NCBI GenBank assembly: GCA_965203055.1
Contig: OZ241863.1
Coordinates: 3,360,001 to 3,424,000 of the forward strand
DNA: 64,000 nt
Direction: 5' to 3'
Source of the DNA: Spirochaetia bacterium
Lineage (GTDB): Bacteria > Spirochaetota > Spirochaetia > SZUA-6 > Bin103
In this document: positions 1 to 64,000 of the stretch, piece by piece
Position numbering within the stretch: position 1 is the first letter of the stretch
How the letters are laid out: each line of letters opens with the position of its first letter
Notes under the pieces: generated by a model
What the model was told of the DNA's origin: nothing
Databases searched by the model: none
Seen by the model: the letters and a program-made list of their open reading frames with translations, nothing else
Made by a program: the position numbers and the translations under genes

Positions 1-575
1 AAGGACTGGTCGAGCAGGTCCATGATCCCGGCGCCGGGCATGCCCACCACTTCGCGGTAGAAGCGGTCGAAGAACAGCGTGTGGCGCGCCTCGTCCTCGA
101 GCTGGCTGGCAAGGAAGATCTGGTAGTCCTCGGGGATGCCCATGAACAGCGGCCCCAGGCACACCGTGACCTGGCGCTCGCCGTGGTGGAAGCCGGAGGC
201 GACCCTGAGGAACGTCTCCCGCTCCGCCTCCGTAAGGCGCTCGTTCCAGTCGCGGCGGTCGGTGGTGAAGTCGAGCGCGGTCACGTCCCAGCGCTGCTTG
301 AGGTACTTCTCATACAACCGCAGATAGCTCGGGAACTCGCGGGCGGTGTCGTGCACGTAGTCGAGCAGGTCGTCGATATCGACCTTGCCGATGCCGCGCA
401 GGTCGGTGTAGGCGAAGCTCGGCTCGGGCGCGGCGGCGCCGCGGGCCGGCGGCGGTTTCGTCACTCTGATGCCGTCGCGGGTACGGAGGATCGCCAGACC
501 CCGACGGCGCGGCAGGCGTGACGGAGGTTTATCCGTGTACTTCGGTCGGTATCCGTGCCCATCCTTGTCCACCAT
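1..575 (-). CDS. Ferritin-like diiron protein, ribonucleotide reductase R2 / R2-like ligand-binding oxidase family (runs off window start; alternative GTG start at 464)
   Basis: Manual translation, not in the ORF track: YLRLYEKYLKQRWDVTALDFTTDRRDW...GFHHGERQV...FLASQLEDEARHTLFFDRF, containing the DExRH-type iron ligand motif. Confidence 0.75.
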   Translation of the reverse strand, partial: MVDKDGHGYRPKYTDKPPSRLPRRRGLAILRTRDGIRVTKPPPARGAAAPEPSFAYTDLRGIGKVDIDDLLDYVHDTAREFPSYLRLYEKYLKQRWDVTALDFTTDRRDWNERLTEAERETFLRVASGFHHGERQVTVCLGPLFMGIPEDYQIFLASQLEDEARHTLFFDRFYREVVGMPGAGIMDLLDQS

Positions 576-753
576 CAGTCTACCGCAGATTTGGGATTGA
601 ATCGGAAGCGGCAAAGTGATATGCATTGTTCCCCGCGCCCATCTCGCAAGGGTTGGGCGGGCGCAGGTCAGTGTCAGTCCCGCTCGAACGAATGGTAAAC
701 GGTTCCCTTTACCGGATCAGAGGCTATCGTCATTGAAATGCAGTAGCAACCGA

Positions 754-767
754 CCCCCCCCCCCCCC
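754..767 (+). repeat. Homopolymeric C14 tract upstream of the autotransporter gene
   Basis: cga-CCCCCCCCCCCCCC-gcg read directly. Confidence 0.9.
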
Positions 768-918
768 GCGAGGACGATGACAGCGCGAAGGCTTGGCCAA
801 TGGCACTCCGCCGGTCGCGCTCCTGGTCGAGAAGCTGGTCCGCCATGCCGGAGTTGGCGCCGGAAGCGACCGCGCGGCGCGCGGCGTGAATCAGTCAGCA
901 GGGTAGGAGTACGTCAAG

Positions 919-3900
919 GTGACCGACAATAACAATAAGCTAGCGCTCATGCCTCCCCCCTCAGGCAGGTCCCGCATGGTACGGCGCAGGCGCTCGGTTG
1001 GCGCCCTGCTCGCGCTCTGGGCCGCCGCGGCCGTGGTCTGGTGGGCCGCGCCCGCGGAGCGGGCCATGGCGCAGACCGTCCCCGATACGACGCCGGTGAA
1101 CATCCCCGACGCCAACCTGCGGGCGGCCCTGGAAACCGTGCTGGGCAAGGCTGCCGGAGCGACGATCACCCGTGCGGAGATGGCGGCCGATACCGGGTTC
1201 CTTTGGGGGTCGCCCCCTAGGCGGACGCGGCGCCTCGACCACCGCAACTGGAACAGCCATCTTATTTACCGTCCCAGCCCTTCTATTCCCACTCCCACGG
1301 CCCCCGCTACCGTCATCAGGGATTTGACGGGACTGGAATACCTCACGGCGATCCAGGGGCTCAGTATGATCCGCCACCGGATCACGGACCTCAGGCCGCT
1401 GGCCGGCCTCACCGAAATGCGCCGCCTGTGGCTTGATGAGAACCTGATATCGGACCTCTCGCCGCTACGAGGCCTCCCCCTGGACCAACTGTCCCTCAAA
1501 CTCAACCCGGTCTCGGACCTCTCGCCGCTGGCCGGCATGGTCTGGCTGGCCACCTTCAACTGCGACCAATGCCAAATCTCGGACATCTCGCCGCTGGCCG
1601 GCCTGACGCGCCTCAGATCCCTGGACCTCCAGAACAACTACATCAGCGACATCTCGCCGCTGACCCGCGTCAACGATCTATCGGAGGTGTTCCTCTCGGA
1701 TAATCGCATCTCGGACCTCTCCCCGCTGGCCAACCGCAACCTGCGGACCCTGACCGCCGCCGGCAACCGGATCACGGACCTCTCGCCGCTGCGAAACTCG
1801 CTGAACATGGAAACGCTGGACCTCAATGGCAACCAAGGGCTCAGGGACGTTTCCGTGGTGGAGCGCATGGTCGCGTTGAAGGTCTTGAGGCTGGACGGGA
1901 CCGATGTCAGGGACCTCTCGCCGCTGGTCGCAAACACCGGGCTCGGTTCCGGGGACCAGGTCTATCTGCGCAACCTCCCGAATCTGAACGCCGACGCCGA
2001 ACAGCACGTCGCGACCCTGCGAGGCAGAGGCGTCTCCGTACGGACGAGCAGTCCGCTGCGCGTGGACAAGACGGTGCGGGGCGTGGCCGTGACGCCCGGG
2101 GTGGAGCGGCTGACGGTCACCTGGAACCCGCCGACGGTGGGGTACACCCCCGGATTCCAACGGGTCTATTGGTGGTTCGGGTTCCAAGACCGTTCGTCGG
2201 GCTTCACCCCGCCCCAGCACCATGACGTCCCCGGCGACGCGTCCAGCTACACCATCCCGAACCTCACCCCCGGCGTCGTGTACAAGGTGCAGATTTACCC
2301 TCTCAGTCCCACGGGGGATTTGTCCGCCATAGCCTCCGGCATACCGCTGGCGCCGGCGGTCGAGGACAGCGTGTCCGAACTGAGGGTGCGGCCGGCCGCG
2401 GAGAGCCTGGTCGTTTCGTGGCAGGCGAATGCCCACGCGCACTCCTACCGGGTCCAGTGGCGGCCGTCCGGCGCGCCGGAACTGGACCCCGCCGATCAGG
2501 TCTGCCTCGCTGTCCGCCAGCAAGCCTGCGGCGCCGACGGGCAGACCGGCGCCACCGGCACCGCCGGTTCCCGGGGGACCGTCGCCTGGACCATCGCCGA
2601 GCTCGAAGCGGGCACCGAGTACCGGGTGTTCGTCACTGCCATGCGCGGCAACGAGGCCATCGGCGAAACGGCGGTCGGTCTGGGCACCCCGTATCCGAAG
2701 ACCTTCGTCTCGATTACCGCCGCGGACGGGGCCGCGGGCGTGGTGGAAGGCGGCGACGCGAAGCTGCTGGTCAGGCTGAGCCAGCGCGCCAGAACCGAGG
2801 TGACGGTGACCTGGACCACGCAGGACGGCACCGCCAAGGCGGGTGAGGATTACCGGGAGATGGCCGGCAGCCTGACGTTCCAGCCGAACGAGCAGGAGGC
2901 GGCGTTGACGGTGCCGACGCTGCAAGACCGGCGGGTGGAGCCGGCGGAGACGTTCCGGGTGCTGCTGGCGGAGATCTCGAACGCCGGGCGCGACCCGGAA
3001 GCGGCCGCGGCGACGGTGACGATCACCGACGACGATACCGAGCCGGCGCGGCGCACGGCGCTGAGCATGGTGCTGGCGGGCCTGGGCCGCTGGAGCGCGG
3101 CGGACGCGGTGGCGGCGATCGAGGACCGGTTCCGCGGCCGGCAGGAGGCGGAGGCGCAGGTGAGCGTGAGCGGCCACACCTTGGCCCTGGCGGGAAGCGG
3201 GGCGCCGGGCGCGGCCTGGGCGGCGGCGCCCTCACCCGGCGCGCGGTTCGCCGGCTACCGCCTCGCGTCCGGCGCGCCGGACGCGGTGGGCGCGGGCGCG
3301 CGCCTGGAGCCGTGGATGGCGGGGCCGGAAGGGGACCCGGATGCCCTCCCGCCGGACGCGGCGGCGGCGGAACTGATTTCGCAGAGCCGGTTCAACCTGC
3401 CGCTCAGCCGGCTCAGCCAGCCGGCTGACGGCGCGGGCGGCGGCGCCGGCGGCAACGGGGGCTTGCGGATCTGGGTCCAGGGGGCGGGCGGCGGGTTCGG
3501 CGGCCGGCCAACCGCCGACTTCCGGAGCGAGGGGACGGTGCTCGGAGGGTACCTCGGCATCGACGCCGGCGTGCGGCAGGACGCGCTGGTGGGCCTGGCG
3601 ATGGCCCATAGCCGGAGCGAGGTCGATTACACCCTGGAGTCGGTCACCAGCGGCACCGCGAACCTGACGTTGACGAGCATGCTGCCCTACGCGCACTGGC
3701 GGCCCCGCGCCGGGCTGGAGGTGTGGGGCTTGGCCGGCGTCGGCCTGGGCGACGCGGCGTTGCAGGACGAGGCCGGCAAGGTCGAAACCGACCTGCTGAT
3801 GTGGCTGGCCGCGGGCGGCGTGCGGCAGCAGGTGGCAACCTGGCGCGAGGTGGAGGTGGCGGTGCAGGCCGATGCGTTCCTGACCGAGTTGAAGGCGAGC

Positions 3901-4566
3901 GGCACCGCCGGGCTGCCGCATGCCGCGGGCAACGCCGGGCGGCTGCGGCTGCGGCTCGCGGGCAGCCGGCAGTGGGAGCTCTCGCCGGTGTCGCGGATGA
4001 CGCCGCGCCTGGAAGTGGGCGGGCGCTGGGACGGCGGCAGCGACGATGACGGGCTGGGCGTGGAAGTGGGCGGCGGCCTTGGCTATACCCATACCGACCT
4101 GGGCCTGGAGGTGGAGGCGCAGGGCCGCGTCCTGCTGGCGCACTCGAAGCAGGCGTTCGGCGAGTGGGGCGGCGGGCTGCGGGTGAAGGTGGCTCCGGGG
4201 CAGGCCGGGCAGGGGCCGTGGCTGACGTTCGCGCCCGGCTGGGGCCAAGAGGAGAGCCGCACGGAGCAGATGTGGGACAGCAAGGAAGAGGTGTTCCGCG
4301 GCCCCGGCCGGTCCGGCCGCGGCGCCGCAGCGCCGGCCGCGGCGCCCAACCGGCTGGCGCTGGAGACCGGCTGGGGAGTGGCCACCCACGGCGGCGCGGG
4401 CCTGGTGACGCCCTACGCGGGGCTGTCGCTGGCCGGGTCGGAGCTGAACGACTACCGGCTGGGCGCGCGCCTGAACGCCGGGAGTGGGATGAACCTGGGT
4501 CTGGAAGGCAGGGGCGGACGGCTGCGGGAGTACGAAGTGATGCTCTACGGCCGGTTGGACTGGTAG
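919..4566 (+). CDS. Secreted or surface protein: signal peptide, internalin-type LRRs, two FN3-like domains, Calx-beta domain, C-terminal autotransporter-like beta barrel (true start may be 949 or 976)
   Basis: IPDANLRAAL cap; about 9 repeats of 22 aa (LxLxxNxISDLSPL); LTVTW...YTIPNLTPGVVYKVQI; TQDGTAKAGEDY...TITDDD; amphipathic barrel ending YGRLDW. Confidence 0.85.
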   Translation: MTDNNNKLALMPPPSGRSRMVRRRRSVGALLALWAAAAVVWWAAPAERAMAQTVPDTTPVNIPDANLRAALETVLGKAAGATITRAEMAADTGFLWGSPPRRTRRLDHRNWNSHLIYRPSPSIPTPTAPATVIRDLTGLEYLTAIQGLSMIRHRITDLRPLAGLTEMRRLWLDENLISDLSPLRGLPLDQLSLKLNPVSDLSPLAGMVWLATFNCDQCQISDISPLAGLTRLRSLDLQNNYISDISPLTRVNDLSEVFLSDNRISDLSPLANRNLRTLTAAGNRITDLSPLRNSLNMETLDLNGNQGLRDVSVVERMVALKVLRLDGTDVRDLSPLVANTGLGSGDQVYLRNLPNLNADAEQHVATLRGRGVSVRTSSPLRVDKTVRGVAVTPGVERLTVTWNPPTVGYTPGFQRVYWWFGFQDRSSGFTPPQHHDVPGDASSYTIPNLTPGVVYKVQIYPLSPTGDLSAIASGIPLAPAVEDSVSELRVRPAAESLVVSWQANAHAHSYRVQWRPSGAPELDPADQVCLAVRQQACGADGQTGATGTAGSRGTVAWTIAELEAGTEYRVFVTAMRGNEAIGETAVGLGTPYPKTFVSITAADGAAGVVEGGDAKLLVRLSQRARTEVTVTWTTQDGTAKAGEDYREMAGSLTFQPNEQEAALTVPTLQDRRVEPAETFRVLLAEISNAGRDPEAAAATVTITDDDTEPARRTALSMVLAGLGRWSAADAVAAIEDRFRGRQEAEAQVSVSGHTLALAGSGAPGAAWAAAPSPGARFAGYRLASGAPDAVGAGARLEPWMAGPEGDPDALPPDAAAAELISQSRFNLPLSRLSQPADGAGGGAGGNGGLRIWVQGAGGGFGGRPTADFRSEGTVLGGYLGIDAGVRQDALVGLAMAHSRSEVDYTLESVTSGTANLTLTSMLPYAHWRPRAGLEVWGLAGVGLGDAALQDEAGKVETDLLMWLAAGGVRQQVATWREVEVAVQADAFLTELKASGTAGLPHAAGNAGRLRLRLAGSRQWELSPVSRMTPRLEVGGRWDGGSDDDGLGVEVGGGLGYTHTDLGLEVEAQGRVLLAHSKQAFGEWGGGLRVKVAPGQAGQGPWLTFAPGWGQEESRTEQMWDSKEEVFRGPGRSGRGAAAPAAAPNRLALETGWGVATHGGAGLVTPYAGLSLAGSELNDYRLGARLNAGSGMNLGLEGRGGRLREYEVMLYGRLDW

Positions 4567-4600
4567 AGCCGCGATCCACCTGACGCGGCCGGCGTCGCCG

Positions 4601-4631
4601 CGCGGTCCGCCGGCGCGCGCGGCGGACCGCG
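4601..4631. terminator. GC-rich 12-bp stem-loop between convergent genes
   Basis: CGCGGTCCGCCG-N7-CGGCGGACCGCG; no U-tract. Confidence 0.45.
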
Positions 4632-4670
4632 AACAGGACGCCCGTACTGGTCCGCCCAGCCCGGCGGGGA

Positions 4671-4883
4671 CTATTGGCGGGGCGCGGCCCGCTCCGTGCC
4701 GTTGGCGGAGTCGCGTTTGAAGGCGCGGTAGGTCCGCTCGTCGATGCCGGTGGCGGACTGGATCGCCGGCCACCCGAATCCTGCCCGCAGGAGCCCTTCG
4801 ATGGCCTCCGTCAGGCCCTCCTGACGCCCCTCCAGCCGGCCCTCCTGGCGGCCTTGTTGCTTGATTTCCTCGACGTAATTCAT
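4671..4883 (-). CDS. Putative intragenic small Rpn protein (RpnS-like antitoxin), 70 aa, in frame within copy 1
   Basis: Internal GGAGGGAG-ACATC-ATG followed by MNYVEEIKQQGRQEG. Confidence 0.6.
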   Translation of the reverse strand: MNYVEEIKQQGRQEGRLEGRQEGLTEAIEGLLRAGFGWPAIQSATGIDERTYRAFKRDSANGTERAAPRQ

Positions 4884-5621
4884 GATGTCTCCCTCCGGTC
4901 CCGGTATCTGCCGCTGCAGTTCCTTGGCAAATCGCCCCCGCAACGGTTCCCTTTGGGTCGCCAGCACGTACCACACGAACATGCTCTGCTCCCGACCCCC
5001 GCGGCGCGCCAGTTCGGCCAGCAGCGGCAACGCCCGCGCCAACGCCGGCCATGCCACCGTAGCGCGGTGCGCCAGCCGCCCCTTCAACGTGCCCCGCACC
5101 GCCTCCGGCGCGGTCGCCGAGTGGTCGATCAGCAGGTGCTCGAAGCGCGGCAGCCACCGCCAATCCCGCACCTCACGGGGGAACAACTCCGAGAACTCGG
5201 CGGCGTGACGCCAGCGGCCCTTCCCCAGATAGAACACCATCGGCACGATCGGGCGCAACATGGTCTCCGCAGGAAAGCGGCGCCGGTCGCGTTCCCAGAT
5301 CCGGCAGCAGTATTGCAGCAGCCGCAGGCGCATCCAGCGGTCACGGCGCCGCACCGTGGACTGATGCTCCAGCAGCACGTACAGCCAGGCCGGCGCGCCG
5401 CCGGCGCGGCGCCGGATGGAGTACAGCAGATCGGACTCGGTGGCGCGCAGGTCGGGGGCGATGAAGGCGCTGCTCCGGACGGAGAGGGTGGACCACTGCA
5501 GGCCGTTGGCGACGGCCGGCGGCAGATGGGCGCGCAGCAGGCCGATCGCCTCGGCGGGTTCGCCGAACACGGCGCGGAACAGGTTGTCGTGCGGCTGCGC
5601 CGCCAAGTCGTCGCTAGCCAT
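4671..5621 (-). CDS. Rpn family recombination-promoting nuclease / YhgA-like putative transposase, copy 1
   Basis: PHDNLFRAVF, ESDLLYS, YVLLEHQS (PD-(D/E)xK-like), C-terminal EGRQEG repeats. Confidence 0.9.
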   Translation of the reverse strand: MASDDLAAQPHDNLFRAVFGEPAEAIGLLRAHLPPAVANGLQWSTLSVRSSAFIAPDLRATESDLLYSIRRRAGGAPAWLYVLLEHQSTVRRRDRWMRLRLLQYCCRIWERDRRRFPAETMLRPIVPMVFYLGKGRWRHAAEFSELFPREVRDWRWLPRFEHLLIDHSATAPEAVRGTLKGRLAHRATVAWPALARALPLLAELARRGGREQSMFVWYVLATQREPLRGRFAKELQRQIPGPEGDIMNYVEEIKQQGRQEGRLEGRQEGLTEAIEGLLRAGFGWPAIQSATGIDERTYRAFKRDSANGTERAAPRQ

Positions 5622-5907
5622 GCTTCAGACCGGTTCCCGGCTGCCCGCAGGGCGCAGCCTGCGCCGTGCCGTGGGCGCAGTCTCGTTCAAGCCGCCGCGG
5701 CGGTGGCTCCCACCGGCGCGCGCGGAGAAGGGCGGCGGCCGCCGCGGGGCCGGCGAACCCAAAGTGGAGCAGATAGTCGTGGGGTTGAGTCAACGGTATC
5801 ATCATCTCTGACTGGTACAACGGCGCGGCGTCCGCGACGCTTTTCTGTTCGGCGAACTCGTGATGCCGGGAACGAAAGCCGTACCGCGGTCGTGCGTCAG
5901 GGCCGGA

Positions 5908-5998
5908 TCAATGTTCGCCGCCCGCGCCGCCGCCCACTTCCGCGTGCGGAGTCCAGCCGGTGAACGCCTGCCCGGTGGCGGCCAGCCGCACCGCGCGC
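5908..5998 (-). pseudogene. 3' fragment copy of the 7695-8150 gene
   Basis: Matches 7695-7785. Confidence 0.8.
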
Positions 5999-6276
5999 CT
6001 GGAGCCGGTCACCAGCGGCACCGCGAACCTGACGTTGACGAGCATGCTGCCCTACGCGCACTGGCGGCCCCGCGCCGGGCTGGAGGTGTGGGGCTTGGCC
6101 GGGGTCGGCCTGGGCGACGCGGCGTTGCAGGACAAGGCCGGCAAGGTCGAAACCGACCTGCTGATGTGGCTGGCCGCGGGCGGCGTGCGGCAGCAGGTGG
6201 CAACCTGGGCCTGGAAGGCAGGGGCGGACGGCTGCGGGAGTACGAAGTGATGCTCTACGGCCGGCTGGATTGGTAG
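5998..6276 (+). pseudogene. Internally deleted fragment of the autotransporter barrel (copies 3633-3843 fused to 4492-4566)
   Basis: Direct sequence match; junction at the shared heptamer AACCTGG. Confidence 0.9.
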
Positions 6277-6396
6277 GGGGCGGGATCCACCTGACGCTGC
6301 CGGCGGCGCCGGTGGCGCGCCGCGCTGCCGCCGGCTCACGCGCGCGGCGGACCGCGAACAGGGGCGCCGGTACTGGTCTGTCCAGCCCGGCGGGGA

Positions 6397-6645
6397 CTAT
6401 TGGCGGGACGCGGCCTGTTCCGCGCCGTTGGCGGAGTCGCGTTTGAGGGCGCGGTAGGTCCGCTCGTCGATGCCGGTGGCGGACTGGATCACCCGCCACC
6501 CGATTCCCGCCCGCAGGAACCCTTCGATGGCCTCCGTCAGGCCCTCCTGGCGGCCTTCCTGGCGGCCTTCCTGACGGCCTTCCAGCCGGCCTTCCAGCCG
6601 GCCCTCCTGACGGCCTTGTTGCTTGATCTCCTCGACGTAATTCAT
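6397..6645 (-). CDS. Putative intragenic small Rpn protein (RpnS-like), 82 aa, within copy 2
   Basis: Same internal GGAGGGAGACATCATG signal as copy 1. Confidence 0.6.
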   Translation of the reverse strand: MNYVEEIKQQGRQEGRLEGRLEGRQEGRQEGRQEGLTEAIEGFLRAGIGWRVIQSATGIDERTYRALKRDSANGAEQAASRQ

Positions 6646-7401
6646 GATGTCTCCCTCCGGTCCCGGTATCTGCCGCTGCAGTTCCTTGGCAAATCGCCCG
6701 CGCAACGGTTCCCTTTGGGTCGCCAGCACGTACCACACGAACATGCTCTGCTCCCGACCCCCGCGGCGCGCCAGTTCGGCCAGCAGCGGCAACGCCCGCG
6801 CCAACGCCGGCCATGCCACCGTAGCGCGGTAGGCCAGCATGATGAGCTGCGCCAGCCGCCCCTTCAACGTGCCCCGCACCGCCTCCGGCGCGGTCGCCGA
6901 ATGGTCGATCAGCAGGTGCTCGAAGCGCGGCAGCCACCGCCACCCGCGCACCTCACGGGGGAACAACTCCGAGAACTCGGCGGCGTGACGCCAGCGGCCC
7001 TTCCCCAGATAGAACACCATCGGCACGATCGGGCGCAACATGGTCTCCGCAGGAAAGCGGCGCCGGTCGCGTTCCCAGATCCGGCAGCAGTATTGCAGCA
7101 GCCGCAGGCGCATCCAGCGGTCAAGACGCCGCACCGTGGACTGATGTTCCAGCAGCACGTACAGCCAGGCCGGCGCGCCGCCGGCGCGGCGCCGGATGGA
7201 GTACAGCAGATCGGACTCGGTGGCGCGCAGGTCGGGGGCGATGAAGGCGCTGCTCCGGACGGAGAGGGTGGACCACTGCAGGCCGTTGGCGACTGCCGGC
7301 GGCAGATGGGCGCGCAGCAGGCCGACCGCCTCGGCGGGTTCGCCGAACACGGCGCGGAACAGATTGTCGTGCGGCTGCGCCGCCAAGTCCTGCTTCGCCA
7401 T
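6397..7401 (-). CDS. Rpn family nuclease / putative transposase, copy 2 (334 aa, start MAKQDL)
   Basis: Paralog of 4671-5621; has LAQLIMLAYRAT where copy 1 has LAHRAT, plus three extra EGR(L/Q) units. Confidence 0.9.
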   Translation of the reverse strand: MAKQDLAAQPHDNLFRAVFGEPAEAVGLLRAHLPPAVANGLQWSTLSVRSSAFIAPDLRATESDLLYSIRRRAGGAPAWLYVLLEHQSTVRRLDRWMRLRLLQYCCRIWERDRRRFPAETMLRPIVPMVFYLGKGRWRHAAEFSELFPREVRGWRWLPRFEHLLIDHSATAPEAVRGTLKGRLAQLIMLAYRATVAWPALARALPLLAELARRGGREQSMFVWYVLATQREPLRGRFAKELQRQIPGPEGDIMNYVEEIKQQGRQEGRLEGRLEGRQEGRQEGRQEGLTEAIEGFLRAGIGWRVIQSATGIDERTYRALKRDSANGAEQAASRQ

Positions 7402-7694
7402 TGGCTTCAGACCGGTTCCCGGCTGCCCGCAGGGCGCAGCCTGCGCCGTGCCGTGGGCGCAGTCTCGTTCAAGCCGCCGCGGCGGTGGCGGGAGTCCCAC
7501 CGGCGCGCGCGGAGAAGGGCGGCGGCCGCCGCGGGGCCGGCGAACTCAAGGTGGATCAGATAGTCGTGGGGTTGAGTCAACGGTATCATCATCTCTGACT
7601 GTTACAACGGCGCGGCGTCCGCGACGCTTTTCTGTTCGACGAACTCGTGAAGCCGGGAACGAAAGCCGTACCGCGGTCGTGCGTCAGGGCCGGA

Positions 7695-8150
7695 TCAATG
7701 TTCGCCGCCGGCGCCGCCGCCCACTTCCGCGTGCGGAGTCCAGCCGGTGAACGCCTGCCCGGCGGCGGCCAGCCGCACCGCGCGCGCGGCGCCGGGCGCA
7801 AGGTCGACCGGCTCCGTCGGGCCGAGCTCGACGCCGTTCGACAGGTGCACTTCGACCCGCACCCGCCGCAGCACGCGGTCGGTGACATTCCGCACCTCGC
7901 CGAGGAAGGCGTTGGCCGCGGCCTCGTAGCGCAGGATCAGCCGCGTACCGCGGCGTACCTCATCGTAGGTCTGGTCCGGGGTCAGCCTGGCGCCCGACTC
8001 CTCGCCGCCGGACTCGTGCTCCCCGGCGCCCGCTTCGCCCATGCCGGCGCAACTGCCAATCGCGGCCGCGGCCAGAAAGGCGATCAGCGCCGCCCCCAGC
8101 CAAATGTTCCTGACGGATGATGACCTGTTCGTCATGCTCCTGCTCCTCAT
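7695..8150 (-). CDS. Small secreted or lipoprotein-like hypothetical protein with a beta-rich domain
   Basis: Hydrophobic N-terminal stretch ending IGSC; compact domain RLILRY...VRVEVHLSNGVELGP. Confidence 0.6.
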   Translation of the reverse strand: MRSRSMTNRSSSVRNIWLGAALIAFLAAAAIGSCAGMGEAGAGEHESGGEESGARLTPDQTYDEVRRGTRLILRYEAAANAFLGEVRNVTDRVLRRVRVEVHLSNGVELGPTEPVDLAPGAARAVRLAAAGQAFTGWTPHAEVGGGAGGEH

Positions 8151-8260
8151 CGGGTAAGCCCTGAAATATTATCGCACGAATGTCTCATCCTGAAGGCGGC
8201 GCGGCCCGGTCGCAGCGGCGGGCGCGGCTCTGCTATCATCGGACGCGGAGGGCTTGCGAC

Positions 8261-8599
8261 ATGATCAATCTTACCGACCTGCGGAGTGCCAAGACGGAGG
8301 AGGGCCCGGACGGGGTGTTCCGCACCACGCTCAGCTACGGCGCCGAGGCGATGCTGTGTCACTTCGACGCGCGCAAGGGCGCCACGATTCCGTTGCACAA
8401 TCATCCCGCGGTGCAGAGCGGCTTCTGCATCAAGGGCAAGGTGCGCTTCCAGCGCGGCCAGGGGGAGGAGCGGTTCATCGCCGAGGCCGGCACCAGCTAC
8501 TTCTTCGGCCCGAACGAGTACCACGCCGCCGAGATACTCGAAGACAGCGAGTTCGTCGAGGTGTTCTCACCGATGCGGCCGGAGTACGCCCCCTCGTAG
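8261..8599 (+). CDS. Cupin domain protein
   Basis: PLHNHP...Q and PNEYHA cupin motifs. Confidence 0.8.
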   Translation: MINLTDLRSAKTEEGPDGVFRTTLSYGAEAMLCHFDARKGATIPLHNHPAVQSGFCIKGKVRFQRGQGEERFIAEAGTSYFFGPNEYHAAEILEDSEFVEVFSPMRPEYAPS

Positions 8600-8601
8600 G
8601 C

Positions 8602-9711
8602 GTGGCGGCGCGCGCCGAAGTGCCGTTCGCGGCGGTCGCGCGGCTGTGCGCGCGGCACGGGTTGACGCCGTGCGGGGTGGCGCCGGCGCAGCGCGACCCG
8701 GAGGCGGAGCGCGCCTATCGCGCGTGGCTGGCGGCGGGACGGCACGGGACGATGGCCTACCTGGAACGGCATGCGCCATTCAAGGTAGACCCGCAGGCGC
8801 TGCTGCCCGGCTGCCGGACGGTGCTGGCGGCGGCCCTCGGCTACTATCAGACCCCGGGCCGACGCTGGAGCGGTACTGATCCGGAGCCGGCGCGCGGCGC
8901 GGGAGGCGGCGCGGCGCCGCGCGAGGCTGCGGGCCGCATCGCGCAGTACGCCTGGGGGCGCGACTATCACAAGCTGCTGCGCGCGCGGCTGCGCGCGGTA
9001 GCGCGCGCCCTGGCGGAACAGTTTCCGCAGCACCGCTTCCGCGCCGGCGCGGACGCCACCCCCCTGTTGGAAACCCACTACGCGGCGGCGGCCGGGGTGG
9101 GCTTTCGCGGCAAGCACACGCTGGCGATCAATGGCGCCTGGGGAAGCTGGTTCTTCATCGGCGAGCTGCTGACCACGCTGGCGATCGAGCAGCCGCCCCG
9201 GCCCGCGCCCAAACGCTGCGGGCGCGGCTGCACCTATTGCATCGACGTGTGCCCGACGCGGGCGATCGTCGCCCCCTACCAGCTCGACGCGCGGCGCTGC
9301 ATCTCCTACCTCACCATCGAACACCGCGGTCCCGTACCGGAAGCGCTGCGGCCGGCGATCGGCGACTGGCTGTTCGGCTGCGACCTGTGCCAGGAAGTGT
9401 GCCCCTGGACGGTCCGCGCCCAGGCTACCGCGGAACCGGATCTGCTCACGTGGCGCGCGGGCAGCTCGCAGGCGCTGGCGCCGCTGCTGGCGCTGCGCAC
9501 CCACGCCGACCTGACCGCCCGCTTCGCCGGCTCGCCGCTGATGCGCGCCGGCCGCGACCGGCTGGTGCGCAACGCCTGCACCGTGGCCGGCAACCGCCGC
9601 GCGCGCGAGCTGGCGCCGCAGCTCCGCCGGCTGGCGGGCGACCCGGACCGCGGCGTGGCCGAGCACGCGCGCTGGGCGCTGGCGCGGATCGGCGCCGCAC
9701 CGCCGCCGTGA
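8602..9711 (+). CDS. queG: tRNA epoxyqueuosine(34) reductase
   Basis: YAWGRDYH, GSWFFIGELL, CxxxCxxCxxxCP, LDARRCISYLTIE, GCDLCQEVCPW. Confidence 0.93.
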   Translation: MAARAEVPFAAVARLCARHGLTPCGVAPAQRDPEAERAYRAWLAAGRHGTMAYLERHAPFKVDPQALLPGCRTVLAAALGYYQTPGRRWSGTDPEPARGAGGGAAPREAAGRIAQYAWGRDYHKLLRARLRAVARALAEQFPQHRFRAGADATPLLETHYAAAAGVGFRGKHTLAINGAWGSWFFIGELLTTLAIEQPPRPAPKRCGRGCTYCIDVCPTRAIVAPYQLDARRCISYLTIEHRGPVPEALRPAIGDWLFGCDLCQEVCPWTVRAQATAEPDLLTWRAGSSQALAPLLALRTHADLTARFAGSPLMRAGRDRLVRNACTVAGNRRARELAPQLRRLAGDPDRGVAEHARWALARIGAAPPP

Positions 9712-11168
9712 CCGCGCCCGCCGGCCCGGCCGCCGCCCCCGGCGGGGATCCCGCCGGCGACACCATCGCCGCCATCGCCACGCCGCCCGGCACCGGCGCG
9801 CTGGCGATCGTGCGCCTCAGCGGCGGCGCCGCGCTGGCGGTGGCGGACCGCGCCTTCCGCGGGCGCCGCCCGTTGCGCGCGGCGGCGACGCACACCGCGC
9901 ACTACGGCCGCATCCTGCAGCCTGCGGAGCCGCGCGGCGGCGGCGGCATGCAGCGTGACGAAGTGGTGGACGACGTAGTCGCCACGGTGTTCCGGGGGCC
10001 GGCCAGCTACACCGGCGAGGATACGGTCGAGATCACCTGCCACGGCTCCAACCTGGTGGCCGCAACCGTGGTAGCCGCCCTGCTGCGCCACGGCGCGCGG
10101 GCGGCCGAACCGGGCGAGTTCACGCGCCGCGCGTTCCTGAACGGCAAGCTGGACCTGACCCAGGCCGAGGCGGTGTCCGAGGTGATCCAGTCCGCCACCG
10201 CAGCCTCGCTGCGCGGCGCCCGCAACCGGCTCAACGGAGCGCTCGGCGCGCAGGTGGCGGAGTTGCGCGAACGGTTGCTGGACTGCGCGGCGCTGGTGGA
10301 GCTGGAGCTGGACTTCGCGGAAGAAGACGTGGAGCTGGCGCCGGGCGCGGAGATCGCCGCGCGCGTGGCCGAGGCGCGCGCCGCGGTCGCCGCCATGCTG
10401 GCGACGTTCCGCACCGGGCGCATGCTGCGCGACGGCGCGCACGTGGTCCTGGCCGGGCCGCCCAACGTCGGCAAGTCGTCGCTGCTGAACCGGCTGGCGC
10501 AGGAGTCGCGGGCGCTGGTCACTGACGTTCCCGGCACTACCCGCGACGTGATCCGCGAAGACCTCGACCTGCACGGCGTGCCGGTGCGGTTGCACGACAC
10601 CGCCGGGCTGCGCGCCACCGACGAGACCGTGGAGCGGCTGGGCGTGGAGCGCAGCATCGCCACCGCCGCGGCCGCCGATCTGGTGCTGTTCGTGGCCGCC
10701 GCGGACGAGCCGTTTCCGCATGCCGCCCTGGAACAGGTGCGGGCGGCGGCCGCCGGCGGCCCGGAGGTGGTAGTGATCGCCAACAAGTGCGACCTGGCGC
10801 CGGCCGCGAACGGCGCGGCGGCGCCGCGCCCGGCCCCGGAGGCGGCGGCCCTGGCCGTGTCGGCGCGGACCGGGGCCGGAATGGAAGCTCTCAGCCGCCT
10901 GCTGGTCGCGCGCACCGTGGGAGACCAGGCCGGCTCCGGCTACACCGAGCGCAGCGCCCTGGTAGCCAGCGCCCGCCAGCGCGACGACCTGCAACGCGCC
11001 GGCGCGGCGCTGCTCCGCGCCCAGGAAGCGGCCGCGGCCGGCGCCGGGGGCGAACTGGTGGCCGCCGACCTGCGCGCCGCCGTCACCCACCTGGAGGAGA
11101 TCGTCGGCATCGTGGCAGGCGACGACGTGCTCAACCGCATCTTCGCCCACTTCTGCATCGGCAAGTAG
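9708..11168 (+). CDS. mnmE: tRNA modification GTPase MnmE
   Basis: DTIAAIATPPG, SYTGED, GPPNVGKSS, DTAG, NKCD, C-terminal FCIGK; GTGA overlap with queG. Confidence 0.97.
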   Translation: MTAPAGPAAAPGGDPAGDTIAAIATPPGTGALAIVRLSGGAALAVADRAFRGRRPLRAAATHTAHYGRILQPAEPRGGGGMQRDEVVDDVVATVFRGPASYTGEDTVEITCHGSNLVAATVVAALLRHGARAAEPGEFTRRAFLNGKLDLTQAEAVSEVIQSATAASLRGARNRLNGALGAQVAELRERLLDCAALVELELDFAEEDVELAPGAEIAARVAEARAAVAAMLATFRTGRMLRDGAHVVLAGPPNVGKSSLLNRLAQESRALVTDVPGTTRDVIREDLDLHGVPVRLHDTAGLRATDETVERLGVERSIATAAAADLVLFVAAADEPFPHAALEQVRAAAAGGPEVVVIANKCDLAPAANGAAAPRPAPEAAALAVSARTGAGMEALSRLLVARTVGDQAGSGYTERSALVASARQRDDLQRAGAALLRAQEAAAAGAGGELVAADLRAAVTHLEEIVGIVAGDDVLNRIFAHFCIGK

Positions 11169-11194
11169 CACGGCTCAAGCGCGCGGCGTCGCCG

Positions 11195-11518
11195 TCATTC
11201 GACGAGCATCTCGGAAAGTACCGACTTGACGCTGGCGACGGTCCCTGAGCCGATCTTGCCCAATCTCCTTACGAACCTCCTTCGGTCTACGGTCCGGATC
11301 TGGTCCAGCACGATCCATCCCCGTCTACTCTGAAACGTGAGCTGAACCCGGGTTGGATAGTCGCGCGACCTGGTGGTCATGGGGGCGATGATCACGGTTC
11401 CGATGTACTCGTTCATGTCGTCCGGCGAGACCACCAGACACGGCCGCAGCTTCTTCATCTCATGGCCAACGGTTGGATCGAAGTTGACCAGAACGACGTC
11501 GTACTGACCGACTACCAT
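11195..11518 (-). CDS. mazF: PemK/MazF family toxin
   Basis: VNFDPTVGHEMKKLRPCLVVS...LDQIRTVDRRR. Confidence 0.92.
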   Translation of the reverse strand: MVVGQYDVVLVNFDPTVGHEMKKLRPCLVVSPDDMNEYIGTVIIAPMTTRSRDYPTRVQLTFQSRRGWIVLDQIRTVDRRRFVRRLGKIGSGTVASVKSVLSEMLVE

Positions 11519-11760
11519 TCGAAATCATGCAGGTCGAGATCCAGGGCATCATCGCTCAGCGGCCGGTCATCGCCGGCGGCTGCCATCCGCTTGAACGCGT
11601 CCTTCCACCCCGCCCGAGGCGTCCCCTTACGGGGCCGGAGCACGATCTTGTCGTCTTCCACCTCCAGCTCGAGCTCCTTATCGATAGCGCACTGCTCCAA
11701 TATCGCCTTGGGAATGCGAATTCCCCTGGAGTTCCCGATCTTGACTACGGTCAGCAGCAC
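11512..11760 (-). CDS. mazE: AbrB/MazE family antitoxin
   Basis: KIGNSRGIRIPK swapped-hairpin motif; overlaps the toxin start. Confidence 0.9.
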   Translation of the reverse strand: MLLTVVKIGNSRGIRIPKAILEQCAIDKELELEVEDDKIVLRPRKGTPRAGWKDAFKRMAAAGDDRPLSDDALDLDLHDFEW

Positions 11761-11795
11761 CGTCCGCCGCCTCCTTCGACATTCAACGTGACTAT

Positions 11796-11824
11796 ATTGT
11801 AATTACATTACATCCGTACCGCAA
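11796..11824 (-). promoter_or_regulatory. Sigma70-like mazEF promoter with an overlapping palindromic operator
   Basis: Minus strand TTGCGG-17 nt-TACAAT; perfect palindrome TGTAATTACA at 11798-11807. Confidence 0.7.
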
Positions 11825-11967
11825 GCGAAGCGGCCCGCCGGGCGCGTGCGACTTGCGCGCCGCGTTGCTGCTGACATCCGCTTCACCACGACCGATCAGG
11901 CGGCGTGACGCCGGTGTCGCCGCAAGTCGGCTTGCTTGGTAACATCGCGGGCAGGCAAGCGGAATCG

Positions 11968-13905
11968 ATGTTCGATCTGATCGTAATTGGCGGCGGACAC
12001 GCCGGCATCGAGGCGGCGGTGGCGGCCGCGCGCATGGGCTGCAGCGCAGGACTGGTCACCAGCAGCGCCGAGGCCATCGGCCGCATGTCGTGCAACCCGG
12101 CCATCGGCGGCACGGCCAAGGGCCACCTGGTGCATGAGATCGACGCCCTCGGCGGGGTGATGGGGGAGCTGGCGGATGCCACCGGCATCCAGTTCCGGCT
12201 GCTGAACCGCTCCAAGGGGCCGGCGATCTGGTCCTCCCGGTGCCAGTCGGACCGCGCCGCGTACGCCGCCGCGGCGCAGGCGCTGGTGGCGGCGGAGCCC
12301 GCCGTTACGGTCGTCGAGGAGACCGTAGTTGACGTGGTGGCCCGCAATGGGCGGGTGGCCGCGGTGGTGACCGGCGCCGGGGAGGAGATCGGCTGCCGGG
12401 CGCTGGTGGTGGCCTCCGGCACCTTTCTCGACGGGGTGCTGTATACCGGCCTGCAGGGCCGCGCCGGCGGGCGCTACGGCGAGCAGCCGGCCACCGGCCT
12501 GTCGCAGGCGTTCCGGCGCCTGGGTCTGGAGACCGGGCGCCTCAAGACCGGCACCCCGCCCCGGCTGCGGCGCGCCGGCATCGACTTCGGCGCGCTCGAC
12601 GAGCAGCCGGGCGACGCCCATCCGGCGCCGTTCTCGCGCCGCACCGACCCGGCCCGGTTTCCGCGCCTGCCGCAGGTGAGCTGCCACGTGGCCTTTACCA
12701 ACCCCGCCACCCATGCGGCGCTGGCCGCCGGCTTCGACCGCTCGCCGATGTTTACCGGCCGCATCCGCGGCGCCGGGCCGCGCTACTGCCCCTCCATCGA
12801 AGACAAGGTGGTGCGCTTCGCCGACCGCAGCCGCCATCAACTGTTCCTGGAGCCGGAGGGGCTGGACAGCGACCTGATCTATCTCAACGGCTTCTCCAGT
12901 TCGCTGCCGGCGGAGGTGCAGGAGGCGGCCCTGCGCACCGTGCGCGGCCTGGAGCAGGCGGAGGCGGCGCGCTACGGCTACGCCGTGGAGTACGACTTCT
13001 TTCCCGCCTGCCAAGTGGACGCCACGCTGCAGAGCAAGCGGTTGCGCGGGCTCTACTTCGCCGGCCAGGTGAACGGCACCTCCGGCTACGAGGAGGCCGC
13101 GGCGCAGGGCCTGATGGCCGGCATCAACGCCGCGCTGGCGCTGCGGCGCAGGGCGGACGGCAGCCGCGAGGAGCTGGTCTTGCGGCGCGACGAAGCCTAC
13201 ATCGGGGTGCTGATCGACGACCTGGTGACCAAGCCGTCGCGCGAGCCGTACCGCATGTTCACCTCGCGCGCCGAGCATCGCCTGGTGTTGCGCCAGGACA
13301 ACGCCGACCGCCGCCTGACCGCCTATGGACACGAACTCGGCCTGATCGGCGACCAGGCGATGGCGCGCCTGCGGCGGCGCGCGGAGCTGCTGGAAGCCGC
13401 GGTGGCCGAGCTGCGCCGCACGACGCTGGCGCCGGCCCGGATCAACGGCTGGCTGCGCGCGCGCGGCGCCGGCGAGTTGCGACGCCCGGAGAGCGCCGCC
13501 GCCCTGTGCCGGCGCCCCGAGGTGCGGCTGGCCGCCCTGCTGGGCGAAGCGCTGCCGCGGGTAGCCGCCGCAACCGCCGCCGAGACAGGCGCCGCCCCCC
13601 CGCTCGCCGCGCTGCTCGCCGATCCCGAGCTGCTGTCCGCGGCCGAAGTCGAACTGAAGTACGAAGGTTACGTCGCCCGCGAACGCCACAACATCGAACG
13701 GCTGCAGCGGTTCGAGGCGCTGCGCATTCCCCCTTCCCTCGACTACGCCGCGCTCGGCGCCCTTTCCCACGAGGGCCGCGAAAAGCTCCAACTGGTACGG
13801 CCGCGCACGCTCGGCCAAGCGAGTCGCATCAGCGGCGTCAGCCCGGCGGACGTCAGCATCCTGCTGGTGCGGTTGCGCGCCGGCAGCCGCGCCGGCAGCG
13901 CGTGA
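11968..13905 (+). CDS. mnmG: tRNA uridine-5-carboxymethylaminomethyl(34) synthesis enzyme MnmG
   Basis: GGGHAGIEAA, MSCNPAIGG, RLKTGTPPR, GPRYCPSIEDK, GQVNGTSGYEEAAAQG. Confidence 0.98.
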   Translation: MFDLIVIGGGHAGIEAAVAAARMGCSAGLVTSSAEAIGRMSCNPAIGGTAKGHLVHEIDALGGVMGELADATGIQFRLLNRSKGPAIWSSRCQSDRAAYAAAAQALVAAEPAVTVVEETVVDVVARNGRVAAVVTGAGEEIGCRALVVASGTFLDGVLYTGLQGRAGGRYGEQPATGLSQAFRRLGLETGRLKTGTPPRLRRAGIDFGALDEQPGDAHPAPFSRRTDPARFPRLPQVSCHVAFTNPATHAALAAGFDRSPMFTGRIRGAGPRYCPSIEDKVVRFADRSRHQLFLEPEGLDSDLIYLNGFSSSLPAEVQEAALRTVRGLEQAEAARYGYAVEYDFFPACQVDATLQSKRLRGLYFAGQVNGTSGYEEAAAQGLMAGINAALALRRRADGSREELVLRRDEAYIGVLIDDLVTKPSREPYRMFTSRAEHRLVLRQDNADRRLTAYGHELGLIGDQAMARLRRRAELLEAAVAELRRTTLAPARINGWLRARGAGELRRPESAAALCRRPEVRLAALLGEALPRVAAATAAETGAAPPLAALLADPELLSAAEVELKYEGYVARERHNIERLQRFEALRIPPSLDYAALGALSHEGREKLQLVRPRTLGQASRISGVSPADVSILLVRLRAGSRAGSA

Positions 13906-14552
13906 CTGAACACCGCGTGCGGGCGCTGCGCCGGCTCAGTCCCTCCGCCTACGTGCTCCGCCTGGAGCGCGGCGAGCTGGCATTCGAGCCGGGCCAGTAC
14001 GTGACCCTGGGACTCCCCGGCAGCACCGCCCGGCGCGAGTACTCCATCTACTCCGGCAGCGGCGATCCGTTCCTGGAAGTGCTGATCAAGCAGGTGGAGG
14101 GCGGTTCGGTTTCGCGCCAGTTCGCGCGCTTGACGCCAGGCGCTGCCCTGGAGCTGGACGGTCCGTTCGGCTACTTCCTCCTTGCGGAGGCGGCGCGCGC
14201 GCGCCCGCTACTGTTGGTGGCCTCCGGCACCGGCATTGCCCCGTTCCATTGCTTCGTCCGCAGCTACCCCGACCTGGACTACCGCCTCCTGCATGGCGTG
14301 CGCACCGCGGCCGAGACCTACGACCGCGGCGTCTATCCCGCCGGCCGCTACCGGGCGTGCCTCAGCCGCGAGCCGGCCGCGGCGCCCGGCGGGTTCGCCG
14401 GCCGCGTCACCGCCTACCTGCGCGCGCACCCGGCCGCCTCCGGTACCCTGTGCTACCTGTGCGGCAACAGCGAAATGATCTTCGAGGCATTCGACATCCT
14501 CAAGAGCGCCGGCATCCCCGCCGCCGACCTCTTCGCCGAGGTCTATTTCTAA
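13902..14552 (+). CDS. Ferredoxin-NADP(+) reductase-like FAD-binding oxidoreductase
   Basis: RREYSIYS, GPFGYF, ASGTGIAPF, YLCGN, C-terminal EVYF. Confidence 0.88.
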   Translation: MTEHRVRALRRLSPSAYVLRLERGELAFEPGQYVTLGLPGSTARREYSIYSGSGDPFLEVLIKQVEGGSVSRQFARLTPGAALELDGPFGYFLLAEAARARPLLLVASGTGIAPFHCFVRSYPDLDYRLLHGVRTAAETYDRGVYPAGRYRACLSREPAAAPGGFAGRVTAYLRAHPAASGTLCYLCGNSEMIFEAFDILKSAGIPAADLFAEVYF

Positions 14553-14583
14553 CCCGCACGGCGTATGGTATGACGAGATTGAA

Positions 14584-16056
14584 ATGACGCCTGACGAGAA
14601 CCATCCACAGGTACCGCTTGCGTTCCGATTCAAGAATCTTGGCCCCATCAGGACGGCGGACCTGGAACTTGGCGATCTCACGATCATTGCCGGGCGCAAC
14701 AACACCGGCAAGACCTACCTCACGTATACCTTGTACGGCTTCCTGAAGATGTGGAAGCAGTGGCCTGATGCCGACCGTTTCCTACTCGGGAAAGACAAGA
14801 ACGACCAATCTGAGAAATTTCCCGAGCTCCATGCGGTCGCTGAGCAACTCGTCCGCGAGGGGCAAGCCGACTTCCCGTTGAGCCCGGACGCGGTAGTGCA
14901 ACAGCGCGCCACAGTCATCCAACGTCTGAGCGACGATTTTTCGCACCAGGCGATGTCGGGTGTCTTCAGCATGGCCAATGAGTTCGATGACGCCTCTATC
15001 GAGATGATCGGCAACGGCTTGGAGGTACCCGCCGCAACGCAGATCCGGAGCGAAGCAACCGGCCTCTCGCTAGAGTACGACGGCAGTCGCGCCACCATCA
15101 CGGCCCATCACTCTCGGTCAAAGCCGGCGATTGATCGACTTGAGTACTACCTGGCCCACGATTACGTGGATTTCTTGCTCAACGGCGTGCTCCCTGATCC
15201 ATTCATCCTCTCGGCTGAACGCTTCGGGATATCCTTGTTCTACCGCGAACTCGACTTCACCAAGAATCAGCTCGTCGATCTTTTGCAGAGGATGGCCGAT
15301 GGCAAGAACCGTGAACGCACCTCGCCGTTCCTGTTCATAGATCGGGCTACCAGCCGCTACGCGCTGCCGATCAAGGACAACATCGACTATACCAGAAGCA
15401 TTCCCGACATAAGGAGAGACAAGAGCGACCTCCACAGGCTCAAGTTCTTCGACTACCTCAAGGACATGATGGAAGGATACTACAGCTCGTCGGGCGACGA
15501 GATACGGTTCATCTCCAAGTCGCGCGGGAAGGGACGCAGCTTCAACATCCCGCTGCACGTCGCCTCGTCGTCGGCGCGCGGACTGTCGGACCTCTATTTC
15601 TACCTCCGACACGTTGCCCGCAAGACGCACCTGGTCATGATCGACGAGCCGGAGAGCCATCTCGACACCGCCAACCAGATCCGGTTGGCGCGGCTACTGG
15701 CTCGATTCGTGAACGCTGGCGTGAGGGTGTTGATTACCACCCACAGCGACTATCTGATCAAGGAGTTCAACAACCTCGTCATGCTGAGCCAGCAATTCGC
15801 AGACAAGGAGCAGGTCGTCAGGAAACTCAAGTACGACTCCACTGATTTCCTGGAGCCGACCGCGGTTCGCGCGTACGTAGCGGAGAACAACAGTCTCACG
15901 AAGTGCAATGTTGATCGGTTCGGCGTCGACATGCCGATGTTCGACAAGACCATCGACGAAATCAACGACGCCGCAAACGAGTTGGTGTCACGGCTGGAAG
16001 AAGGGCATGTGGCGTGCGTGACGGGGCTTGCAGGGCCGGCGCAGGAGGGGGTATGA
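14584..16056 (+). CDS. ABC-type AAA ATPase (AAA_15/AAA_21, AbiEii/OLD-associated type)
   Basis: FKNLGPI, GRNNTGKT Walker A, SSSAR signature, IDEPESHL, ITTHS; visibly lower GC than neighbours. Confidence 0.85.
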   Translation: MTPDENHPQVPLAFRFKNLGPIRTADLELGDLTIIAGRNNTGKTYLTYTLYGFLKMWKQWPDADRFLLGKDKNDQSEKFPELHAVAEQLVREGQADFPLSPDAVVQQRATVIQRLSDDFSHQAMSGVFSMANEFDDASIEMIGNGLEVPAATQIRSEATGLSLEYDGSRATITAHHSRSKPAIDRLEYYLAHDYVDFLLNGVLPDPFILSAERFGISLFYRELDFTKNQLVDLLQRMADGKNRERTSPFLFIDRATSRYALPIKDNIDYTRSIPDIRRDKSDLHRLKFFDYLKDMMEGYYSSSGDEIRFISKSRGKGRSFNIPLHVASSSARGLSDLYFYLRHVARKTHLVMIDEPESHLDTANQIRLARLLARFVNAGVRVLITTHSDYLIKEFNNLVMLSQQFADKEQVVRKLKYDSTDFLEPTAVRAYVAENNSLTKCNVDRFGVDMPMFDKTIDEINDAANELVSRLEEGHVACVTGLAGPAQEGV

Positions 16057-16063
16057 CCTGCTC

Positions 16064-17836
16064 ATGGCAACGGAGATGAGGAGTTGGCGTGAGCGGATGC
16101 GCGGGCGCAACGCGGCGGCGCGGGTGGACCATCCGGGGCTGGCGTGGTGGCGCGAGGCGCGCTTCGGGATGTTCATCCATTGGGGGCTGTACGCCATTCC
16201 CGCCGGGGTGTGGGAGGGCGAGGAGGTGCCGGGGATCGGCGAGTGGATCATGTTGCGCAAGCGCATTCCCCGGCAGCGCTACGCGGAGCTGGCGAAGAGC
16301 TTCGACCCGGTGCGCTTCGACGCCCGCGCCTGGGTGGAGCTGGCGGTGCGGGCCGGCATGCGCTACTTGGTGATCACCACCAAGCACCACGACGGGTTCG
16401 CACTGTTCCGTTCGCCGTGCTGTCCCTACAACGTCGTCGACGCCACCCCCTTCGGCCGCGACCCGCTGGCGGAGCTGGCGCAGGAGTGCGCGGCCGCCGG
16501 CATCAAGCTCGGCCTCTACTACTCGCAGGATCAGGACTGGCATGACCCGGACGGGTCGCGCAACGACTGGGACTTCGACGAAGACGGCAAGGACTTCGCC
16601 GCCTATCTGGAACGCAAGGTCAAGCCGCAGCTCCGCGAACTGCTGACCCAGTACGGGCCGATCGGCCTGATCTGGTTCGATACACCCTACACCATCAGCC
16701 GCGAGCACAGCATCGAGCTGCGCGACTTCGTGCACCGCCTGCAGCCGGAGTGCCTGGTCAGCGGGCGGATCGGCAACGACGTGGGCGACTACGGCAGCCT
16801 GGGCGACAACCAGATTCCGGCCGGGCGCGTGCGCGCCGACTACGAAACGCCGGCCACCCTCAACGACACCTGGGGCTACAAGAGCACCGATCACCACTGG
16901 AAATCGGTCTCCACGCTGCTCCTGCTGCTGATCGACCTGGCCAGCAAGGGGGTGAACTATCTGCTCAACGTCGGACCCACCGCGGCCGGGGTGATCCCGG
17001 AGCCCAGCGCCGAGCGGCTGCGCGCGATCGGCGAGTGGATGGCGGTCAACGGCGAGGCGATCTACGGCACCGGCGGCAGCCCGTTCCCCTACGAGCACGA
17101 CTCGCTGCGCATGACCTGCAAGCCGGGCCGGCTGTTCATCCATCTGCTGCGGCCACAGGCCGGCCGCCTGGTGGTGCATGGGCTGCGCTCGCGCGTCACC
17201 GGCGCCGAGGTGCTGGGCCTCGAAGCGCCGGTGGAGGTCGCCCAGGACCGCACCGAAGCCGGCGCCGTCGACCGGCTCACGTTGAGCCTCCCCGACCTGA
17301 GCGCGGCCGCGCACGTGCCGGTGGTGGCGCTGAGCATCGACGGCGCTGCCGAAGCGGACGAGCTGGCCGTCCAGCAGCCGGACGGCTCCGTACACCTGCA
17401 CGCGCACCTGGCCGAGGTGGCGCGCGCGCCGGGGTCGACGCTGGAGATCCTCTCCAACGGCCTGACCGCCGGCTGGATGGATACCGCCAGCGCGCTGTCG
17501 TGGCAGGTACGGATCTGTCAGCCCGGTTCGTTCGCCGTGACGGTGGTCGCGGCGCCGGCGCACGGCACCGAGCGGGTCACGCCGCACGAAGTCGAGGTGG
17601 CCGCCGGCGGCGTCTCCGGCGCCGGCGGTTCCGGGGGCCGCGCCGCCGGCACCCTCGGCGATACGCTGCGCATCGCCACGCCGCGCGCGCAGTACTTCCC
17701 GGAGTTCGGCACGCCAATCGGCCGCATCACCGTCGAGGCGGCCGGCGTCCACACCTTCACCCTGCGGGCGACCAACGTCATCCCGGGTACGGAAGACGGT
17801 CTGACCGTGTTCGGAGCCATCCTGCGACCGTCGTAG
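16064..17836 (+). CDS. Alpha-L-fucosidase (GH29) with a C-terminal beta domain
   Basis: WWREARFGMFIHWG, TTKHHDGF, IWFD nucleophile motif, NYLLNVGP. Confidence 0.92.
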   Translation: MATEMRSWRERMRGRNAAARVDHPGLAWWREARFGMFIHWGLYAIPAGVWEGEEVPGIGEWIMLRKRIPRQRYAELAKSFDPVRFDARAWVELAVRAGMRYLVITTKHHDGFALFRSPCCPYNVVDATPFGRDPLAELAQECAAAGIKLGLYYSQDQDWHDPDGSRNDWDFDEDGKDFAAYLERKVKPQLRELLTQYGPIGLIWFDTPYTISREHSIELRDFVHRLQPECLVSGRIGNDVGDYGSLGDNQIPAGRVRADYETPATLNDTWGYKSTDHHWKSVSTLLLLLIDLASKGVNYLLNVGPTAAGVIPEPSAERLRAIGEWMAVNGEAIYGTGGSPFPYEHDSLRMTCKPGRLFIHLLRPQAGRLVVHGLRSRVTGAEVLGLEAPVEVAQDRTEAGAVDRLTLSLPDLSAAAHVPVVALSIDGAAEADELAVQQPDGSVHLHAHLAEVARAPGSTLEILSNGLTAGWMDTASALSWQVRICQPGSFAVTVVAAPAHGTERVTPHEVEVAAGGVSGAGGSGGRAAGTLGDTLRIATPRAQYFPEFGTPIGRITVEAAGVHTFTLRATNVIPGTEDGLTVFGAILRPS

Positions 17837-17981
17837 CACGCCGCAGAACGACGCGGCGCCGCAAACGTTTGGATCCGACCGTTTGCCACGGCGCGCCTTC
17901 CGGTCTATAGTTGGCGGACAGGTGGCCGGCCCAGGCGCTCGGTCGCCCACGAGACCGCGCAATTACAGGGGGTAGGATTAC

Positions 17982-19166
17982 ATGAAACGTATCGTTGCAG
18001 GTGCCTTGCTGCTGATTCTGGTTCAGGCCGGCGCCGCGTTCGCTCAGGAAGTCAAGCTGGGAGTGGTTCTCGGCTATACGGGGCCGATCGAGTCGTTGAC
18101 GCCGGCCATGGCGGCGGGCGCCGAACTGGCGATCGCGGAAGTCAGCGACAGCGGCATGTTGCTCGACGGCATGCGGGTCGCCTCCGTACGCGGCGACTCG
18201 ACCTGCGTCGACTCCGCGGCTGCCGTCGCCGCCACCGAGCGCCTCGTGACCTCGGATCGGGTCAACGCCATCGTCGGCGGCGACTGTTCGGGCGTGACCA
18301 TCGCGATGCTGCAGAACGTGGCCAAGGCCAACGGCGTGGTGATGATCTCCCCGTCGGCCACCTCGCCCGCCTTGTCGACCATCGAAGACGACGGCCTCTT
18401 CTTCCGCACTTCGCCGTCCGACGCCCGCCAGGGCCAGGTGATCGCCGAGATGTTGGACGAAATGGGCATTGCCGAAGCGGCGCTGACCTACACCAACAAC
18501 GACTACGGGAAGGGCCTTGCCGACAGCATCGAGGCCAACGTGAAGATGCTCGGCGGCGACATCACCATCTCCGCGCCGCATGAGGACGGCAAGGGCGACT
18601 ACAGCTCCGAGGTTGCGGCGCTGGCCGCGGTGGGCGGCGACATCCTGATCGTGGCCGGCTATCTCGACCAGGGCGGCAAGGGCATCATCCAGGCGGCGCT
18701 CGACTCCGGCGCCTTCAGTCAGTTCTTCCTCCCCGACGGGATGATCGGTTCCAGTCTGGCCGAAGCGATCGGCCCCGATCTCGACGGTTCGATCGGTACC
18801 GCCCCCGGCACCGACAGTCCCGGCGCGGCCCATCTCGACCAACTGGTCGAGGCCGCCGGTCACGAGAGCGGGCCGTTCGTGGGTGAGTCGTATGACGCCG
18901 CGGCCTTGATCCTGCTGGCCATGCAGGCGGCCGGATCGGCCGACAGCGGCGACTTCAAGGACGAGGTGATGATGGTCGCCAACGCCCCCGGCGAGAAGAT
19001 CTTTCCGGGTGAACTGGGCAAGGGGCTGGAGATTCTCGCCGCAGGCGGTGACGTCGACTACGTCGGCGCCTCGGCGGTGGAGCTGATCGGTCCCGGCGAG
19101 AGCGCCGGCAGCTACGCTCAGTACGAGGTGCAGGGCGGCGAATTCGTAACGGTCGGCTACCGTTAG
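17982..19166 (+). CDS. Branched-chain amino acid-type ABC transporter substrate-binding protein
   Basis: Signal peptide; ISPSATSPAL, FFRTSPSD, NNDYGKGLA. Confidence 0.92.
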   Translation: MKRIVAGALLLILVQAGAAFAQEVKLGVVLGYTGPIESLTPAMAAGAELAIAEVSDSGMLLDGMRVASVRGDSTCVDSAAAVAATERLVTSDRVNAIVGGDCSGVTIAMLQNVAKANGVVMISPSATSPALSTIEDDGLFFRTSPSDARQGQVIAEMLDEMGIAEAALTYTNNDYGKGLADSIEANVKMLGGDITISAPHEDGKGDYSSEVAALAAVGGDILIVAGYLDQGGKGIIQAALDSGAFSQFFLPDGMIGSSLAEAIGPDLDGSIGTAPGTDSPGAAHLDQLVEAAGHESGPFVGESYDAAALILLAMQAAGSADSGDFKDEVMMVANAPGEKIFPGELGKGLEILAAGGDVDYVGASAVELIGPGESAGSYAQYEVQGGEFVTVGYR

Positions 19167-19184
19167 ACCTGCAAGGAGGCAGCG

Positions 19185-19223
19185 GCGCATGACGGGAACG
19201 GCCGGCCCGCTTCCCTCATGCGC
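19185..19223 (+). terminator. Intercistronic stem-loop after the binding-protein gene
   Basis: GCGCATGA-C-GGGAA ... TTCCC-TCATGCGC. Confidence 0.5.
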
Positions 19224-19316
19224 CCGCCCGTCCCGGCGGCGGCCCGCGCCCGACCGACAGGCGCAAGGCAGCCGCCGGCGGCCGGCCGGCGCGCCGCTTC
19301 CTCGACCGCCGACTGC

Positions 19317-20095
<779 letters not shown>

Positions 20096-20099
<4 letters not shown>

Positions 20100-20800
20100 G
20101 TCTGCTGGAAGGCGCGGAGCTGACCGGCGGCTACGGCGGCCCCGACATCCTGCGCGGCTGCTCGCTGGCCGTGGACAAGGGGGAGATCGCGGTGGTGGTG
20201 GGACCCAACGGCGCCGGCAAGTCGACCGCCATGAAGGCGCTGTTCGGGCTGCTGCGGCTCCGCGCCGGCAGCGTGCTCCTCGACGGCAAGGACATCACGG
20301 CGCTGACTCCCCCGGCGCGGGCGCGCCGCGGCATGGGCTTCGTGCCGCAGAACGAGAACGTGTTCCGCTCGCTGACGGTGCAGGAGAACCTGGAGATGGG
20401 GGCGTTCCTGCGCGGCGACGACATTGCCGGCACCATGAACGACGTGTATCACCTGTTCCCGGTGCTGCGCGAGAAGCGGCGCCAGCCGGCGGGCGAGCTG
20501 TCCGGCGGCCAACGCCAGCAGGTGGCCATTGGCCGCGCCCTGATGAACCGGCCGCGGGTGCTGATGCTCGACGAACCCACCGCCGGCGTTTCGCCCATCG
20601 TCATGCGCGAGCTGTTCGAACGCATCATCGACATCGCGCACGGCGGGGTGGCGGTGCTGATCGTCGAACAGAACGCGCGCCAGGCGCTGGAGTTGGCGGA
20701 CACGGGATACGTCCTGGTGCAGGGCCGCAACCGGCACACCGGTGCCGGCGCGGCGTTGCTGGCGAACCCCGAAATCCGCCGCTCGTTTCTCGGAGGGTAA
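20096..20800 (+). CDS. ABC transporter ATP-binding protein (LivF-like)
   Basis: GPNGAGKST, LSGGQRQ, LDEP, VEQN. Confidence 0.93.
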
Positions 20801-20803
20801 CCG

Positions 20804-21817
20804 GTGCAGGACGCCGTCAACGCCGTGGTGCTGCTTACCAACTTCCTGGTCGTCCCGGCCGCAGTCTACGGGTGCCAGCTCGCGCTCGGCGCGCTCGGCG
20901 TTACCCTGGTGTACGGCGTGCTGCGCTTCTCCAACTTCGCGCACGGCGAGATCATGGCGTTCGGCGCCATGATCACCATCCTGGGCACCTGGCTGCTGCA
21001 GTCCTGGGAGGTGGGAATCGCGCCGTTGCCGACCGCGTTGCTGGCCCTGCCGGTCGCGATCGCGTTTACCGGCGGCCTGTGTCTGCTCTCCGACCGCTGG
21101 GTGTATCGCTTCTACCGGCGCAAGAAGGCGCAGCCGGTCATCTTCCTGGTGGCCTCGGTGGGCGTGATGTTCGTGCTCAACGGGCTGATCCGCTTCATCA
21201 TCGGCCCCGACGACCAGGTGTTCACTGACGGGACGCGGTTTCTGGTCAACGCGCGCCAGTTCAAGGCGGCCACCGGGCTCGCCGAGGGCCTTGCGATCAA
21301 GACCACGCAGACGATCACCGTCGCGGTAACGATAATCCTGGTGCTGTGGCTGTTCTGGTTCCTAGGCCGCACGCGCACCGGCAAGTCGATGCGCGCCTAC
21401 TCGGACAACGAGGACCTGGCCCTGCTGTCCGGCATCAACCCGGAACGGGTGGTGGCGGTCACCTGGCTGATCGTCGGCGCCCTGGCGGCGGTGGCGGGCA
21501 CGTTGTACGGCCTGGACAAGAGCTTCAAGCCGTTCACCTTCCTGTCGCTGCTGCTGCCGATCTTCGCCGCCGCCATCGTCGGCGGCCTGGGAAGTCCGCT
21601 CGGCGCCATCGCGGGGTCGTTCGTGGTAGCCTTCTCGGAGGTGTTGCTCACCTATCCCTACAAGAAGTTCCTGAGCTATCTGGGGCCGGAGGGCTGGCGG
21701 CCGGAGGGCCTGGTGCAGCTGCTGGCCACCGACTACAAGTTCGCCGTCTCGTTCTTCATCCTGGTGGTGGTGCTGCTGGTGCGGCCCACCGGCATCTTCA
21801 GCGGCAAGTCGACGTGA
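20804..21817 (+). CDS. Branched-chain amino acid ABC permease (LivH-like)
   Basis: ALGVTLVYGVLRFSNFAHGE, AAIVGGLGS, RPTGIF. Confidence 0.92.
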   Translation: MQDAVNAVVLLTNFLVVPAAVYGCQLALGALGVTLVYGVLRFSNFAHGEIMAFGAMITILGTWLLQSWEVGIAPLPTALLALPVAIAFTGGLCLLSDRWVYRFYRRKKAQPVIFLVASVGVMFVLNGLIRFIIGPDDQVFTDGTRFLVNARQFKAATGLAEGLAIKTTQTITVAVTIILVLWLFWFLGRTRTGKSMRAYSDNEDLALLSGINPERVVAVTWLIVGALAAVAGTLYGLDKSFKPFTFLSLLLPIFAAAIVGGLGSPLGAIAGSFVVAFSEVLLTYPYKKFLSYLGPEGWRPEGLVQLLATDYKFAVSFFILVVVLLVRPTGIFSGKST

Positions 21818-23145
21818 GCGGCGCTCTGACCGGCGCGGCCGCGCGGATTCCCCGCAAGCCGGCCCTGTTCGCGGTGATGGCGGCGCTCATCTGCCTGGTG
21901 GGCCTGCTGCAAAGCTGGTCGCTGGCGCTGGCAATCCTCAACCTGTGCCTGATCTCGGCCATCATGACGCTCGGCGTGAACATCCAGTGGGGCTACGCCG
22001 GCCTGTTCAACGCCGGCATCATGGGCTTCGCCGCGATCGGCGGACTGGCCGGCGTGCTGGTGTCGATGCCGCCGGTGGCGGCCGCCTGGCGCGCCGGCGG
22101 CGCCGGCGTACTGGTGGCGCTGGGGATGGCGGCGCTGGCCGTCGTCGGGGTGCTCTTCCTGCGCCGCCGCATCCGGCATCCGGTCTACCGCCGGCTGGCG
22201 GTGGGCCTGCTGCTGGTCGGCGGCTACGCCGCGGCGCGGGCCGTGTTCGGGCCGGCGGTGGAGGCAATCGAAGCGGTGGACCCCACCACTACCGGCTATC
22301 TCGGCGGGTTCGGCCTGCCCATCGTCCTGTCGTGGCTGGTGGGCGGCGCGCTGGCCGCCGGAGCCGCCTGGATCTGCAAGATCAGCCTCAGCCTGCGGTC
22401 CGACTATCTCTCCATCGCCACCCTCGGCATCTCCGAGATCATCGTCGCGTTCCTCAAGTACGAGGAGTGGCTCACCCGCGGCGTGAAGAACGTCAACGGC
22501 CTGCCGCGTCCGGTGCCGTACGAGGTAGACCTGCAGAACGCGGTGTGGTTCCGGGAGTGGGCCGCCAGTCTCGGCGCGGCGCCCGTGGAGCTGTCGTCGA
22601 TCGTGGTGAAGCTCTGCTACGCCGGCCTGTTCCTGCTCGCGCTGGTCATTCTGATGTGGCTTTCCGAAACCGCGCTGCGGTCGCCGTGGGGGCGGATGAT
22701 GCGCGCGGTGCGCGACAACGAAGAGGCCGCCCGCGCCATGGGCAAGGACGTCACCGCCCGCCACCTGCAGGTGTTCGTCCTGGGCTCGGCGGTAATCGGC
22801 ATCGCCGGCGCCATGCTGACCACCCTCGACGGACAGTTCACCCCCGCCTCCTACCAGCCGATGCGCTTCACCTTTCTGATCTGGGTAATGGTGATCGTGG
22901 GCGGCTCCGGCAACAACTGGGGCGCCCTCCTCGGCGGCTTCGTGATCTGGTTCTTCTGGGTGCAGGCCGAACCGATCGGGCTGCGCCTGATGGAGCTGGT
23001 CACCGCCTCGCTGGCTGCCGACAGCTCGCTCAAGGCCCATCTCCTGGGCAGCGCCGCGCACATGCGTCCGGTAGTCATGGGCATGGTGCTGCTGCTCGTC
23101 CTGCGCTTCGCCCCGCGCGGCCTGATCCCCGAAGACCGCCGCTGA
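21814..23145 (+). CDS. Branched-chain amino acid ABC permease (LivM-like)
   Basis: LGVNIQWGYAGLFNAG, LRSDYLSIATLG, VIVGGSGN, PRGLIP. Confidence 0.92.
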   Translation: MSGALTGAAARIPRKPALFAVMAALICLVGLLQSWSLALAILNLCLISAIMTLGVNIQWGYAGLFNAGIMGFAAIGGLAGVLVSMPPVAAAWRAGGAGVLVALGMAALAVVGVLFLRRRIRHPVYRRLAVGLLLVGGYAAARAVFGPAVEAIEAVDPTTTGYLGGFGLPIVLSWLVGGALAAGAAWICKISLSLRSDYLSIATLGISEIIVAFLKYEEWLTRGVKNVNGLPRPVPYEVDLQNAVWFREWAASLGAAPVELSSIVVKLCYAGLFLLALVILMWLSETALRSPWGRMMRAVRDNEEAARAMGKDVTARHLQVFVLGSAVIGIAGAMLTTLDGQFTPASYQPMRFTFLIWVMVIVGGSGNNWGALLGGFVIWFFWVQAEPIGLRLMELVTASLAADSSLKAHLLGSAAHMRPVVMGMVLLLVLRFAPRGLIPEDRR

Positions 23146-23249
23146 CGACGACACGGTGGGGCGCACTTCCAAAAATGGGGGTAAGCGTCGGGCCGCTTGG
23201 CGGCCAAGCTCAAAGTCCCAGTGTAGATGACGTTTCTCGGCGATCTTGA

Positions 23250-24611
23250 TCACCGGTCTACCGGCGCCTGACGATCCTCGCCGGGGCGGTCGAATCCGGC
23301 GCCGGCGTGGCGGTAGCGGTGATGGGCGGCGCACAGCAGGCGGAGATTGTTCGGCTCGGCGGCGCCGCCGCAGGCATACGGCACCACGTGATCGATCTGC
23401 AGCAGGTGTTGGGAGCCGCAACGGCGCCCGCTGGTGCGGTCCACGTAGCGGCAGCGGCCCTGGTCGCGCCGCCACACCTCGCGCTTGACCGCCGCCGGGA
23501 TGGCGCGGCCGGTCACGCCCGGCTTCGCTGCCGAAGTCCGGGTCCGCGGCGGCGCCGCCGGCTGCGCGCACGCCGCAGCCTGCCGGTCGAGGCGCCGCGT
23601 CTTCGGCGCCGAAGTTATGTCGCCCCCCGGCTTCGCTGCCGAAGTGTCCGGGCGGTCAGCGGCTTCGTCTCCCGGCTGCGCCGCCGCCTGAGCCGATGCC
23701 TTCGCCCCCGAAGGAACGGCGCTGTCCGCGCTGGCCTCTTGCTTCGCTGCCGAAGCGGCTCCGCGAGCCGAGGCCGCCTGCGTCTTCGGCGCCGAAGTTT
23801 GCTCGGCGCCTTTGGCCGGCGCGGCGCGCCGCCCGCGCGGCGGCCGGGCCGGGTCGTGGCGGTCGAGCCCTTCCCGCACCAGCCGCCCCATGAGCTGCCC
23901 CATCGTCAGGTGCGGATCGACGTGCGACAGGAGGCCCTGGAGCCGCTCCAAGCCGCGCCGGCACTCATCGTCGATCACCGCCTTGAGCTCCCAGCGCCCG
24001 CCGCCCAGGGGCCGCACCCGCTCCGCCGGCGCCGCCAGCTCCGGGTCCACCTCGGCCAGCAACTGCGTCACCTCCCGGCTGCTCTTGCCGGACGCCTGCT
24101 CCACCAGCTCCCGCCGCGCCTCCGCGTCCAGCACCGGCGGCGCCGCCGCCGCCGGCTTCCGCTCCGCCGGCCGCGGCGGCGCCGAGCCCTCCTGCGACTG
24201 AGCGGCAGCCCCGAACCCGGTCCCGCGCGGCGCGCTACGCGCCGCGCGTTCCTTCTTGCGCTCCTGCCGGTCGAAGGCGTTCTGCAACTGCGCCGCCGCG
24301 TTCAGCGTCATCGTGCCATTCTGCAGGCGCTCCCGCACGCCCTCGACGTCCGCGCAGAGGCGCATCGCCTTGATGCGCCGCCACGCCGCGGCGTCGCTGT
24401 AGCCCAACTCACGCACCGCGTAATCGAACAGACTCGAGAACCCGCGCCGCAGGTACAGACGCCGCTTCTGAATCTCGCGCAGGTGGTCGATCACGACCAC
24501 TTCGAGATGGTGTTCGATGCCGGACAGTTCCTTGGTCCGCTCCAACAGGCGGTCGTCTGAGAGGGCGGATACGGTAGTGGTGACGGCCCCGTCTGAACCC
24601 TGTTTGTACAT
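23250..24611 (-). CDS. HNH endonuclease with a DUF222-like N-terminal helical region and a low-complexity linker
   Basis: GFSSLFDYAVRELGYS N-terminal motif; VWRRDQGRCRY...C...IDHVVP...GG...NNLRLLCAAHH. Confidence 0.88.
   Translation of the reverse strand: MYKQGSDGAVTTTVSALSDDRLLERTKELSGIEHHLEVVVIDHLREIQKRRLYLRRGFSSLFDYAVRELGYSDAAAWRRIKAMRLCADVEGVRERLQNGTMTLNAAAQLQNAFDRQERKKERAARSAPRGTGFGAAAQSQEGSAPPRPAERKPAAAAPPVLDAEARRELVEQASGKSSREVTQLLAEVDPELAAPAERVRPLGGGRWELKAVIDDECRRGLERLQGLLSHVDPHLTMGQLMGRLVREGLDRHDPARPPRGRRAAPAKGAEQTSAPKTQAASARGAASAAKQEASADSAVPSGAKASAQAAAQPGDEAADRPDTSAAKPGGDITSAPKTRRLDRQAAACAQPAAPPRTRTSAAKPGVTGRAIPAAVKREVWRRDQGRCRYVDRTSGRRCGSQHLLQIDHVVPYACGGAAEPNNLRLLCAAHHRYRHAGAGFDRPGEDRQAPVDR
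23523..23797. repeat. Six CTTCG-N4-CGAAG palindromes within the HNH linker
   Basis: Copies start at 23523, 23601, 23631, 23700, 23742 and 23784; they encode SA(A/P)K or SGAK. Confidence 0.85.
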
Positions 24612-24617
24612 GACATA

Positions 24618-24646
24618 AGTATAACCATGGAAACTACTTGAGTCAA
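24618..24646 (-). promoter_or_regulatory. Near-consensus sigma70 promoter of the HNH gene, probably giving a leaderless transcript
   Basis: TTGACT-17 nt-TATACT-6 nt-ATG; palindrome ACTTGA-G-TCAAGT (24636-24648) overlaps the -35 box. Confidence 0.75.
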
Positions 24647-24716
24647 GTTTTCAGCCCGGAAGATGCCACATGCTGGCGTGACTCGGCGGCGCATTTCGAA
24701 GCGGCTGGACGTTCCT

Positions 24717-24926
24717 TCAGATGCTACTGCCGAGATGTCGCCGGCGTCGAGCGGCAGGGTTCTTCTTACGGACCCAGGCGGCCTCGTCGATCTCCTGGTC
24801 GAGGAAGAGGTCGCAGGCGGTGGAACTGTCGCTCCAGCCGCCGACGTCGAGCGCGGCGCGGTCCATGGCGGCGTGCAGCGCGGCGCGGTACTCGTAGTAC
24901 GCCTTTCCGGCGGCTTCAAGGGCGGG
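24717..24926 (-). pseudogene. Degenerate C-terminal fragment of a type IIG/IIL-like restriction-modification methyltransferase
   Basis: Manual translation PALEAAGKAYYEYRAALHAAMDRAALDVGGWSD...FLDQEIDEAAWVRKK resembles the LHAAMDRAVLDAYGW C-terminal motif. Confidence 0.6.
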
Positions 24927-24971
24927 ACAGGTACCAGCAAATTAGATTAAGAAGTGCGCCCACACGGTGGC

Positions 24972-25000
24972 TTGACCCCTCTCATCGACCGGCATAGTGT
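24972..25000 (+). promoter_or_regulatory. Putative sigma70 promoter of the kinase/ATPase triad
   Basis: TTGACC-17 nt-TAGTGT, 55 nt upstream of GTG 25056. Confidence 0.5.
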
Positions 25001-25055
25001 GCGGCCTGCGGGCAAGTGAAGGAAGCAAGCAGAAGGTACGTAATGATGGTGTACG

Positions 25056-28000
25056 GTGGATAGGGTTACCGTCATACCCTGCGGGCCGGCCGTCAACGAG
25101 AGCGAGCGCAGGGCCATCGAACGGCTCAAGGCCGGCCTCATAGGGCACAGGGGCGATGGCGTCTGGGTGCTCCTGACGAACCTTACCCTGTCCACGACCC
25201 ATCGGCTCCAATCTGACGAAATCGACATCGTGGCGATTGGCCCGCCGGGCGTCCGCGTGATCGAAGTCAAGCACTGGACGGCGTCGTGGGTACGGAAGCA
25301 CGGCGATCGCGTCGCTCAGGAAGCCGACCGCGTGACTGCCAAGGCGAAGAAGGTCGGCACCATGCTGCGCGCGAAGATGGAACAGCTTCCGCACGTGGCC
25401 GGCGTATTCCTCGTCACCGAAGTTCCGAGCAAAGTCGAGCGGCTGCCCGACGAAGTCGTTCGGGGTGTTCGCTTTCATACGTTCAAGACCTGGCGGGGTG
25501 CGGTCGGCGCCGATTCTTCGGAGGTGTTGACCCCGCAGCAGATCAGGGCGGCGGCCAGTCTGCTGGAGCCGAGGAGCGCGGTAGCCCTGCACGGCGAGTT
25601 GCGGCGGCTGGGCGGTTACGCGCGCCTGGAGTTGCAGACCGACCCGGCCGAACGATTCCATAGAATCTACCGGGGCACCCACGCTACCCGGCAGGATCGG
25701 GTGGTGTTGCATCTCTATGATCTGTCGGACTTGTCGGCTGGCGACGAGTCGAACGCGGAACACCGGGCGATGCGTGAGTTCAAGGCCCTCCACCGACTGC
25801 AACAGTACTCGTGGGCGCCGCGCATCGTCGACTCGTTTCAGGATGCGCCGGGCTATCTGGAGGAGATGAAGTTCTTCACCATGGCCGATCCGGCAGCCCC
25901 GTCTATCGCGGAACGGGCCGAAGACGACTCGTGGACCTCTCAAGCCCGTGTCAGCTTTGCCCGCGACGCCGTTCGCGCGTTGCGCGAGTTGCACGCGGCA
26001 AGCGCGGACGAAGAACCGATGTTACATCGCAATCTGACACCCCAAACGGTGCTGGTACGGTCCGACAATTCCCCGATTCTGACCGGCTTTGAATACACGA
26101 GAATTCCGACGGACGTGACCGTCGCATCCACCGGTTCGAGCGCGGCATGGGACGCATCGGCAGCGCCCGAGATCCGCTCCCAAGGCCGCGGCGCCGCGGA
26201 CCATCGATCGGACGTGTACTCCTTGTGCGCCTCGCTACGGGCGTTGTTCGCCGGAGGCGACGACGATAGCCATGCAGCCATCCGAATCCTGGACGGCGGC
26301 ACCAAGCAGGAGCCGTCCGCACGGGCCGAGCTGCCGGAACTGGACCGGGCGCTGTCGGCACTGCTGGGTGAGTCGATTCCGCCGCCGCCTCAGCCGCCCG
26401 CGCGGTTCTGGACCGAGGATCAGGTCGTGCGGTTCGCCGGAGGCGACTATCGCATCGTCGCTCGTCTCGGTTCAGGCGGCGTTGGGACCACCTTCAAGGT
26501 GGTGGAGATCGACCGCGACACGAAAGAGGACCTGGGCACCTATGTAGCCAAGGTGGTCCACGACCAGGAGACTGGCAAACGGGTCCTACGCGCGCACAGC
26601 TTGGCCCGATCGCATCTGCATCACTCGTCAGGACTGTCGAAAATCTACCAAGTCGATTCGCAGTGGCGGGATAACGGCGTCGCGGCGCTGCTGACCTGGA
26701 TCGACGGCGAGCCGCTTGATGAGTTCGCGGGACTGCTCCGCGAGCTTGCCGAGGACTCGCAGGAAGCGACCGACGAGGCGTTGGCGCTGCGCTGGTTGCA
26801 GGCGGCATGCGCGGCGCTCGGCGAGTTGCACCGCAACCGCTTGGTGCATGGCGACGTCAGTCCCCGCAACCTGATCCTGTCGGGCGCCGACGTGGTGCTG
26901 ACCGACTACGACTGCGTGACCAGGATCGATCAGCCGCTGGGGACGCCGGGCACCGTTCCGTACTGCTCGCCGTCCTGTCAGGAGGGTCTGCCGGCCGCGC
27001 CGTCCGACGACCTCTACGCGCTGGCGGCGAGCGTCTTCTTCGTCCTGTTCGCCAAGGAACCGTTTCAGTACCAGGGCGTACGGGCCAAGGACCGCGGACT
27101 GAACTGGGACGGTATACCGCGCGAGCAGTACCCGGTGCTGGCCGAATTCCTGGACCGGGCGACGGCGCCCGACCGCAGCCAACGTTACGCCACCGCCGCA
27201 GAAGCGCTCAGCGCCTTGGACTCCGCGCCCGGCGAAGGCCCGGCGGTGTCACGGGAGCCGGACGGCACGCCGCAGGAGACCGAGCCATCGCAACCGCTGG
27301 AACGGCACGAGAACGAAGTCGAGTGGCTGAAGTCGGTGCTGCAGTCCTACCCCGGTTCGCGGTGGGGCAATCGCGAGACGCGCGGGCTGGACACCGACTT
27401 CGCCGCCCACACCTACGTTGAGACATCACTGGAGCAGACGCTGTACGACGAACTTCGAGATCGGCGCGTCAGCCTCGTGGTGCTGTGCGGAAATGCCGGC
27501 GACGGCAAGACCGCGATCCTCCAACGGCTTGCCAAACGCCTGGGACTTGGCGACCACCGCTCCGCCACCCGCATCGTGAACGGTCAGACCGATGACGGCT
27601 TGACCGTGCGCATGAACCTGGACGGTTCCGCTGCGTGGGAGGGCCGCTCGGCGCATCAACTGCTGAACGAGATACTCGAACCGTTCCAGCACGGTCGCCC
27701 GGACGAGGACTGCGCTCATCTGCTGGCGATCAACGATGGCCGGCTGTTGGAGTGGATCGACGACGTGGAAGGCGATCATGATGGGCCGACGCCGTTGACG
27801 CAGGCACTCACCGACTTTCTCGAAGATCGAGATAAGTCGGATTCTCACGTGCGGTTCGTCAACCTGAACCAGCGTTCGCTCGTCGGCGGCATAGCGGCGG
27901 ACGGAAAGAGCATCGACACCCGCTTTCTCGATGACTTGGTGGACGGGCTCTACGGCGGTGAACGAGTGGCCGCCACCTGGGCTCCGTGTCGGACCTGTTC

Positions 28001-29099
28001 GGCTCAGGACCATTGCGCGGTCTTTCGCGCAGCGCGCAGCTTTGGGCCCGGCCGTCTTGCTGACGACGACGTTCGTACCCGTGCTCGGCAGCGGTTGTTC
28101 GAGGCGCTGCAGGCCGTTCACCTGCGCGGCGAAACGCATGTCACCGTACGCGAGTTGCGCGCTGCTCTGGTCTATATTCTGTTCGGCCTGCAGTACTGCA
28201 GCGACTACCACACTGCGGGGCAGGAGGCTGCGTTGCCGTACTGGGACCGTGCCTTCGACGCCGGTTCGCCCGGCCGTCAGGGTGACGTGCTGCGCGAATT
28301 GATACGCTTCGATCCTTCCCTCGATGCGCATCCGCACATCGACCGCGTGCTGCTGCACCCGCCGGAGGACGCCGGAGATAGCAGCGCGCCAAGACGCTCA
28401 GATGCTCTGCAGCCCAAGGAACGCCACGCGCAACTGGCTTCGGAGCGGCGCCGCGTATACTTCGAGTGGACTGACGAAGAGATCGTGCAGGTGGCCGGAG
28501 ACCCCGAAGCGTTGGGGCTGGCTCAAGGGCGGCACCTGCGTGAGTTCCGGGACGTGGCTATCGCCGACGACGCTGCGCTCGGCAAGCTGGCCCGGCGATT
28601 GTGCGGTGGCATTTCGCGGCTCGAAGCTCTGCCGCCGCAAGCTCTGGACGCGCGCGATGCCGTGCCGCTCCGGATCACGCCGCGCACTCCCATAGAGACG
28701 GCGTTCTGGGTGGAAAAATCGCCCGCTGCCTTCCAACTGCAACCCGACCTCCCTGCCTTCTCCGACCTGGATATCCTGCACCGTCAGGCAGCTCTGATCT
28801 ATCGCTATCGTGACGGGGGCGAGGAACGTCTGCGACTTGGCTACGATCTGTTCTCCCTGCTACTGGAGATGGAGGAAGGCTATCAGTTGGGAGACGTAGC
28901 CACCGACGACACCTTCGCTCAGCTTGCCATCTTCGTGCAGCGTCTGGTACGCGAGGACGAACGCCGCATGATGGCGTGGACCCCGATGAGGGAGGACACG
29001 ATCTACGAGCTGTCCGCCGACCTCGATGAAGCTGCCGGAGGTCCGCGGCAGCTTCTCAGAATAGACCTCCACAACAAGGACTCGGACGATGCCGAATAG
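25056..29099 (+). CDS. NERD nuclease, pseudokinase, Ser/Thr kinase and DndF-like P-loop fusion protein (MAD6-like)
   Basis: EIDIVAIG...VIEVKHW; LHRNLTPQ...TGFE (degenerate kinase); LGSGGVG...VAKV...HGDVSPRN...TDYD; LCGNAGDGKT, LAINDGRL, CRTCxxxxxC. Confidence 0.8.
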   Translation: MDRVTVIPCGPAVNESERRAIERLKAGLIGHRGDGVWVLLTNLTLSTTHRLQSDEIDIVAIGPPGVRVIEVKHWTASWVRKHGDRVAQEADRVTAKAKKVGTMLRAKMEQLPHVAGVFLVTEVPSKVERLPDEVVRGVRFHTFKTWRGAVGADSSEVLTPQQIRAAASLLEPRSAVALHGELRRLGGYARLELQTDPAERFHRIYRGTHATRQDRVVLHLYDLSDLSAGDESNAEHRAMREFKALHRLQQYSWAPRIVDSFQDAPGYLEEMKFFTMADPAAPSIAERAEDDSWTSQARVSFARDAVRALRELHAASADEEPMLHRNLTPQTVLVRSDNSPILTGFEYTRIPTDVTVASTGSSAAWDASAAPEIRSQGRGAADHRSDVYSLCASLRALFAGGDDDSHAAIRILDGGTKQEPSARAELPELDRALSALLGESIPPPPQPPARFWTEDQVVRFAGGDYRIVARLGSGGVGTTFKVVEIDRDTKEDLGTYVAKVVHDQETGKRVLRAHSLARSHLHHSSGLSKIYQVDSQWRDNGVAALLTWIDGEPLDEFAGLLRELAEDSQEATDEALALRWLQAACAALGELHRNRLVHGDVSPRNLILSGADVVLTDYDCVTRIDQPLGTPGTVPYCSPSCQEGLPAAPSDDLYALAASVFFVLFAKEPFQYQGVRAKDRGLNWDGIPREQYPVLAEFLDRATAPDRSQRYATAAEALSALDSAPGEGPAVSREPDGTPQETEPSQPLERHENEVEWLKSVLQSYPGSRWGNRETRGLDTDFAAHTYVETSLEQTLYDELRDRRVSLVVLCGNAGDGKTAILQRLAKRLGLGDHRSATRIVNGQTDDGLTVRMNLDGSAAWEGRSAHQLLNEILEPFQHGRPDEDCAHLLAINDGRLLEWIDDVEGDHDGPTPLTQALTDFLEDRDKSDSHVRFVNLNQRSLVGGIAADGKSIDTRFLDDLVDGLYGGERVAATWAPCRTCSAQDHCAVFRAARSFGPGRLADDDVRTRARQRLFEALQAVHLRGETHVTVRELRAALVYILFGLQYCSDYHTAGQEAALPYWDRAFDAGSPGRQGDVLRELIRFDPSLDAHPHIDRVLLHPPEDAGDSSAPRRSDALQPKERHAQLASERRRVYFEWTDEEIVQVAGDPEALGLAQGRHLREFRDVAIADDAALGKLARRLCGGISRLEALPPQALDARDAVPLRITPRTPIETAFWVEKSPAAFQLQPDLPAFSDLDILHRQAALIYRYRDGGEERLRLGYDLFSLLLEMEEGYQLGDVATDDTFAQLAIFVQRLVREDERRMMAWTPMREDTIYELSADLDEAAGGPRQLLRIDLHNKDSDDAE

Positions 29100-30888
29100 C
29101 GCCCGCGACATCCTCCGAAACGTACTACCAAGGAACATGGCCGACGAAATCTGGTCGGCACGATACGACAAGGTCCTGCCGATTTCCTCCAATGATTTTG
29201 ACCTGTCCGCAGTATTGCCGGCGGTGCTCTACATGTTCCGCTTCGGACAGCGGCGGGGCAGAGGAAGATTCCTTGACACGTTCGTTCGGGAAGACGGCAC
29301 ACGGCCCCAACGGAGAAGGAAGGCCACCGTCGATCGGGTCGCCAAATCGCTTACGGCGACGACGGACCTGCATGGGTTTGACGGCGCGACGGAACGGGCA
29401 GTACTTGGCGACCTGCTGCTCTGCTTCGGTCTGGAAAACCGCAAGCGCGATCTCGGCAGGGACAAGCAGATTCAACGCGTCGCACCCGCCCATTACTTGG
29501 CGAGTTGGGTCGATCTGCCAGACAGTGTGGCAAATCTCCGTTATGTGCCGGAGATGATCGTGGCGATGCTGGCCGATCAGAAAGGCGCGCACGTAGAACC
29601 GAATAGCGAGGAGGACCGCACGTGGTTTGCCGTCGCACGCGGCTTCGAGCACAACGTCCTGCTGCGCGCCTTCAGTCCGGGCATCGACCACCGCGGCGGG
29701 TTCCTTGCCGACCGCAATTCGGACCGCTTCGACGAAACCGACGAGTCGGTCGGTCTGGATCAGCTCCTGATGATTCGGCTTGCGCAGCAGTTGGGTGAGG
29801 CCCCGGACCGGCCGCGCGGCCGCGAAACGGCGAGGATCTCCAATCAGCGGCCAATTGCGGAGCGAGCTGCGGAGTATTTCTCCGAAGATATCCGCCAATT
29901 CGTCCGCGCGTACGCAACGGAGACCCCGCGCCATACCTTCATCGACATGCTGGAGGCGTGCATCTCGATCGGTATGACGGCGATCCTTACCAGCGTGGTC
30001 GAGATGCTGTTCGCTTGGTCCGACACCGGCGCCGTTCCACCTCGGCGCGACCAGCAGCCGGCGGGCATCTTCGTGGACTGTTCCAATGGCGTCGATACGC
30101 GGCTGCGGGGACTGGCCGAACGATCGATGGATGACCTGATGCGCCGCGTGGAGCGTGTCCCGGTCGTCCTGACCACGTTGCGGCTGCTCGACTACTTGGC
30201 CAGGTCCAACAAGCGGGTAGTTACGCAGGACATCCCAACGCGGCCGTACGCAACCGAGTGGCTCAAAGTGCTCGGCGACCTGTTGCATGAACGCCACGCC
30301 GAAGCTCCGTTTATCCACCGCCAGATGGACGACCATAGCGAAACACTCGCCGAGCAGTTGGAGGCCGATTACCCGGCCGCGGCTGAGGTGCTGCGTGATG
30401 ACAAGAGTGAGCCCAACCCGATCCTTCGCCTCGCCACTGCCGTGACGCCGCTCATGGGACGCCGCCATCTGATCGAGATGGTGGACTCGATGCTGCAAAT
30501 CGGGCGCCCGAACGCACTGGCGCTCAAGCGGGTCACGACCCGCGGCGCAGGTACCGCCGGCTCCGGCCGGCGCCGGCGCGACGTCCGCGCGCTGGTCCTG
30601 GGCGACTCGGCGCTGGACCATCTGGTGCATCTGCACCTGCTGCGTAGCGGCAACGCCGGGCTGGGATTGCGCGTCCTGTCGCTGACGGACTTTCTGCGCA
30701 AGATTCGCGAGCGCTACGGATTTCACGTCGATACCGCTCCCTCCGGGACGGCCATCTCCAACGAGTTGCTGCAGCAGAATCGCAGGTTCCTGGAACGGCG
30801 GCTGCGCGATCTTGGACTCCTGATAGGCGTGAACGACGCTGAAGCCATGAAGCGGCTGCAGACGCGCTTCGCGCCGAAGGAGACCTGA
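29089..30888 (+). CDS. Helical accessory subunit (MAD7/DndG-like)
   Basis: Position between kinase-ATPase and HerA-like ATPase with tight coupling; C-terminal FLERRLRDLGLLIGVNDA. Confidence 0.6.
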   Translation: MPNSARDILRNVLPRNMADEIWSARYDKVLPISSNDFDLSAVLPAVLYMFRFGQRRGRGRFLDTFVREDGTRPQRRRKATVDRVAKSLTATTDLHGFDGATERAVLGDLLLCFGLENRKRDLGRDKQIQRVAPAHYLASWVDLPDSVANLRYVPEMIVAMLADQKGAHVEPNSEEDRTWFAVARGFEHNVLLRAFSPGIDHRGGFLADRNSDRFDETDESVGLDQLLMIRLAQQLGEAPDRPRGRETARISNQRPIAERAAEYFSEDIRQFVRAYATETPRHTFIDMLEACISIGMTAILTSVVEMLFAWSDTGAVPPRRDQQPAGIFVDCSNGVDTRLRGLAERSMDDLMRRVERVPVVLTTLRLLDYLARSNKRVVTQDIPTRPYATEWLKVLGDLLHERHAEAPFIHRQMDDHSETLAEQLEADYPAAAEVLRDDKSEPNPILRLATAVTPLMGRRHLIEMVDSMLQIGRPNALALKRVTTRGAGTAGSGRRRRDVRALVLGDSALDHLVHLHLLRSGNAGLGLRVLSLTDFLRKIRERYGFHVDTAPSGTAISNELLQQNRRFLERRLRDLGLLIGVNDAEAMKRLQTRFAPKET

Positions 30889-30889
30889 C

Positions 30890-33800
30890 GTGGCAGGAAA
30901 CGCGCTGCTTGGCCCGCTTCTGGCGCAGGCATTGGCCGGAGAGCTCGGCGATCCGCAACCGGGGGCCATCGCCTACGTCCGCTGCCTGACCCCGGACGTA
31001 GTCGAGCAGCTCGCCGCGGACGCCGGCTTCGAGCCCGAAGGTTGGGCGGTGTGGCGCGTCGCCGATAGCGAGCGGGACGACTTGCGGACGTTCACCGCCG
31101 ACCGGGCGGTCGAGCTGCGCGAAGGCAAGGGCGACGCGATGGTGCTCCTGGTCGATACCGGTCGCGCCGGCGCCGGTATGGACGGCATCTACAGCGCCGG
31201 GCGAGAGGTGAACGAGGCCGGTCTGTTTCGGGCGGCATTGAGCCTGGCCGCCGCGGCGATCACCAAGCGCCAGTCGGCGGTGGTGCGCCGCTATGCGGAG
31301 GACGCGCTCAGGGCGGCGAGACGTGTCGCAGGTGGCCGAGATGCCGTTTCGCCCTGGACGGCGTTTGATTACCTGTGCCGCGTCGCCGTGGGCGAACAGC
31401 CGCCGGGTGCGTATCTGAACCTGATCGGTCTCTGGCCGATTCGCGGCGGCGGCGAGGGATTCGACCATAAGGCGGCCCTGAACGACTCCCGGCGGTTCGT
31501 GGACCGACTGCTGGGGCCGGCAGCCGCCAGCCTCGCGCCCGCCGCCCGGATCGAATCGTTGCGGATGGATCAGAAGTCACGGCAGCGGCACACGCAACTC
31601 GCGCGCTTCCTGCATGCCGCGGACGCCAAGCAACACCTGCACGATGCCCTGAACGAGCTGGCGGAGCAGGAGGAACTGTGGGTCGGCTCACTGCGCACGG
31701 AAGGGCCGGCTCAGTCCATCAAGGAGATCGTACTGACGCCGTGGCGCAACCGTAGCGGCAAGGTCCACCACTGGTCGGGACTGACGGACGATGACGACGC
31801 GGAAGGTCCACCGGTGCTGAACCTGGGAACGGACCAAGACCGGCAGCGCGCCACCCTGGAAGTCCGCTGGAAGGCCGATCCCGGCGACATAGAACGTAGC
31901 GCAGTCGACTATCGGGTGGTGATCCGGACCAGCCTGGACGAGGAACTTGCCGTTCAGGACGTTCCGCATTCCGCCAGAAAGGGCGGCGAGAAATGTCGGT
32001 TCAGCCGTGACGACTTTGCATCCCTGCCCGACGACGCAGTGCAGCCGGCCAAGGTGGTCGTGGCGGTGATCGGCGAAGATGACAACGAGCGGATCGAACC
32101 GCAGGAGAGCGAGGAGTTCGAAATCCGCTTCGGCGACCCGCCCGAGCCGGGGCATGGCGGCGTCAGCAAAGTGGAGCGAACATTCAGCGAGGGGCTGGCC
32201 GGCCTGCGCGGTCGCGACGCAGTGGCCGAGATCGCAACGAGTCCGTCGTTGGCGGCCGGCAGCGGATCCGTGGGTTACGTCACGCTGCGCACGCCGGTCG
32301 AGCAGGGGCGGCGCCGGAGCTTTCGGGTGCTGCGCCCGTCCTTGGTCGCCGAGGTTGAAGAAGACTGGGCGAACCATAATGGCCGGATCGGGCGCTGGAC
32401 GGTCAAGGTGCGGAGCTCAGGGGAGCGCGCCGAGCTCGCTCAGTTCTTGCCGATGGCCGGCTCCGGGCCGGCATGGGAACGGGCCGTCACCGCCAGCCGC
32501 AAAATCGCCGAATGGTTCGCCAAGACTTACGGCGGGGTCGCGCAGGTATACGACGAGTGCGGCAAGCCGTTTGATCTGATCAGAGGGTACCTGCGCGCAT
32601 GGTCGGCGCTGTTGGAAGGCGGCGATCCGACACATGCTCTCGCCCAGACCGTCGAGGTTCAGTCGCTTTCCGGCAGCCCGATCGGCTTGATCGTACTGCC
32701 GGCCCATCCACTGCGGGTGGCGTGGCACGCAGCTTACGACAATCTCGTGCTGCACGCCGCGTTCGAGCAAGGCGAGACGGCCAGCAACATCCGCAAGGAA
32801 CTGAAGGGCCTAGACGGCGCCATGTTCCCGGCATTCCTGCCCAATCCGCACGGCGGCGCGTTCGTGTTCGCCGACACGCTGGGCTTTCACGCGGCCGGCA
32901 TGGTGCCGGATCTCGACCGCGAGCCGAAAGCCGCCGTGGCGCTGCTGGCGCGCGCCTTCGGCGACAACACCGGGGATGCCGCGCCCACGGTGGGCGGGCA
33001 GAGCGCCGCGGTGCTGGGAAACGAAATCGTCAAGTACCTGTCGTGTCACGACACGGCGCGATTGCTGCGCGTGCACACCCTGCGCGCCGGCGACGGCATG
33101 ACGGTGGCACGGGCGCTTGGCGAGGTCCTCCGCCACTACGTCTCCTCTGACGACGAGGCAGAGGACGCGGATACGCTGCCGCCGGCGCCGGTATTCTCGC
33201 TGGAGCTGTATCCTTCAGAGGATCAGCGCGGCGTCACCGGGCGCTTCATCGCCGACGCGCGCGAGAAGCGGCGCAGCGGCGCCGGGGTGCTGGCCGAAGC
33301 GGACCGTTGGATGCTGGAATCCCTGAGTCTTCCCGGCGGCGTCAATCTGCCCCGGCTGCGCTGGGCGCGCAAGGATCAGCAGGATCCGAAGAAGGCAGCG
33401 CACCTGGCGGTCGCCTTCGATACGTTCGAATCCAGGGTGATCGCCGGCCACTCGCCTGCTGCTCCTGTGTCCCGTGCCTGGCACGCGTTCGGGCTGTTGT
33501 CGTTCTACGAACGCCAGTACGCGAGCGTGCCGGGACCCCAATGGACCAGCAGTGCTGGGCCCGCGAGCAAGGGAGAAAAGCACCCGTCCGGCAGGAGTCA
33601 CACCGACACCCTCACTCGCCTGCAGGAGGCACTGCATCGGACGGTCGCTCACCATCTGGGCGCGGAGTCGGGGGTGCCCGTGTTACGAACGGAGATATCC
33701 GATGATAAGGCGGAAAACCTCAAAGCGTTGCACCGATTGTGCGACTGGGTGGTGACGCTGGACCGGAACGCGGGCATCGAGTACTTCGATTCTCCGCGCG

Positions 33801-35866
33801 ACCATCAGGAGATCTACGATGCGTACGTGATCGACTGCGTGCCGGAGCGCGAGGATCTCGGCTGCCTGCAGATGATCACCTCCACCGCCAACTTGGCGGA
33901 GGTCCGCAGTCTGCTCGACCGCGCCCTCGACCAGATGGGATTGAGCCGCAGCCTCCGCAACGCGGAGTTCCTGATGGAGCGCTTGAAGGCTCTCAGCGGC
34001 CGGCTCGCCATCCGTCTCACCGGCCACCGTCCGGCCACCTCCGAACTGATCGCTTTGGCCGTAGCTCACGCCCACTGTACGACCGCCGCGCCGGATGACG
34101 TGTGCTGGCTGCCGCTCCGGGACGGATTCATCGTTCCGGCCGATGACGTACGCGATCTGCTGCCGCCGCTGTCGGCGGCGGAGGACGAGGATGACGCGGG
34201 TGAACCGGTGAGCCGCGTGCGTCCCGATCTGATCCATGTCTCGACCACGCCGCACAGCGGGCTGCGGTTGCGCTTCATCGAGGTGAAGTACCGCCGGCAT
34301 CTACGGACGGCGCGAGCGCCTGAGATGCTCGACGGGATACGGAGACAAACCGACGGACTCCGGTCGCGGTGGGAGGAGTGGTACGATCACGAGAACGTCT
34401 GCGCCACGTTCCGGGCGATCCGCCGCGCCAAGCTGGCGCGCGTGCTGCGCTTCTACGCCGACAAGGCGCAGCGACACGGTCTGCCGGCGGAACGACACGC
34501 GGCGCTGGTTGCCGAAATCGACCGCATGATCGAACGCGGCGGAAACTACGCCTTCGCAACTAATGCGGATGACCGGGGCTGGGTATTCTGCCCGGACTAC
34601 GGGGGCGAGCGGCCGCTGCTGATCTCCCCGAACGAGTGGGAGACGAAGATCTACCTGTTCGGTCCGGGCCGCCTGCCGGACTCGGACTTCCGCTTCGAGC
34701 CGGCTCCGGCGGAACCATCCGCGAACCAACCGATCGTACCCACCCCCGAAGCTCAGCCCGGTCCGGATACCTCAGCCTCGCTCAACACGGCGAACGCGTC
34801 GTCCGAAGATGCGGAGCAGACCACACCCTCCGTGTGTCTCGGCACCGACGCCCGTACCAACGCCGCGGTCGATTGGTCACTGGAGGTGCAGGGCAATCCC
34901 CATCTCCTGATCGCCGGACTGCCGGGGATGGGGAAGACGACCTGCCTGCTGAACCTGTGTCGGCAGCTCGTGGCGGCGCAGGTGCGGCCGATCGTCTTCT
35001 CCTACCATCAGGACATCGACGAGCGGCTCGCCGAGACCGTCGAGTCCGTACGCTTCATCGACTTCGATGGACTCGGTTTCCATCCCTTGCAGGTAGTCGA
35101 CCGCACCGCGCGGGTGCCGTATCTGGACATTGCGGCCGACCTGCGGGACATCTTCACGGCCATCTATCCCGAGCTCGGAGACCTCCAGGGAGAGCGCATT
35201 CGGACCGCCGTCAAGGATAGCTTCGTGGAAGCGGGGTGGGGACCCGACGGGGCGCCCGCAGACGCAGCCGTGCCGGAGTTCGTGCGCTTCGTCGAGATTC
35301 TGCGCGCCACCCCCAAGCCCGATCGCGGTCTGAGCACGCTGCTCGCCCGGCTCAACGAACTCGACGACTACGGATTCTTCCACGTCCGGGAGTCGCACCG
35401 CAGCCTGTGGGATCACGACCAGCCCACCGTCATCCGCATCCACACGACGCAGAACGAGAACTTGCAGCGGGCGTTCGCGTCGCTGGTGTTCTACGGCCTG
35501 TACAAGGAAATGTTCCGGCGCGGCACCCAGGAGCGCATCACCCACGCGCTGGTGTTCGACGAGGCGCACCGCGCGGCGCGGTTGCGGCTCATTCCAACGA
35601 TGGCCAAGGAGTGCCGCAAGTACGGCATCTCTCTGGTGCTTGCGTCTCAGGAGGCGCGCGACTTCAACGTCTCCGTATTCTCGGCGATCGCCAACTATCT
35701 GGTCCTGCGCCTCACCGAGACCGATGCCCGATTCCTGGTCAGGAACGTTTCCAACTCCCGGCAGGAGCGCGCGCTGATCGACCGGATCAAGCAGATGGAG
35801 CGCTTCAAGGGCCTGTTCTTTACGGAAAGCCGGAGCCAGCCGTCGACGGTCAATCTTACGTCATAG
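30890..35866 (+). CDS. Large PD-(D/E)xK nuclease plus C-terminal HerA/FtsK-like ATPase (MAD8/DndH-like)
   Basis: 1658 aa; HPLRVAW; RPDLIHV...FIEVKYR; HLLIAGLPGMGKT, LVFDEAH, KECRKYG, LASQ. Confidence 0.8.
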   Translation: MAGNALLGPLLAQALAGELGDPQPGAIAYVRCLTPDVVEQLAADAGFEPEGWAVWRVADSERDDLRTFTADRAVELREGKGDAMVLLVDTGRAGAGMDGIYSAGREVNEAGLFRAALSLAAAAITKRQSAVVRRYAEDALRAARRVAGGRDAVSPWTAFDYLCRVAVGEQPPGAYLNLIGLWPIRGGGEGFDHKAALNDSRRFVDRLLGPAAASLAPAARIESLRMDQKSRQRHTQLARFLHAADAKQHLHDALNELAEQEELWVGSLRTEGPAQSIKEIVLTPWRNRSGKVHHWSGLTDDDDAEGPPVLNLGTDQDRQRATLEVRWKADPGDIERSAVDYRVVIRTSLDEELAVQDVPHSARKGGEKCRFSRDDFASLPDDAVQPAKVVVAVIGEDDNERIEPQESEEFEIRFGDPPEPGHGGVSKVERTFSEGLAGLRGRDAVAEIATSPSLAAGSGSVGYVTLRTPVEQGRRRSFRVLRPSLVAEVEEDWANHNGRIGRWTVKVRSSGERAELAQFLPMAGSGPAWERAVTASRKIAEWFAKTYGGVAQVYDECGKPFDLIRGYLRAWSALLEGGDPTHALAQTVEVQSLSGSPIGLIVLPAHPLRVAWHAAYDNLVLHAAFEQGETASNIRKELKGLDGAMFPAFLPNPHGGAFVFADTLGFHAAGMVPDLDREPKAAVALLARAFGDNTGDAAPTVGGQSAAVLGNEIVKYLSCHDTARLLRVHTLRAGDGMTVARALGEVLRHYVSSDDEAEDADTLPPAPVFSLELYPSEDQRGVTGRFIADAREKRRSGAGVLAEADRWMLESLSLPGGVNLPRLRWARKDQQDPKKAAHLAVAFDTFESRVIAGHSPAAPVSRAWHAFGLLSFYERQYASVPGPQWTSSAGPASKGEKHPSGRSHTDTLTRLQEALHRTVAHHLGAESGVPVLRTEISDDKAENLKALHRLCDWVVTLDRNAGIEYFDSPRDHQEIYDAYVIDCVPEREDLGCLQMITSTANLAEVRSLLDRALDQMGLSRSLRNAEFLMERLKALSGRLAIRLTGHRPATSELIALAVAHAHCTTAAPDDVCWLPLRDGFIVPADDVRDLLPPLSAAEDEDDAGEPVSRVRPDLIHVSTTPHSGLRLRFIEVKYRRHLRTARAPEMLDGIRRQTDGLRSRWEEWYDHENVCATFRAIRRAKLARVLRFYADKAQRHGLPAERHAALVAEIDRMIERGGNYAFATNADDRGWVFCPDYGGERPLLISPNEWETKIYLFGPGRLPDSDFRFEPAPAEPSANQPIVPTPEAQPGPDTSASLNTANASSEDAEQTTPSVCLGTDARTNAAVDWSLEVQGNPHLLIAGLPGMGKTTCLLNLCRQLVAAQVRPIVFSYHQDIDERLAETVESVRFIDFDGLGFHPLQVVDRTARVPYLDIAADLRDIFTAIYPELGDLQGERIRTAVKDSFVEAGWGPDGAPADAAVPEFVRFVEILRATPKPDRGLSTLLARLNELDDYGFFHVRESHRSLWDHDQPTVIRIHTTQNENLQRAFASLVFYGLYKEMFRRGTQERITHALVFDEAHRAARLRLIPTMAKECRKYGISLVLASQEARDFNVSVFSAIANYLVLRLTETDARFLVRNVSNSRQERALIDRIKQMERFKGLFFTESRSQPSTVNLTS

Positions 35867-35870
35867 TCAG

Positions 35871-36128
35871 ATGTCTGGGATGCCAGCCACAAGCCAGACG
35901 TGCGTGGGAGTCGAAATACGCCGATGTGTTCCGCCTTTGGGCGCTCAGGCCGAGGACTATCGGCTGCGTGCGGCGCGCGCGGCGTTCCGGCAGTTTCATG
36001 CCCAGTGTTTCTGGTACCTGCGGGCCGACCTGGAGATCACGTTCGCGGACGTGCCCATGATTGCCGACGGGTTGCGGAAGAACGGCGGCCGCGCCGGCTT
36101 CCTGATTGCCGCTGAGCTATGCCGTTGA
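35871..36128 (+). CDS. Small protein, probable antitoxin partner of the downstream nucleotidyltransferase (start uncertain)
   Basis: QCFWYLRADLEIT...GLRKNGGR; overlaps the next gene. Confidence 0.55.
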   Translation: MSGMPATSQTCVGVEIRRCVPPLGAQAEDYRLRAARAAFRQFHAQCFWYLRADLEITFADVPMIADGLRKNGGRAGFLIAAELCR

Positions 36129-36919
36129 CCCGCCTGCACACGGCTCTGCTTACCCGAATCGCCGCCAACCGCAATCCCGAAAGCTACGTCGCGGGAGCGA
36201 CCGTGGTGCATCTCGCGCCGGACTCGCCCCGATTCTCGAACGACATCGATCTGTTTCACGACCTCGAAGACAGCGTTGCCGAGAGCGCAGAGGCGGATGC
36301 CGCGACGCTGCGCGCCGCCGGCTACGAGCTTTCCTGGTTGCTGCGGACTCCAACGTTCCACCGTGCTCTGGTAACCGCGGCCGGGGAGCAACTGAAGCTC
36401 GAGTGGGCGCATGACAGCGCGTACCGCTTCTTTCCGGTTCAGAGAGATGATCTGTGCGGCTATAGACTGCACGACGCGGACGCGGCAACGAACAAGGTCC
36501 TGGCGCTGGCGGGGCGCAACGAAGTCCGCGACTTCGTGGATGTCCTGCACCTGCATGCCACCTACCTTTCGCTCGGCGCCCTGGCGTGGGCGGCCTGTGG
36601 CAAGGATCCCGGGTACACCCCACAGTTTCTCCTCGACTATGCATGCCGGCACGTCGCCTATACCCAGGAAGATATCGACCGGCTCAGCCTGCGCGAACCG
36701 CTTGACATCAGGGAGATGAAGCAGCGCTGGCTCGCCGCGGTCGCGGACGCCCGTGATACCGTAGCCGCGCTGCCCCCCGAGGAGGTGGGAAGTCTCTATC
36801 TCGGACCGGATGGGCAGCCCCAGACGCCCGTTGCGGCATCCCCACGATTTCACCAACTGACGCGCCACACCGGGCGCGTGCGCGGCGCATGGCCGACCGT
36901 GTCGCGCTACCCTGGCTGA
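36119..36919 (+). CDS. AbiEii-like nucleotidyltransferase domain protein
   Basis: YVAGAT...RFSNDIDLF...NKVLALAGR..RDFVD. Confidence 0.75.
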   Translation: MPLTRLHTALLTRIAANRNPESYVAGATVVHLAPDSPRFSNDIDLFHDLEDSVAESAEADAATLRAAGYELSWLLRTPTFHRALVTAAGEQLKLEWAHDSAYRFFPVQRDDLCGYRLHDADAATNKVLALAGRNEVRDFVDVLHLHATYLSLGALAWAACGKDPGYTPQFLLDYACRHVAYTQEDIDRLSLREPLDIREMKQRWLAAVADARDTVAALPPEEVGSLYLGPDGQPQTPVAASPRFHQLTRHTGRVRGAWPTVSRYPG

Positions 36920-37004
36920 CCGAGTCTGCCTATGGCCAAGGATCGAATGCCCGCCACCCGCCTCGCCGGCCGCCGTTGGGCGGCGGCGCGGGGCGCTACT
37001 GGCG

Positions 37005-37793
37005 CTACACGGTCAGGTACTTGCCCGGAATGCGGGTGACATCAAACTCGGCTTCCGGGTCACGTTCGGCGATTGCGCGCGGGACTTCGCCCTCCCAGTA
37101 GTCGGGTACCGTGTCCGGGCGGCCGTGCCACAGCAGCAACAGATCGCGCGGCTCGTCGGTCTGGTTCTTGTAGGCGGCATGCAGGACGCGCGCGTCGGCG
37201 AGCACCAGGTCGCGCGGCCCCACCTCCACGTTCACCTGATCCGGGTGGTCGCTGAACATGACGGGATGGTCCTCTTCGATGAACCGGGCGCCCTGCTCGT
37301 GCGCGGTCACCAGCTGGTCGTGCAGCGGGATGCGTTTGAGGTGCGTGCCGGGGATGATCTTCAGGCACCCGTTTTCGACGTTGGTGCCCTCCAGGTAGTA
37401 GGAGACGAAGATCTTCTGCGGCCACGGCGTGCAGCTCAACGGATCGTTCCATTGCATCCAGTCCTGATGCCAGTAGAGCGCCGGACCGCGCGCCGGCTTG
37501 GTGAGGACGAGCAGGGACTCGCTGTGGACGAAGTCGCCGAATCCTAGTTCGGCGAGCGCCTGCCGCGTGGGCTGCCACTCCGCGAGCCGGCGCATGATCG
37601 GGTTGTCGGCGAACTTGATGCCAAGGTGAGTGCCCTGGTACTTGGTGTCGGGGTGATGCTGTTCGGTCGCGTTGAGGCGGGCCGTCTCCTGCCGCAGCTC
37701 AGCAACGAGCGCGTCGGTCAGCACCTCGGGGACCACACAGAATCCATCGCGGAGCATCTGCTCCCGCGTCTGCCGTGCGACTTCCGGTGTCAT
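37005..37793 (-). CDS. Phytanoyl-CoA dioxygenase (PhyH) family protein
   Basis: DGFCVV, WHQD (HxD), NGCLKIIPGTH, VLHAA..N. Confidence 0.88.
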   Translation of the reverse strand: MTPEVARQTREQMLRDGFCVVPEVLTDALVAELRQETARLNATEQHHPDTKYQGTHLGIKFADNPIMRRLAEWQPTRQALAELGFGDFVHSESLLVLTKPARGPALYWHQDWMQWNDPLSCTPWPQKIFVSYYLEGTNVENGCLKIIPGTHLKRIPLHDQLVTAHEQGARFIEEDHPVMFSDHPDQVNVEVGPRDLVLADARVLHAAYKNQTDEPRDLLLLWHGRPDTVPDYWEGEVPRAIAERDPEAEFDVTRIPGKYLTV

Positions 37794-38929
37794 GTTCCCC
37801 ACGATAGCACGAAGTCGCGCAACGCTTCCGGCGTCTTGATTCCGAGAAGGTGGAAGGACTCCGCGAACGAGGTTCGTCCGCCCAACGTGCTGATCACCAG
37901 CGCGCGGCCGAAGCGGCGCCCTACGCGCGACTGGAGGGTGGGGAAGAAGCTGCCGCCCGTTGCCGCCGCCCGCGTCAGCAGACGGTCATGCTCCGCCTGG
38001 TAGGCTGCCCGAAATGCGGCATCGCCCAATGCCCCCAGGTCGTGGATACGCCGCAGCAGGACCAGCGTGCTGACCTTGAACCGGCGCGCCAGGCGCTTCA
38101 GCGCCGCGGACAGATCTTCTTCCGGTCGAAATTGCTCGCGCAACGCCGGGAGCGGCACGAGCAGCTCGGCCGCGACCCGGTTGCACCAGCCTTCGACCGC
38201 GTGCGCCGGCATCGAGATTGGCGCCGAATCGGAGAGCGCCGACTGACCCAACCAGAGATGCGCCAGTTCGTGGGCCAGGGTGAACATCTGGGCGGCCTTC
38301 GTGTCCGCGGCGTTGATGAAGATGAGCGGAGCGACCTCGTCCGCCAGCGCGAATCCTCGAAACTCCTCCGGGTCGAGCTTGCGATGCGTATTGTTGCCGA
38401 CGACGCTGTTTACCATCACCAGGACGCCAAGCGCCTCGGCCGCGGCGATGAAGTGACGCAGCGCCTCGGTCCAGGTCGGAAGCGCTGCCTGCGCCGCCAA
38501 GTCGAGCTTGAGCGAGTCCCGAATCCGCGTCGCGGCGTGCTCGATGTCACTGGTGCGCGTCTCCGACGCGACGAACGGCAGCGGCCCCTCCCCTTCCGTA
38601 CGGGCGAACTCCCGATACCACTCCTGGCGTTGCTGGCACAGATAGATGGTGCTGAGCAGGTTGGGGCTGGGCCGGCCCATGGGGACGCTGCCGACCGTGC
38701 GCAGATCGGGAATCGGCAGCGACTCGTCGGGGGGCTCGGTCAGAAAGAAGTACCCCACCGCCGCCTGAGTTGCCTTGGCGAGATCTTCCACCTGCCTCAG
38801 CGTCGGCTGCGCGGCGCCGTTCTCCCACTCCTGGTATCTGGGGAACCGCCGCGTCAATGTCTCCATCTCCAGGCCGGCGCGTTCACGCGCCCAGCGCAGC
38901 AGCTCCGGCTTGACCGGCGCGCGAATCAT
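37790..38929 (-). CDS. XRE-family HTH fused to ImmA/IrrE metallopeptidase
   Basis: PELLRWARERAG...WENG..QPTLRQ; EFRGFAL; FTLAHELAHLW (HExxH). Confidence 0.9.
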   Translation of the reverse strand: MIRAPVKPELLRWARERAGLEMETLTRRFPRYQEWENGAAQPTLRQVEDLAKATQAAVGYFFLTEPPDESLPIPDLRTVGSVPMGRPSPNLLSTIYLCQQRQEWYREFARTEGEGPLPFVASETRTSDIEHAATRIRDSLKLDLAAQAALPTWTEALRHFIAAAEALGVLVMVNSVVGNNTHRKLDPEEFRGFALADEVAPLIFINAADTKAAQMFTLAHELAHLWLGQSALSDSAPISMPAHAVEGWCNRVAAELLVPLPALREQFRPEEDLSAALKRLARRFKVSTLVLLRRIHDLGALGDAAFRAAYQAEHDRLLTRAAATGGSFFPTLQSRVGRRFGRALVISTLGGRTSFAESFHLLGIKTPEALRDFVLSWGT

Positions 38930-39050
38930 CGCGCCCCGCGCGCACGGGAGCGGCGGAGTGCGCCGCGCCGCCGCCGTCCGGTCAGCCGGCAGCCCGGGTG
39001 GATCGGTTTGGGGAGAATACCGGGAGTTCCAACCACCATCGCCGCCATCG

Positions 39051-41180
39051 CAGGAAAATCCCATGCTACAGAGGCTGGTGGGAACCGCGCCGACGCGGAG
39101 GCCGCAGTGGCGAGCGACAATCAAGATGAGAACCGAGCGGCTGCCTCCGGCGGAGGGGAATGGGACAGCGGGTGGCGCACCTGAGGGCCGGTTCCCGACC
39201 GTAGTCGCACAGTTGGCCCCCGGACGGCGACCGGATGGGAGCGCGGGGCGGGCCGGGAGTGGTTCGAGGAGTGGGGGCGGAGCGCTTGAAGCGGGCTGCG
39301 CCAGCCTCAGCCGGGCGCCATGAGGGCCTTGATGGCTACCTTCGGGCGCCCGGTAAAGTAGCGTAGTGCCGACGCCACGTTGGTCCACCGGCGGTAGCGC
39401 AGGATCAGTGCCAGCACCAGGTTGTTGCACACCGCGCGATTGGCTGGCGCCGCGTGGCGCCGCGCCAGGCAGGCATCCTCAGCCAAGGTGCGGTCGCGGC
39501 GATGGTGGTTCTTCGACTCGATCGCCCAGTGGCCGCGGTTCCAGGCCAGCAGTTGCTCCGCAGAGGCTTCGGAGGCCGGCACCGAAGTGATGCCGTAGGC
39601 GTAGGTAACGGTCTTCTCGCCGCTCTTGAGCACGTGGCGGTCGCGGCGCACCCGGAACACCTGCGCGACGTGCGGGTAGTTGAGGGTGTTGGGCGGCAAG
39701 GTCATAACTTCGATGTGGCGCCGTTCGATGCGGCCATGGGCCTTCTCGGACGCTGTGGAGAAGCGCGCGGTAGCGTGTTCCCAGGGGATGCTGACGAGTG
39801 CCTCGTAGGTCTCGGAGGAGTTCTGCTTGACGGTCATCTGATAGTGGGCCTGGTGCTGTTCGACGATCTTGGTGGCGGTGTCGCGGGTGGTGTGGAGGGC
39901 ATCGAGGGTGATCACCGCGCCGCCGATCGAGACCGTCTCCAGCAGGGCGCCGACGGCGGCCAACTCGCCATTCTCGTCGTGGAAGTTGAGACTGGCGAGC
40001 GGCACGCCGGTGCCGTGCTCGACCAGGGTGGCGGTCTCGTAGCGTAGCGAGCCGTGGCGATTGGCGCCGCGAATGCGCTTGCCGTCGGCCGCGATGGCGC
40101 GGCGTTGGCGCGGAGCTGGCGGTGGCAGGCGGGACTCGGAATAGCGCTGCAGGATCGCTTCGAGGTGCTCGGTATCGGCGTGCATGAGCACGCGGTGGAT
40201 GGTGGACTTGGGGGGCGGATGGTAGCGCCCGGAGCGCCGATTGCGCCACGCGCCAATATCTTTGAGGTCCTTCTGCGTGAGCCTCTGAGCATACTCCGCC
40301 GCCGCGACCGGGCCGCGAAAGTTGCCCAGCGCAGCCAACAGGTAGACCGTCAGCACGGTCGCAATGGAGTGCTTGCGGCCCTGGCCGCGGCGGTAGTCGG
40401 GGAGGTCTTCGAGTTCGGCGTACAGACTGCGCTTGTCGACTGCGGCGTTATCGTCTGGGTGTTCGGGCCGTGCCCGCCAGCAGTCTGGCAGCTTGCCGGG
40501 CTGGCTGAGGATGCGCCGGGCATCGCGCCGCAAAGGGCGCACGAAGAGACGCTTCGGGTGGCCGTGAGGGTCGGTGTAGTGGCCGTTGCTGCGCGCGTAG
40601 CCCTTGCTGTCGCCGACGTAGGTCCAGTTGCCGGCCTGATACAGGGTGCCGGAGAAGCGCTGCGGATCGACGAAGCTCTCCGCAACCAGCAGCGGATGGC
40701 CGTAGTGCTGCTGCCAATCGGCGCTGAGTTGGCGCAGCATCGCGGCCATCATCCTGGAGGCGAGATTGGGAAACACGCCGCGCTGGCCCAGGACCACGAA
40801 GCGGGTGTTGTTGGCCACCAGATGGAGGCGGCGGAACATTTCGGGGCGGCGCCAGCCGATCCAGCGATCGCGGGGAGCGCACTTGAGGGCGGCGCCCTGC
40901 CAGCCGGCGAGCGCGAGCCAGCGCCCGCGCCAGACGGCGAGATAGCGCAGGCCGCGACCGGCGAAGCGGGTGAAGCCGAGATAGTGATGGTGGTTCATCA
41001 GCGCGTCCCACTGGACGCGCTCGTGGGGGTGTGCGAGGCGCACCTCCACTTCGTCGAGCGCAAACCCTGGGGGCGTGGCCTGGGGCAGGGGTTCGTCGAG
41101 CACCTTCCGAGAGTCCATGGCCTAAGCCTATCAACTCAGTTCTCGGCAGTCCAGTCCCCCCTTAGCATGGGATCGCCTTG
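39051..41180 (-). mobile_element. Complete ISAs1-family insertion sequence (2130 bp)
   Basis: Imperfect TIRs CAGGAAAATCCCATGCTA / CAAGGCGATCCCATGCTA (14 of 18 identical); 9-bp TSD CCGCCATCG at 39042-39050 and 41181-41189. Confidence 0.9.
39307..41118 (-). CDS. ISAs1-family DDE transposase with an N-terminal DUF4338 domain
   Basis: HHYLG...RDRWIGW...ANNTRF...ESFVDP...YQAGNW; DYRRGQGRKH, IAADGK, TLDALHT, HWAIE. Confidence 0.9.
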   Translation of the reverse strand: MDSRKVLDEPLPQATPPGFALDEVEVRLAHPHERVQWDALMNHHHYLGFTRFAGRGLRYLAVWRGRWLALAGWQGAALKCAPRDRWIGWRRPEMFRRLHLVANNTRFVVLGQRGVFPNLASRMMAAMLRQLSADWQQHYGHPLLVAESFVDPQRFSGTLYQAGNWTYVGDSKGYARSNGHYTDPHGHPKRLFVRPLRRDARRILSQPGKLPDCWRARPEHPDDNAAVDKRSLYAELEDLPDYRRGQGRKHSIATVLTVYLLAALGNFRGPVAAAEYAQRLTQKDLKDIGAWRNRRSGRYHPPPKSTIHRVLMHADTEHLEAILQRYSESRLPPPAPRQRRAIAADGKRIRGANRHGSLRYETATLVEHGTGVPLASLNFHDENGELAAVGALLETVSIGGAVITLDALHTTRDTATKIVEQHQAHYQMTVKQNSSETYEALVSIPWEHATARFSTASEKAHGRIERRHIEVMTLPPNTLNYPHVAQVFRVRRDRHVLKSGEKTVTYAYGITSVPASEASAEQLLAWNRGHWAIESKNHHRRDRTLAEDACLARRHAAPANRAVCNNLVLALILRYRRWTNVASALRYFTGRPKVAIKALMAPG

Positions 41181-41237
41181 CCGCCATCGGCTCCATCTTA
41201 TCAAGGCAGGCGCGGGCGCGGTACAGTACCGGTTGCG

Positions 41238-42593
41238 ATGACCTATCGGTTGCTGGCGCTGGGCTGCCAGATGAATACTTCGGACGGGGAGCGGATCGCG
41301 GCGGTGCTGCAGGGGGCCGGCTTCACCGAGGCGGCTACCGAGCGGCAGGCCGACCTGCTGGGCGTGGTGGCGTGCTCGGTGCGCCAGAAGGCGATCGACC
41401 GCGTCTACGGCCGCATCCGCGAGTGGAACCGATGGAAGCGGGAGCGGCCGCTGCTCACCTTCGTGTCCGGCTGCATCCTGCCGGAGGACGAAGCGAAGTT
41501 CCTGCGCCTGTTCGACCTGGTGTTCCGCATCGACGACCTGCCGCAGCTCCCGGAGATGATCCGCACCTCAGGCGTGGTCACGCCCGCGGCGGTCGCCGCC
41601 GCCCTGCAGCCGGGCCGCTCGGTGACGCTCAACCACACCGATCGGTTCTGGGGCATCACGCCGCGCTACGGTTCGGCCCATGCCGCCTACGTGCCGATTC
41701 AGAACGGCTGCGACAAGATGTGTACCTTCTGCGCCGTGCCCTACACGCGCGGGCGCGAGGTGTCGCGTCCGGCCGGCGACGTGCTACGCGAGGTGGCGGA
41801 CCTGGTGGAGCGCGGCTACCGCAGCATCACGCTGCTCGGCCAGAACGTGAACTCCTACGGCCGCGATCGGCCGGGAGCCGAACCCACCTTTGCCGCCCTG
41901 CTCGACAAGGTGGGGGCGCTGTGCGATTCCGCTCCGCAGAAGGTGTGGGTCTACTTCACTTCGCCGCACCCGGCGGACATGTCGCCCGCGGTGCTGGAGT
42001 GCATCGCCGAGCACGCGTCCCTGGCCAAGCAGATCCACCTGCCGATGCAGTCGGCCGACGACAAGGTGCTGATTCGCATGAACCGCAACCACCGCCTGGA
42101 CCAGTACCGCGCCGTGGTCGAACGGATCCGCGCGCTGCTGCCAACGGCCACGCTGTTTACCGACGTGATCGTCGGGTTCTGCGGCGAAACCGAGGAGCAG
42201 TTCGAGCGCACCCGCCGCGCCATGGAGGAGTTCGCATTCGACATGGCCTACATCGCGATCTATTCGCCGCGCCCCGGGGCCGCCGCGGCGCGCTGGCCGG
42301 ACGATGTCCCGCAGGCTGAGAAGAAGCGGCGGCTGCAGGTGCTGTCGGCGGTGCTGCAAGAGACCGCCCTGCGCCACAACCGGCGTTGGGAGGGACGCAC
42401 CGCTGAGGTGCTGGTGGAGGCCGAAGACCGCCGGCCGGGGCTGCTGCTGGGCCGCACCGAGGGCCGCATCCCGGTGCGCTTTCCGGGCGGCGCCGACCTG
42501 CTCGGCACCCGCCTGGAAGTGGAGATCGAGCGCGCCCGGCCGCTGTCGCTGGAAGGGCAGCCGGCGGTGCCGGCGGCGCTGGCCGCCTCTTGA
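41238..42593 (+). CDS. miaB: tRNA (i6A37) methylthiotransferase MiaB
   Basis: LGCQMNTSD, CSVRQKA, GCDKMCTFCAVPYTRG, LLGQNVNSY, C-terminal TRAM domain. Confidence 0.93.
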   Translation: MTYRLLALGCQMNTSDGERIAAVLQGAGFTEAATERQADLLGVVACSVRQKAIDRVYGRIREWNRWKRERPLLTFVSGCILPEDEAKFLRLFDLVFRIDDLPQLPEMIRTSGVVTPAAVAAALQPGRSVTLNHTDRFWGITPRYGSAHAAYVPIQNGCDKMCTFCAVPYTRGREVSRPAGDVLREVADLVERGYRSITLLGQNVNSYGRDRPGAEPTFAALLDKVGALCDSAPQKVWVYFTSPHPADMSPAVLECIAEHASLAKQIHLPMQSADDKVLIRMNRNHRLDQYRAVVERIRALLPTATLFTDVIVGFCGETEEQFERTRRAMEEFAFDMAYIAIYSPRPGAAAARWPDDVPQAEKKRRLQVLSAVLQETALRHNRRWEGRTAEVLVEAEDRRPGLLLGRTEGRIPVRFPGGADLLGTRLEVEIERARPLSLEGQPAVPAALAAS

Positions 42594-43879
42594 CCGCGGC
42601 GCCGCCGATCGCGCTGCCGCCGGGATTCCGGCGCCGGCCGCTGGCCGAACGGCAGGCAGCGCTTGCCGCGGCCCTGGGCGGCGAGTTGCCGCCCGCGCTC
42701 GCCGGCGACGCGGAAACGAACGCGCTGGCGGACCTGCTGATAGAGAATGCCGTCGGGGCGTTTCCGATTCCCCTTGGGTTGGCGACCGGTTTTCTGATCG
42801 ATGGCGAGGAGCTGAACATTCCGCTCGCCACCGAAGAGGCCTCGGTGGTGGCGGCCGCGAGTTACGCCGCTCGGTTGCTGGCCGCCGGGGACCGCGGCGC
42901 CGGCATTCGCACCGCGGCCGCTCCTCCCATCGCTACCGTTCAGCTCTTCCTGGAGCAGACCCGGCATGAGGCGGAGGCCGCGGTGCTGGCCGCGCAGGCG
43001 GAGATAGCCGCGCTGGTGGATGGCGCGGTGACGACCCTGGCGGCGCGCGGCGGCGGTTTTCGCGGCCTGGTGGTCGAGCGGCTCAGCGCCGCGCTCAAAG
43101 TGGAGATCGATCTCGACGTGCGCGACGCCATGGGCGCGAACAAGGTCAATACTGCCGGCGAGGCGGCGCGGCCACTGCTGGAGCGGCTCACCGGCGGGCG
43201 GCTGCTGATGGCCATCGTCACCAATGCCAGCCGCCGCGCACTGGTGCGGGCGGCCGGTCAGGTGCCGTGCGAGCGGCTGGCGCGCGCCGGCCATTCCGGC
43301 GCTCAGGTAGCGCAGCGCATCGCGCGCGCCGCGGCCATCGCCGCCGCCGACCACGACCGCGCGGTAACCCACAACAAGGGCGTGCTCAACGGCATCGCCG
43401 CGCTTGTCCAGGCAACCGGCAACGACACCCGCGCGGTGGAGGCCGCGGTCCACGGCTGGGCCGCCGCCGGCGGCCGCTACGCGCCGGTCACCAGCTACCA
43501 CGTCGCCGATGACGCCCTGCACTGCCGGCTGGAGTGCCCGCTGCCGCTCGGCAGCGTGGGCGGCGCCGTCGGCCTGCACCCGGTGAGCCGCCTCGCGCTG
43601 CGCATCCTCGGCCAGCCGGACAGCCGCCGCCTGGCGGCCATCGCCGCCGCGGTCGGGCTGGCGCAGAACCTCGCCGCGCTGCGGGCGCTGGTGACCGAAG
43701 GCATTCAGCACGGCCACATGCGCCTGCACGCGGAACGGCTGGCCTTCAGCGCCGGCGCGCGCGACGCCGAGGTGCCGGCGATCGCCGCGGCGCTGGCGGC
43801 CGCGGGGCAGATGGACGTGGCCGCCGCCCGCCAACTGCTGCAGGAGCGGCGCGAGGGCAGGGTTGGCCGGCGCGCGTAG
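42590..43879 (+). CDS. mvaA: Class II HMG-CoA reductase
   Basis: IENAVG, PLATEEASVVAA, DAMGAN, HNKG, GNDTRA, GIQHGHM. Confidence 0.95.
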   Translation: MTAAPPIALPPGFRRRPLAERQAALAAALGGELPPALAGDAETNALADLLIENAVGAFPIPLGLATGFLIDGEELNIPLATEEASVVAAASYAARLLAAGDRGAGIRTAAAPPIATVQLFLEQTRHEAEAAVLAAQAEIAALVDGAVTTLAARGGGFRGLVVERLSAALKVEIDLDVRDAMGANKVNTAGEAARPLLERLTGGRLLMAIVTNASRRALVRAAGQVPCERLARAGHSGAQVAQRIARAAAIAAADHDRAVTHNKGVLNGIAALVQATGNDTRAVEAAVHGWAAAGGRYAPVTSYHVADDALHCRLECPLPLGSVGGAVGLHPVSRLALRILGQPDSRRLAAIAAAVGLAQNLAALRALVTEGIQHGHMRLHAERLAFSAGARDAEVPAIAAALAAAGQMDVAAARQLLQERREGRVGRRA

Positions 43880-44825
43880 GGTACGGGTGCGAGCCGCCCC
43901 GTCGCTGGCGCTGGTCAAGTACTGGGGCAAGGCCGACGCGCGGCGCAACCTGGCGGCTACTTCCAGCCTCGCGGTGACGGTCACCGGCCTGTACACCGAG
44001 ACGCGGCTGCAGGAGGCCGAATCCGACCACCTGACGGTAGACGACGCCGTGGTGCCGGCGGCGCGGCATGCCCCCTTCTTCAGCGCCGCGCGCGCCGCGC
44101 TGGGAGTGACCACCCGCTATCGGGCCGCGGCGCGCAACAACTTTCCCGGCGCCGCGGGACTGGCCAGCTCGGCGTCGTTGTTTGCCGCGCTGGCGGCGGG
44201 CTGCGCCGCGCTGGCCGGCGCGCCGCGGGCGCCCGCCCGCCTCTCGGCGCTGGCGCGCGTCGGCTCGGCCTCCGCGGCGCGCGCCGTGTGGGGCGGGTTC
44301 AGCGCGCTGCCGGCCGGCGCCGAGACCGCCTTTTGCGCGTTCCCGCCGGACCACTGGCCGGAGTTGCGGCTGCTGGTGGCGGTTACCTCGCGGCGCCGCA
44401 AGCCGATCTCGTCGCGCGCGGCGATGCTGCGGGTAGCGGAGACCTCTCCATACTACGGCGCCTGGGTCGCCGGCGCGGAGCCCACCTTCCAGGCGGCGCT
44501 GGCAGCGGTGCGCGCCCGCGACCTGCGGCAGCTCGGCCCGCACCTGCGCGCCAGCTACCTGCGCATGTTCGGCACCATGTTCGCCGCCGACCCACCGATC
44601 AACTACCTGCGCCCGCAATCGCTGCGAGTACTGGAAGTATTGGAAACGTTGCGCGGCGCCGGCATCGACGCCTGGGAGACCATGGACGCCGGCCCGCAGG
44701 TCAAGATCGCCTGTCTGGAGGCTGACGTCGACCGGGTCCGCGCCGCCCTGCTCGCCGGGGCCGGGCTGGCGCCCACCGACCTGATCGAGACCGCGCCCGG
44801 TCCGGGCCCCTGCCTCCTTGACTGA
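43863..44825 (+). CDS. mvaD: Diphosphomevalonate decarboxylase
   Basis: ALVKYWGK, AAGLASSAS, GSASAAR, TMDAGPQVK. Confidence 0.93.
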   Translation: MAGARRVRVRAAPSLALVKYWGKADARRNLAATSSLAVTVTGLYTETRLQEAESDHLTVDDAVVPAARHAPFFSAARAALGVTTRYRAAARNNFPGAAGLASSASLFAALAAGCAALAGAPRAPARLSALARVGSASAARAVWGGFSALPAGAETAFCAFPPDHWPELRLLVAVTSRRRKPISSRAAMLRVAETSPYYGAWVAGAEPTFQAALAAVRARDLRQLGPHLRASYLRMFGTMFAADPPINYLRPQSLRVLEVLETLRGAGIDAWETMDAGPQVKIACLEADVDRVRAALLAGAGLAPTDLIETAPGPGPCLLD

Positions 44826-45765
44826 GCGCTGCGCCGCGGCGGCGCCGGGCAGCGTGCTGCTGCTCGGCGAGTACGCCGTGACCGAGCCGGAGGCGCCGGG
44901 CATGGCATTGGCGGTGCTGCCCGAAGTTCGCGCCGCCGGCGTTGCCGGCCGCCCGCCGCGCATCACCGGCCGGATGGGCCGGCAGCGGTTTACCTGGACG
45001 CCGCAGGCGTGCGACTCGGCGCTGTTCGCCGCCCTGGTGGAGGAGTGCGGGGCGCCGCGCGGCGGCATCGAAGTGGACTCCGGCGCCTTCGCCGGACCGC
45101 GCGGCAAGCTGGGGTTGGGCTCCAGCGCGGCAGTGGCCGCGGCGGTAGCGGCGCTGCTGTTGTACGACCCGCAACCGGGCGCGGCGCCCGCCCTCGACCG
45201 GCGCCGCGTGTTCGCGGCGGCGCTCGCTGCCCACCGGGCGGCGCAGGGCGGACGCGGCAGCGGCTACGACGTGGCGGCCTCGGTATGGGGCGGGGCGGTG
45301 CGCTTTACCGGCGGCCGCACGCCGGCCGCGGCGCGCCGCCGGCCGCCGGCGCTGCCGCAACTCTACCTGGTCAGCGGGGCGCGGCCAATGGCCACTCCCG
45401 CGGCCGTCGCGCGCTACGAACGGTGGCGGCAGCGCGACCCGGCCGCGGCCGAGCGGTTCCGCGCGCGCTCGCGGGAGGTGGTCGAACAGTTCCTGGCGGC
45501 TACCGAGGCCGCCGCCTGCTGCGCCGCGCTCGGCGCCGGCGGCGAGTTGATCCGCTGGCTCGGGGCGCGTATCGGCGTGGCGGTGGAACCGCCCGACCTG
45601 CGCGCCCGCCTGGATCAGTTTCGCGCCCGCGGCTGGGCCGCCAAGCCGGTAGGGGCCGGCGGCGAGTTGGGGGTGGCCGCGGCGCCGGCGGGTTTGGCGC
45701 CCCCGCCTGCGCCCTACGCCGCGCCGTTGAGACTGGCGGCGGAGGGATTGCGCTGGCTGAGCTGA
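44818..45765 (+). CDS. Phosphomevalonate kinase (GHMP family)
   Basis: GSVLLLGEYAV, KLGLGSSAA, GSGYDVAAS, GAGGE; operon context. Confidence 0.8.
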   Translation: MTERCAAAAPGSVLLLGEYAVTEPEAPGMALAVLPEVRAAGVAGRPPRITGRMGRQRFTWTPQACDSALFAALVEECGAPRGGIEVDSGAFAGPRGKLGLGSSAAVAAAVAALLLYDPQPGAAPALDRRRVFAAALAAHRAAQGGRGSGYDVAASVWGGAVRFTGGRTPAAARRRPPALPQLYLVSGARPMATPAAVARYERWRQRDPAAAERFRARSREVVEQFLAATEAAACCAALGAGGELIRWLGARIGVAVEPPDLRARLDQFRARGWAAKPVGAGGELGVAAAPAGLAPPPAPYAAPLRLAAEGLRWLS

Positions 45766-46793
45766 GCGGACGCGCCACCGGCAAGCTGCTGCTGTTCGGC
45801 GAACATGCCGCGGTCTACGGCCACCCCGCCCTCGGCATCAATCTGCCGTGGACGATTGAGGTACGCGTCAGCCCGCTTCCGGCGGCCAGCGCCTCCGGCG
45901 GGCTACGCTCCGCTGGCGCGCGGATTCCGCCGCTGCCCCCGCTCCCGCCGCTGCCGGCGCCGCTCGCCGCCATGCTCGCGCTTCCCGGCGAACCGGCGCT
46001 GATCGAAGTTCGTTCGCAGATCCCGATCGGGCTCGGGTTCGGTTCCAGCGCCGGGCTGTGCGCGGCCGCCGAACGCGCGTTGACGGGCAGGGCGCCCGCC
46101 AAGTCCACGGCGGTGTGGCGCGGAGCCCATGAGCGCGAGAAAGTGTTCCACGGCACGCCGTCGGGCGCCGACACCGGTCTTGCGATCCATCCCGGCATGG
46201 GGTTTCTGAGCTGGACGGAGGCGTCCGGCGGGCTGCCGAGCTACGAGCCGCTGCCGGTGTCCGACCTGCATCTCGTGGTCGCTGCCGTGCCGCGGCGCGG
46301 CGCCACCAAGGCGCAGGTCGCCGCAATCGCCGAGCGCATGCGCGCCGGCGACAGCGCTACGAACGACGCCTTGCGCCACCTCGGCCAGTGCAGCCGCGCG
46401 GCCCGCGAGCTCACGCTCCGGCCGCGGCTGCCGGCGGCGGAACTCGGCGCCGTGGCCGACGCCGCCCAGCGGCTCCTTGCCGGACTCGGCCTGGCCGATC
46501 CCTTGCAGGACCGGCTGCTACGCGCCGCGCGCGACGCAGGGGCCTGCGGCGGCAAGCTCAGCGGGGCCGGCGGCGGCGGCGCCTTCTTTCTGGTGTGCCC
46601 CGGCGCCGCGGCCGCGGCGCCGGTTCTGGCCGCGGTCCGCGGCCGGGCCGCGGCCGCCGCTCACCTCGTCGTTGGCGCCGGCGGCACGCGGCTGGCAGAC
46701 CCGGAATCACGGCCCTGGTCCATCGACCGCTGGCTGCACCGGCCGCCGCCCGCAGACCCCACGTCGACTGCGGCGACCGGCGGCGCCCGGTAG
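45753..46793 (+). CDS. mvk: Mevalonate kinase (probable CTG start)
   Basis: GKLLLFGEHAAVYG, PIGLGFGSSA, HGTPSGAD, KLSGAGGGG. Confidence 0.88.
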   Translation: MAELSGRATGKLLLFGEHAAVYGHPALGINLPWTIEVRVSPLPAASASGGLRSAGARIPPLPPLPPLPAPLAAMLALPGEPALIEVRSQIPIGLGFGSSAGLCAAAERALTGRAPAKSTAVWRGAHEREKVFHGTPSGADTGLAIHPGMGFLSWTEASGGLPSYEPLPVSDLHLVVAAVPRRGATKAQVAAIAERMRAGDSATNDALRHLGQCSRAARELTLRPRLPAAELGAVADAAQRLLAGLGLADPLQDRLLRAARDAGACGGKLSGAGGGGAFFLVCPGAAAAAPVLAAVRGRAAAAAHLVVGAGGTRLADPESRPWSIDRWLHRPPPADPTSTAATGGAR

Positions 46794-46828
46794 CGGACCG
46801 CGCCGCTTCCGGCGTACCCTGAGCGCGC

Positions 46829-47668
46829 TTGCACGTGATCACCTTCGCATCTGTCGAGCGGAGCCTGGCCGCTCTGCCGGCGGGGCAGGCCGGCCGCTGG
46901 GGGTTTCGCTCCGGCGCGCGCGGCACCCATACCAGCCGGACGATCATGCTCCGGGAGCTCTCGCTCCTGCTTCAGGCCGCGCCGATCGAGGCGGCGCGCG
47001 CCGCCTGCGCGCGGCTCGTCATCGACGAGAATTGCCTGGGCAAGCGCACCGCGGCGACGCGCAAGGCGTCGCTGCAGCGGCTGCGGGAGCTGTACGGCCT
47101 CGACCGCCGGCTGCTCCTGTTCCGGGTCCTCCGAACGCTGTGGCCGCACCACGAGTCGAGCCGCCCGCGGCTGGCGCTGCTGCTCGCCCTGGCGCGCGAC
47201 CCGCTGCTGCGCGCTACCGCCCCGGCCGTGCTCGGCTGCCCCGTCGGCGGGACGCTCTCCCGGCAGGCGGTGACCGACCTCGTCTCCGACGCGGCCGGCG
47301 ATCGCCTGAACCGGCGCACCGCGGATCAGGTGGTGCGCAACGCCCTCTCCTCCTGGACCCAGTCCGGGCACCTGCGCGGCGCCGGCATCAAGGTCCGGCA
47401 GCGGGTACCGGCGACGCCAGCCGCCGCCGCGTACGCGCTGCTGCTCGGCTACGCCGCCGGCCGGCGCGGCGGCCTGCTGTTCGAGACCCCCTGGTGCGCG
47501 GTCCTCGACGCCGGCGCGGGCGGCCTGGTGGGGCAGGCCGCGGCGGCGAAGCGCCTCGGCCTGCTCGATCTCAAGCAATCGGGGCCGATGATCGACGTTT
47601 CATTTGGTATCATGTTGGCGGATACCGGCGGGAGACTTGGCCATGGGACGCATCGACAAGCTGGCTGA
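46829..47668 (+). CDS. brxA: BREX BrxA-like protein (start uncertain)
   Basis: HTSRTIML, NCLGKRT, RDPLLR, SSWTQSGHL; directly upstream of brxB and brxC. Confidence 0.7.
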   Translation: MHVITFASVERSLAALPAGQAGRWGFRSGARGTHTSRTIMLRELSLLLQAAPIEAARAACARLVIDENCLGKRTAATRKASLQRLRELYGLDRRLLLFRVLRTLWPHHESSRPRLALLLALARDPLLRATAPAVLGCPVGGTLSRQAVTDLVSDAAGDRLNRRTADQVVRNALSSWTQSGHLRGAGIKVRQRVPATPAAAAYALLLGYAAGRRGGLLFETPWCAVLDAGAGGLVGQAAAAKRLGLLDLKQSGPMIDVSFGIMLADTGGRLGHGTHRQAG

Positions 47669-48206
47669 GCGCTACGAACGCTACCTCGCGCTGCCGTGGG
47701 AGCAGGACCTTGCCGGCGCCGAGCGGGTGATCTTCCTGGTCTACGACAAGAGCGACGAACGGCGCCTGCGCGCGCGCAAGACCCTCTTCGAGCTGGCCAC
47801 CAGGCGGGCCGGACACCACTGGCAGGAGTGCGATCTGACGGCGGCGTTCGCGCGCTGGATGGCCGGGATCGACTACCGCGACAGCTACTTCGAGGCGCCG
47901 GAAGATCTGGAACTCAAGCTCGAAGAGGACTTCGCGGAGTACGCGGCCGCCTGGGTCCGCGAGACATTGCGGTCGCCGCAAGCCGGCCGCGGCTCGGGCG
48001 GCTCGGTCACCGGCGTGTTCGGCATCGCCTCGCTGTTCGGGTTCGTCCGCCTGTCCGAGCTGATGAGGGCGGTCGAGCAGGACGTCGCCGGCCGCCTCGC
48101 GGTGTTCTTTCCGGGCGAATATGAAGACAGTCAGTACCGGCTGTTGAACGCTCGGGACGGCTGGAACTACCTGGCCGTGCCGATCACCGCGCACGACGAA
48201 CGATGA
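47643..48206 (+). CDS. brxB: BREX BrxB (DUF1788)
   Basis: FLVYDKSDERRLR, GRLAVFFPGEY, RDGWNYLA. Confidence 0.85.
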   Translation: MGRIDKLAERYERYLALPWEQDLAGAERVIFLVYDKSDERRLRARKTLFELATRRAGHHWQECDLTAAFARWMAGIDYRDSYFEAPEDLELKLEEDFAEYAAAWVRETLRSPQAGRGSGGSVTGVFGIASLFGFVRLSELMRAVEQDVAGRLAVFFPGEYEDSQYRLLNARDGWNYLAVPITAHDER

Positions 48207-51200
48207 ATACCCCGACACCGACGTTGCAGAACCGGGACGTCTACCGGCAGGACCCCGACGAGATCTCCTTGCTGAACCACGGCGTCGCCGCCATGACTGA
48301 CGCCGCGACCGCGGACGAGCGCCGCATCCTGCGCTTCGAGCTGCGCCACTTCGTATGCGCCGGCCAGTACCGCGGCGGTCTGGTCCGCATCCTGGAGTCC
48401 TACCTCCGGCACCAGGGCCAGCCGGAGCAGCCGGCGGCCTGGATCAGCGGCTTCTTCGGCAGCGGCAAGTCGCATCTGGCAAAGATGCTGCGCTTCCTGT
48501 GGACCGACTTCACGTTCCCGGAGGATGGCGCCACCGCGCGCGGCCTGGCGCGGCTGCCGGACGAGGTGCGGGACCTGCTCGCCGAGGTCTCCACCCTGGG
48601 TCGGCGCGGGCGCGGGCTGCACGCCGCGGCCGGCACGCTGGGCGCCGGCGCCGGGGACAGCGTCCGGCTGGCGCTGCTCGGCATCGTCTTCAAGTCCGCC
48701 GGTCTGCCGGAGAGCTGGCCCCTGGCGCAGTTCTGCCTGTGGCTCAAGAAGAACCGCCTCTACGACCGGGTGCGCGCCGCGGTCGAGGCGGAAGGGCGGC
48801 CGTTTCGGCGCGAGTTGCAGGACCTGTACGTGAGTCCGGTCATCGCCCGCGCGCTGCTCGCCGCCGATGCCAACATCGCCCGCGACGAGCGGGAGGTCCG
48901 GGCGGTGCTGCGCGGACAGTTCCCCAAGGCCGCCGACATCACCACCGACCAGTTCGTCGACGCGCTGCAGGAGGCGTTGGCGGCCGGCGGCGCGCTGCCG
49001 GCGACGGCGATCATTCTCGACGAGGTGCAGCAGTACATCGGCGAGGACACCAACCGCTCCTACGTCGTCCAGGAGGTGGTCGAAGCGTGCAGCAAGCGGT
49101 TCGGCGGCCGCCTGCTGTTCGTCGGCACCGGTCAGACGGCGCTCTCCGGCACCGCGGCGCTGCATCGCCTGCAGGGCCGTTTCGCGGTCAACGTGGAGCT
49201 CTCCGATGCCGACGTCGAGACGGTGATCCGGCGCGTCGTGCTGGCCAAACGCCAGGATCGGGTTGCCGCGGTCCGCGCGGCCCTGGAGGCGAACGCGGGG
49301 GAAATCGGCCGCCACCTGACCGGCAGCCGGATCGGCCCGCGCGCCGAGGATCAGGAGATTCTGGTCGACGACTACCCGCTGCTGCCGGTGCGCCGGCGCT
49401 TCTGGGAGTACACGCTGCGCGCGGTCGACCGCGCCGGCACCGCCGGGCAGCTCCGCACCCAACTCCGCATCGTCTACGACGCCATCCGCCGCACCGCCGG
49501 CGAGCCGCTCGGCAGCGTCGTGCCGGCCGACTTCCTGTTCGACGAACAGGCGTCCAGTCTGCTGCAGTCCGGCGTGTTGCTGCGCGAGCTGCACGAGACG
49601 ATCGTCCGGCAGCGCGCTGACGGCAGTGCCGACGGCCTCCTCAAGTCGCGGCTGTGCGCGCTGGTCTTCCTGATCCGCAAGCTCCCGCGCGAGGCCGGGG
49701 CGGACATCGGCGTGCACGCCACCGCGGAGGCGCTGGCCGACCTGCTGGTGCGGGACTTGGCGACCGACGGCGCGGCGCTGCGCGGCCGGCTGCCGGCGCT
49801 CCTGGACGAGTTGGTCGCCGCCGGCACGCTGATGCAGATCGGCCGGGAGTTCAGCCTGCAGACCCGCGAGAGCAGCGACTGGGAAGCGGAGTTCCGCAAC
49901 CGGCAACGCCGGCTCGGCGGAGATCCGGCCGCCATGAGCAGCGTGCGCTCCACGCTGCTCGGCAGCGCGGTGCAGGCGGCGCTGGGGCCGCTGCGGCTCA
50001 CCCACGGGGCGAGCAAGGAACCGCGCAAGCTGGCGCTGCACTTCGGGTCCGAGGCGCCGCCGGTGGGCCGCGACCTCCCGGTGTGGGTGCGCGACGGGTG
50101 GGGCGCCGCGGAGAGCGCCGTGCTCGCCGAGGCGCGCGCCGCCGGCGCGGACGACCCGGTGATCCACCTGTTCGTGCCCAAGTCCGACGCCGACGCGCTG
50201 GCGCGGCTGATCGCCGCCCGCGGCGCCGCGCAGGAGACGCTGGACTACCAGGGCATCCCGTCCGGGCCGGAAGGGATCGAGGCACGCCAGGGCATGGAGA
50301 CGCGGCTGACCGCGGCGGAGCGCAACCTGCAGGCAATGATGGCGCGCGCCGCCGGCGGCGCGAAGGTGTTTCAGGGCGGCGGCCACGAGCGGCCGGAATC
50401 GACCGTGGCCGAGAAGGTGCGGGCGGCGGCGGCCGCCTCGCTGGAGCGGCTGTTCTTCCGGTTCAAGGACGCCGACCACGACCGTTGGCCCGCGGTGATT
50501 GAGCGCGCCCGCGGCGGCGCGGAGAGCCCGTTGGCGGCGCTCGACTTCAACGGCAAGACCGCCGACCACCCGGTGTGCGCGGCGGTGCTCGCCTGGGTCG
50601 GCGCCGGCAAGCGGGGCCGGGAGGTGCGCGCCCACTTCTCGGCTCCGCCCTGCGGCTGGCCGCGCGACGCGATCGACGGGGCGCTGCTCAGCCTGTTCGC
50701 GACCGGGCACCTGCGCGCGACCGCCAACGGCGTGGCGGTCGCCCCGCGCGGGCTGGACCAGACCAAGGTGTCTCGTACGGACTTCCGGGTGGAGACCGCG
50801 ACGGTAGCCGCGCCGCAGCGCCTGCAGGCGCGCAGGCTGTTTCAGAGCGCGGGCGTGGACTGCAAGCCGAACGAAGAGGTGGAGGCGGCCGGCCGCTTTC
50901 TGGACCGGCTCCTGGAGCTGGCCGACGGCGCCGGCGGCGAGGCGCCGCTGCCGGTCCGGCCGGAAACCGGAGCGGTGGAGGAGCTGCGCTCCCGGGCCGG
51001 CAACGAACAGCTCCTGGCGGTGCTCGACCGGCACGACCAACTGGCGACTAACCTGGCCGACTGGACCGCGGCCGGGCAGTTGGCAGCCGCGCGCCTGCCG
51101 GCGTTCCGTCGCCTGCAGGCGCTGGCCCGCCACGCGGAGGGACTTGCGGCCGCCGGCGCGGCGCAGCCGCAGCTCGCCGCGCTCGTGGAGCACCGGCGGC

Positions 51201-51667
51201 TGCTGGACGCGACCGATCCGGTGCCCGACCTCGCCGCGCGCCTCACCGATGCGCTGCGCGCCGCGTTGGCGCGGTCGCAAGCCGGCTATGACGAGACCTA
51301 CGAGGCGGAGCGGCAACGTCTGGAGCAAGCCGAAAGCTGGCGGCAGCTCGATGCCGCCCGGCGCCGCGAAATCCTCGACCGGCTGCGCCTGGAGCCGGCC
51401 ACCGCCGGGGCGACCGGCACCGAGCGGGAGGTACTGGAATCGCTGGACCGCATCTCCCTGGACGGCTGGCGCACGCGCACCGCGGCCCTCCCGCAGTGGT
51501 TCGCGCAGGCCCGCGCCGCCGCCGACCGGCTGGTCGAACCGGAAATCCGCCACCATAAGCTCACCGGCGCCACGTTGCGCACGCGGGAAGATGTCCGGGC
51601 CTGGATCGAGACCACCGAACGGGAGCTGCTGAATCAGGTGGAGCAGGGCCCGGTCGTCATCGGCTGA
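48203..51667 (+). CDS. brxC: BREX P-loop ATPase BrxC
   Basis: WISGFFGSGKSHLAKML, ILDEVQQYI, YPLLP; 1154 aa. Confidence 0.92.
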   Translation: MNTPTPTLQNRDVYRQDPDEISLLNHGVAAMTDAATADERRILRFELRHFVCAGQYRGGLVRILESYLRHQGQPEQPAAWISGFFGSGKSHLAKMLRFLWTDFTFPEDGATARGLARLPDEVRDLLAEVSTLGRRGRGLHAAAGTLGAGAGDSVRLALLGIVFKSAGLPESWPLAQFCLWLKKNRLYDRVRAAVEAEGRPFRRELQDLYVSPVIARALLAADANIARDEREVRAVLRGQFPKAADITTDQFVDALQEALAAGGALPATAIILDEVQQYIGEDTNRSYVVQEVVEACSKRFGGRLLFVGTGQTALSGTAALHRLQGRFAVNVELSDADVETVIRRVVLAKRQDRVAAVRAALEANAGEIGRHLTGSRIGPRAEDQEILVDDYPLLPVRRRFWEYTLRAVDRAGTAGQLRTQLRIVYDAIRRTAGEPLGSVVPADFLFDEQASSLLQSGVLLRELHETIVRQRADGSADGLLKSRLCALVFLIRKLPREAGADIGVHATAEALADLLVRDLATDGAALRGRLPALLDELVAAGTLMQIGREFSLQTRESSDWEAEFRNRQRRLGGDPAAMSSVRSTLLGSAVQAALGPLRLTHGASKEPRKLALHFGSEAPPVGRDLPVWVRDGWGAAESAVLAEARAAGADDPVIHLFVPKSDADALARLIAARGAAQETLDYQGIPSGPEGIEARQGMETRLTAAERNLQAMMARAAGGAKVFQGGGHERPESTVAEKVRAAAAASLERLFFRFKDADHDRWPAVIERARGGAESPLAALDFNGKTADHPVCAAVLAWVGAGKRGREVRAHFSAPPCGWPRDAIDGALLSLFATGHLRATANGVAVAPRGLDQTKVSRTDFRVETATVAAPQRLQARRLFQSAGVDCKPNEEVEAAGRFLDRLLELADGAGGEAPLPVRPETGAVEELRSRAGNEQLLAVLDRHDQLATNLADWTAAGQLAAARLPAFRRLQALARHAEGLAAAGAAQPQLAALVEHRRLLDATDPVPDLAARLTDALRAALARSQAGYDETYEAERQRLEQAESWRQLDAARRREILDRLRLEPATAGATGTEREVLESLDRISLDGWRTRTAALPQWFAQARAAADRLVEPEIRHHKLTGATLRTREDVRAWIETTERELLNQVEQGPVVIG

Positions 51668-51684
51668 GAAGGTACGCGGCGGTA

Positions 51685-53106
51685 TTACGACGCCGCGGCG
51701 GCCAGCTCGTAGAGGTCCTCCAGCGAGTACCAGCGCTCGCGATCCCGCCGGGCGGGCGGCGGGCGGCGTACGAAGTAGCGGCGGCCGAGCGTGGCGCCGC
51801 GGCTGTTGGGATACCGCTCCGCCTTGCGCTCCAGCTCCGCTTCCAGCGCCGCCGGCGACCGCACCGCCCCCCACTTGCATTCGCCCAGATCGGTCCAATC
51901 GTCGTCGCGCATGCCGACCACGTCGATCTGCGTCGACCGGCTCCAGTACTCGCCGACCTGGAATCCGGCGCTCACGCCTTCATGCGCGTAGATGAGCGGC
52001 AGCGCTTCCCGGCACAACCCCTCGAAGCAGGTTCCGAACCAGGCTTCCAGGGCCGGGGCGATACGGTCGCGCAAGGCCCGCGCCGGACCGGCGCCGCGGA
52101 TGACGCTCACGTTGGGGAACACGAACCGGAACCAGAACCGCAGCAGCGGGTCGTCGATGCCGAAGCGCACCTGCTTCGGGTTTGGGCGCCGGCGGTCCAG
52201 CGGGTAACGGCGCCGCAGGTAGCCGAGATCGATGAGCTGGCGCAGGTAGTAGTGCACGTTGCGTTCCGGCAGCTCGGTGGCCGCGGCGATCGCCGGCGCG
52301 GCGCCGTGGCCGGCCGCCAGCGCGTGCAGGATCGCCTGGTAGGGGCCGAGCTCGCGCAACTCCTCGCGGAGCAGAAAGATCGGTTCGTGAAACAGCGGCG
52401 AGAAGTCGTCCAGGAGCCGTTCCTCGACGTTGCGTTCGATCGACCGGCCGTCGTCCAGGCTGAGCAGATACTGCGGCAGGCCGCCGACCAGGAAATAGGC
52501 CCGCGCCCGGTCGGCCGGCGACCAGCGCGGATGGAATCGGCCGGCGTCCAGGTAGCCGAACGGCTGCAGGTGGATCTGCGCGGTGCGCCGCCCGAACAGC
52601 GGACTCTTGGCGCCCAACACGTCCCGCTCCATGAAGCCCAGGTACGAACCGCACACCAGCAGGACCACGATGCCGGCGTCGCGCCAGTGCCGGTCCCAGC
52701 ACTGCTGCAGCTCGGCGAGCAGGTCAGGGCTGGCCGCGGCGATCCACTGGAACTCGTCCAGGGCCAGGACCAGCTTCGCCCCGGGGTTGGCCGCCGTCCA
52801 TTGCGTGACCACGGTGAGCAGCGCCTGCCGCCAGCCGCCGGCGCGCAGCTCGGCGAGCAGCGGCAGGTCGAGCGCGCCGGCGGCCTGTTCCAGGAACTCG
52901 CGCACCTGCAGCGCCGCCGAGGACTGCTGCCCCAGATAGTAGACGCCGGGCTTGTCGGCCATGAACCGCAGGATCAGCTCGCTCTTGCCGACCCGCCGGC
53001 GCCCGTAGATCGGCACGAACTCCGAGCGCGGCGACCCGTACGCCTCCGCCAACAGTCTCAACTCCCGGCCGCGGCCGATGAAGCGCACCATGCCGGGCGG
53101 CAGCAT
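51685..53106 (-). CDS. Archaeal-type ATPase with wHTH and a DUF234/restriction-endonuclease-like C-terminus
   Basis: FIGRGREL, YGRRRVGKS, LDEFQW, DPLLRFWFRFV, QIDVVG...GECKW. Confidence 0.88.
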   Translation of the reverse strand: MLPPGMVRFIGRGRELRLLAEAYGSPRSEFVPIYGRRRVGKSELILRFMADKPGVYYLGQQSSAALQVREFLEQAAGALDLPLLAELRAGGWRQALLTVVTQWTAANPGAKLVLALDEFQWIAAASPDLLAELQQCWDRHWRDAGIVVLLVCGSYLGFMERDVLGAKSPLFGRRTAQIHLQPFGYLDAGRFHPRWSPADRARAYFLVGGLPQYLLSLDDGRSIERNVEERLLDDFSPLFHEPIFLLREELRELGPYQAILHALAAGHGAAPAIAAATELPERNVHYYLRQLIDLGYLRRRYPLDRRRPNPKQVRFGIDDPLLRFWFRFVFPNVSVIRGAGPARALRDRIAPALEAWFGTCFEGLCREALPLIYAHEGVSAGFQVGEYWSRSTQIDVVGMRDDDWTDLGECKWGAVRSPAALEAELERKAERYPNSRGATLGRRYFVRRPPPARRDRERWYSLEDLYELAAAAS

Positions 53107-53241
53107 GGCGCGCTCCGATCATTTCGTCAAGTCACGATTGAACAAGCCTCGACTAGACAAACCCGTGCCTGGCGGCGGTGGCGCTTGCCAAGTCCATGAC
53201 TGATCATGTACGCACTGCTTCAGTGAAGAAGTGGTGCTGCC

Positions 53242-54567
53242 ATGTCGGGAACGCGCCTCGCGCAACGGCGAGCGCAGGCTCGCTTCCTCTGGTTCGACGA
53301 GCAGACGGTACCGGAGACGGGGTTCGGTACGTTGGACGAGGCGCTGTGGAAGCCGCTGCTGAGCGCGCAGGGCGCCGCCGACCCCGCCCTTGCGCTGGAG
53401 AAGATGGGGTTGCTCGCGCGCGGCGTCACCGGCGCGGTGGAGGCGACCGTGGCAGGCCTGCTGCTGTGCAGTCAGGCGCCGGACGAGTGGCTGCCGAATG
53501 CCGCCATAACGGCGACGCACTACCGCGGCGTGGACCGCGCTTCAGGTCAGTTGGACGCCCAGACCATCACCGGACCGTTGAGCCGGCAGATTGCCGAGGC
53601 GGTCGCGTTCGCTGTCCGCAACATGCGGGTCGGCGCCTACAAGAGCCCGGCCCGTATCGACCTGCCGCAATACAGCGAACGCGCGCTGTTCGAAGCGATG
53701 GTCAACGCGGTGGCGCATCGGGACTACTCGATCCGGGGCAGCCGGATTCGCCTGTCGATGTTCGCCGATCGCATCGAGATCAACTCGCCCGGCGGGCTGG
53801 CGAATAATCTCGCGGTGGACACGATGGCCATGCGCCAATCCACGCGCAACGAAGCGCTCGCGTCGGCGCTCGGCCGCCTGCCGGTCGGCGCCGTCCGCGG
53901 GGCGGGCGAGCGGCGCTACTTCATGGAGCGGCGCGGTGACGGCGTGCCGACGATCCTGCGCGAGACGCGCGCGCTGAGCGGCAAGGCGCCGGAGTATCGG
54001 CTGATCGACAACTCCGATCTGTTTCTCACGCTGCCGGCGGCGGCGACCGTCCCTACCCCTGTCAGGATCGTCATCGCGGTGCGCAGCCGAGGCGCCGCCG
54101 TGCCGAACGTCGATCTGCTGGTGCTGATGCCGAACGAATCGTGGCGACGGGCGACGACCTGCGACGCCGGCGAGGCGGTGGTCGAGCTGCATCTTTCACA
54201 CCTCCCCGTCACCGTGTTCGCGGCCGCTGCCGGCTACGCGGCGCACCTGATTCGGGATTGGCAGCCGCGCCGCGGCGCGCTGACCATCGAGCTCGAACCG
54301 CTGCCGGACGGCGGCGCGGTCATCTTCCCGGACGCAACCGGCGAGATTCCCGGGCTTGCAGGGCGCCTCAACCCGGTGCGTGACCCGCTCGACCGCACCT
54401 TCCTCCATGCCTCCGGCATCGCGATCGACCAGGGCCGGCCGCAGCCCGTTCACTTCCTGCTCGGCGAGACCCTGCGGCTCACCGACGCCGATGGCCGCGA
54501 ACGGCTGGCCCGCATCATCGACGTCATCGGCCGCGCGGCCCTGATAGAGTACCGTCCCGTCGGGTAA
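53242..54567 (+). CDS. HATPase_c_4 (RecG C-terminal-like) protein, apparently lacking its N-terminal AlbA/Schlafen domain
   Basis: EAMVNAVAHRDYS, DRIEINSPGG, MERRGDGV; the ORF starts at the linker RLAQRRAQAR..FDEQ. Confidence 0.75.
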   Translation: MSGTRLAQRRAQARFLWFDEQTVPETGFGTLDEALWKPLLSAQGAADPALALEKMGLLARGVTGAVEATVAGLLLCSQAPDEWLPNAAITATHYRGVDRASGQLDAQTITGPLSRQIAEAVAFAVRNMRVGAYKSPARIDLPQYSERALFEAMVNAVAHRDYSIRGSRIRLSMFADRIEINSPGGLANNLAVDTMAMRQSTRNEALASALGRLPVGAVRGAGERRYFMERRGDGVPTILRETRALSGKAPEYRLIDNSDLFLTLPAAATVPTPVRIVIAVRSRGAAVPNVDLLVLMPNESWRRATTCDAGEAVVELHLSHLPVTVFAAAAGYAAHLIRDWQPRRGALTIELEPLPDGGAVIFPDATGEIPGLAGRLNPVRDPLDRTFLHASGIAIDQGRPQPVHFLLGETLRLTDADGRERLARIIDVIGRAALIEYRPVG

Positions 54568-54574
54568 CGCGCGC

Positions 54575-55741
54575 ATGCTCATACAACGGATCAAGCTGCA
54601 GAACCTGCTCTCGTTCGGCCCGGACGCTCAGGAGCTGGAGCTGCGGCCCCTCAACGTGCTGATCGGCCCCAACGGCTCCGGCAAGTCCAATCTGATCGAG
54701 GCCTTCCGGCTCCTGCGGGCCGCGCCGAAGGACCTCGTAGCGCCGATCCGCGCCGGCGGTGGAGCAGGCAACTGGCTCTGGCGAGGACAGCCACCGGCGG
54801 CCTCCGCCCGAATGGAGGCGGTAGTCGAGAATCCGCAGGGACGACAGCCGCTTCGGCATGCTCTTGCGTTTACGGCGAGCGGCCAACGCTTCGAGTTGAC
54901 GGAAGAAATCGTTGCAAACGAGCGGGCGTATCCGGGACGCTCACAACCGTACCTCTATTACGAATTCCGGTCAGGAAGGGCCACGCTGAACTATCGCTAC
55001 CCGAATGAGCGCGAGTTGCGCCTCGAGAATATCGAAATCGACCAATCGATACTGGCGCAGCGCAAGGACCCGGATCACTATCCCGAGCTCACCTACCTGG
55101 GGAAGACGCTCGGACAGATCCAATGCTACACCGAGTGGTCGTTCGGCCGGTCCACACCGTACCGACAACCGCAACCGACCGATCTTCCAAACAGCTATCT
55201 GTTGGAGAACGGAATGAACCTGGGCTTGATGTTGAGCCGTATGGCGCGGGAACCTCAGGTCAAGCGCCGGTTTCTCAACGCCCTCGGTCAGCTCTACGAA
55301 GGCTTGACGGATTATCACGTGAACGTCGAGGCCGGTACCGTCCAGGTCTTTCTCGAGGAGGGCGACCTTACCGTGCCGGCGTCCCGATTGTCCGATGGAA
55401 CGCTCCGCTATCTTTGCCTCCTGGCTATCCTCTGCGACCCCGCGCCGGCGCCGTTGATCTGTCTGGAAGAGCCCGAACTTGGATTGCATCCCGACGTACT
55501 CCCGGGGCTGGCCGAGCTGCTGCGCCAAGCGTCGGAACGGTGCCAGTTGATCGTCACCACGCACTCGGAGGTTCTCGTCGATGCGTTGACCGAGGTCCCG
55601 GACAGCGTGATCGTCTGCGAAAAGCAAGACGGGCAGACGACGTTGCAGCGCCTGCGAAAGGAGGCGCTGACCGAATGGCTGCAGCGATACCAGCTCGGAC
55701 AGCTCTGGGCCTCGGGTTCGATTGGCGGCAATCGCTGGTGA
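54575..55741 (+). CDS. AAA_21/SMC-like ATPase
   Basis: NLLSFG, GPNGSGKSN, LSDGTLR, EEPELGLHP, TTHS. Confidence 0.9.
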   Translation: MLIQRIKLQNLLSFGPDAQELELRPLNVLIGPNGSGKSNLIEAFRLLRAAPKDLVAPIRAGGGAGNWLWRGQPPAASARMEAVVENPQGRQPLRHALAFTASGQRFELTEEIVANERAYPGRSQPYLYYEFRSGRATLNYRYPNERELRLENIEIDQSILAQRKDPDHYPELTYLGKTLGQIQCYTEWSFGRSTPYRQPQPTDLPNSYLLENGMNLGLMLSRMAREPQVKRRFLNALGQLYEGLTDYHVNVEAGTVQVFLEEGDLTVPASRLSDGTLRYLCLLAILCDPAPAPLICLEEPELGLHPDVLPGLAELLRQASERCQLIVTTHSEVLVDALTEVPDSVIVCEKQDGQTTLQRLRKEALTEWLQRYQLGQLWASGSIGGNRW

Positions 55742-56352
55742 GTGTAACGGTATGTGTCGAAGGCGGCGGCGACTCGAGTACTCTGAAAAGGATGTGTCGA
55801 AAAGGCTTCAGTGAATTCTTTCGTAAGGCAGGGTTGGCCGGCCGCATGCCGAAGATCATCGCGGGCGGCGCACGGGACAACACCTACAAGGATTTTTGCG
55901 TCTTGGTCGGTGCCACGAACCGCGATTTCGTCATCCTGCTGGTCGATAGCGAAGCGCCGGTGTCCGGGAGTTCTGGCGTATGGGAACACTTGAAACGCCG
56001 TGACAAATGGACTCTGCCGGCCGGGGCCGCGGACGAGAACGCTCATCTCATGGTGCAGTGCATGGAGGCTTGGTTCCTTGCGGACAAGGCCACGTTGGCC
56101 GTGTTTTTCGGCAACGGCTTCAACGAGAACGCACTTCCCCGACGGGTAGAAGTCGAGAACATTCCGAAGAAGCAGCTTCTTGACAGTATCGAGAATGCGA
56201 CACGTTCGTGCAGGCCGAAAGGCAAGTATAGCAAGGGCCAGCACTCGTTCCATCTTCTTGGTCAAGTTGAACCGGAGAGGGTCACCGCGGTATCGCCATA
56301 TGCACGGCGTCTCATCGACACCCTGAAGAACAAGGCATCGGGTCGTGAATAA
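55738..56352 (+). CDS. DUF4276 (TOPRIM/RloB-like) protein
   Basis: VCVEGGG, LLVDSE, MVQCMEAWFLAD, YSKGQHS; GTGA overlap with the ATPase. Confidence 0.85.
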   Translation: MSVTVCVEGGGDSSTLKRMCRKGFSEFFRKAGLAGRMPKIIAGGARDNTYKDFCVLVGATNRDFVILLVDSEAPVSGSSGVWEHLKRRDKWTLPAGAADENAHLMVQCMEAWFLADKATLAVFFGNGFNENALPRRVEVENIPKKQLLDSIENATRSCRPKGKYSKGQHSFHLLGQVEPERVTAVSPYARRLIDTLKNKASGRE

Positions 56353-57047
56353 ACCTGTGGAGATCGAGTACCCCAGTTCGGACGGTGAGCCGGTGGCGGA
56401 AAGCAGCTTTCAACTCATCCCTCTGTTCTACGCCTTCGACGCGCTGCGGCGCCGCTATGCCGCTCGTGATGACGTGTTCGTAGCGGCCGTCCTGCTGTTG
56501 TACTACCAGGAGGGCAACCCGGCGGCGCGGGTGGCGCCGGACGTATTCGTGGTGCTCGGCGCGGAGAATCGCCCGCGCCACACGTACCAGTTGTGGAAGG
56601 AACCGAAGGGGCCGGACTTCGTGCTGGAGATCACCTCGGCAAGCACCAGGGACCGGGATCAGGGACCGAAGCGAGAGACGTACCGACAGTTGGGAGTGCG
56701 GGAGTACTTCCAGCACGACCCGACGTGGGACTATTTGGACCCGCCGTTGCAGGGGCTGGAACTGATCGGGGGAAGGTACGAGCTGCGGCCCGCCGGAGGA
56801 GCTGGCGGACGGAACTCTGCGGCTGGAGAGCAAGGTGCTGGGGCTGGAATTGCGGCAGGAGGCGGAGAGGCTGCGGTTCTACGATCCGGCGACGCAGGGC
56901 TATCTGCTGTCGTCGAAAGAACTAGAGCAGCAGCGGAAGTTGGAAGACGCCCTCTGGCAGGCGGAAGCCACCCGGAGACAGGCGGAAGCGCGCATCGCCG
57001 AACTTGAGGCGATACTCCGCGAGCGGGCTGAGAAGGGGCTAAAGTAG
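56345..57047 (+). pseudogene. Uma2 family endonuclease, frameshifted near 56790
   Basis: YPSSDGEPVAES, APDVFVV, PDFVLEITS, GVREYF; continuation EELADGTLRLESKVLGLELR lies in another frame ending at 57047. Confidence 0.85.
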
Positions 57048-57107
57048 CGGTACCCGGCGCGTTCGGAGTATGGTGGGCGACGGAGGATCACGGATGGCTT
57101 ACGCGCC

Positions 57108-57170
57108 CGCCGCCAGGCGGAAGCGGGCATCGCCGCACTTGAGGCGCTCCGCGAGCGGGGTGAGAACGGC
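57108..57170 (+). repeat. Degenerate direct copy of the Uma2 3' end (about 56973-57039)
   Basis: caggcggaagcg(g/c)gcatcgccg(c/a)acttgaggcg...ctccgcgagcggg present twice. Confidence 0.75.
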
Positions 57171-57194
57171 ACACCAGGCAGATAGCCGCCGGCG

Positions 57195-60100
57195 ATGACG
57201 ACCCTGTCAGCGGACCTGCGCCGGCAACTGGAGCGCACCGTCATGCAAGCGCGCCACGTCGCCGAGACCGGCGCCCGGGCGGCGCTGGAAGCGCTCGCCG
57301 TTGCCGAACCCCAGCCCTACGTTCACATGGACGGCGCGCAGCGCGACCTGCGCCTGCGGTTGCGCGCCCACGCCCGGCAGCTCGGCGACCGGCTCGGCGC
57401 CGCCGCGGGAGCACGGTCAATCGATCACGTGGTCTACGAGTGCGCCTTTGAGCACTGGCACGGCATGCTGTTCGCCCGCTTCCTGGCCGAGAACCACCTG
57501 CTGATCGAGCCGGAACTGGGCATCGAGGTCACCCTGGCCGAATGCGCGGAACTGGCGCAGGAGGAACAGGACGCCGACCAGTGGACGCTGGCCGCGCGCT
57601 TCGCCCAACGCATGCTGCCGCAAGTGTTCCGGCCCGACCACCCGGCTTTCGCGGTCCGCCTCGCCCGCGAACACCGGCTGGCGTTGGAGCGGCTGGTCGA
57701 GAGCCTGCCGGCGGAGGTGTTCGCGGCAGCCGACTCGCTCGGCTGGGTCTACCAGTTCTGGCAGTCCGGCCGTAAGGCCGAGGTGAACCGCTCCGAGGTC
57801 AAGATCGGTGCGGAAGAGATGCCCGCAGTGACGCAACTGTTCACCGAGCCCTACATGGTGAGCTTCCTGCTGGACAACTCCCTGGGGGCGTGGTGGGCGG
57901 CGCGCCGCCTGACCGACCTGAACGAGGCCGCGCTAACCGACGCCGGCACGGAATCGGAACTGCGCCGAGCGGTGGCGCTGCCCGGCGTGCCGCTCGACTA
58001 TCTGCGCTTCGTGCGCCACGACGAAGGAGAAGGAACAGGGCCTGCGCGGTGGCGCCCGGCAGCCGGCGCGTTCGACCGCTGGCCCGAGCAGCTCGGCGAC
58101 CTCAAGGTTCTGGACCCCTGCTGCGGTTCGGGTCACTTCCTGGTCGCCGCCTTGGGCATGCTGGTGCCGATGCGCATGGCAAGCGAGGGGCTGACCGCGC
58201 GCGCAGCCGTGGATGCGGTGCTGCGCGACAACCTGCACGGCCTGGAACTGGACCGACGCTGCGTGGAGCTGGCCGCGTTCGCCCTGGCGCTGGCCGCCTG
58301 GCGCTGGCCCGGCGCCGGCGGCTATCGGCCGCTGCCGTCGCTGAACGTGGCCTGCTCCGGGCTCGCGCCCAACGCGGCCAAGGAGGAGTGGATCACGTTG
58401 GCGGAGCAGGCCGCCGCCGGCGATACCGCGCTTTCGGCTCAGCTTCGCGGCAGCCTGGACGCGCTGCACGATCTGTTTCGGCAGGCGCCGCTGCTGGGCT
58501 CGCTGATCGACCCGCGGACGCTGAAGCGGGAGTTGTTTCAGGGTGACTACGAGTCGGTGCAGGCGCTGTTCGCCGCCGCGGCCGCATCGGAGCGCGCCAC
58601 CTTCGAGCAGACCGAGCGGGCGGTAGCGGCGCAGGGAATCGCGCGCGCCGCCGAGTTGCTGGCCGGCCGCTACCACCTCGTGATCACCAACGTTCCCTAC
58701 CTCACGCGCCGCAAGCAGAACAAAGATCTGCGCGCCTTCTGCGAAGCCCGCTACCCGGCCGCCAAGAACGATCTGGCCACCGTATACCTGGAACGTGCCT
58801 TGAGTCTGTGCGTAGAAGGAGGAACCGCCAGCTTGGTGCTGCCGCAGAACTGGCTGTTTCTCACGAGCTACCGACTGCTCCGCGAGAAGCTGCTCAAGCG
58901 CGAGGCGTGGCATCTGCTCGCCCGGCTGGGGGAAGGAGGATTCGAGTCATCCGCAGCCGCCGGCGCGTTTGCTGTGTTGCTTACGTTGAGCCGCGGCAGT
59001 CCGGCCGATCAACCACTCCGATTGTCCCGCAACCAGACAGCGGACCGCGGAGTATACGGTCTGGACGTTGCTGTAGCTCCAACCGCGAACCAGAAGGCCA
59101 AGCAGCTATTGACTGCGGAGATGACAGGATATCAGCAGCAGGAATACCTGCGAAATCCGAAGGCAGTCATTACGTCTGGCCGTCCTCCTGCAAGCGGAAT
59201 GCAGTTGGCAGAAGGCGCTGACTACGGCAAGGGCAGTACTACCGGTGACGCCCCGAGATTCCTGTCCTGCTTCTGGGAGTTTCCCGAAATCGCGTCCTAT
59301 CATGTCTTGTGGCTCAACTCGCCAAGTGAGCATGCATGGTCCGGAAGGACGCAGATTTGCACGGTGCCATTGAACCACGAGGACCTGAGCGTCCAGAGAG
59401 GATGTCGGATACACGGCCAGCGTGTCTTTGGTCGTCCCGGAGTCGCAGTCAACAAGATGCGGCGGTTGGAACCGTTTCTCTACGCCGGGGAAGTGTTCGA
59501 CGACAACGTATGCCCGATCGCACCGAAAGATGCTGGCCTGATCCCGGCCGTATGGTCATACGTCCAGTCGACTCACTATCACGACGATGTACGGTCCATT
59601 GACCAAAAGCTGAACGTTACGGCCGGGACGCTGACGTCCGTTCCCTTCGACCTGGACCGCTGGACCGAAGTCGCCGCCGAACAATATCCCAACGGCCTTC
59701 CGCTTCCCTACACCGACGATCCCACGCAGTGGATATTCCACGGCCATCCGTGCGGGTCGGTCATCTGGGACGAAACGACCAAACGCACCACCAACGGACC
59801 GTTCCGGCAGGATGCCGGCGTGCTGCAGGTCGCCGTCGCCCGCCTGCTCGGCTACCGCTGGCCGGCGGAACGGGACGATGCCATGGAACTGGCCCCGGAA
59901 CAGCGCGCCTGGGTCCGCCGCTGCGCCACGCTGCACCACTTCGCCGACCAGGACGGCATCGTCTGCCTGCCGGCGGTGCGCGGCGAACTGCCCGCTGCCG
60001 ACCGCCTGCTGCGCCTGCTGGCCGCCGCCTTCGGCGAAGCATGGAGCGACGCCACCCTCCCGCGCCTGCTCGCCGCTGCCGGCAGCGCCAGCCTCGACGA

Positions 60101-60815
60101 CTGGTTGCGCAACCGCTTCTTCGAGCAGCACTGCAAGCGATTCCATCACCGCCCGTTCGTCTGGCACGTCTGGGACGGCCGCCGCGACGGCTTTCACGCC
60201 CTGGTCAACTACCACAAGCTGGCAGCCGAGGGCCGTAAAGGCCGGCAGCTCCTTGAATCCCTCACCTACAGCTACCTGGGCGACTGGATCACGCGCCAGA
60301 AAGACGGCGTGGAACGCGGCGCCGCGGGCGCCGAGGATCGGCTTGCCGTCGCCTTTGCACTGCAACGGCGCCTCGCTGCCATCCTCGACGGCGAACCGCC
60401 GTTCGACCTGTTCATCCGCTGGAAGCCGCTCGCCCAACAACCGACCGGCTGGCACCCGGACGTCAACGACGGCGTACGGCTCAACATCCGTCCATTCATG
60501 GCCGCCGACCTCGACGGCGGCAAGAAGGGCGCCGGCATCTTGCGCGCCAAGCCGAACGTCCACTGGCGCAAGGACCGCGGCAAGGAACCCCGCACGCTGG
60601 CTGACGGCGGCAAGCCCTCGCCCTGGGCGCAAGACGACCGCGACCTGGACGACGACCGCGACCTGCGCCCCAAGGAAGACTACCCGTGGTTCTGGCACGG
60701 CGACCAGTTCACCGGCGACCGGGTAAACGACATCCATCTCACGAACGCCGAGAGATCAGCGCCCCGGGCTCATCCTATCTCGTACTACTTCTCACGGACG
60801 GCCCGTTCGATATAG
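57195..60815 (+). CDS. pglX: BREX adenine methyltransferase PglX/BrxX
   Basis: TQLFTEPYMV, LDPCCGSGHF (motif I), NVPY (motif IV), HHRPFVWHVWDG, DVNDGVRLNIRPF. Confidence 0.9.
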   Translation: MTTLSADLRRQLERTVMQARHVAETGARAALEALAVAEPQPYVHMDGAQRDLRLRLRAHARQLGDRLGAAAGARSIDHVVYECAFEHWHGMLFARFLAENHLLIEPELGIEVTLAECAELAQEEQDADQWTLAARFAQRMLPQVFRPDHPAFAVRLAREHRLALERLVESLPAEVFAAADSLGWVYQFWQSGRKAEVNRSEVKIGAEEMPAVTQLFTEPYMVSFLLDNSLGAWWAARRLTDLNEAALTDAGTESELRRAVALPGVPLDYLRFVRHDEGEGTGPARWRPAAGAFDRWPEQLGDLKVLDPCCGSGHFLVAALGMLVPMRMASEGLTARAAVDAVLRDNLHGLELDRRCVELAAFALALAAWRWPGAGGYRPLPSLNVACSGLAPNAAKEEWITLAEQAAAGDTALSAQLRGSLDALHDLFRQAPLLGSLIDPRTLKRELFQGDYESVQALFAAAAASERATFEQTERAVAAQGIARAAELLAGRYHLVITNVPYLTRRKQNKDLRAFCEARYPAAKNDLATVYLERALSLCVEGGTASLVLPQNWLFLTSYRLLREKLLKREAWHLLARLGEGGFESSAAAGAFAVLLTLSRGSPADQPLRLSRNQTADRGVYGLDVAVAPTANQKAKQLLTAEMTGYQQQEYLRNPKAVITSGRPPASGMQLAEGADYGKGSTTGDAPRFLSCFWEFPEIASYHVLWLNSPSEHAWSGRTQICTVPLNHEDLSVQRGCRIHGQRVFGRPGVAVNKMRRLEPFLYAGEVFDDNVCPIAPKDAGLIPAVWSYVQSTHYHDDVRSIDQKLNVTAGTLTSVPFDLDRWTEVAAEQYPNGLPLPYTDDPTQWIFHGHPCGSVIWDETTKRTTNGPFRQDAGVLQVAVARLLGYRWPAERDDAMELAPEQRAWVRRCATLHHFADQDGIVCLPAVRGELPAADRLLRLLAAAFGEAWSDATLPRLLAAAGSASLDDWLRNRFFEQHCKRFHHRPFVWHVWDGRRDGFHALVNYHKLAAEGRKGRQLLESLTYSYLGDWITRQKDGVERGAAGAEDRLAVAFALQRRLAAILDGEPPFDLFIRWKPLAQQPTGWHPDVNDGVRLNIRPFMAADLDGGKKGAGILRAKPNVHWRKDRGKEPRTLADGGKPSPWAQDDRDLDDDRDLRPKEDYPWFWHGDQFTGDRVNDIHLTNAERSAPRAHPISYYFSRTARSI

Positions 60816-60824
60816 GATCAACCA

Positions 60825-62060
60825 ATGCAACCATCTCCCGCAATACATAATCCCGACCGCTACATGACGGCCTTTCGTCAAATCCTTTCCCAGGGCCGCA
60901 AGCGTATCGGGATCCTGATTGGTGCGGGAGCGCCAACGTCGATTCGCGACGACAGAGACAGTCCACTTATTCCGAATGTTGAAGGTCTCACAAATGCCGT
61001 AATAGACACAATGAACAGTGATGATCGTAAAGTAGTTGAATCTCTCAAGAAACAAATTAAGCAAACAGGAAAGACCATTAACATCGAAACAATACTTACG
61101 CAAGTTCGTTTACTCTCTCAGGCCCTTGGAAATTCGGAAGTTTATGGTCTGAATGGCGACGAATACGGCGAATTGGCACGCCGAATATGTAGTAAGATAG
61201 GTGAGATAGTAGGTGCTCGATTGCCTGTCTCACCTAATCCATATACAGAATTGGTGTCCTGGATATCGGGCACGCAAAGAGAACACTCGGTCGAAATTTT
61301 TACACCCAACTACGACTTGTTGATCGAGGAAGCCTTCGAGCGTTCCAGAGTTCCTTATTTCGATGGATTCAGCGGGTCCTATAGACCGTTTTTTGATGCG
61401 GCTAGCGTCTCTTCCGACGTACTACCGGCACGTTGGGCGCGTCTGTGGAAGCTCCACGGTTCATTGGGATGGAAGATATCAGATAATGCGGTAGTCAGAA
61501 CCGGTCGACGAAATGCAACCGAACTGATATATCCCGACCACCTTAAGTACGATCAAGTTAGGAGACTTCCGTATTCGGCATTATTCGAGCGACTTCGTAC
61601 GTTTCTTTTGATTTCGGATACACTTCTCATCTGTACCGGATTTTCGTTTCTTGATTCGCACATCTGTGCGGTATTGGACGAAGCATTGGCAGAAAACGCT
61701 CATACCGCGATATATGCTTTTCAGTACGGTGAACTCAGCAGAGAGTCGGCGGCTGCTCAGATTGCGCGGTCTCGACCCAATATCAGCATCTACGCTCCAG
61801 ACGGCGCGATCGTCAACGGCGTTAAGGGACTGTGGCGGTTAGGTCATCCTCCTAGCGCAGACTGGGAGGACATCCGTCAGACGTTCTGGAATACGACACC
61901 GAGTGATGGCCAGTATCCGTTTTTGCTAGGCGACTTCGCGATGCTAGCGAGATTCTTGGCATTGATCCAGGCTCCGCAGATAGCATCGTCGGCATCTGAC
62001 CAGAGATCGGACGACTCGGATCAGCTATCTATTCGGGAGCACCATGATGCTCAGTCGTGA
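60825..62060 (+). CDS. SIR2-like NADase of a SIR2-HerA anti-phage system
   Basis: LIGAGA, FTPNYDLLIE, KLHGSLGW, GFSFLDSHI; strongly lower GC. Confidence 0.9.
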   Translation: MQPSPAIHNPDRYMTAFRQILSQGRKRIGILIGAGAPTSIRDDRDSPLIPNVEGLTNAVIDTMNSDDRKVVESLKKQIKQTGKTINIETILTQVRLLSQALGNSEVYGLNGDEYGELARRICSKIGEIVGARLPVSPNPYTELVSWISGTQREHSVEIFTPNYDLLIEEAFERSRVPYFDGFSGSYRPFFDAASVSSDVLPARWARLWKLHGSLGWKISDNAVVRTGRRNATELIYPDHLKYDQVRRLPYSALFERLRTFLLISDTLLICTGFSFLDSHICAVLDEALAENAHTAIYAFQYGELSRESAAAQIARSRPNISIYAPDGAIVNGVKGLWRLGHPPSADWEDIRQTFWNTTPSDGQYPFLLGDFAMLARFLALIQAPQIASSASDQRSDDSDQLSIREHHDAQS

Positions 62061-63879
62061 TCCCACATATCTTGGCACGATAGAAGCGGTGTCGGGCGCT
62101 GCGCTCAACGTTCATCTTGCTCCGTCCGTGGCTTCGGGACTGTCAATTATCAAGGGACAGACCTATAGGGTTGGCCAAGTGGGCAGCTTCGTCAGAGTTC
62201 CGCAGGGTTATCAAGACTTGTTCGGGGTCATTTCAGAAGTTGGAGCTAGCGCCGTGCCTGATCAGTTTGATCCCGGCACTGACACTGGACGCTGGATGAA
62301 GATTGAGCTAGTTGGTGAGACTGTCGGCCAGACGTTCGAGCGGGGAGTGAGTCAGTATCCCAACATAGGGGATGCCGTTCACTTGGCAATCGAGGAGCAT
62401 CTACGAAGTATCTATGACGTACGAGGCCATGGCTATGTTGTGATAGGGGCACTTTCCAGTGCGGAGAGCATTTCGGCAAAGGTAGCGCTTAACGAGCTGG
62501 TGACAAGACACTCGGCAGTCCTCGGATCCACCGGATCCGGCAAGTCTACAACGATAGCCAGTCTGCTTCGGGCGATTACCACGGTTAATGATGGGAATGA
62601 TCAATACCCTAGCGCACGAGTCATGGTCCTCGACATACATGGAGAATACTCCGTGCCTCTTGCGGACGTATCGCAGGTGTTCAGCGTCGAGCCACAGTAT
62701 GAAGAAGAGCGCTTGTATATACCCTATTGGGCGCTGGATACTGGCGACCTGCTGGATTTCTTGACTGGGGGAGTGCAGGACAACCAAGCGGCTGCCTTTA
62801 CTGACAAGATTTTTAACCTGAAGGTGGCTTCGCACCAAGCACAGCGGTTTCCAGGTGTCGATCGCGCCTCGATAACCGTTGATACGCCACTTCCATACAG
62901 CCTCAAGAGGCTTTGGCACGAACTCATCGATGTTGAGATCGCGACCTTCGAAGGAAAAGATCGTGATCAGTCTACATGCTACGATCGGGGAAACGCAGAT
63001 ATGCTCGATCGACCGAAGTACAGGCCGCATGCGATGGGATCCGCGGGGCCGTTCTTGAATCCACTGGCTCGCGGAATCGTGCGCCCCCTGGACTTGTTGC
63101 GTTCACGACTGCTTGATCGCCGCTACGACTTTCTTTTGTGTCCCGGCCCGTGGGAACCCGACCTTACTGGTAAGCCGCGGAAAGATCTGGATGAACTTCT
63201 CGGCGACTGGCTCGGCGGCGAAAAACCGATCACCATCCTGGATCTGTCGGGCGTTCCGAGTGGCGTCCTTGAACGCCTCGTGGGCTCGATACTCAAGATC
63301 GTCTACGAAGCGCTGTTCTGGAGCCGCGAGAAGACCGAAGGCGGGATCGAGCGTCCGCTGCTGATCGTGATGGAGGAAGCCCATCGCTACATGTCGAGCC
63401 GATCGGCAGGCACCGCCTCGGAAGTAATTCAACGAATCGCGAAGGAGGGCCGTAAGTACGGCGTGGGCGCTATGGTTGTCAGTCAGCGGCCCTCTGATGT
63501 GGACGAGACGGTGTTGTCGCAGTGCGGTACTTTTTTCGCGCTGCGGCTATCAAACCCCGAAGACCGAGCTCGTGTACGAGGTACGCTACCGGACGGTCTT
63601 GTCGGCCTTCTTGACGTTCTGCCAATTCTCCGCACAGGAGAAGCCATCGTCACCGGCGAAGCGGCAAAGCTGCCGATGCGCTGTCGCGTGACGCTTCCAT
63701 CGAAGAAACACCGGCCTCGTAGCGAGGATCCGGAGATCAGCAAGAAGTGGGGACTTCAGAGGCGCGAGGAAGGCTATCAACGGGTCGTGGCTTCATGGAG
63801 ATCGCAGAGCCCTATCGCGGTTACCAAGGAGTTGGATTTGCAGCGAACCCAGGTCGAGGATGACTCGGCCGTAGATTAG
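62044..63879 (+). CDS. herA: HerA helicase/ATPase (HAS barrel plus DUF87)
   Basis: VGQVGSFVR, RHSAVLGSTGSGKS, DIHGEY, MEEAHRY, KEGRKYG, SQRPS. Confidence 0.92.
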   Translation: MMLSRDPTYLGTIEAVSGAALNVHLAPSVASGLSIIKGQTYRVGQVGSFVRVPQGYQDLFGVISEVGASAVPDQFDPGTDTGRWMKIELVGETVGQTFERGVSQYPNIGDAVHLAIEEHLRSIYDVRGHGYVVIGALSSAESISAKVALNELVTRHSAVLGSTGSGKSTTIASLLRAITTVNDGNDQYPSARVMVLDIHGEYSVPLADVSQVFSVEPQYEEERLYIPYWALDTGDLLDFLTGGVQDNQAAAFTDKIFNLKVASHQAQRFPGVDRASITVDTPLPYSLKRLWHELIDVEIATFEGKDRDQSTCYDRGNADMLDRPKYRPHAMGSAGPFLNPLARGIVRPLDLLRSRLLDRRYDFLLCPGPWEPDLTGKPRKDLDELLGDWLGGEKPITILDLSGVPSGVLERLVGSILKIVYEALFWSREKTEGGIERPLLIVMEEAHRYMSSRSAGTASEVIQRIAKEGRKYGVGAMVVSQRPSDVDETVLSQCGTFFALRLSNPEDRARVRGTLPDGLVGLLDVLPILRTGEAIVTGEAAKLPMRCRVTLPSKKHRPRSEDPEISKKWGLQRREEGYQRVVASWRSQSPIAVTKELDLQRTQVEDDSAVD

Positions 63880-63889
63880 GAGGGATATC

Positions 63890-64000
63890 TTGGAGAAGCA
63901 GCGTGTCTCGTCTTCTACGGTGATGTCGATAGGATACGACCGCCAGACTGAGACGCTCGAGATCGAGTTCGGGAGCGGCCGCGTATACCAGTACTATGGC
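63890..64000 (+). CDS. KTSC domain protein (partial, runs off window end)
   Basis: AGGAGG RBS and TTG start; (M)EKQRVSSSTVMSIGYDRQTETLEIEFGSGRVYQYYG. Confidence 0.85.
   Translation, partial: MEKQRVSSSTVMSIGYDRQTETLEIEFGSGRVYQYYG

Follow-up and report, generated by a model that had tools for sequence, protein, structure and literature searches.

A mobile insertion cassette with ISKra4-type ends and a multicopy HNH gene in a Spirochaetia genome

Mobile insertion cassettes (MICs) are defined, in the available text of two reports, by two inverted repeats of the insertion sequence (IS) type around a coding sequence, the absence of a transposase, and a cognate IS (PMC6199540; PMC3129680). MIC231 of Bacillus cereus, which is moved by IS231, resembles the element described here in its inverted repeats, its lack of a transposase, its size (0.7–3 kb) and the presence of a cognate IS in the genome, as far as the available parts of the same reports describe it (PMC6199540; PMC3129680). 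The ISKra4 group of the p-MULT4 (Mutator-like) family, as set out in the main-text parts consulted of Guerillot et al. (2014), has 18–39-bp inverted repeats with a conserved terminal base and GGG...CCC termini, generates 8–9-bp duplications, inserts in either orientation at 13–17 bp (about 15 bp) before −35 boxes, and includes some members that carry extra genes (PMC3942029). Those parts of the paper mention no HNH passenger on ISKra4-group elements, and its supplementary element table may bear on this point.

TnpB and IscB of the IS200/IS605 elements are, like the gene described here, nuclease passengers conserved on elements that borrow a transposase, but in our case there is no RuvC match, the ends are of the terminal inverted repeat (TIR) type rather than hairpins, and retention of the gene appears to be independent of the ends. 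The REP13E12 (DUF222-HNH) repeat genes of Mycobacterium encode proteins with a helical N-terminal half and a C-terminal HNH domain. Copies of these genes recombine often, according to the available parts of two reports (PMC13157036; PMC10589994). They share with the present gene its multiple recombining copies, its C-terminal HNH domain and its own promoter; the present protein, however, has no PF02720 match, and whereas the mode of spread of REP13E12 is unexplained, IS-derived ends and duplications are evident here. A possible further parallel is with ParB, KorB and SopB and their palindromic sites parS, O_B and sopC: for the present protein, structural modelling suggests a helix-turn-helix bundle with a beta-helix domain of the dimer type after it, and its gene has a repeated palindrome in cis as a candidate site.

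The cassette in the window and its composite origin

The element lies in a 64,000-nucleotide stretch of DNA (the window) from a Spirochaetia bacterium, genome G000 (Table 1). It is a mobile insertion cassette, a kind of element already known, and literature searches turned up no description of this one. An earlier note, made from the DNA of the window alone, had reported an 8-bp duplication, 11-bp inverted tips and a tip-to-tip length of 1,803 bp, and all three were confirmed. Its description of the TIRs as perfect holds for the 11-bp tips; the full terminal repeats are 25–30 bp long and imperfect, and match the left and right ends of a resident IS. The pattern of repeat and duplication is by itself only modestly unusual in this genome (69% GC), the first 1.5 Mb of which contain six such pairs outside the family (8-bp direct repeats bordering 11-bp inverted repeats). 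This doubt about the element is removed by the 57 genomic occurrences of the 11-mer, which fall mainly at the termini of ISKra4 ISs and sister cassettes. Both cassette junctions are crossed, with 0 differences, by contigs of the public run X2, which may be the source sample; 6 of the 22 sequencing runs listed bear a sponge metagenome label.

Table 1. Features of the cassette and its insertion site, in window coordinates.
Feature	Position	Strand	Remarks
Target-site duplication, left copy, ACACGGTG	23151..23158	.	sequence
Right-type end: terminal repeat and short 3' spacer	23159..23249	-	end comparison; perfect 11-bp tip GGGCGCACTTC at 23159–23169; ~30 bp resemble the right end of the resident ISKra4
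453-aa HNH gene	23250..24611	-	sole intact gene inside the cassette
Six in-frame CTTCG-N4-CGAAG palindromes within the linker	23523..23797	.	conserved as DNA; starts at 23523, 23601, 23631, 23700 (one mismatch), 23742, 23784
Own sigma70-type promoter of the HNH gene	24618..24646	-	-35 TTGACT 24646–24641, -10 TATACT 24623–24618
Internal terminal-repeat relic, facing the HNH promoter	24687..24699	-	suggests composite origin
Remains (three scraps) of a multicopy Type IIG-like restriction-modification gene, from its 3' end	24717..24928	-	
Left-type terminal repeat	24930..24961	-	matches IS left end; perfect tip (inverse of GGGCGCACTTC) at 24951–24961; small insertion present
Target-site duplication, right copy, ACACGGTG	24962..24969	.	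sequence
Host promoter-like site adjoining the insertion	24972..25000	+	-35 TTGACC 10 nt from tip, -10 TAGTGT

Pfam and NCBIfam profile searches found no transposase gene inside the cassette, in agreement with its earlier description as transposase-less. The proposal that the HNH gene has its own promoter also held, since TTGACT-17-TATACT is the single sigma70-like match in the region, against 0.0 expected in shuffled sequences. Its −10 box ends 6 nt before the ATG, so that the transcript is predicted to be leaderless, and the same spacing is found in 59/80 related loci. The likely target of the insertion is the host promoter-like site upstream of the NERD-kinase gene. Immediately downstream lies a three-gene run (window:25056-35866, + strand) that encodes a NERD-kinase-ATPase, a mad7/SspG-like product and a DndH/mad8-like ATPase. 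The run is similar to the mad6-7-8 / SspFGH / DndFGH restriction module and has the cassette at its promoter.

What had been called a methylase relic is indeed a relic of a restriction-modification (RM) gene, but the scraps lie downstream of the matches to its methylase and target-recognition parts. All come from the final ~150 codons of a 1,350-aa Type IIG-like gene that is multicopy and also occurs without the HNH gene. Longer parents, with the order end, RM gene, HNH gene, end, survive at G000:2835451-2838909 and about 1396520-1405390. Since the internal repeat relic points towards the HNH promoter, the cassette probably arose as a composite that deletions then shortened. The Type IIG-like gene is present in at least five long copies (G000:C1:980288-984340, 1765579-1769508, 2066957-2071018, 2594736-2598683 and about 4383956-4387885), with a common start and end and apparently different middles; IS elements interrupt two more.

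The partner IS and the movement of cassettes

The earlier note had put forward, as one of two possibilities, a non-autonomous cassette moved in trans, and this is supported by a partner IS with the same ends and by differing duplications at other copies. The genome holds nine ISKra4-family IS loci, eight of 1,523 bp and one deleted to 1,256 bp, all of them with 8–9-bp duplications; the IS transposase, of 467 aa, scores 214.5 bits against the NCBIfam ISKra4 model NF033572 (cut-off 205). The HNH gene runs in the cassette in the direction that the transposase gene has in the IS, and the right-type end region probably contains the 3'-terminal codons of a sister transposase gene. Matches to this end number 37 in G000, 4 in the related genome G011 and 0 in 22 other genomes of the family. 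Sixty loci in the genome resemble the cassette, and 32 of them contain a near-full HNH ORF (91.9–96.1% identical to each other), as against the nine ISs. Other HNH paralogs also carry these ends, there being 22 two-ended cassettes, and 11 of the 22 keep an 8–9-bp duplication of their own (≤1 mismatch), compared with 6/462 mismatched pairs; for one of the 22 the end coordinate was ~50 bp off, and inspection by eye gave no duplication either way. An empty site with a single ACACGGTG, which would have been further support, was not found: 0/14 relatives share the right flank after livM, metagenome data gave 0 matches, and there was none among the paralogous flanks of 23 cassettes.

Of 77 tips (the number after nine false tips were removed by eye and nine IS right ends added), 11 have a promoter-like −35 box that starts 14–17 nt away, with 0–3 in each other bin; in the window copy the distance of 10 nt falls outside this family peak. 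The cassette ends thus prefer sites upstream of promoters, the same specificity as that given for the ISKra4 group in the available parts of its description (PMC3942029). We consider it very probable that an ISKra4 transposase moved the cassettes in trans by a Mutator-like route. The cassette shares ends, 8–9-bp duplications and promoter-upstream preference with the ISKra4 group, but has no p-MULT4 DDE transposase and is therefore a derivative rather than a member IS. It differs from MIC231 in that its ends are of ISKra4 and not of IS4/IS231, in that about 30 copies of a single HNH passenger outnumber the IS, and in that it is composite in origin, with an internal repeat relic and a passenger conserved after its ends have decayed.

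In one case an IS copy is found exactly 16 bp before an HNH −35 box. The HNH gene has a strong promoter, the kind of site that ISKra4 seeks, and this is probably why the gene was captured; as this IS copy suggests, capture may have been frequent because the gene offers the target that ISKra4 seeks. It was not exclusive to the HNH gene, since the same ISKra4-type ends occur on a few Uma2-like and other multicopy genes; in the Uma2-like and another multicopy gene family they stand just after the stop codon (G000:C1:1281227, 4102300, 4255029, 2493298, 3844574). At another locus (G000:C1:3066010-3071193), a single 9-bp duplication flanks, on the outside, a pair of cassette copies with ~2.9 kb of other DNA between them; the whole is a composite transposon. 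Short tandem expansions of CCTA, CCTGT, GTGA and GACT units at cassette–target junctions, together with GGGACT expansions in the 3' end, are seen in one group of loci (G000:C1:234564, 328574, 2729393, 4150662-4152291), which suggests slippage at the ends.

The HNH protein and its family

Structure prediction places a ParB/KorB-like helix-turn-helix unit at residues ~32–190 of the protein and a ribbon-helix-helix at residues ~204–254, followed by a disordered linker, and a zinc-binding HNH nuclease domain occupies residues ~368–437. Of the earlier label DUF222-like/HNH, the second half stands (Pfam HNH, E 2.5e-6) and the first does not, the 453-aa protein having no Pfam match to DUF222 (PF02720) at E≤1. 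DUF222 appears weakly in 6/67 homologues (best E 8.9e-5) and on 12% of the members of an Atlas neighbour cluster, and on these sequence comparisons the label denotes a distant resemblance only. As to the N-terminal CTPase (ParB-box) domain of the ParB/KorB family, no Pfam ParB match was found in the protein, and ParB/KorB-type matches span only its DNA-binding part. The IscB model NF040563 gives 23.9 bits (cut-off 175), over the HNH stretch only; a RuvC domain was not matched, and the predicted structure leaves no room for one. The cassette was also considered as an IS, as an IscB/TnpB element and as a Pfam DUF222 member, and each was rejected on the lack of a transposase, of RuvC and of a PF02720 match. 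The CTTCG-N4-CGAAG palindromes are a candidate binding site of the protein. A subfamily of 800–1,000-aa homologues (P0270–P0348) also exists, and three that were inspected share the domain set but have far longer linkers, with another linker repeat.

The gene is present in 15/18 genomes of the family and in 0/12 genomes outside it, and its matches range from 0 to 96 among relatives, with genome-specific bursts in a quick tree. Five end types bracket it on separate branches of related Spirochaetia, each limited to its own branch or branches: the window cassette type (ISKra4, G000); a type at L054 that matches the own ISKra4 of genome G003, with a 9-bp duplication; two more GGG-type ends, with 8–9-bp duplications; and a CAGG-type end at L175, with a 9-bp duplication. 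In the G011 sister subfamily (~11 copies) the flanks examined contain no terminal repeats and the boundaries are ragged; these copies may be eroded cassettes or may have spread in another way. G000 (C1:1319861-1321123) and G011 (L091) share a divergent HNH copy that lacks terminal repeats and immediately follows an HsdS-like gene, and another copy comes directly after a CRISPR-like repeat array (L004:1000-1400, G015).

Persistence of the gene and possible roles of its product

Among 30 near-full ORFs analysed (one divergent copy was left out), 18 are intact and 12 broken, and the catalytic and zinc residues are invariant in 30/30 copies, except for one cysteine (29/30). The pN/pS of private changes is lowest in the N-terminal domain (0.17), followed by the HNH domain (0.25) and the second core (0.44), and is ~1 in the first linker; the folded domains are under purifying selection. 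ORF intactness is independent of the ends (6/11 vs 12/19), which points to retention in place rather than to help with transposition. The 3' ends differ in all 30 copies examined, and the ends, unlike the ORF, decay after insertion by small deletions and slippage. Core-domain N/S is equally low in broken and intact copies (27/36 vs 36/39, p=0.61), which fits in-place overwriting from a shared pool under selection. The HNH gene therefore likely has its own way to persist.

The copies are also mosaic at a very fine scale. Linkage between variable sites drops to the level of independence within ~30–100 bp, while immediately adjacent variable sites remain linked and 72/82 sites are biallelic, indicating recombination rather than hypermutation; MutS and MutL are present. 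Two HNH subfamilies, in G011 and G003, show a like loss, whereas some longer-range linkage remains in two other HNH clades and much of it in one. As controls in G000, two more diverged families hold linkage over >300 bp and a small 92%-identical family does not clearly do so, which makes the control imperfect. A 99.9%-identical block shared by genomes of different genera (G000:C1:2790300-2792300 and L077 of G011) ends inside an HNH ORF, and one ORF haplotype is common to G000 and the independently assembled G011, with 0 differences over about 500 bp. The sharing of this block shows that the haplotypes are real and that HNH copies anchor exchange between genera. The one-contig assembly was indeed made from a mixed community, and similar repeats number in the dozens, but an assembly or polishing artefact as the source of the copy variation, above all of the mosaicism, is highly improbable given that shared haplotype, the unscrambled IS copies, changes that respect codon position and domain, and the same pattern in G011 and G003.

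Our overall explanation, with a probability of roughly 0.75, is a transposase-less cassette that has an intact HNH gene between ISKra4 ends and was likely inserted in trans by the transposase of the co-resident IS. To this we add, at less than even odds, a mechanism in which the HNH protein would bind the palindromes in its own gene via its ParB-like and ribbon-helix-helix half and nick near them. Such nicks would promote conversion among copies of one genome and of different genomes, so that functional alleles stay in circulation, while the borrowed IS ends would disperse the gene to new sites. Self-recognition and nick-stimulated conversion by the protein are proposed tentatively. More speculative still is the idea that such genes form a new selfish class. 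Each would encode a ParB-like HNH nickase that recognises its own gene through in-frame palindromes and drives fine-scale conversion among copies and across species, and would need no transposase because its strong promoter repeatedly draws promoter-seeking IS ends. If true, this would also account for the long-unexplained repeat genes of the DUF222/13E12 type.

Among roles for the protein we place self-conversion ahead of a benefit to the host, and that ahead of help with transposition in cis. A host benefit, in anti-phage defence or the response to DNA damage, would make the gene a passive passenger kept by host-level selection, its mosaicism the product of ordinary homologous recombination and its palindromes autoregulatory operators. 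This is conceivable but doubtful, since the 12/30 broken copies with the same low N/S fit overwriting from a pool better than selection at each locus, copy numbers of 0–96 come in genome-specific bursts, and PADLOC gave a weak HNH match only. Help in cis could mean that the protein cuts the donor site once the cassette has left and so brings about copy-back, as TnpB and IscB do, or that it nicks or replicates a circular intermediate. That five different IS-type ends bracket the gene on separate branches and that it outnumbers the IS would both agree with such a role, as would the circles formed by Mutator-like elements, described in the available part of PMC3942029; it is nonetheless unlikely, as the insertion sites have no common sequence that a protein could read, no RuvC domain is matched, intactness does not track mobility, and the G011 sister subfamily has no terminal repeats in the flanks examined.

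The other possibility raised in the earlier note, an undescribed element in which the HNH protein contributes to mobility or retention, is conjectural. As the sole intact gene between the ends, conserved and with predicted DNA-binding and nuclease domains, it might be taken for the transposase of a new class of element, but this is very improbable: the cassette has the terminal repeats, the size of duplication and the choice of target of ISKra4, and the genome encodes an ISKra4 transposase; in other genomes close homologues lie between unrelated ends (those in G003 match its own ISKra4); and no transposase domain is listed for 81 longer homologues.

The vehicle is an ordinary one, yet it shows one concrete route by which widespread and unexplained multicopy HNH genes spread. 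For the proposed self-conversion, a protein, a candidate site and a measurable outcome, recombination between copies, are available for direct testing. The protein would also be a compact protein-targeted nickase of possible value as a tool. If the nuclease does promote conversion among its own copies, these would be built-in recombination hotspots that reshape the genomes of their hosts and mark the ends of exchange between genera.

Follow-up and report, generated by a model that had tools for sequence, protein, structure and literature searches.

A probable autonomous restriction cassette of the DndFGH superfamily, close to MADS Mad6-8, in a Spirochaetia genome

Introduction

Which DNA modification, if any, does a restriction triad work with when no modification gene adjoins it? 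This question is raised by three adjacent genes (A, B and C) of a Spirochaetia bacterium. They lie in a stretch of 64,000 nucleotides (contig OZ241863.1, positions 3,360,001 to 3,424,000), which is called the window here. DndFGH restricts DNA without phosphorothioate, and host damage has been reported once the modification genes are deleted. The first-pass annotation regarded the three genes as a MAD6/7/8- or DndFGH-like restriction triad and proposed that they may serve a hybrid BREX system as its effector arm.

Results

Three coupled genes with conserved motifs

The trio consists of three intact ORFs, which are coupled translationally: A runs 11 nt into B, and the gap between B and C is 1 nt (Table 1). 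Their third-position GC (0.78-0.82) was the same as that of the other real genes in the window (68% GC). The cassette spans 10.8 kb, and its amino-acid identity was 52-89% across many phyla. Among 62 sequences, 243 of the 1347 positions of A and 366 of the 1658 positions of C were conserved in at least 98%; B had 120 such positions. Mean conservation was even (about 0.7) along A, B and C, and the conservation profile revealed no hypervariable target-recognition segment in any of them. The named catalytic motifs were all kept across 61-68 homologues from many phyla. The gene sizes and domains given by the first-pass annotation were borne out by the ORF coordinates, HMMs and motifs.

Table 1. 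Coordinates of the three genes and of their domains in the window.
Feature	Position	Strand	Size or residues	Remarks
Gene A	25056..29099	+	1347 aa, GTG start	DndF/Mad6-like candidate sensor-effector: NERD, pseudokinase, kinase, DndF-type P-loop kinase, C-terminal domain
NERD (PD-(D/E)xK-type) nuclease domain of A	25071..25385	+	~aa 6-110	Pfam NERD 14-93, 3.7e-9
Pseudokinase domain of A	25653..26366	+	~aa 200-437	Catalytic loop HRN, not HRD
Ser/Thr kinase domain of A	26433..27245	+	~aa 460-730	Predicted active; Pfam Pkinase 465-674, 1.7e-16
DndF/SspF-type P-loop kinase core of A	27411..28235	+	~aa 786-1060	PADLOC SspF 788-1046, 1.2e-16
Gene B	29089..30888	+	599 aa, ATG start	DndG/Mad7-like helical subunit, putative DNA-binding
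Gene C	30890..35866	+	1658 aa, GTG start	DndH/Mad8-like effector (predicted)
N-terminal alpha/beta + helical region of C	30890..31669	+	aa 1-260	Predicted docking surface for B
Methyltransferase-fold (Rossmann) domain of C	32681..33898	+	aa 598-1003	Beta-rich insert ~811-896; predicted catalytically inactive
PD-(D/E)xK restriction-endonuclease-like region of C	34124..34639	+	~aa 1079-1250	Putative, from a sequence motif
HerA/FtsK-type ATPase domain of C	34790..35857	+	aa 1301-1656	PADLOC DndH 2.1e-18, mad8 2.7e-15, HerA 1.6e-12

At least 85% of 61 homologues share a D..EVK stretch (EIDIV...IEVKH) in the NERD domain of A. In the first kinase-like domain HRN stands in place of HRD, and the domain was therefore regarded as a pseudokinase. 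Its H and R were invariant and its N was at least 85% conserved in the same homologues, and HRNLTP was also found in the canonical MAD6 paralogue of this genome. The second kinase matched PADLOC PD-T4-6 (3.1e-31) and the PknA/PknB structures (1e-9), and it retains the Gly loop, the VAK Lys, HGD..N and DYD among the 61 homologues. It was followed by a P-loop region with a Pfam AAA_16/nSTAND match at 786-929, in which Walker A (GNAGDGKT), NLDGS and AINDG, with Asn at the Walker B position, were invariant in 62 sequences. A thus appears to have the DndF core as defined in PMC10853773, with a canonical Walker A, Asn for Asp in Walker B and ND after what is, judged from the sequence, strand 2.

Protein B matched PADLOC mad7 (6.7e-18). 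There was no Pfam match in the library used, which was searched without PF26611; this Pfam family is the precomputed one on all B homologues. The AF2 model of B (pLDDT 91.6) had only one strong structural match, the solved DndG 7EXX. The two aligned over 402 residues with Z 16.4 and rmsd 6.7, Foldseek gave E 1.3e-4 with a probability of 1.00, and the next best structure reached Z 5.1. In this model B has the DndG fold. In complex predictions, B with residues 1-400 of C gave an ipSAE of 0.75 (0.73, 0.75 and 0.75 in the three runs), and the best of three controls gave 0.00. Contact agreement was at least 73% and the partner pLDDT at least 83. Of 157 solved complexes 116 attained the ipSAE mark, as did 2 of 215 mismatched pairs; these figures are approximate because the alignments were built separately here. 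From this one in-silico pass we infer that the trio may form a complex.

The follow-up structure alignment of C covered almost exclusively residues 598-1003. This region showed a methyltransferase fold (VIA-align Z 13.5 to 8uzd_A, rmsd 3.1, 170 aligned; Z 10.4 to the adenine DNA methyltransferase M.BseCI, 7qw8_B). Motif IV ([DNS]PP[YFWH]) was missing from this domain in all 62 sequences, and a G-D-G loop at 734-736 was invariant. Downstream of it, the motif RPDLI...FIEVKYRR (D1113, E1131, K1133) was conserved in at least 85-90% of the sequences (61 homologues) and aligned with TDL...VEVK of the canonical MAD8 paralogue. In the ATPase domain, Walker A (GLPGMGKT) and Walker B (VFDEAH) were invariant. 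The best solved sequence relative was DptH (7ES4, 2e-7). It seems that C has the domain order of DndH: an inactive methyltransferase domain, a restriction endonuclease and a C-terminal HerA/FtsK ATPase.

The model of the N-terminus of C was alpha/beta at 1-105, helical at 109-257 and beta-rich at 279-521. When the domains were searched jointly, Foldseek gave weak matches, at E values of about 1e-4 to 4e-3, to Ig-like chaperones and Brr2 Sec63 units, and the whole-model search of residues 1-1200 gave weak and mixed ones (Brr2, a COG1565 methyltransferase, GH115 and PapD). The accessible text of PMC10853773 gives the DndH N-terminus as an inactive SWI2/SNF2 C-domain, an HTH and two beta-sandwich domains.

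Relation to MADS, DndFGH and PglW

The PADLOC models for mad6, mad7, mad8, SspF and DndH all matched within the trio, the mad8 model only at the C-terminal ATPase of C. The NCBIfam equivalog models scored lower than their cut-offs. NF047741 (Mad6) gave 185.9 bits (E 1.2e-54) against a cut-off of 460 bits and covered only residues 6-437 of A, i.e. NERD and the first kinase-like domain. NF047733 (Mad7) gave 148.1 bits (E 4.5e-43) over nearly the full length of B, against a cut-off of 410 bits. NF047742 (Mad8 N-terminal; cut-off 175 bits) did not match C at E <= 0.01. The canonical paralogues in the same genome passed the MADS6, MADS7 and MADS8 cut-offs with 766, 611 and 213 bits. They aligned with the trio over the full length at only 22-26% identity (26%, E 3e-57, for A and the MAD6 paralogue, L004:7364-11527). 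As all of the equivalog scores are below cut-off, the trio was placed in a sister clade of MADS Mad6-8, which is its closest family.

According to the accessible text of the papers on MADS of Pseudomonas aeruginosa SMC4386 (10.1101/2023.03.30.534895; PMC13662399), Mad6-8 match the trio in the order of the three genes and in architecture: Mad6 combines NERD, a pseudokinase (HRN), a kinase and a P-loop, Mad7 is helical and Mad8 is a giant nuclease-ATPase. MADS was also the best HMM family for A and B. In the MacSyFinder model of the MADS authors, as given in the accessible part of 10.1101/2023.03.30.534895, MAD6-8 are mandatory and MAD1-5 accessory, and the trio's order of kinase, Mad7 and ATPase-nuclease satisfies the mandatory part. 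Unlike MADS, the trio has neither mad2/mad5 nor mad3/mad4 beside it, and most members of its clade are orphans.

DndFGH/DptFGH and SspFGH (Rakesh, Aravind and Krishnan, NAR 2024; PMC10853773) are likewise described as a tripartite operon. As far as that description is accessible, the trio shares with them the DndF P-loop with Asn in Walker B and, by prediction, the DndG fold and a DndH-like domain order. However, the sequence similarity of A to DptF was negligible: TIGR03238 gave 16 bits (E 0.004), short of its 50-bit cut-off. The NCBIfam models for DptG and DptH had no match in the trio at E <= 0.01. The clade is also evenly and highly conserved, whereas the accessible text stresses fast-evolving domains for DndFGH.

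PglW of type 2 BREX/Pgl, as outlined in PMC12839542, has the same N-terminal grammar as A (NERD nuclease, inactive kinase, active kinase, then sensory domains). However, the C-terminal half of A is DndF-like rather than BrxA/BrxB-like. NF033442 (BREX_PglW, cut-off 990 bits) did not match A at E <= 0.01; it matched the canonical MAD6 paralogue (6.8e-72, 242.7 bits). The MAD6/7/8- or DndFGH-like character seen by the first-pass annotation was upheld by HMMs, motifs and predicted folds. Of the single NCBIfam models, MADS6 and MADS7 matched with sub-threshold scores and DptF with 16 bits; MADS8, DptG, DptH and PglW did not match at E <= 0.01.

A conserved trio with changing neighbours

Homologues number roughly 1,300 overall. 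We found the trio collinear in 74 of 74 related loci from many phyla; C was present in 71, and the other three loci were cut by contig ends. Identity to the window proteins co-varied among A, B and C (r = 0.93-0.97, 53 loci). At the DNA level, the nearest relatives were similar (91% and 84%) only over 25055-35850/35869, that is, over the three ORFs, and the flanks were not syntenic with theirs. The largest cluster of flanking genes occurred in 6 of the 74 loci, and no neighbour was more recurrent. The trio moves between bacteria as a self-contained three-gene unit, without conserved neighbours.

DNA methyltransferases were found within 3 kb of the trio in 9 of 70 loci and belonged to several unrelated families. 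In L047 and L055, HsdM and HsdS lie directly upstream of the trio on the same strand, in an operon-like array. L043 has a full type I system, L016 an adjacent divergent HsdM and L035 an adjacent divergent fused HsdM-S. Since HsdM/HsdS stand beside the trio in this minority of loci, the clade can be methylation-linked.

The frequent contiguity with brx genes that a hybrid BREX system would lead one to expect was not seen. BrxA, BrxB and PglX occurred in the 5-6 kb flanks of none of the 74 loci, and BrxC was matched only once, by a fragment of 47 aa in L016. The 265 flanking ORFs of 70 loci contained no Pfam family of BREX or dnd. For PglZ, the census was the union of a Pfam PF08665 search and a protein-based search, the latter being added because PF08665 missed the BREX PglZ of this very genome (PADLOC 1.8e-295). 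PglZ was found in 27 of 43 carrier genomes and, with either of the two queries, in none of the other 16; absence here means not found with these queries. Only one of the 43 genomes (G023) had PglZ closer than 25 kb, at a distance of about 18 kb from the trio end, and in the others it was either on another contig or over 100 kb distant. The BREX type of the window is also present in the three nearest related genomes (PglZ 83-97% identical). G002 is the closest relative; its PglZ (97% identical) lies at 0.07 Mb and its trio at about 0.69 Mb, so the same BREX is about 620 kb away.

Canonical MADS7 occurred in only 4 of the 43 other carrier genomes; the 39 without it include G002. Canonical MADS and the trio were therefore found together in 5 of 44 carriers, this genome included, while canonical MADS is reported in about 0.3% of genomes overall (PMC13662399, accessible text), a comparison that is confounded by relatedness and by defence-rich genomes.

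Window and genome context

The Pfam scan covered 34 further ORFs of the window, and 18 of these were also compared with PADLOC; among them PglX (57195-60815) alone carried a DNA methyltransferase domain. No methylase, HsdS or dnd gene adjoins the trio. Tblastn searches of the rest of the window with mad2, mad5 and seven methyltransferases of related loci detected no fragment. The first-pass annotation was therefore right that the trio has no adjoining modification gene and that PglX is the only intact DNA modifier of the window. PglX belongs to a type 1 BREX on the same strand as the trio (brxA at 46829, then brxB, brxC and pglX), and pglZ and brxL lie just past the window end (3424890-3429736 of this genome). 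The trio is about 11 kb from brxA. The housekeeping genes noted between them were confirmed (41178-46793): they encode a MiaB-like radical SAM enzyme and proteins of the mevalonate pathway. A transposase also separates the two systems.

The genome carries a complete canonical MADS (mad2, mad5 and mad6-8; G000:C1:3580083-3596641, with mad2/mad5 at 3580083-3585391), about 200 kb from the trio, and it gave 20 N6_Mtase matches. For phosphorothioation genes, no match to the DndC, DndD and DndE models was found in this genome, and the DndE search gave none in the control genomes either.

A proliferating HNH-gene element abuts the 5' end of the trio; an Rfam scan of this element upstream of A gave no match. 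Both triads of this genome, and several related loci, have a PhyH dioxygenase gene nearby. The genome has 71 PhyH matches, so a PhyH link to the triads was rejected.

Discussion

We consider it probable that the trio is an autonomous three-subunit anti-phage or anti-plasmid restriction cassette, a member of the DndFGH superfamily whose clade comes closest to MADS Mad6-8. The trio seems to need no dedicated linked modification gene and may be independent of DNA modification. The class of standalone DndFGH with a NERD-kinase DndF is already known from the 2024 paper (PMC10853773), whose accessible text reports independence from dndABCDE as well as DndF proteins fused to NERD and to inactive/active kinases. 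It counts DndFGH in 1798 taxa and all eight dnd genes in only 316, and proposes that DndFGH is standalone. The present clade may be among its supplementary taxon lists. Against autonomy, the experimentally studied relatives depend on a cognate mark, which in MADS is m6A (PMC13662399, accessible text). As this genome has the 20 N6_Mtase matches, a full MADS and a complete BREX, a modifier partner in trans is possible.

The proposal that PglX methylation marks self and that the trio restricts DNA without this mark seems very improbable. It is attractive because a complete type 1 BREX shares the strand of the trio, this BREX type recurs in the three nearest related genomes and some PglZ is present in 27 of the 43 carriers. 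However, it was not supported by the survey, in which BrxA, BrxB and PglX were missing from all 74 flanks, BrxC was a single fragment, no BREX Pfam family occurred among the flanking ORFs and PglZ was near the trio only in G023 and unseen in 16 carriers. In G002 the two systems are far apart, and in the window they are separated by housekeeping genes and a transposase. In addition, A lacks the PglW match that the canonical MAD6 paralogue has. The first-pass annotation had itself held that a modifier elsewhere in the genome would speak against the hybrid, and mad2/mad5 are such genes. A limited, abstract-level literature search found no description of a composite of BREX with DndFGH or MADS. 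That BREX is only 11 kb away probably reflects no more than a shared position in a defence island. Even less credible is the notion of a decaying or non-defence leftover after loss of the modification genes. It could appeal to the absence of an adjoining modifier and to the HNH-gene element at the 5' end, but the three ORFs are intact, the catalytic motifs are kept across many phyla and the orphan layout is the rule among related loci.

It would be unlikely, but less so, that the mark of mad2/mad5 about 200 kb away, or of a type I M-S pair, shields the chromosome from both triads. The complete canonical MADS in the genome, with three models above cut-off, the presence of both triad types in five carriers and the HsdM-HsdS arrays of L047 and L055 are consistent with this, as is the accessory status of MAD2/5 in the detection model cited above. 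On the other hand, 39 of the 43 other carriers lack canonical MADS7, and the trio has neither an HsdS-like partner nor a hypervariable target-recognition segment. As the two triads are only 22-26% identical, it is doubtful that they share contacts with a specificity subunit. We give a similarly low chance to a type IV-like mode, in which the methyltransferase fold of C and its neighbouring domains would read modified phage bases and a self-mark would be unneeded. The conserved fold without motif IV but with the invariant G-D-G loop points that way, and so do the absence of a linked modifier from most loci and the proposal, in the accessible text of PMC10853773, that DndF senses phage-derived modified nucleotides; the studied relatives, however, restrict unmodified DNA. 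It is a long shot that two restriction arms share a single modification module, the trio reading in trans the m6A mark of mad2/mad5 or of BREX PglX. The trio would then be a modifier-less mobile cassette that plugs into the methylation system of its host, with the inactive methyltransferase fold of C as reader.

If the trio is an autonomous cassette, as we favour, a mechanism may be proposed, although its trigger and the order of events are conjectural. B, with its predicted DndG fold, would dock on the N-terminus of C, and together with the DNA-binding domains and the inactive methyltransferase fold of C it would engage DNA. A would sense infection through its DndF-type nucleotide-binding P-loop and its C-terminal domain; it may also bear two co-effectors, the NERD nuclease and the active Ser/Thr kinase beside the regulatory pseudokinase. 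Once activated, the HerA/FtsK motor of C would translocate on DNA, and the PD-(D/E)xK nuclease of C would nick or cut it.

Our results correct the attractive but unsupported reading of the locus as a composite BREX system. They present the trio as a strongly conserved cassette, usually without a modification partner. This genome, which carries the orphan trio together with a complete MADS, lends itself to tests of cross-talk. If the trio defends alone, it would test the 2024 proposal of standalone DndFGH-type machines and would bear on how such nucleases avoid self-damage.

The cassette and its proteins

The trio consists of three tightly coupled genes of 1347, 599 and 1658 aa, as the first-pass annotation had described. 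In this single-contig genome of 4.56 Mb, A overlaps B by 11 nt, and 1 nt separates B from C. Their third-position GC (0.78-0.82) indicates that all three are real genes.

Besides the matches in the table, PADLOC matched A to mad6, PD-T4-6 kinases and the N-terminus of MkoA. The first kinase-like domain of A is a pseudokinase, since HRN replaces HRD in an alignment with 61 homologues; the Gly loop, VAK, HGD..N and DYD are retained in the second. The Walker A motif GNAGDGKT, NLDGS and AINDG are invariant in that alignment. In the available text of Rakesh, Aravind and Krishnan (PMC10853773), Asn at the Walker B position and an ND motif are peculiarities of DndF, and A has the same oddities.

B had no match in a Pfam search and matched mad7 in PADLOC (6.7e-18) and NCBIfam (4.5e-43). 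When its AlphaFold model (78-row alignment, pLDDT 91.6) was compared with 48,161 representative chains, the sole strong neighbour was the solved DndG 7EXX (Z 16.4, 402 residues aligned, rmsd 6.7; next best chain Z 5.1). Foldseek gave E 1.3e-4 and probability 1.00 for the same pair. The predicted complex of B with residues 1-400 of C passed, with an ipSAE of 0.75 against 0.00 for the best of three controls, contacts agreeing to at least 73% and a partner pLDDT of 83 or more, which supports a putative contact between them. Of 157 solved complexes 116 reach the pass mark, as do 2 of 215 mismatched pairs; because our own alignments were used, these figures are only roughly valid here.

The best solved sequence relative of the C ATPase was DptH 7ES4 (2e-7), and the PD..EVK motif of C (D1113, E1131, K1133) was conserved among homologues. 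The model built for residues 1-1200 (63 rows, pLDDT 81.4) contained a methyltransferase fold (top match Z 13.5, rmsd 3.1, 170 residues aligned; M.BseCI Z 10.4). This domain is predicted to be inactive, since [DNS]PP[YFWH] is missing from 62/62 sequences; an inactive methyltransferase domain is likewise described for DndH in the available text of PMC10853773. Structure comparison resolved no known folds in the N-terminal 600 residues of this model.

Features of the window, of the source genome (G000:C1) and of related loci (L numbers); coordinates without a prefix are window positions
Feature	Location	Strand	Basis or remark
Gene A	25056-29099	+	ORF
Gene B	29089-30888	+	ORF
Gene C	30890-35866	+	ORF
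NERD	A residues 14-93		Pfam
Pkinase	A residues 465-674		Pfam
P-loop	A residues 786-929		Pfam
SspF match	A residues 788-1046		PADLOC, 1.2e-16
MADS6 model match	A residues 6-437		NCBIfam, 1.2e-54
Class I methyltransferase Rossmann fold	C ~598-1003		structural model; beta-rich insert
HerA/FtsK ATPase	C ~1301-1656 (C-terminus)		PADLOC DndH 2.1e-18, mad8 2.7e-15, HerA
Canonical MADS	G000:C1:3580083-3596641 (L004:2083-18641)		outside window
mad2 methyltransferase	L004		PADLOC 1e-96
HATPase_c_4/DUF4062 protein	L004, mad3/4 position		Pfam
mad5 specificity subunit	L004		PADLOC 6.4e-28
mad6	L004		NCBIfam 766 bits, cut-off 460
mad7	L004		NCBIfam 611 bits, cut-off 410
mad8	L004		NCBIfam 213 bits, cut-off 175
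Type 1 BREX	46829-63879 and G000:C1:3424890-3429736		PADLOC/Pfam
PDC-S27 ATPase	51685-53106	-	between brxC and pglX
HATPase_c_4 protein	53242-54567		between brxC and pglX
HEC-01 A/B	54575-56352		between brxC and pglX
Uma2	56345-57007		between brxC and pglX
SIR2-HerA pair	60825-63879		between pglX and pglZ
N6_Mtase-like frames, examples	G000:C1 2069006, 1767538, 981917, 4385594, 2596362		weak N6_Mtase match
PD-T4-4_A / PDC-M47A-type AAA_15/AAA_21 ATPase	14584-16056		PADLOC 8.2e-108
HNH element, ~1.8 kb	23155-24965	-	abuts 5' end of A
HNH-gene ORF	23250-24611	-	453 aa, C-terminal HNH domain
AbiEii-like ORF	36119-36919		immediately 3' of C; N-terminal match only
PhyH dioxygenase gene	37005-37802	-	near trio
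PhyH dioxygenase gene	L004:18672-19541		near L004 triad
DruA + DDE_Tnp_1_assoc + DDE_Tnp_1 fusion	39307-41118	-	transposase
DruA-transposase fusion copy	L039:1272-3056		36% identical; upstream of trio
HsdM, HsdS, two unknown ORFs, trio, Strawberry-notch-like protein	L047:1265-21688; L055:1256-21655	one strand	planctomycetal
Duplicated B	L033:8100-11767; L041:8146-11773; L070:10001-13877		two Mad7-like ORFs

Family placement

Searching the genome with A revealed a paralogue about 200 kb downstream, within a complete canonical MADS locus (L004). All three of its restriction genes passed the NCBIfam equivalog cut-offs, and no OLD-type mad3/mad4 pair was seen there. Full-length alignments of A, B and C with L004 mad6-8 gave identities of 26%, 22% and 25%. 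The MAD6/7/8 and Dpt HMMs that the first-pass annotation had proposed to run matched in part: A matched MADS6 (186 bits) and B matched MADS7 (148 bits), both below cut-off, C had no MADS8 match in NCBIfam, and A scored 16 bits with the DptF model (cut-off 50). From these scores and the 22-26% identities, the trio is a sister clade of Mad6-8 in the DndFGH superfamily and the equivalog of neither named system. The assignment to this class is secure, and the MAD6/7/8- or DndFGH-like character first proposed is confirmed by the mad6, mad7, mad8, SspF and DndH matches and the DndG fold.

Relatives and neighborhoods

More than 1,277 homologues of B were found in a collection of 5.8 billion proteins (identity 63-100% for the best 120), and the family has 370 cluster representatives at 50% identity. 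Taking one genome per species, we surveyed 74 trio loci. By record labels, the closest were from Spirochaetia (82-89%), and other hosts were Alpha- and Gammaproteobacteria, Binatia, Latescibacterota, Acidobacteriota, Chloroflexota, Planctomycetota and others. The order A-B-C was collinear in 74/74 loci; C was seen in 71 and the remaining three end at contig ends. The identities of A, B and C to the window proteins co-vary (r = 0.93-0.97, 53 loci). B was duplicated in tandem in three Caldilineaceae loci.

Among 621 clustered flanking ORFs, the commonest family occurred at no more than six of the 74 loci. We scanned with Pfam all 265 ORFs that lie no more than 3 kb from the trio and are 170 aa or longer (E-value threshold 1e-7 for one batch, 1e-10 for the others) at 70 loci, the other four being short and without qualifying ORFs. 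These flanks held mostly housekeeping genes, transposases and mixed defence genes, and no BREX or dnd family. DNA methyltransferase domains were present at 9/70 loci (L016, L018 (C5), L022, L032, L035, L039 (partial), L043, L047 and L055); they belonged to differing families and were frequently inside complete R-M systems. In L047 and L055, HsdM-HsdS precedes the trio, the two unknown ORFs have 296 and 182 aa, and the Strawberry-notch-like protein 3' of the trio has 1545-1622 aa (AAA_34/Helicase_C_4). An entire type I system precedes the trio in L043, again on the same strand. Thus, a minority of the clade is methylation-linked with a MADS-like layout, and the L047 and L055 arrays echo the full layout of MADS within an otherwise orphan clade. 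AbiEii-type nucleotidyltransferase genes lie about 2-3 kb from the trio in L067, L068, L076 and L059, with no BLAST-level homology to the window copy.

BREX and other possible partners

The BREX system is complete, with brxA, brxB, brxC and pglX inside the window and pglZ and brxL just past its end (PADLOC 1.8e-295 and 5.8e-282); defence genes are inserted in its brxC-pglX and pglX-pglZ intervals. The trio had been read as the candidate effector arm of a BREX hybrid in which PglX methylation marks self, and its relatives did not sustain this. Within flanks of 5-6 kb, BrxA, BrxB and PglX were found at 0/74 loci, and tblastn with these proteins and BrxC returned only a 47-aa BrxC-like fragment (L016); the same search also hit C5 methyltransferases at greater distance (L044 and L054) and fragments (L023 and L034). 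PglZ was detected in 27 of 43 other carrier genomes (25 by Pfam, 16 by protein search); the 16/43 without a match by either query are soft absences, because the Pfam search missed the source genome's own PglZ. It lay near the trio in one genome (G023, ~18 kb from the trio end) and elsewhere >100 kb away or on other contigs. In the closest relative (G002; trio 89-91% identical, PglZ 97%) the two are ~620 kb apart. Clustering in a defence island best explains why trio and BREX lie close together.

A mad- or dnd-type modifier elsewhere in the genome had been named as evidence against the hybrid reading, and L004 encodes mad2 and mad5. Canonical MADS7 was above cut-off in 4/43 other carrier genomes. 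DndC, DndD and DndE were not found in the source genome, which has 20 N6_Mtase matches; the DndE model matched none of the control genomes either, so its negative carries no weight. Seven open frames of the source genome (five of ~1300-1360 aa, two of 765 and 1032 aa) match N6_Mtase weakly over the same model positions (20-105, E ~1e-7), which points to a large gene or element present in several copies. The PD-T4-4_A-type ATPase gene closely follows mnmG, in a patch of low GC (0.61). PhyH genes near both triads were discarded as associated genes: the recurrence is only apparent, since the family is hugely expanded genome-wide (71 matches in 4.56 Mb).

Mobility of the cassette

The three genes show the behaviour of a mobile unit. 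In blastn, the window aligned with L006 over 25055-35850 (91%) and with L005 over 25055-35869 (84%) and nothing beyond, and its flanks matched scattered sites in the nearest relatives' genomes. Orphan-type B occurred in 6/92 genomes of the source order; within the source genus, only 1 of 10 further genomes carried it. Canonical MADS7 was present in 4/92 genomes of the order and both types together in 2/92. The HNH element beside gene A gave 78 blastn match rows in the source genome, of which ~30 span most of the element (87-94% identity), and has about 20 copies in G002; an Rfam scan found no match in it.

Likely mode of action

Most likely, the trio acts as an autonomous DndFGH-type machine. 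According to the available text of PMC10853773, DndFGH is present in 1798 taxa and all eight genes in only 316, and autonomy was proposed for loci without dndABCDE. Judging from domains, the DndF core of A would sense, the DndG- and DndH-like B and C would engage DNA, and HerA-driven translocation would be followed by PD-(D/E)xK cleavage by C, with the NERD nuclease and kinase of A as possible co-effectors. The trio may still need a partner or cognate mark: the relatives studied so far require such a mark, HsdM-HsdS adjoins the trio in some clade members, and this genome offers several candidate partners in trans.

MADS is already modelled in PADLOC and NCBIfam, and the DndF subtype with NERD, pseudokinase and kinase, together with the standalone view, was published in 2024, as the available text of PMC10853773 has it. 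Specific to the present case are the coexistence of the trio with a complete canonical MADS in one genome and the clear evidence that its similarity to relatives does not extend beyond the three genes of the cassette.
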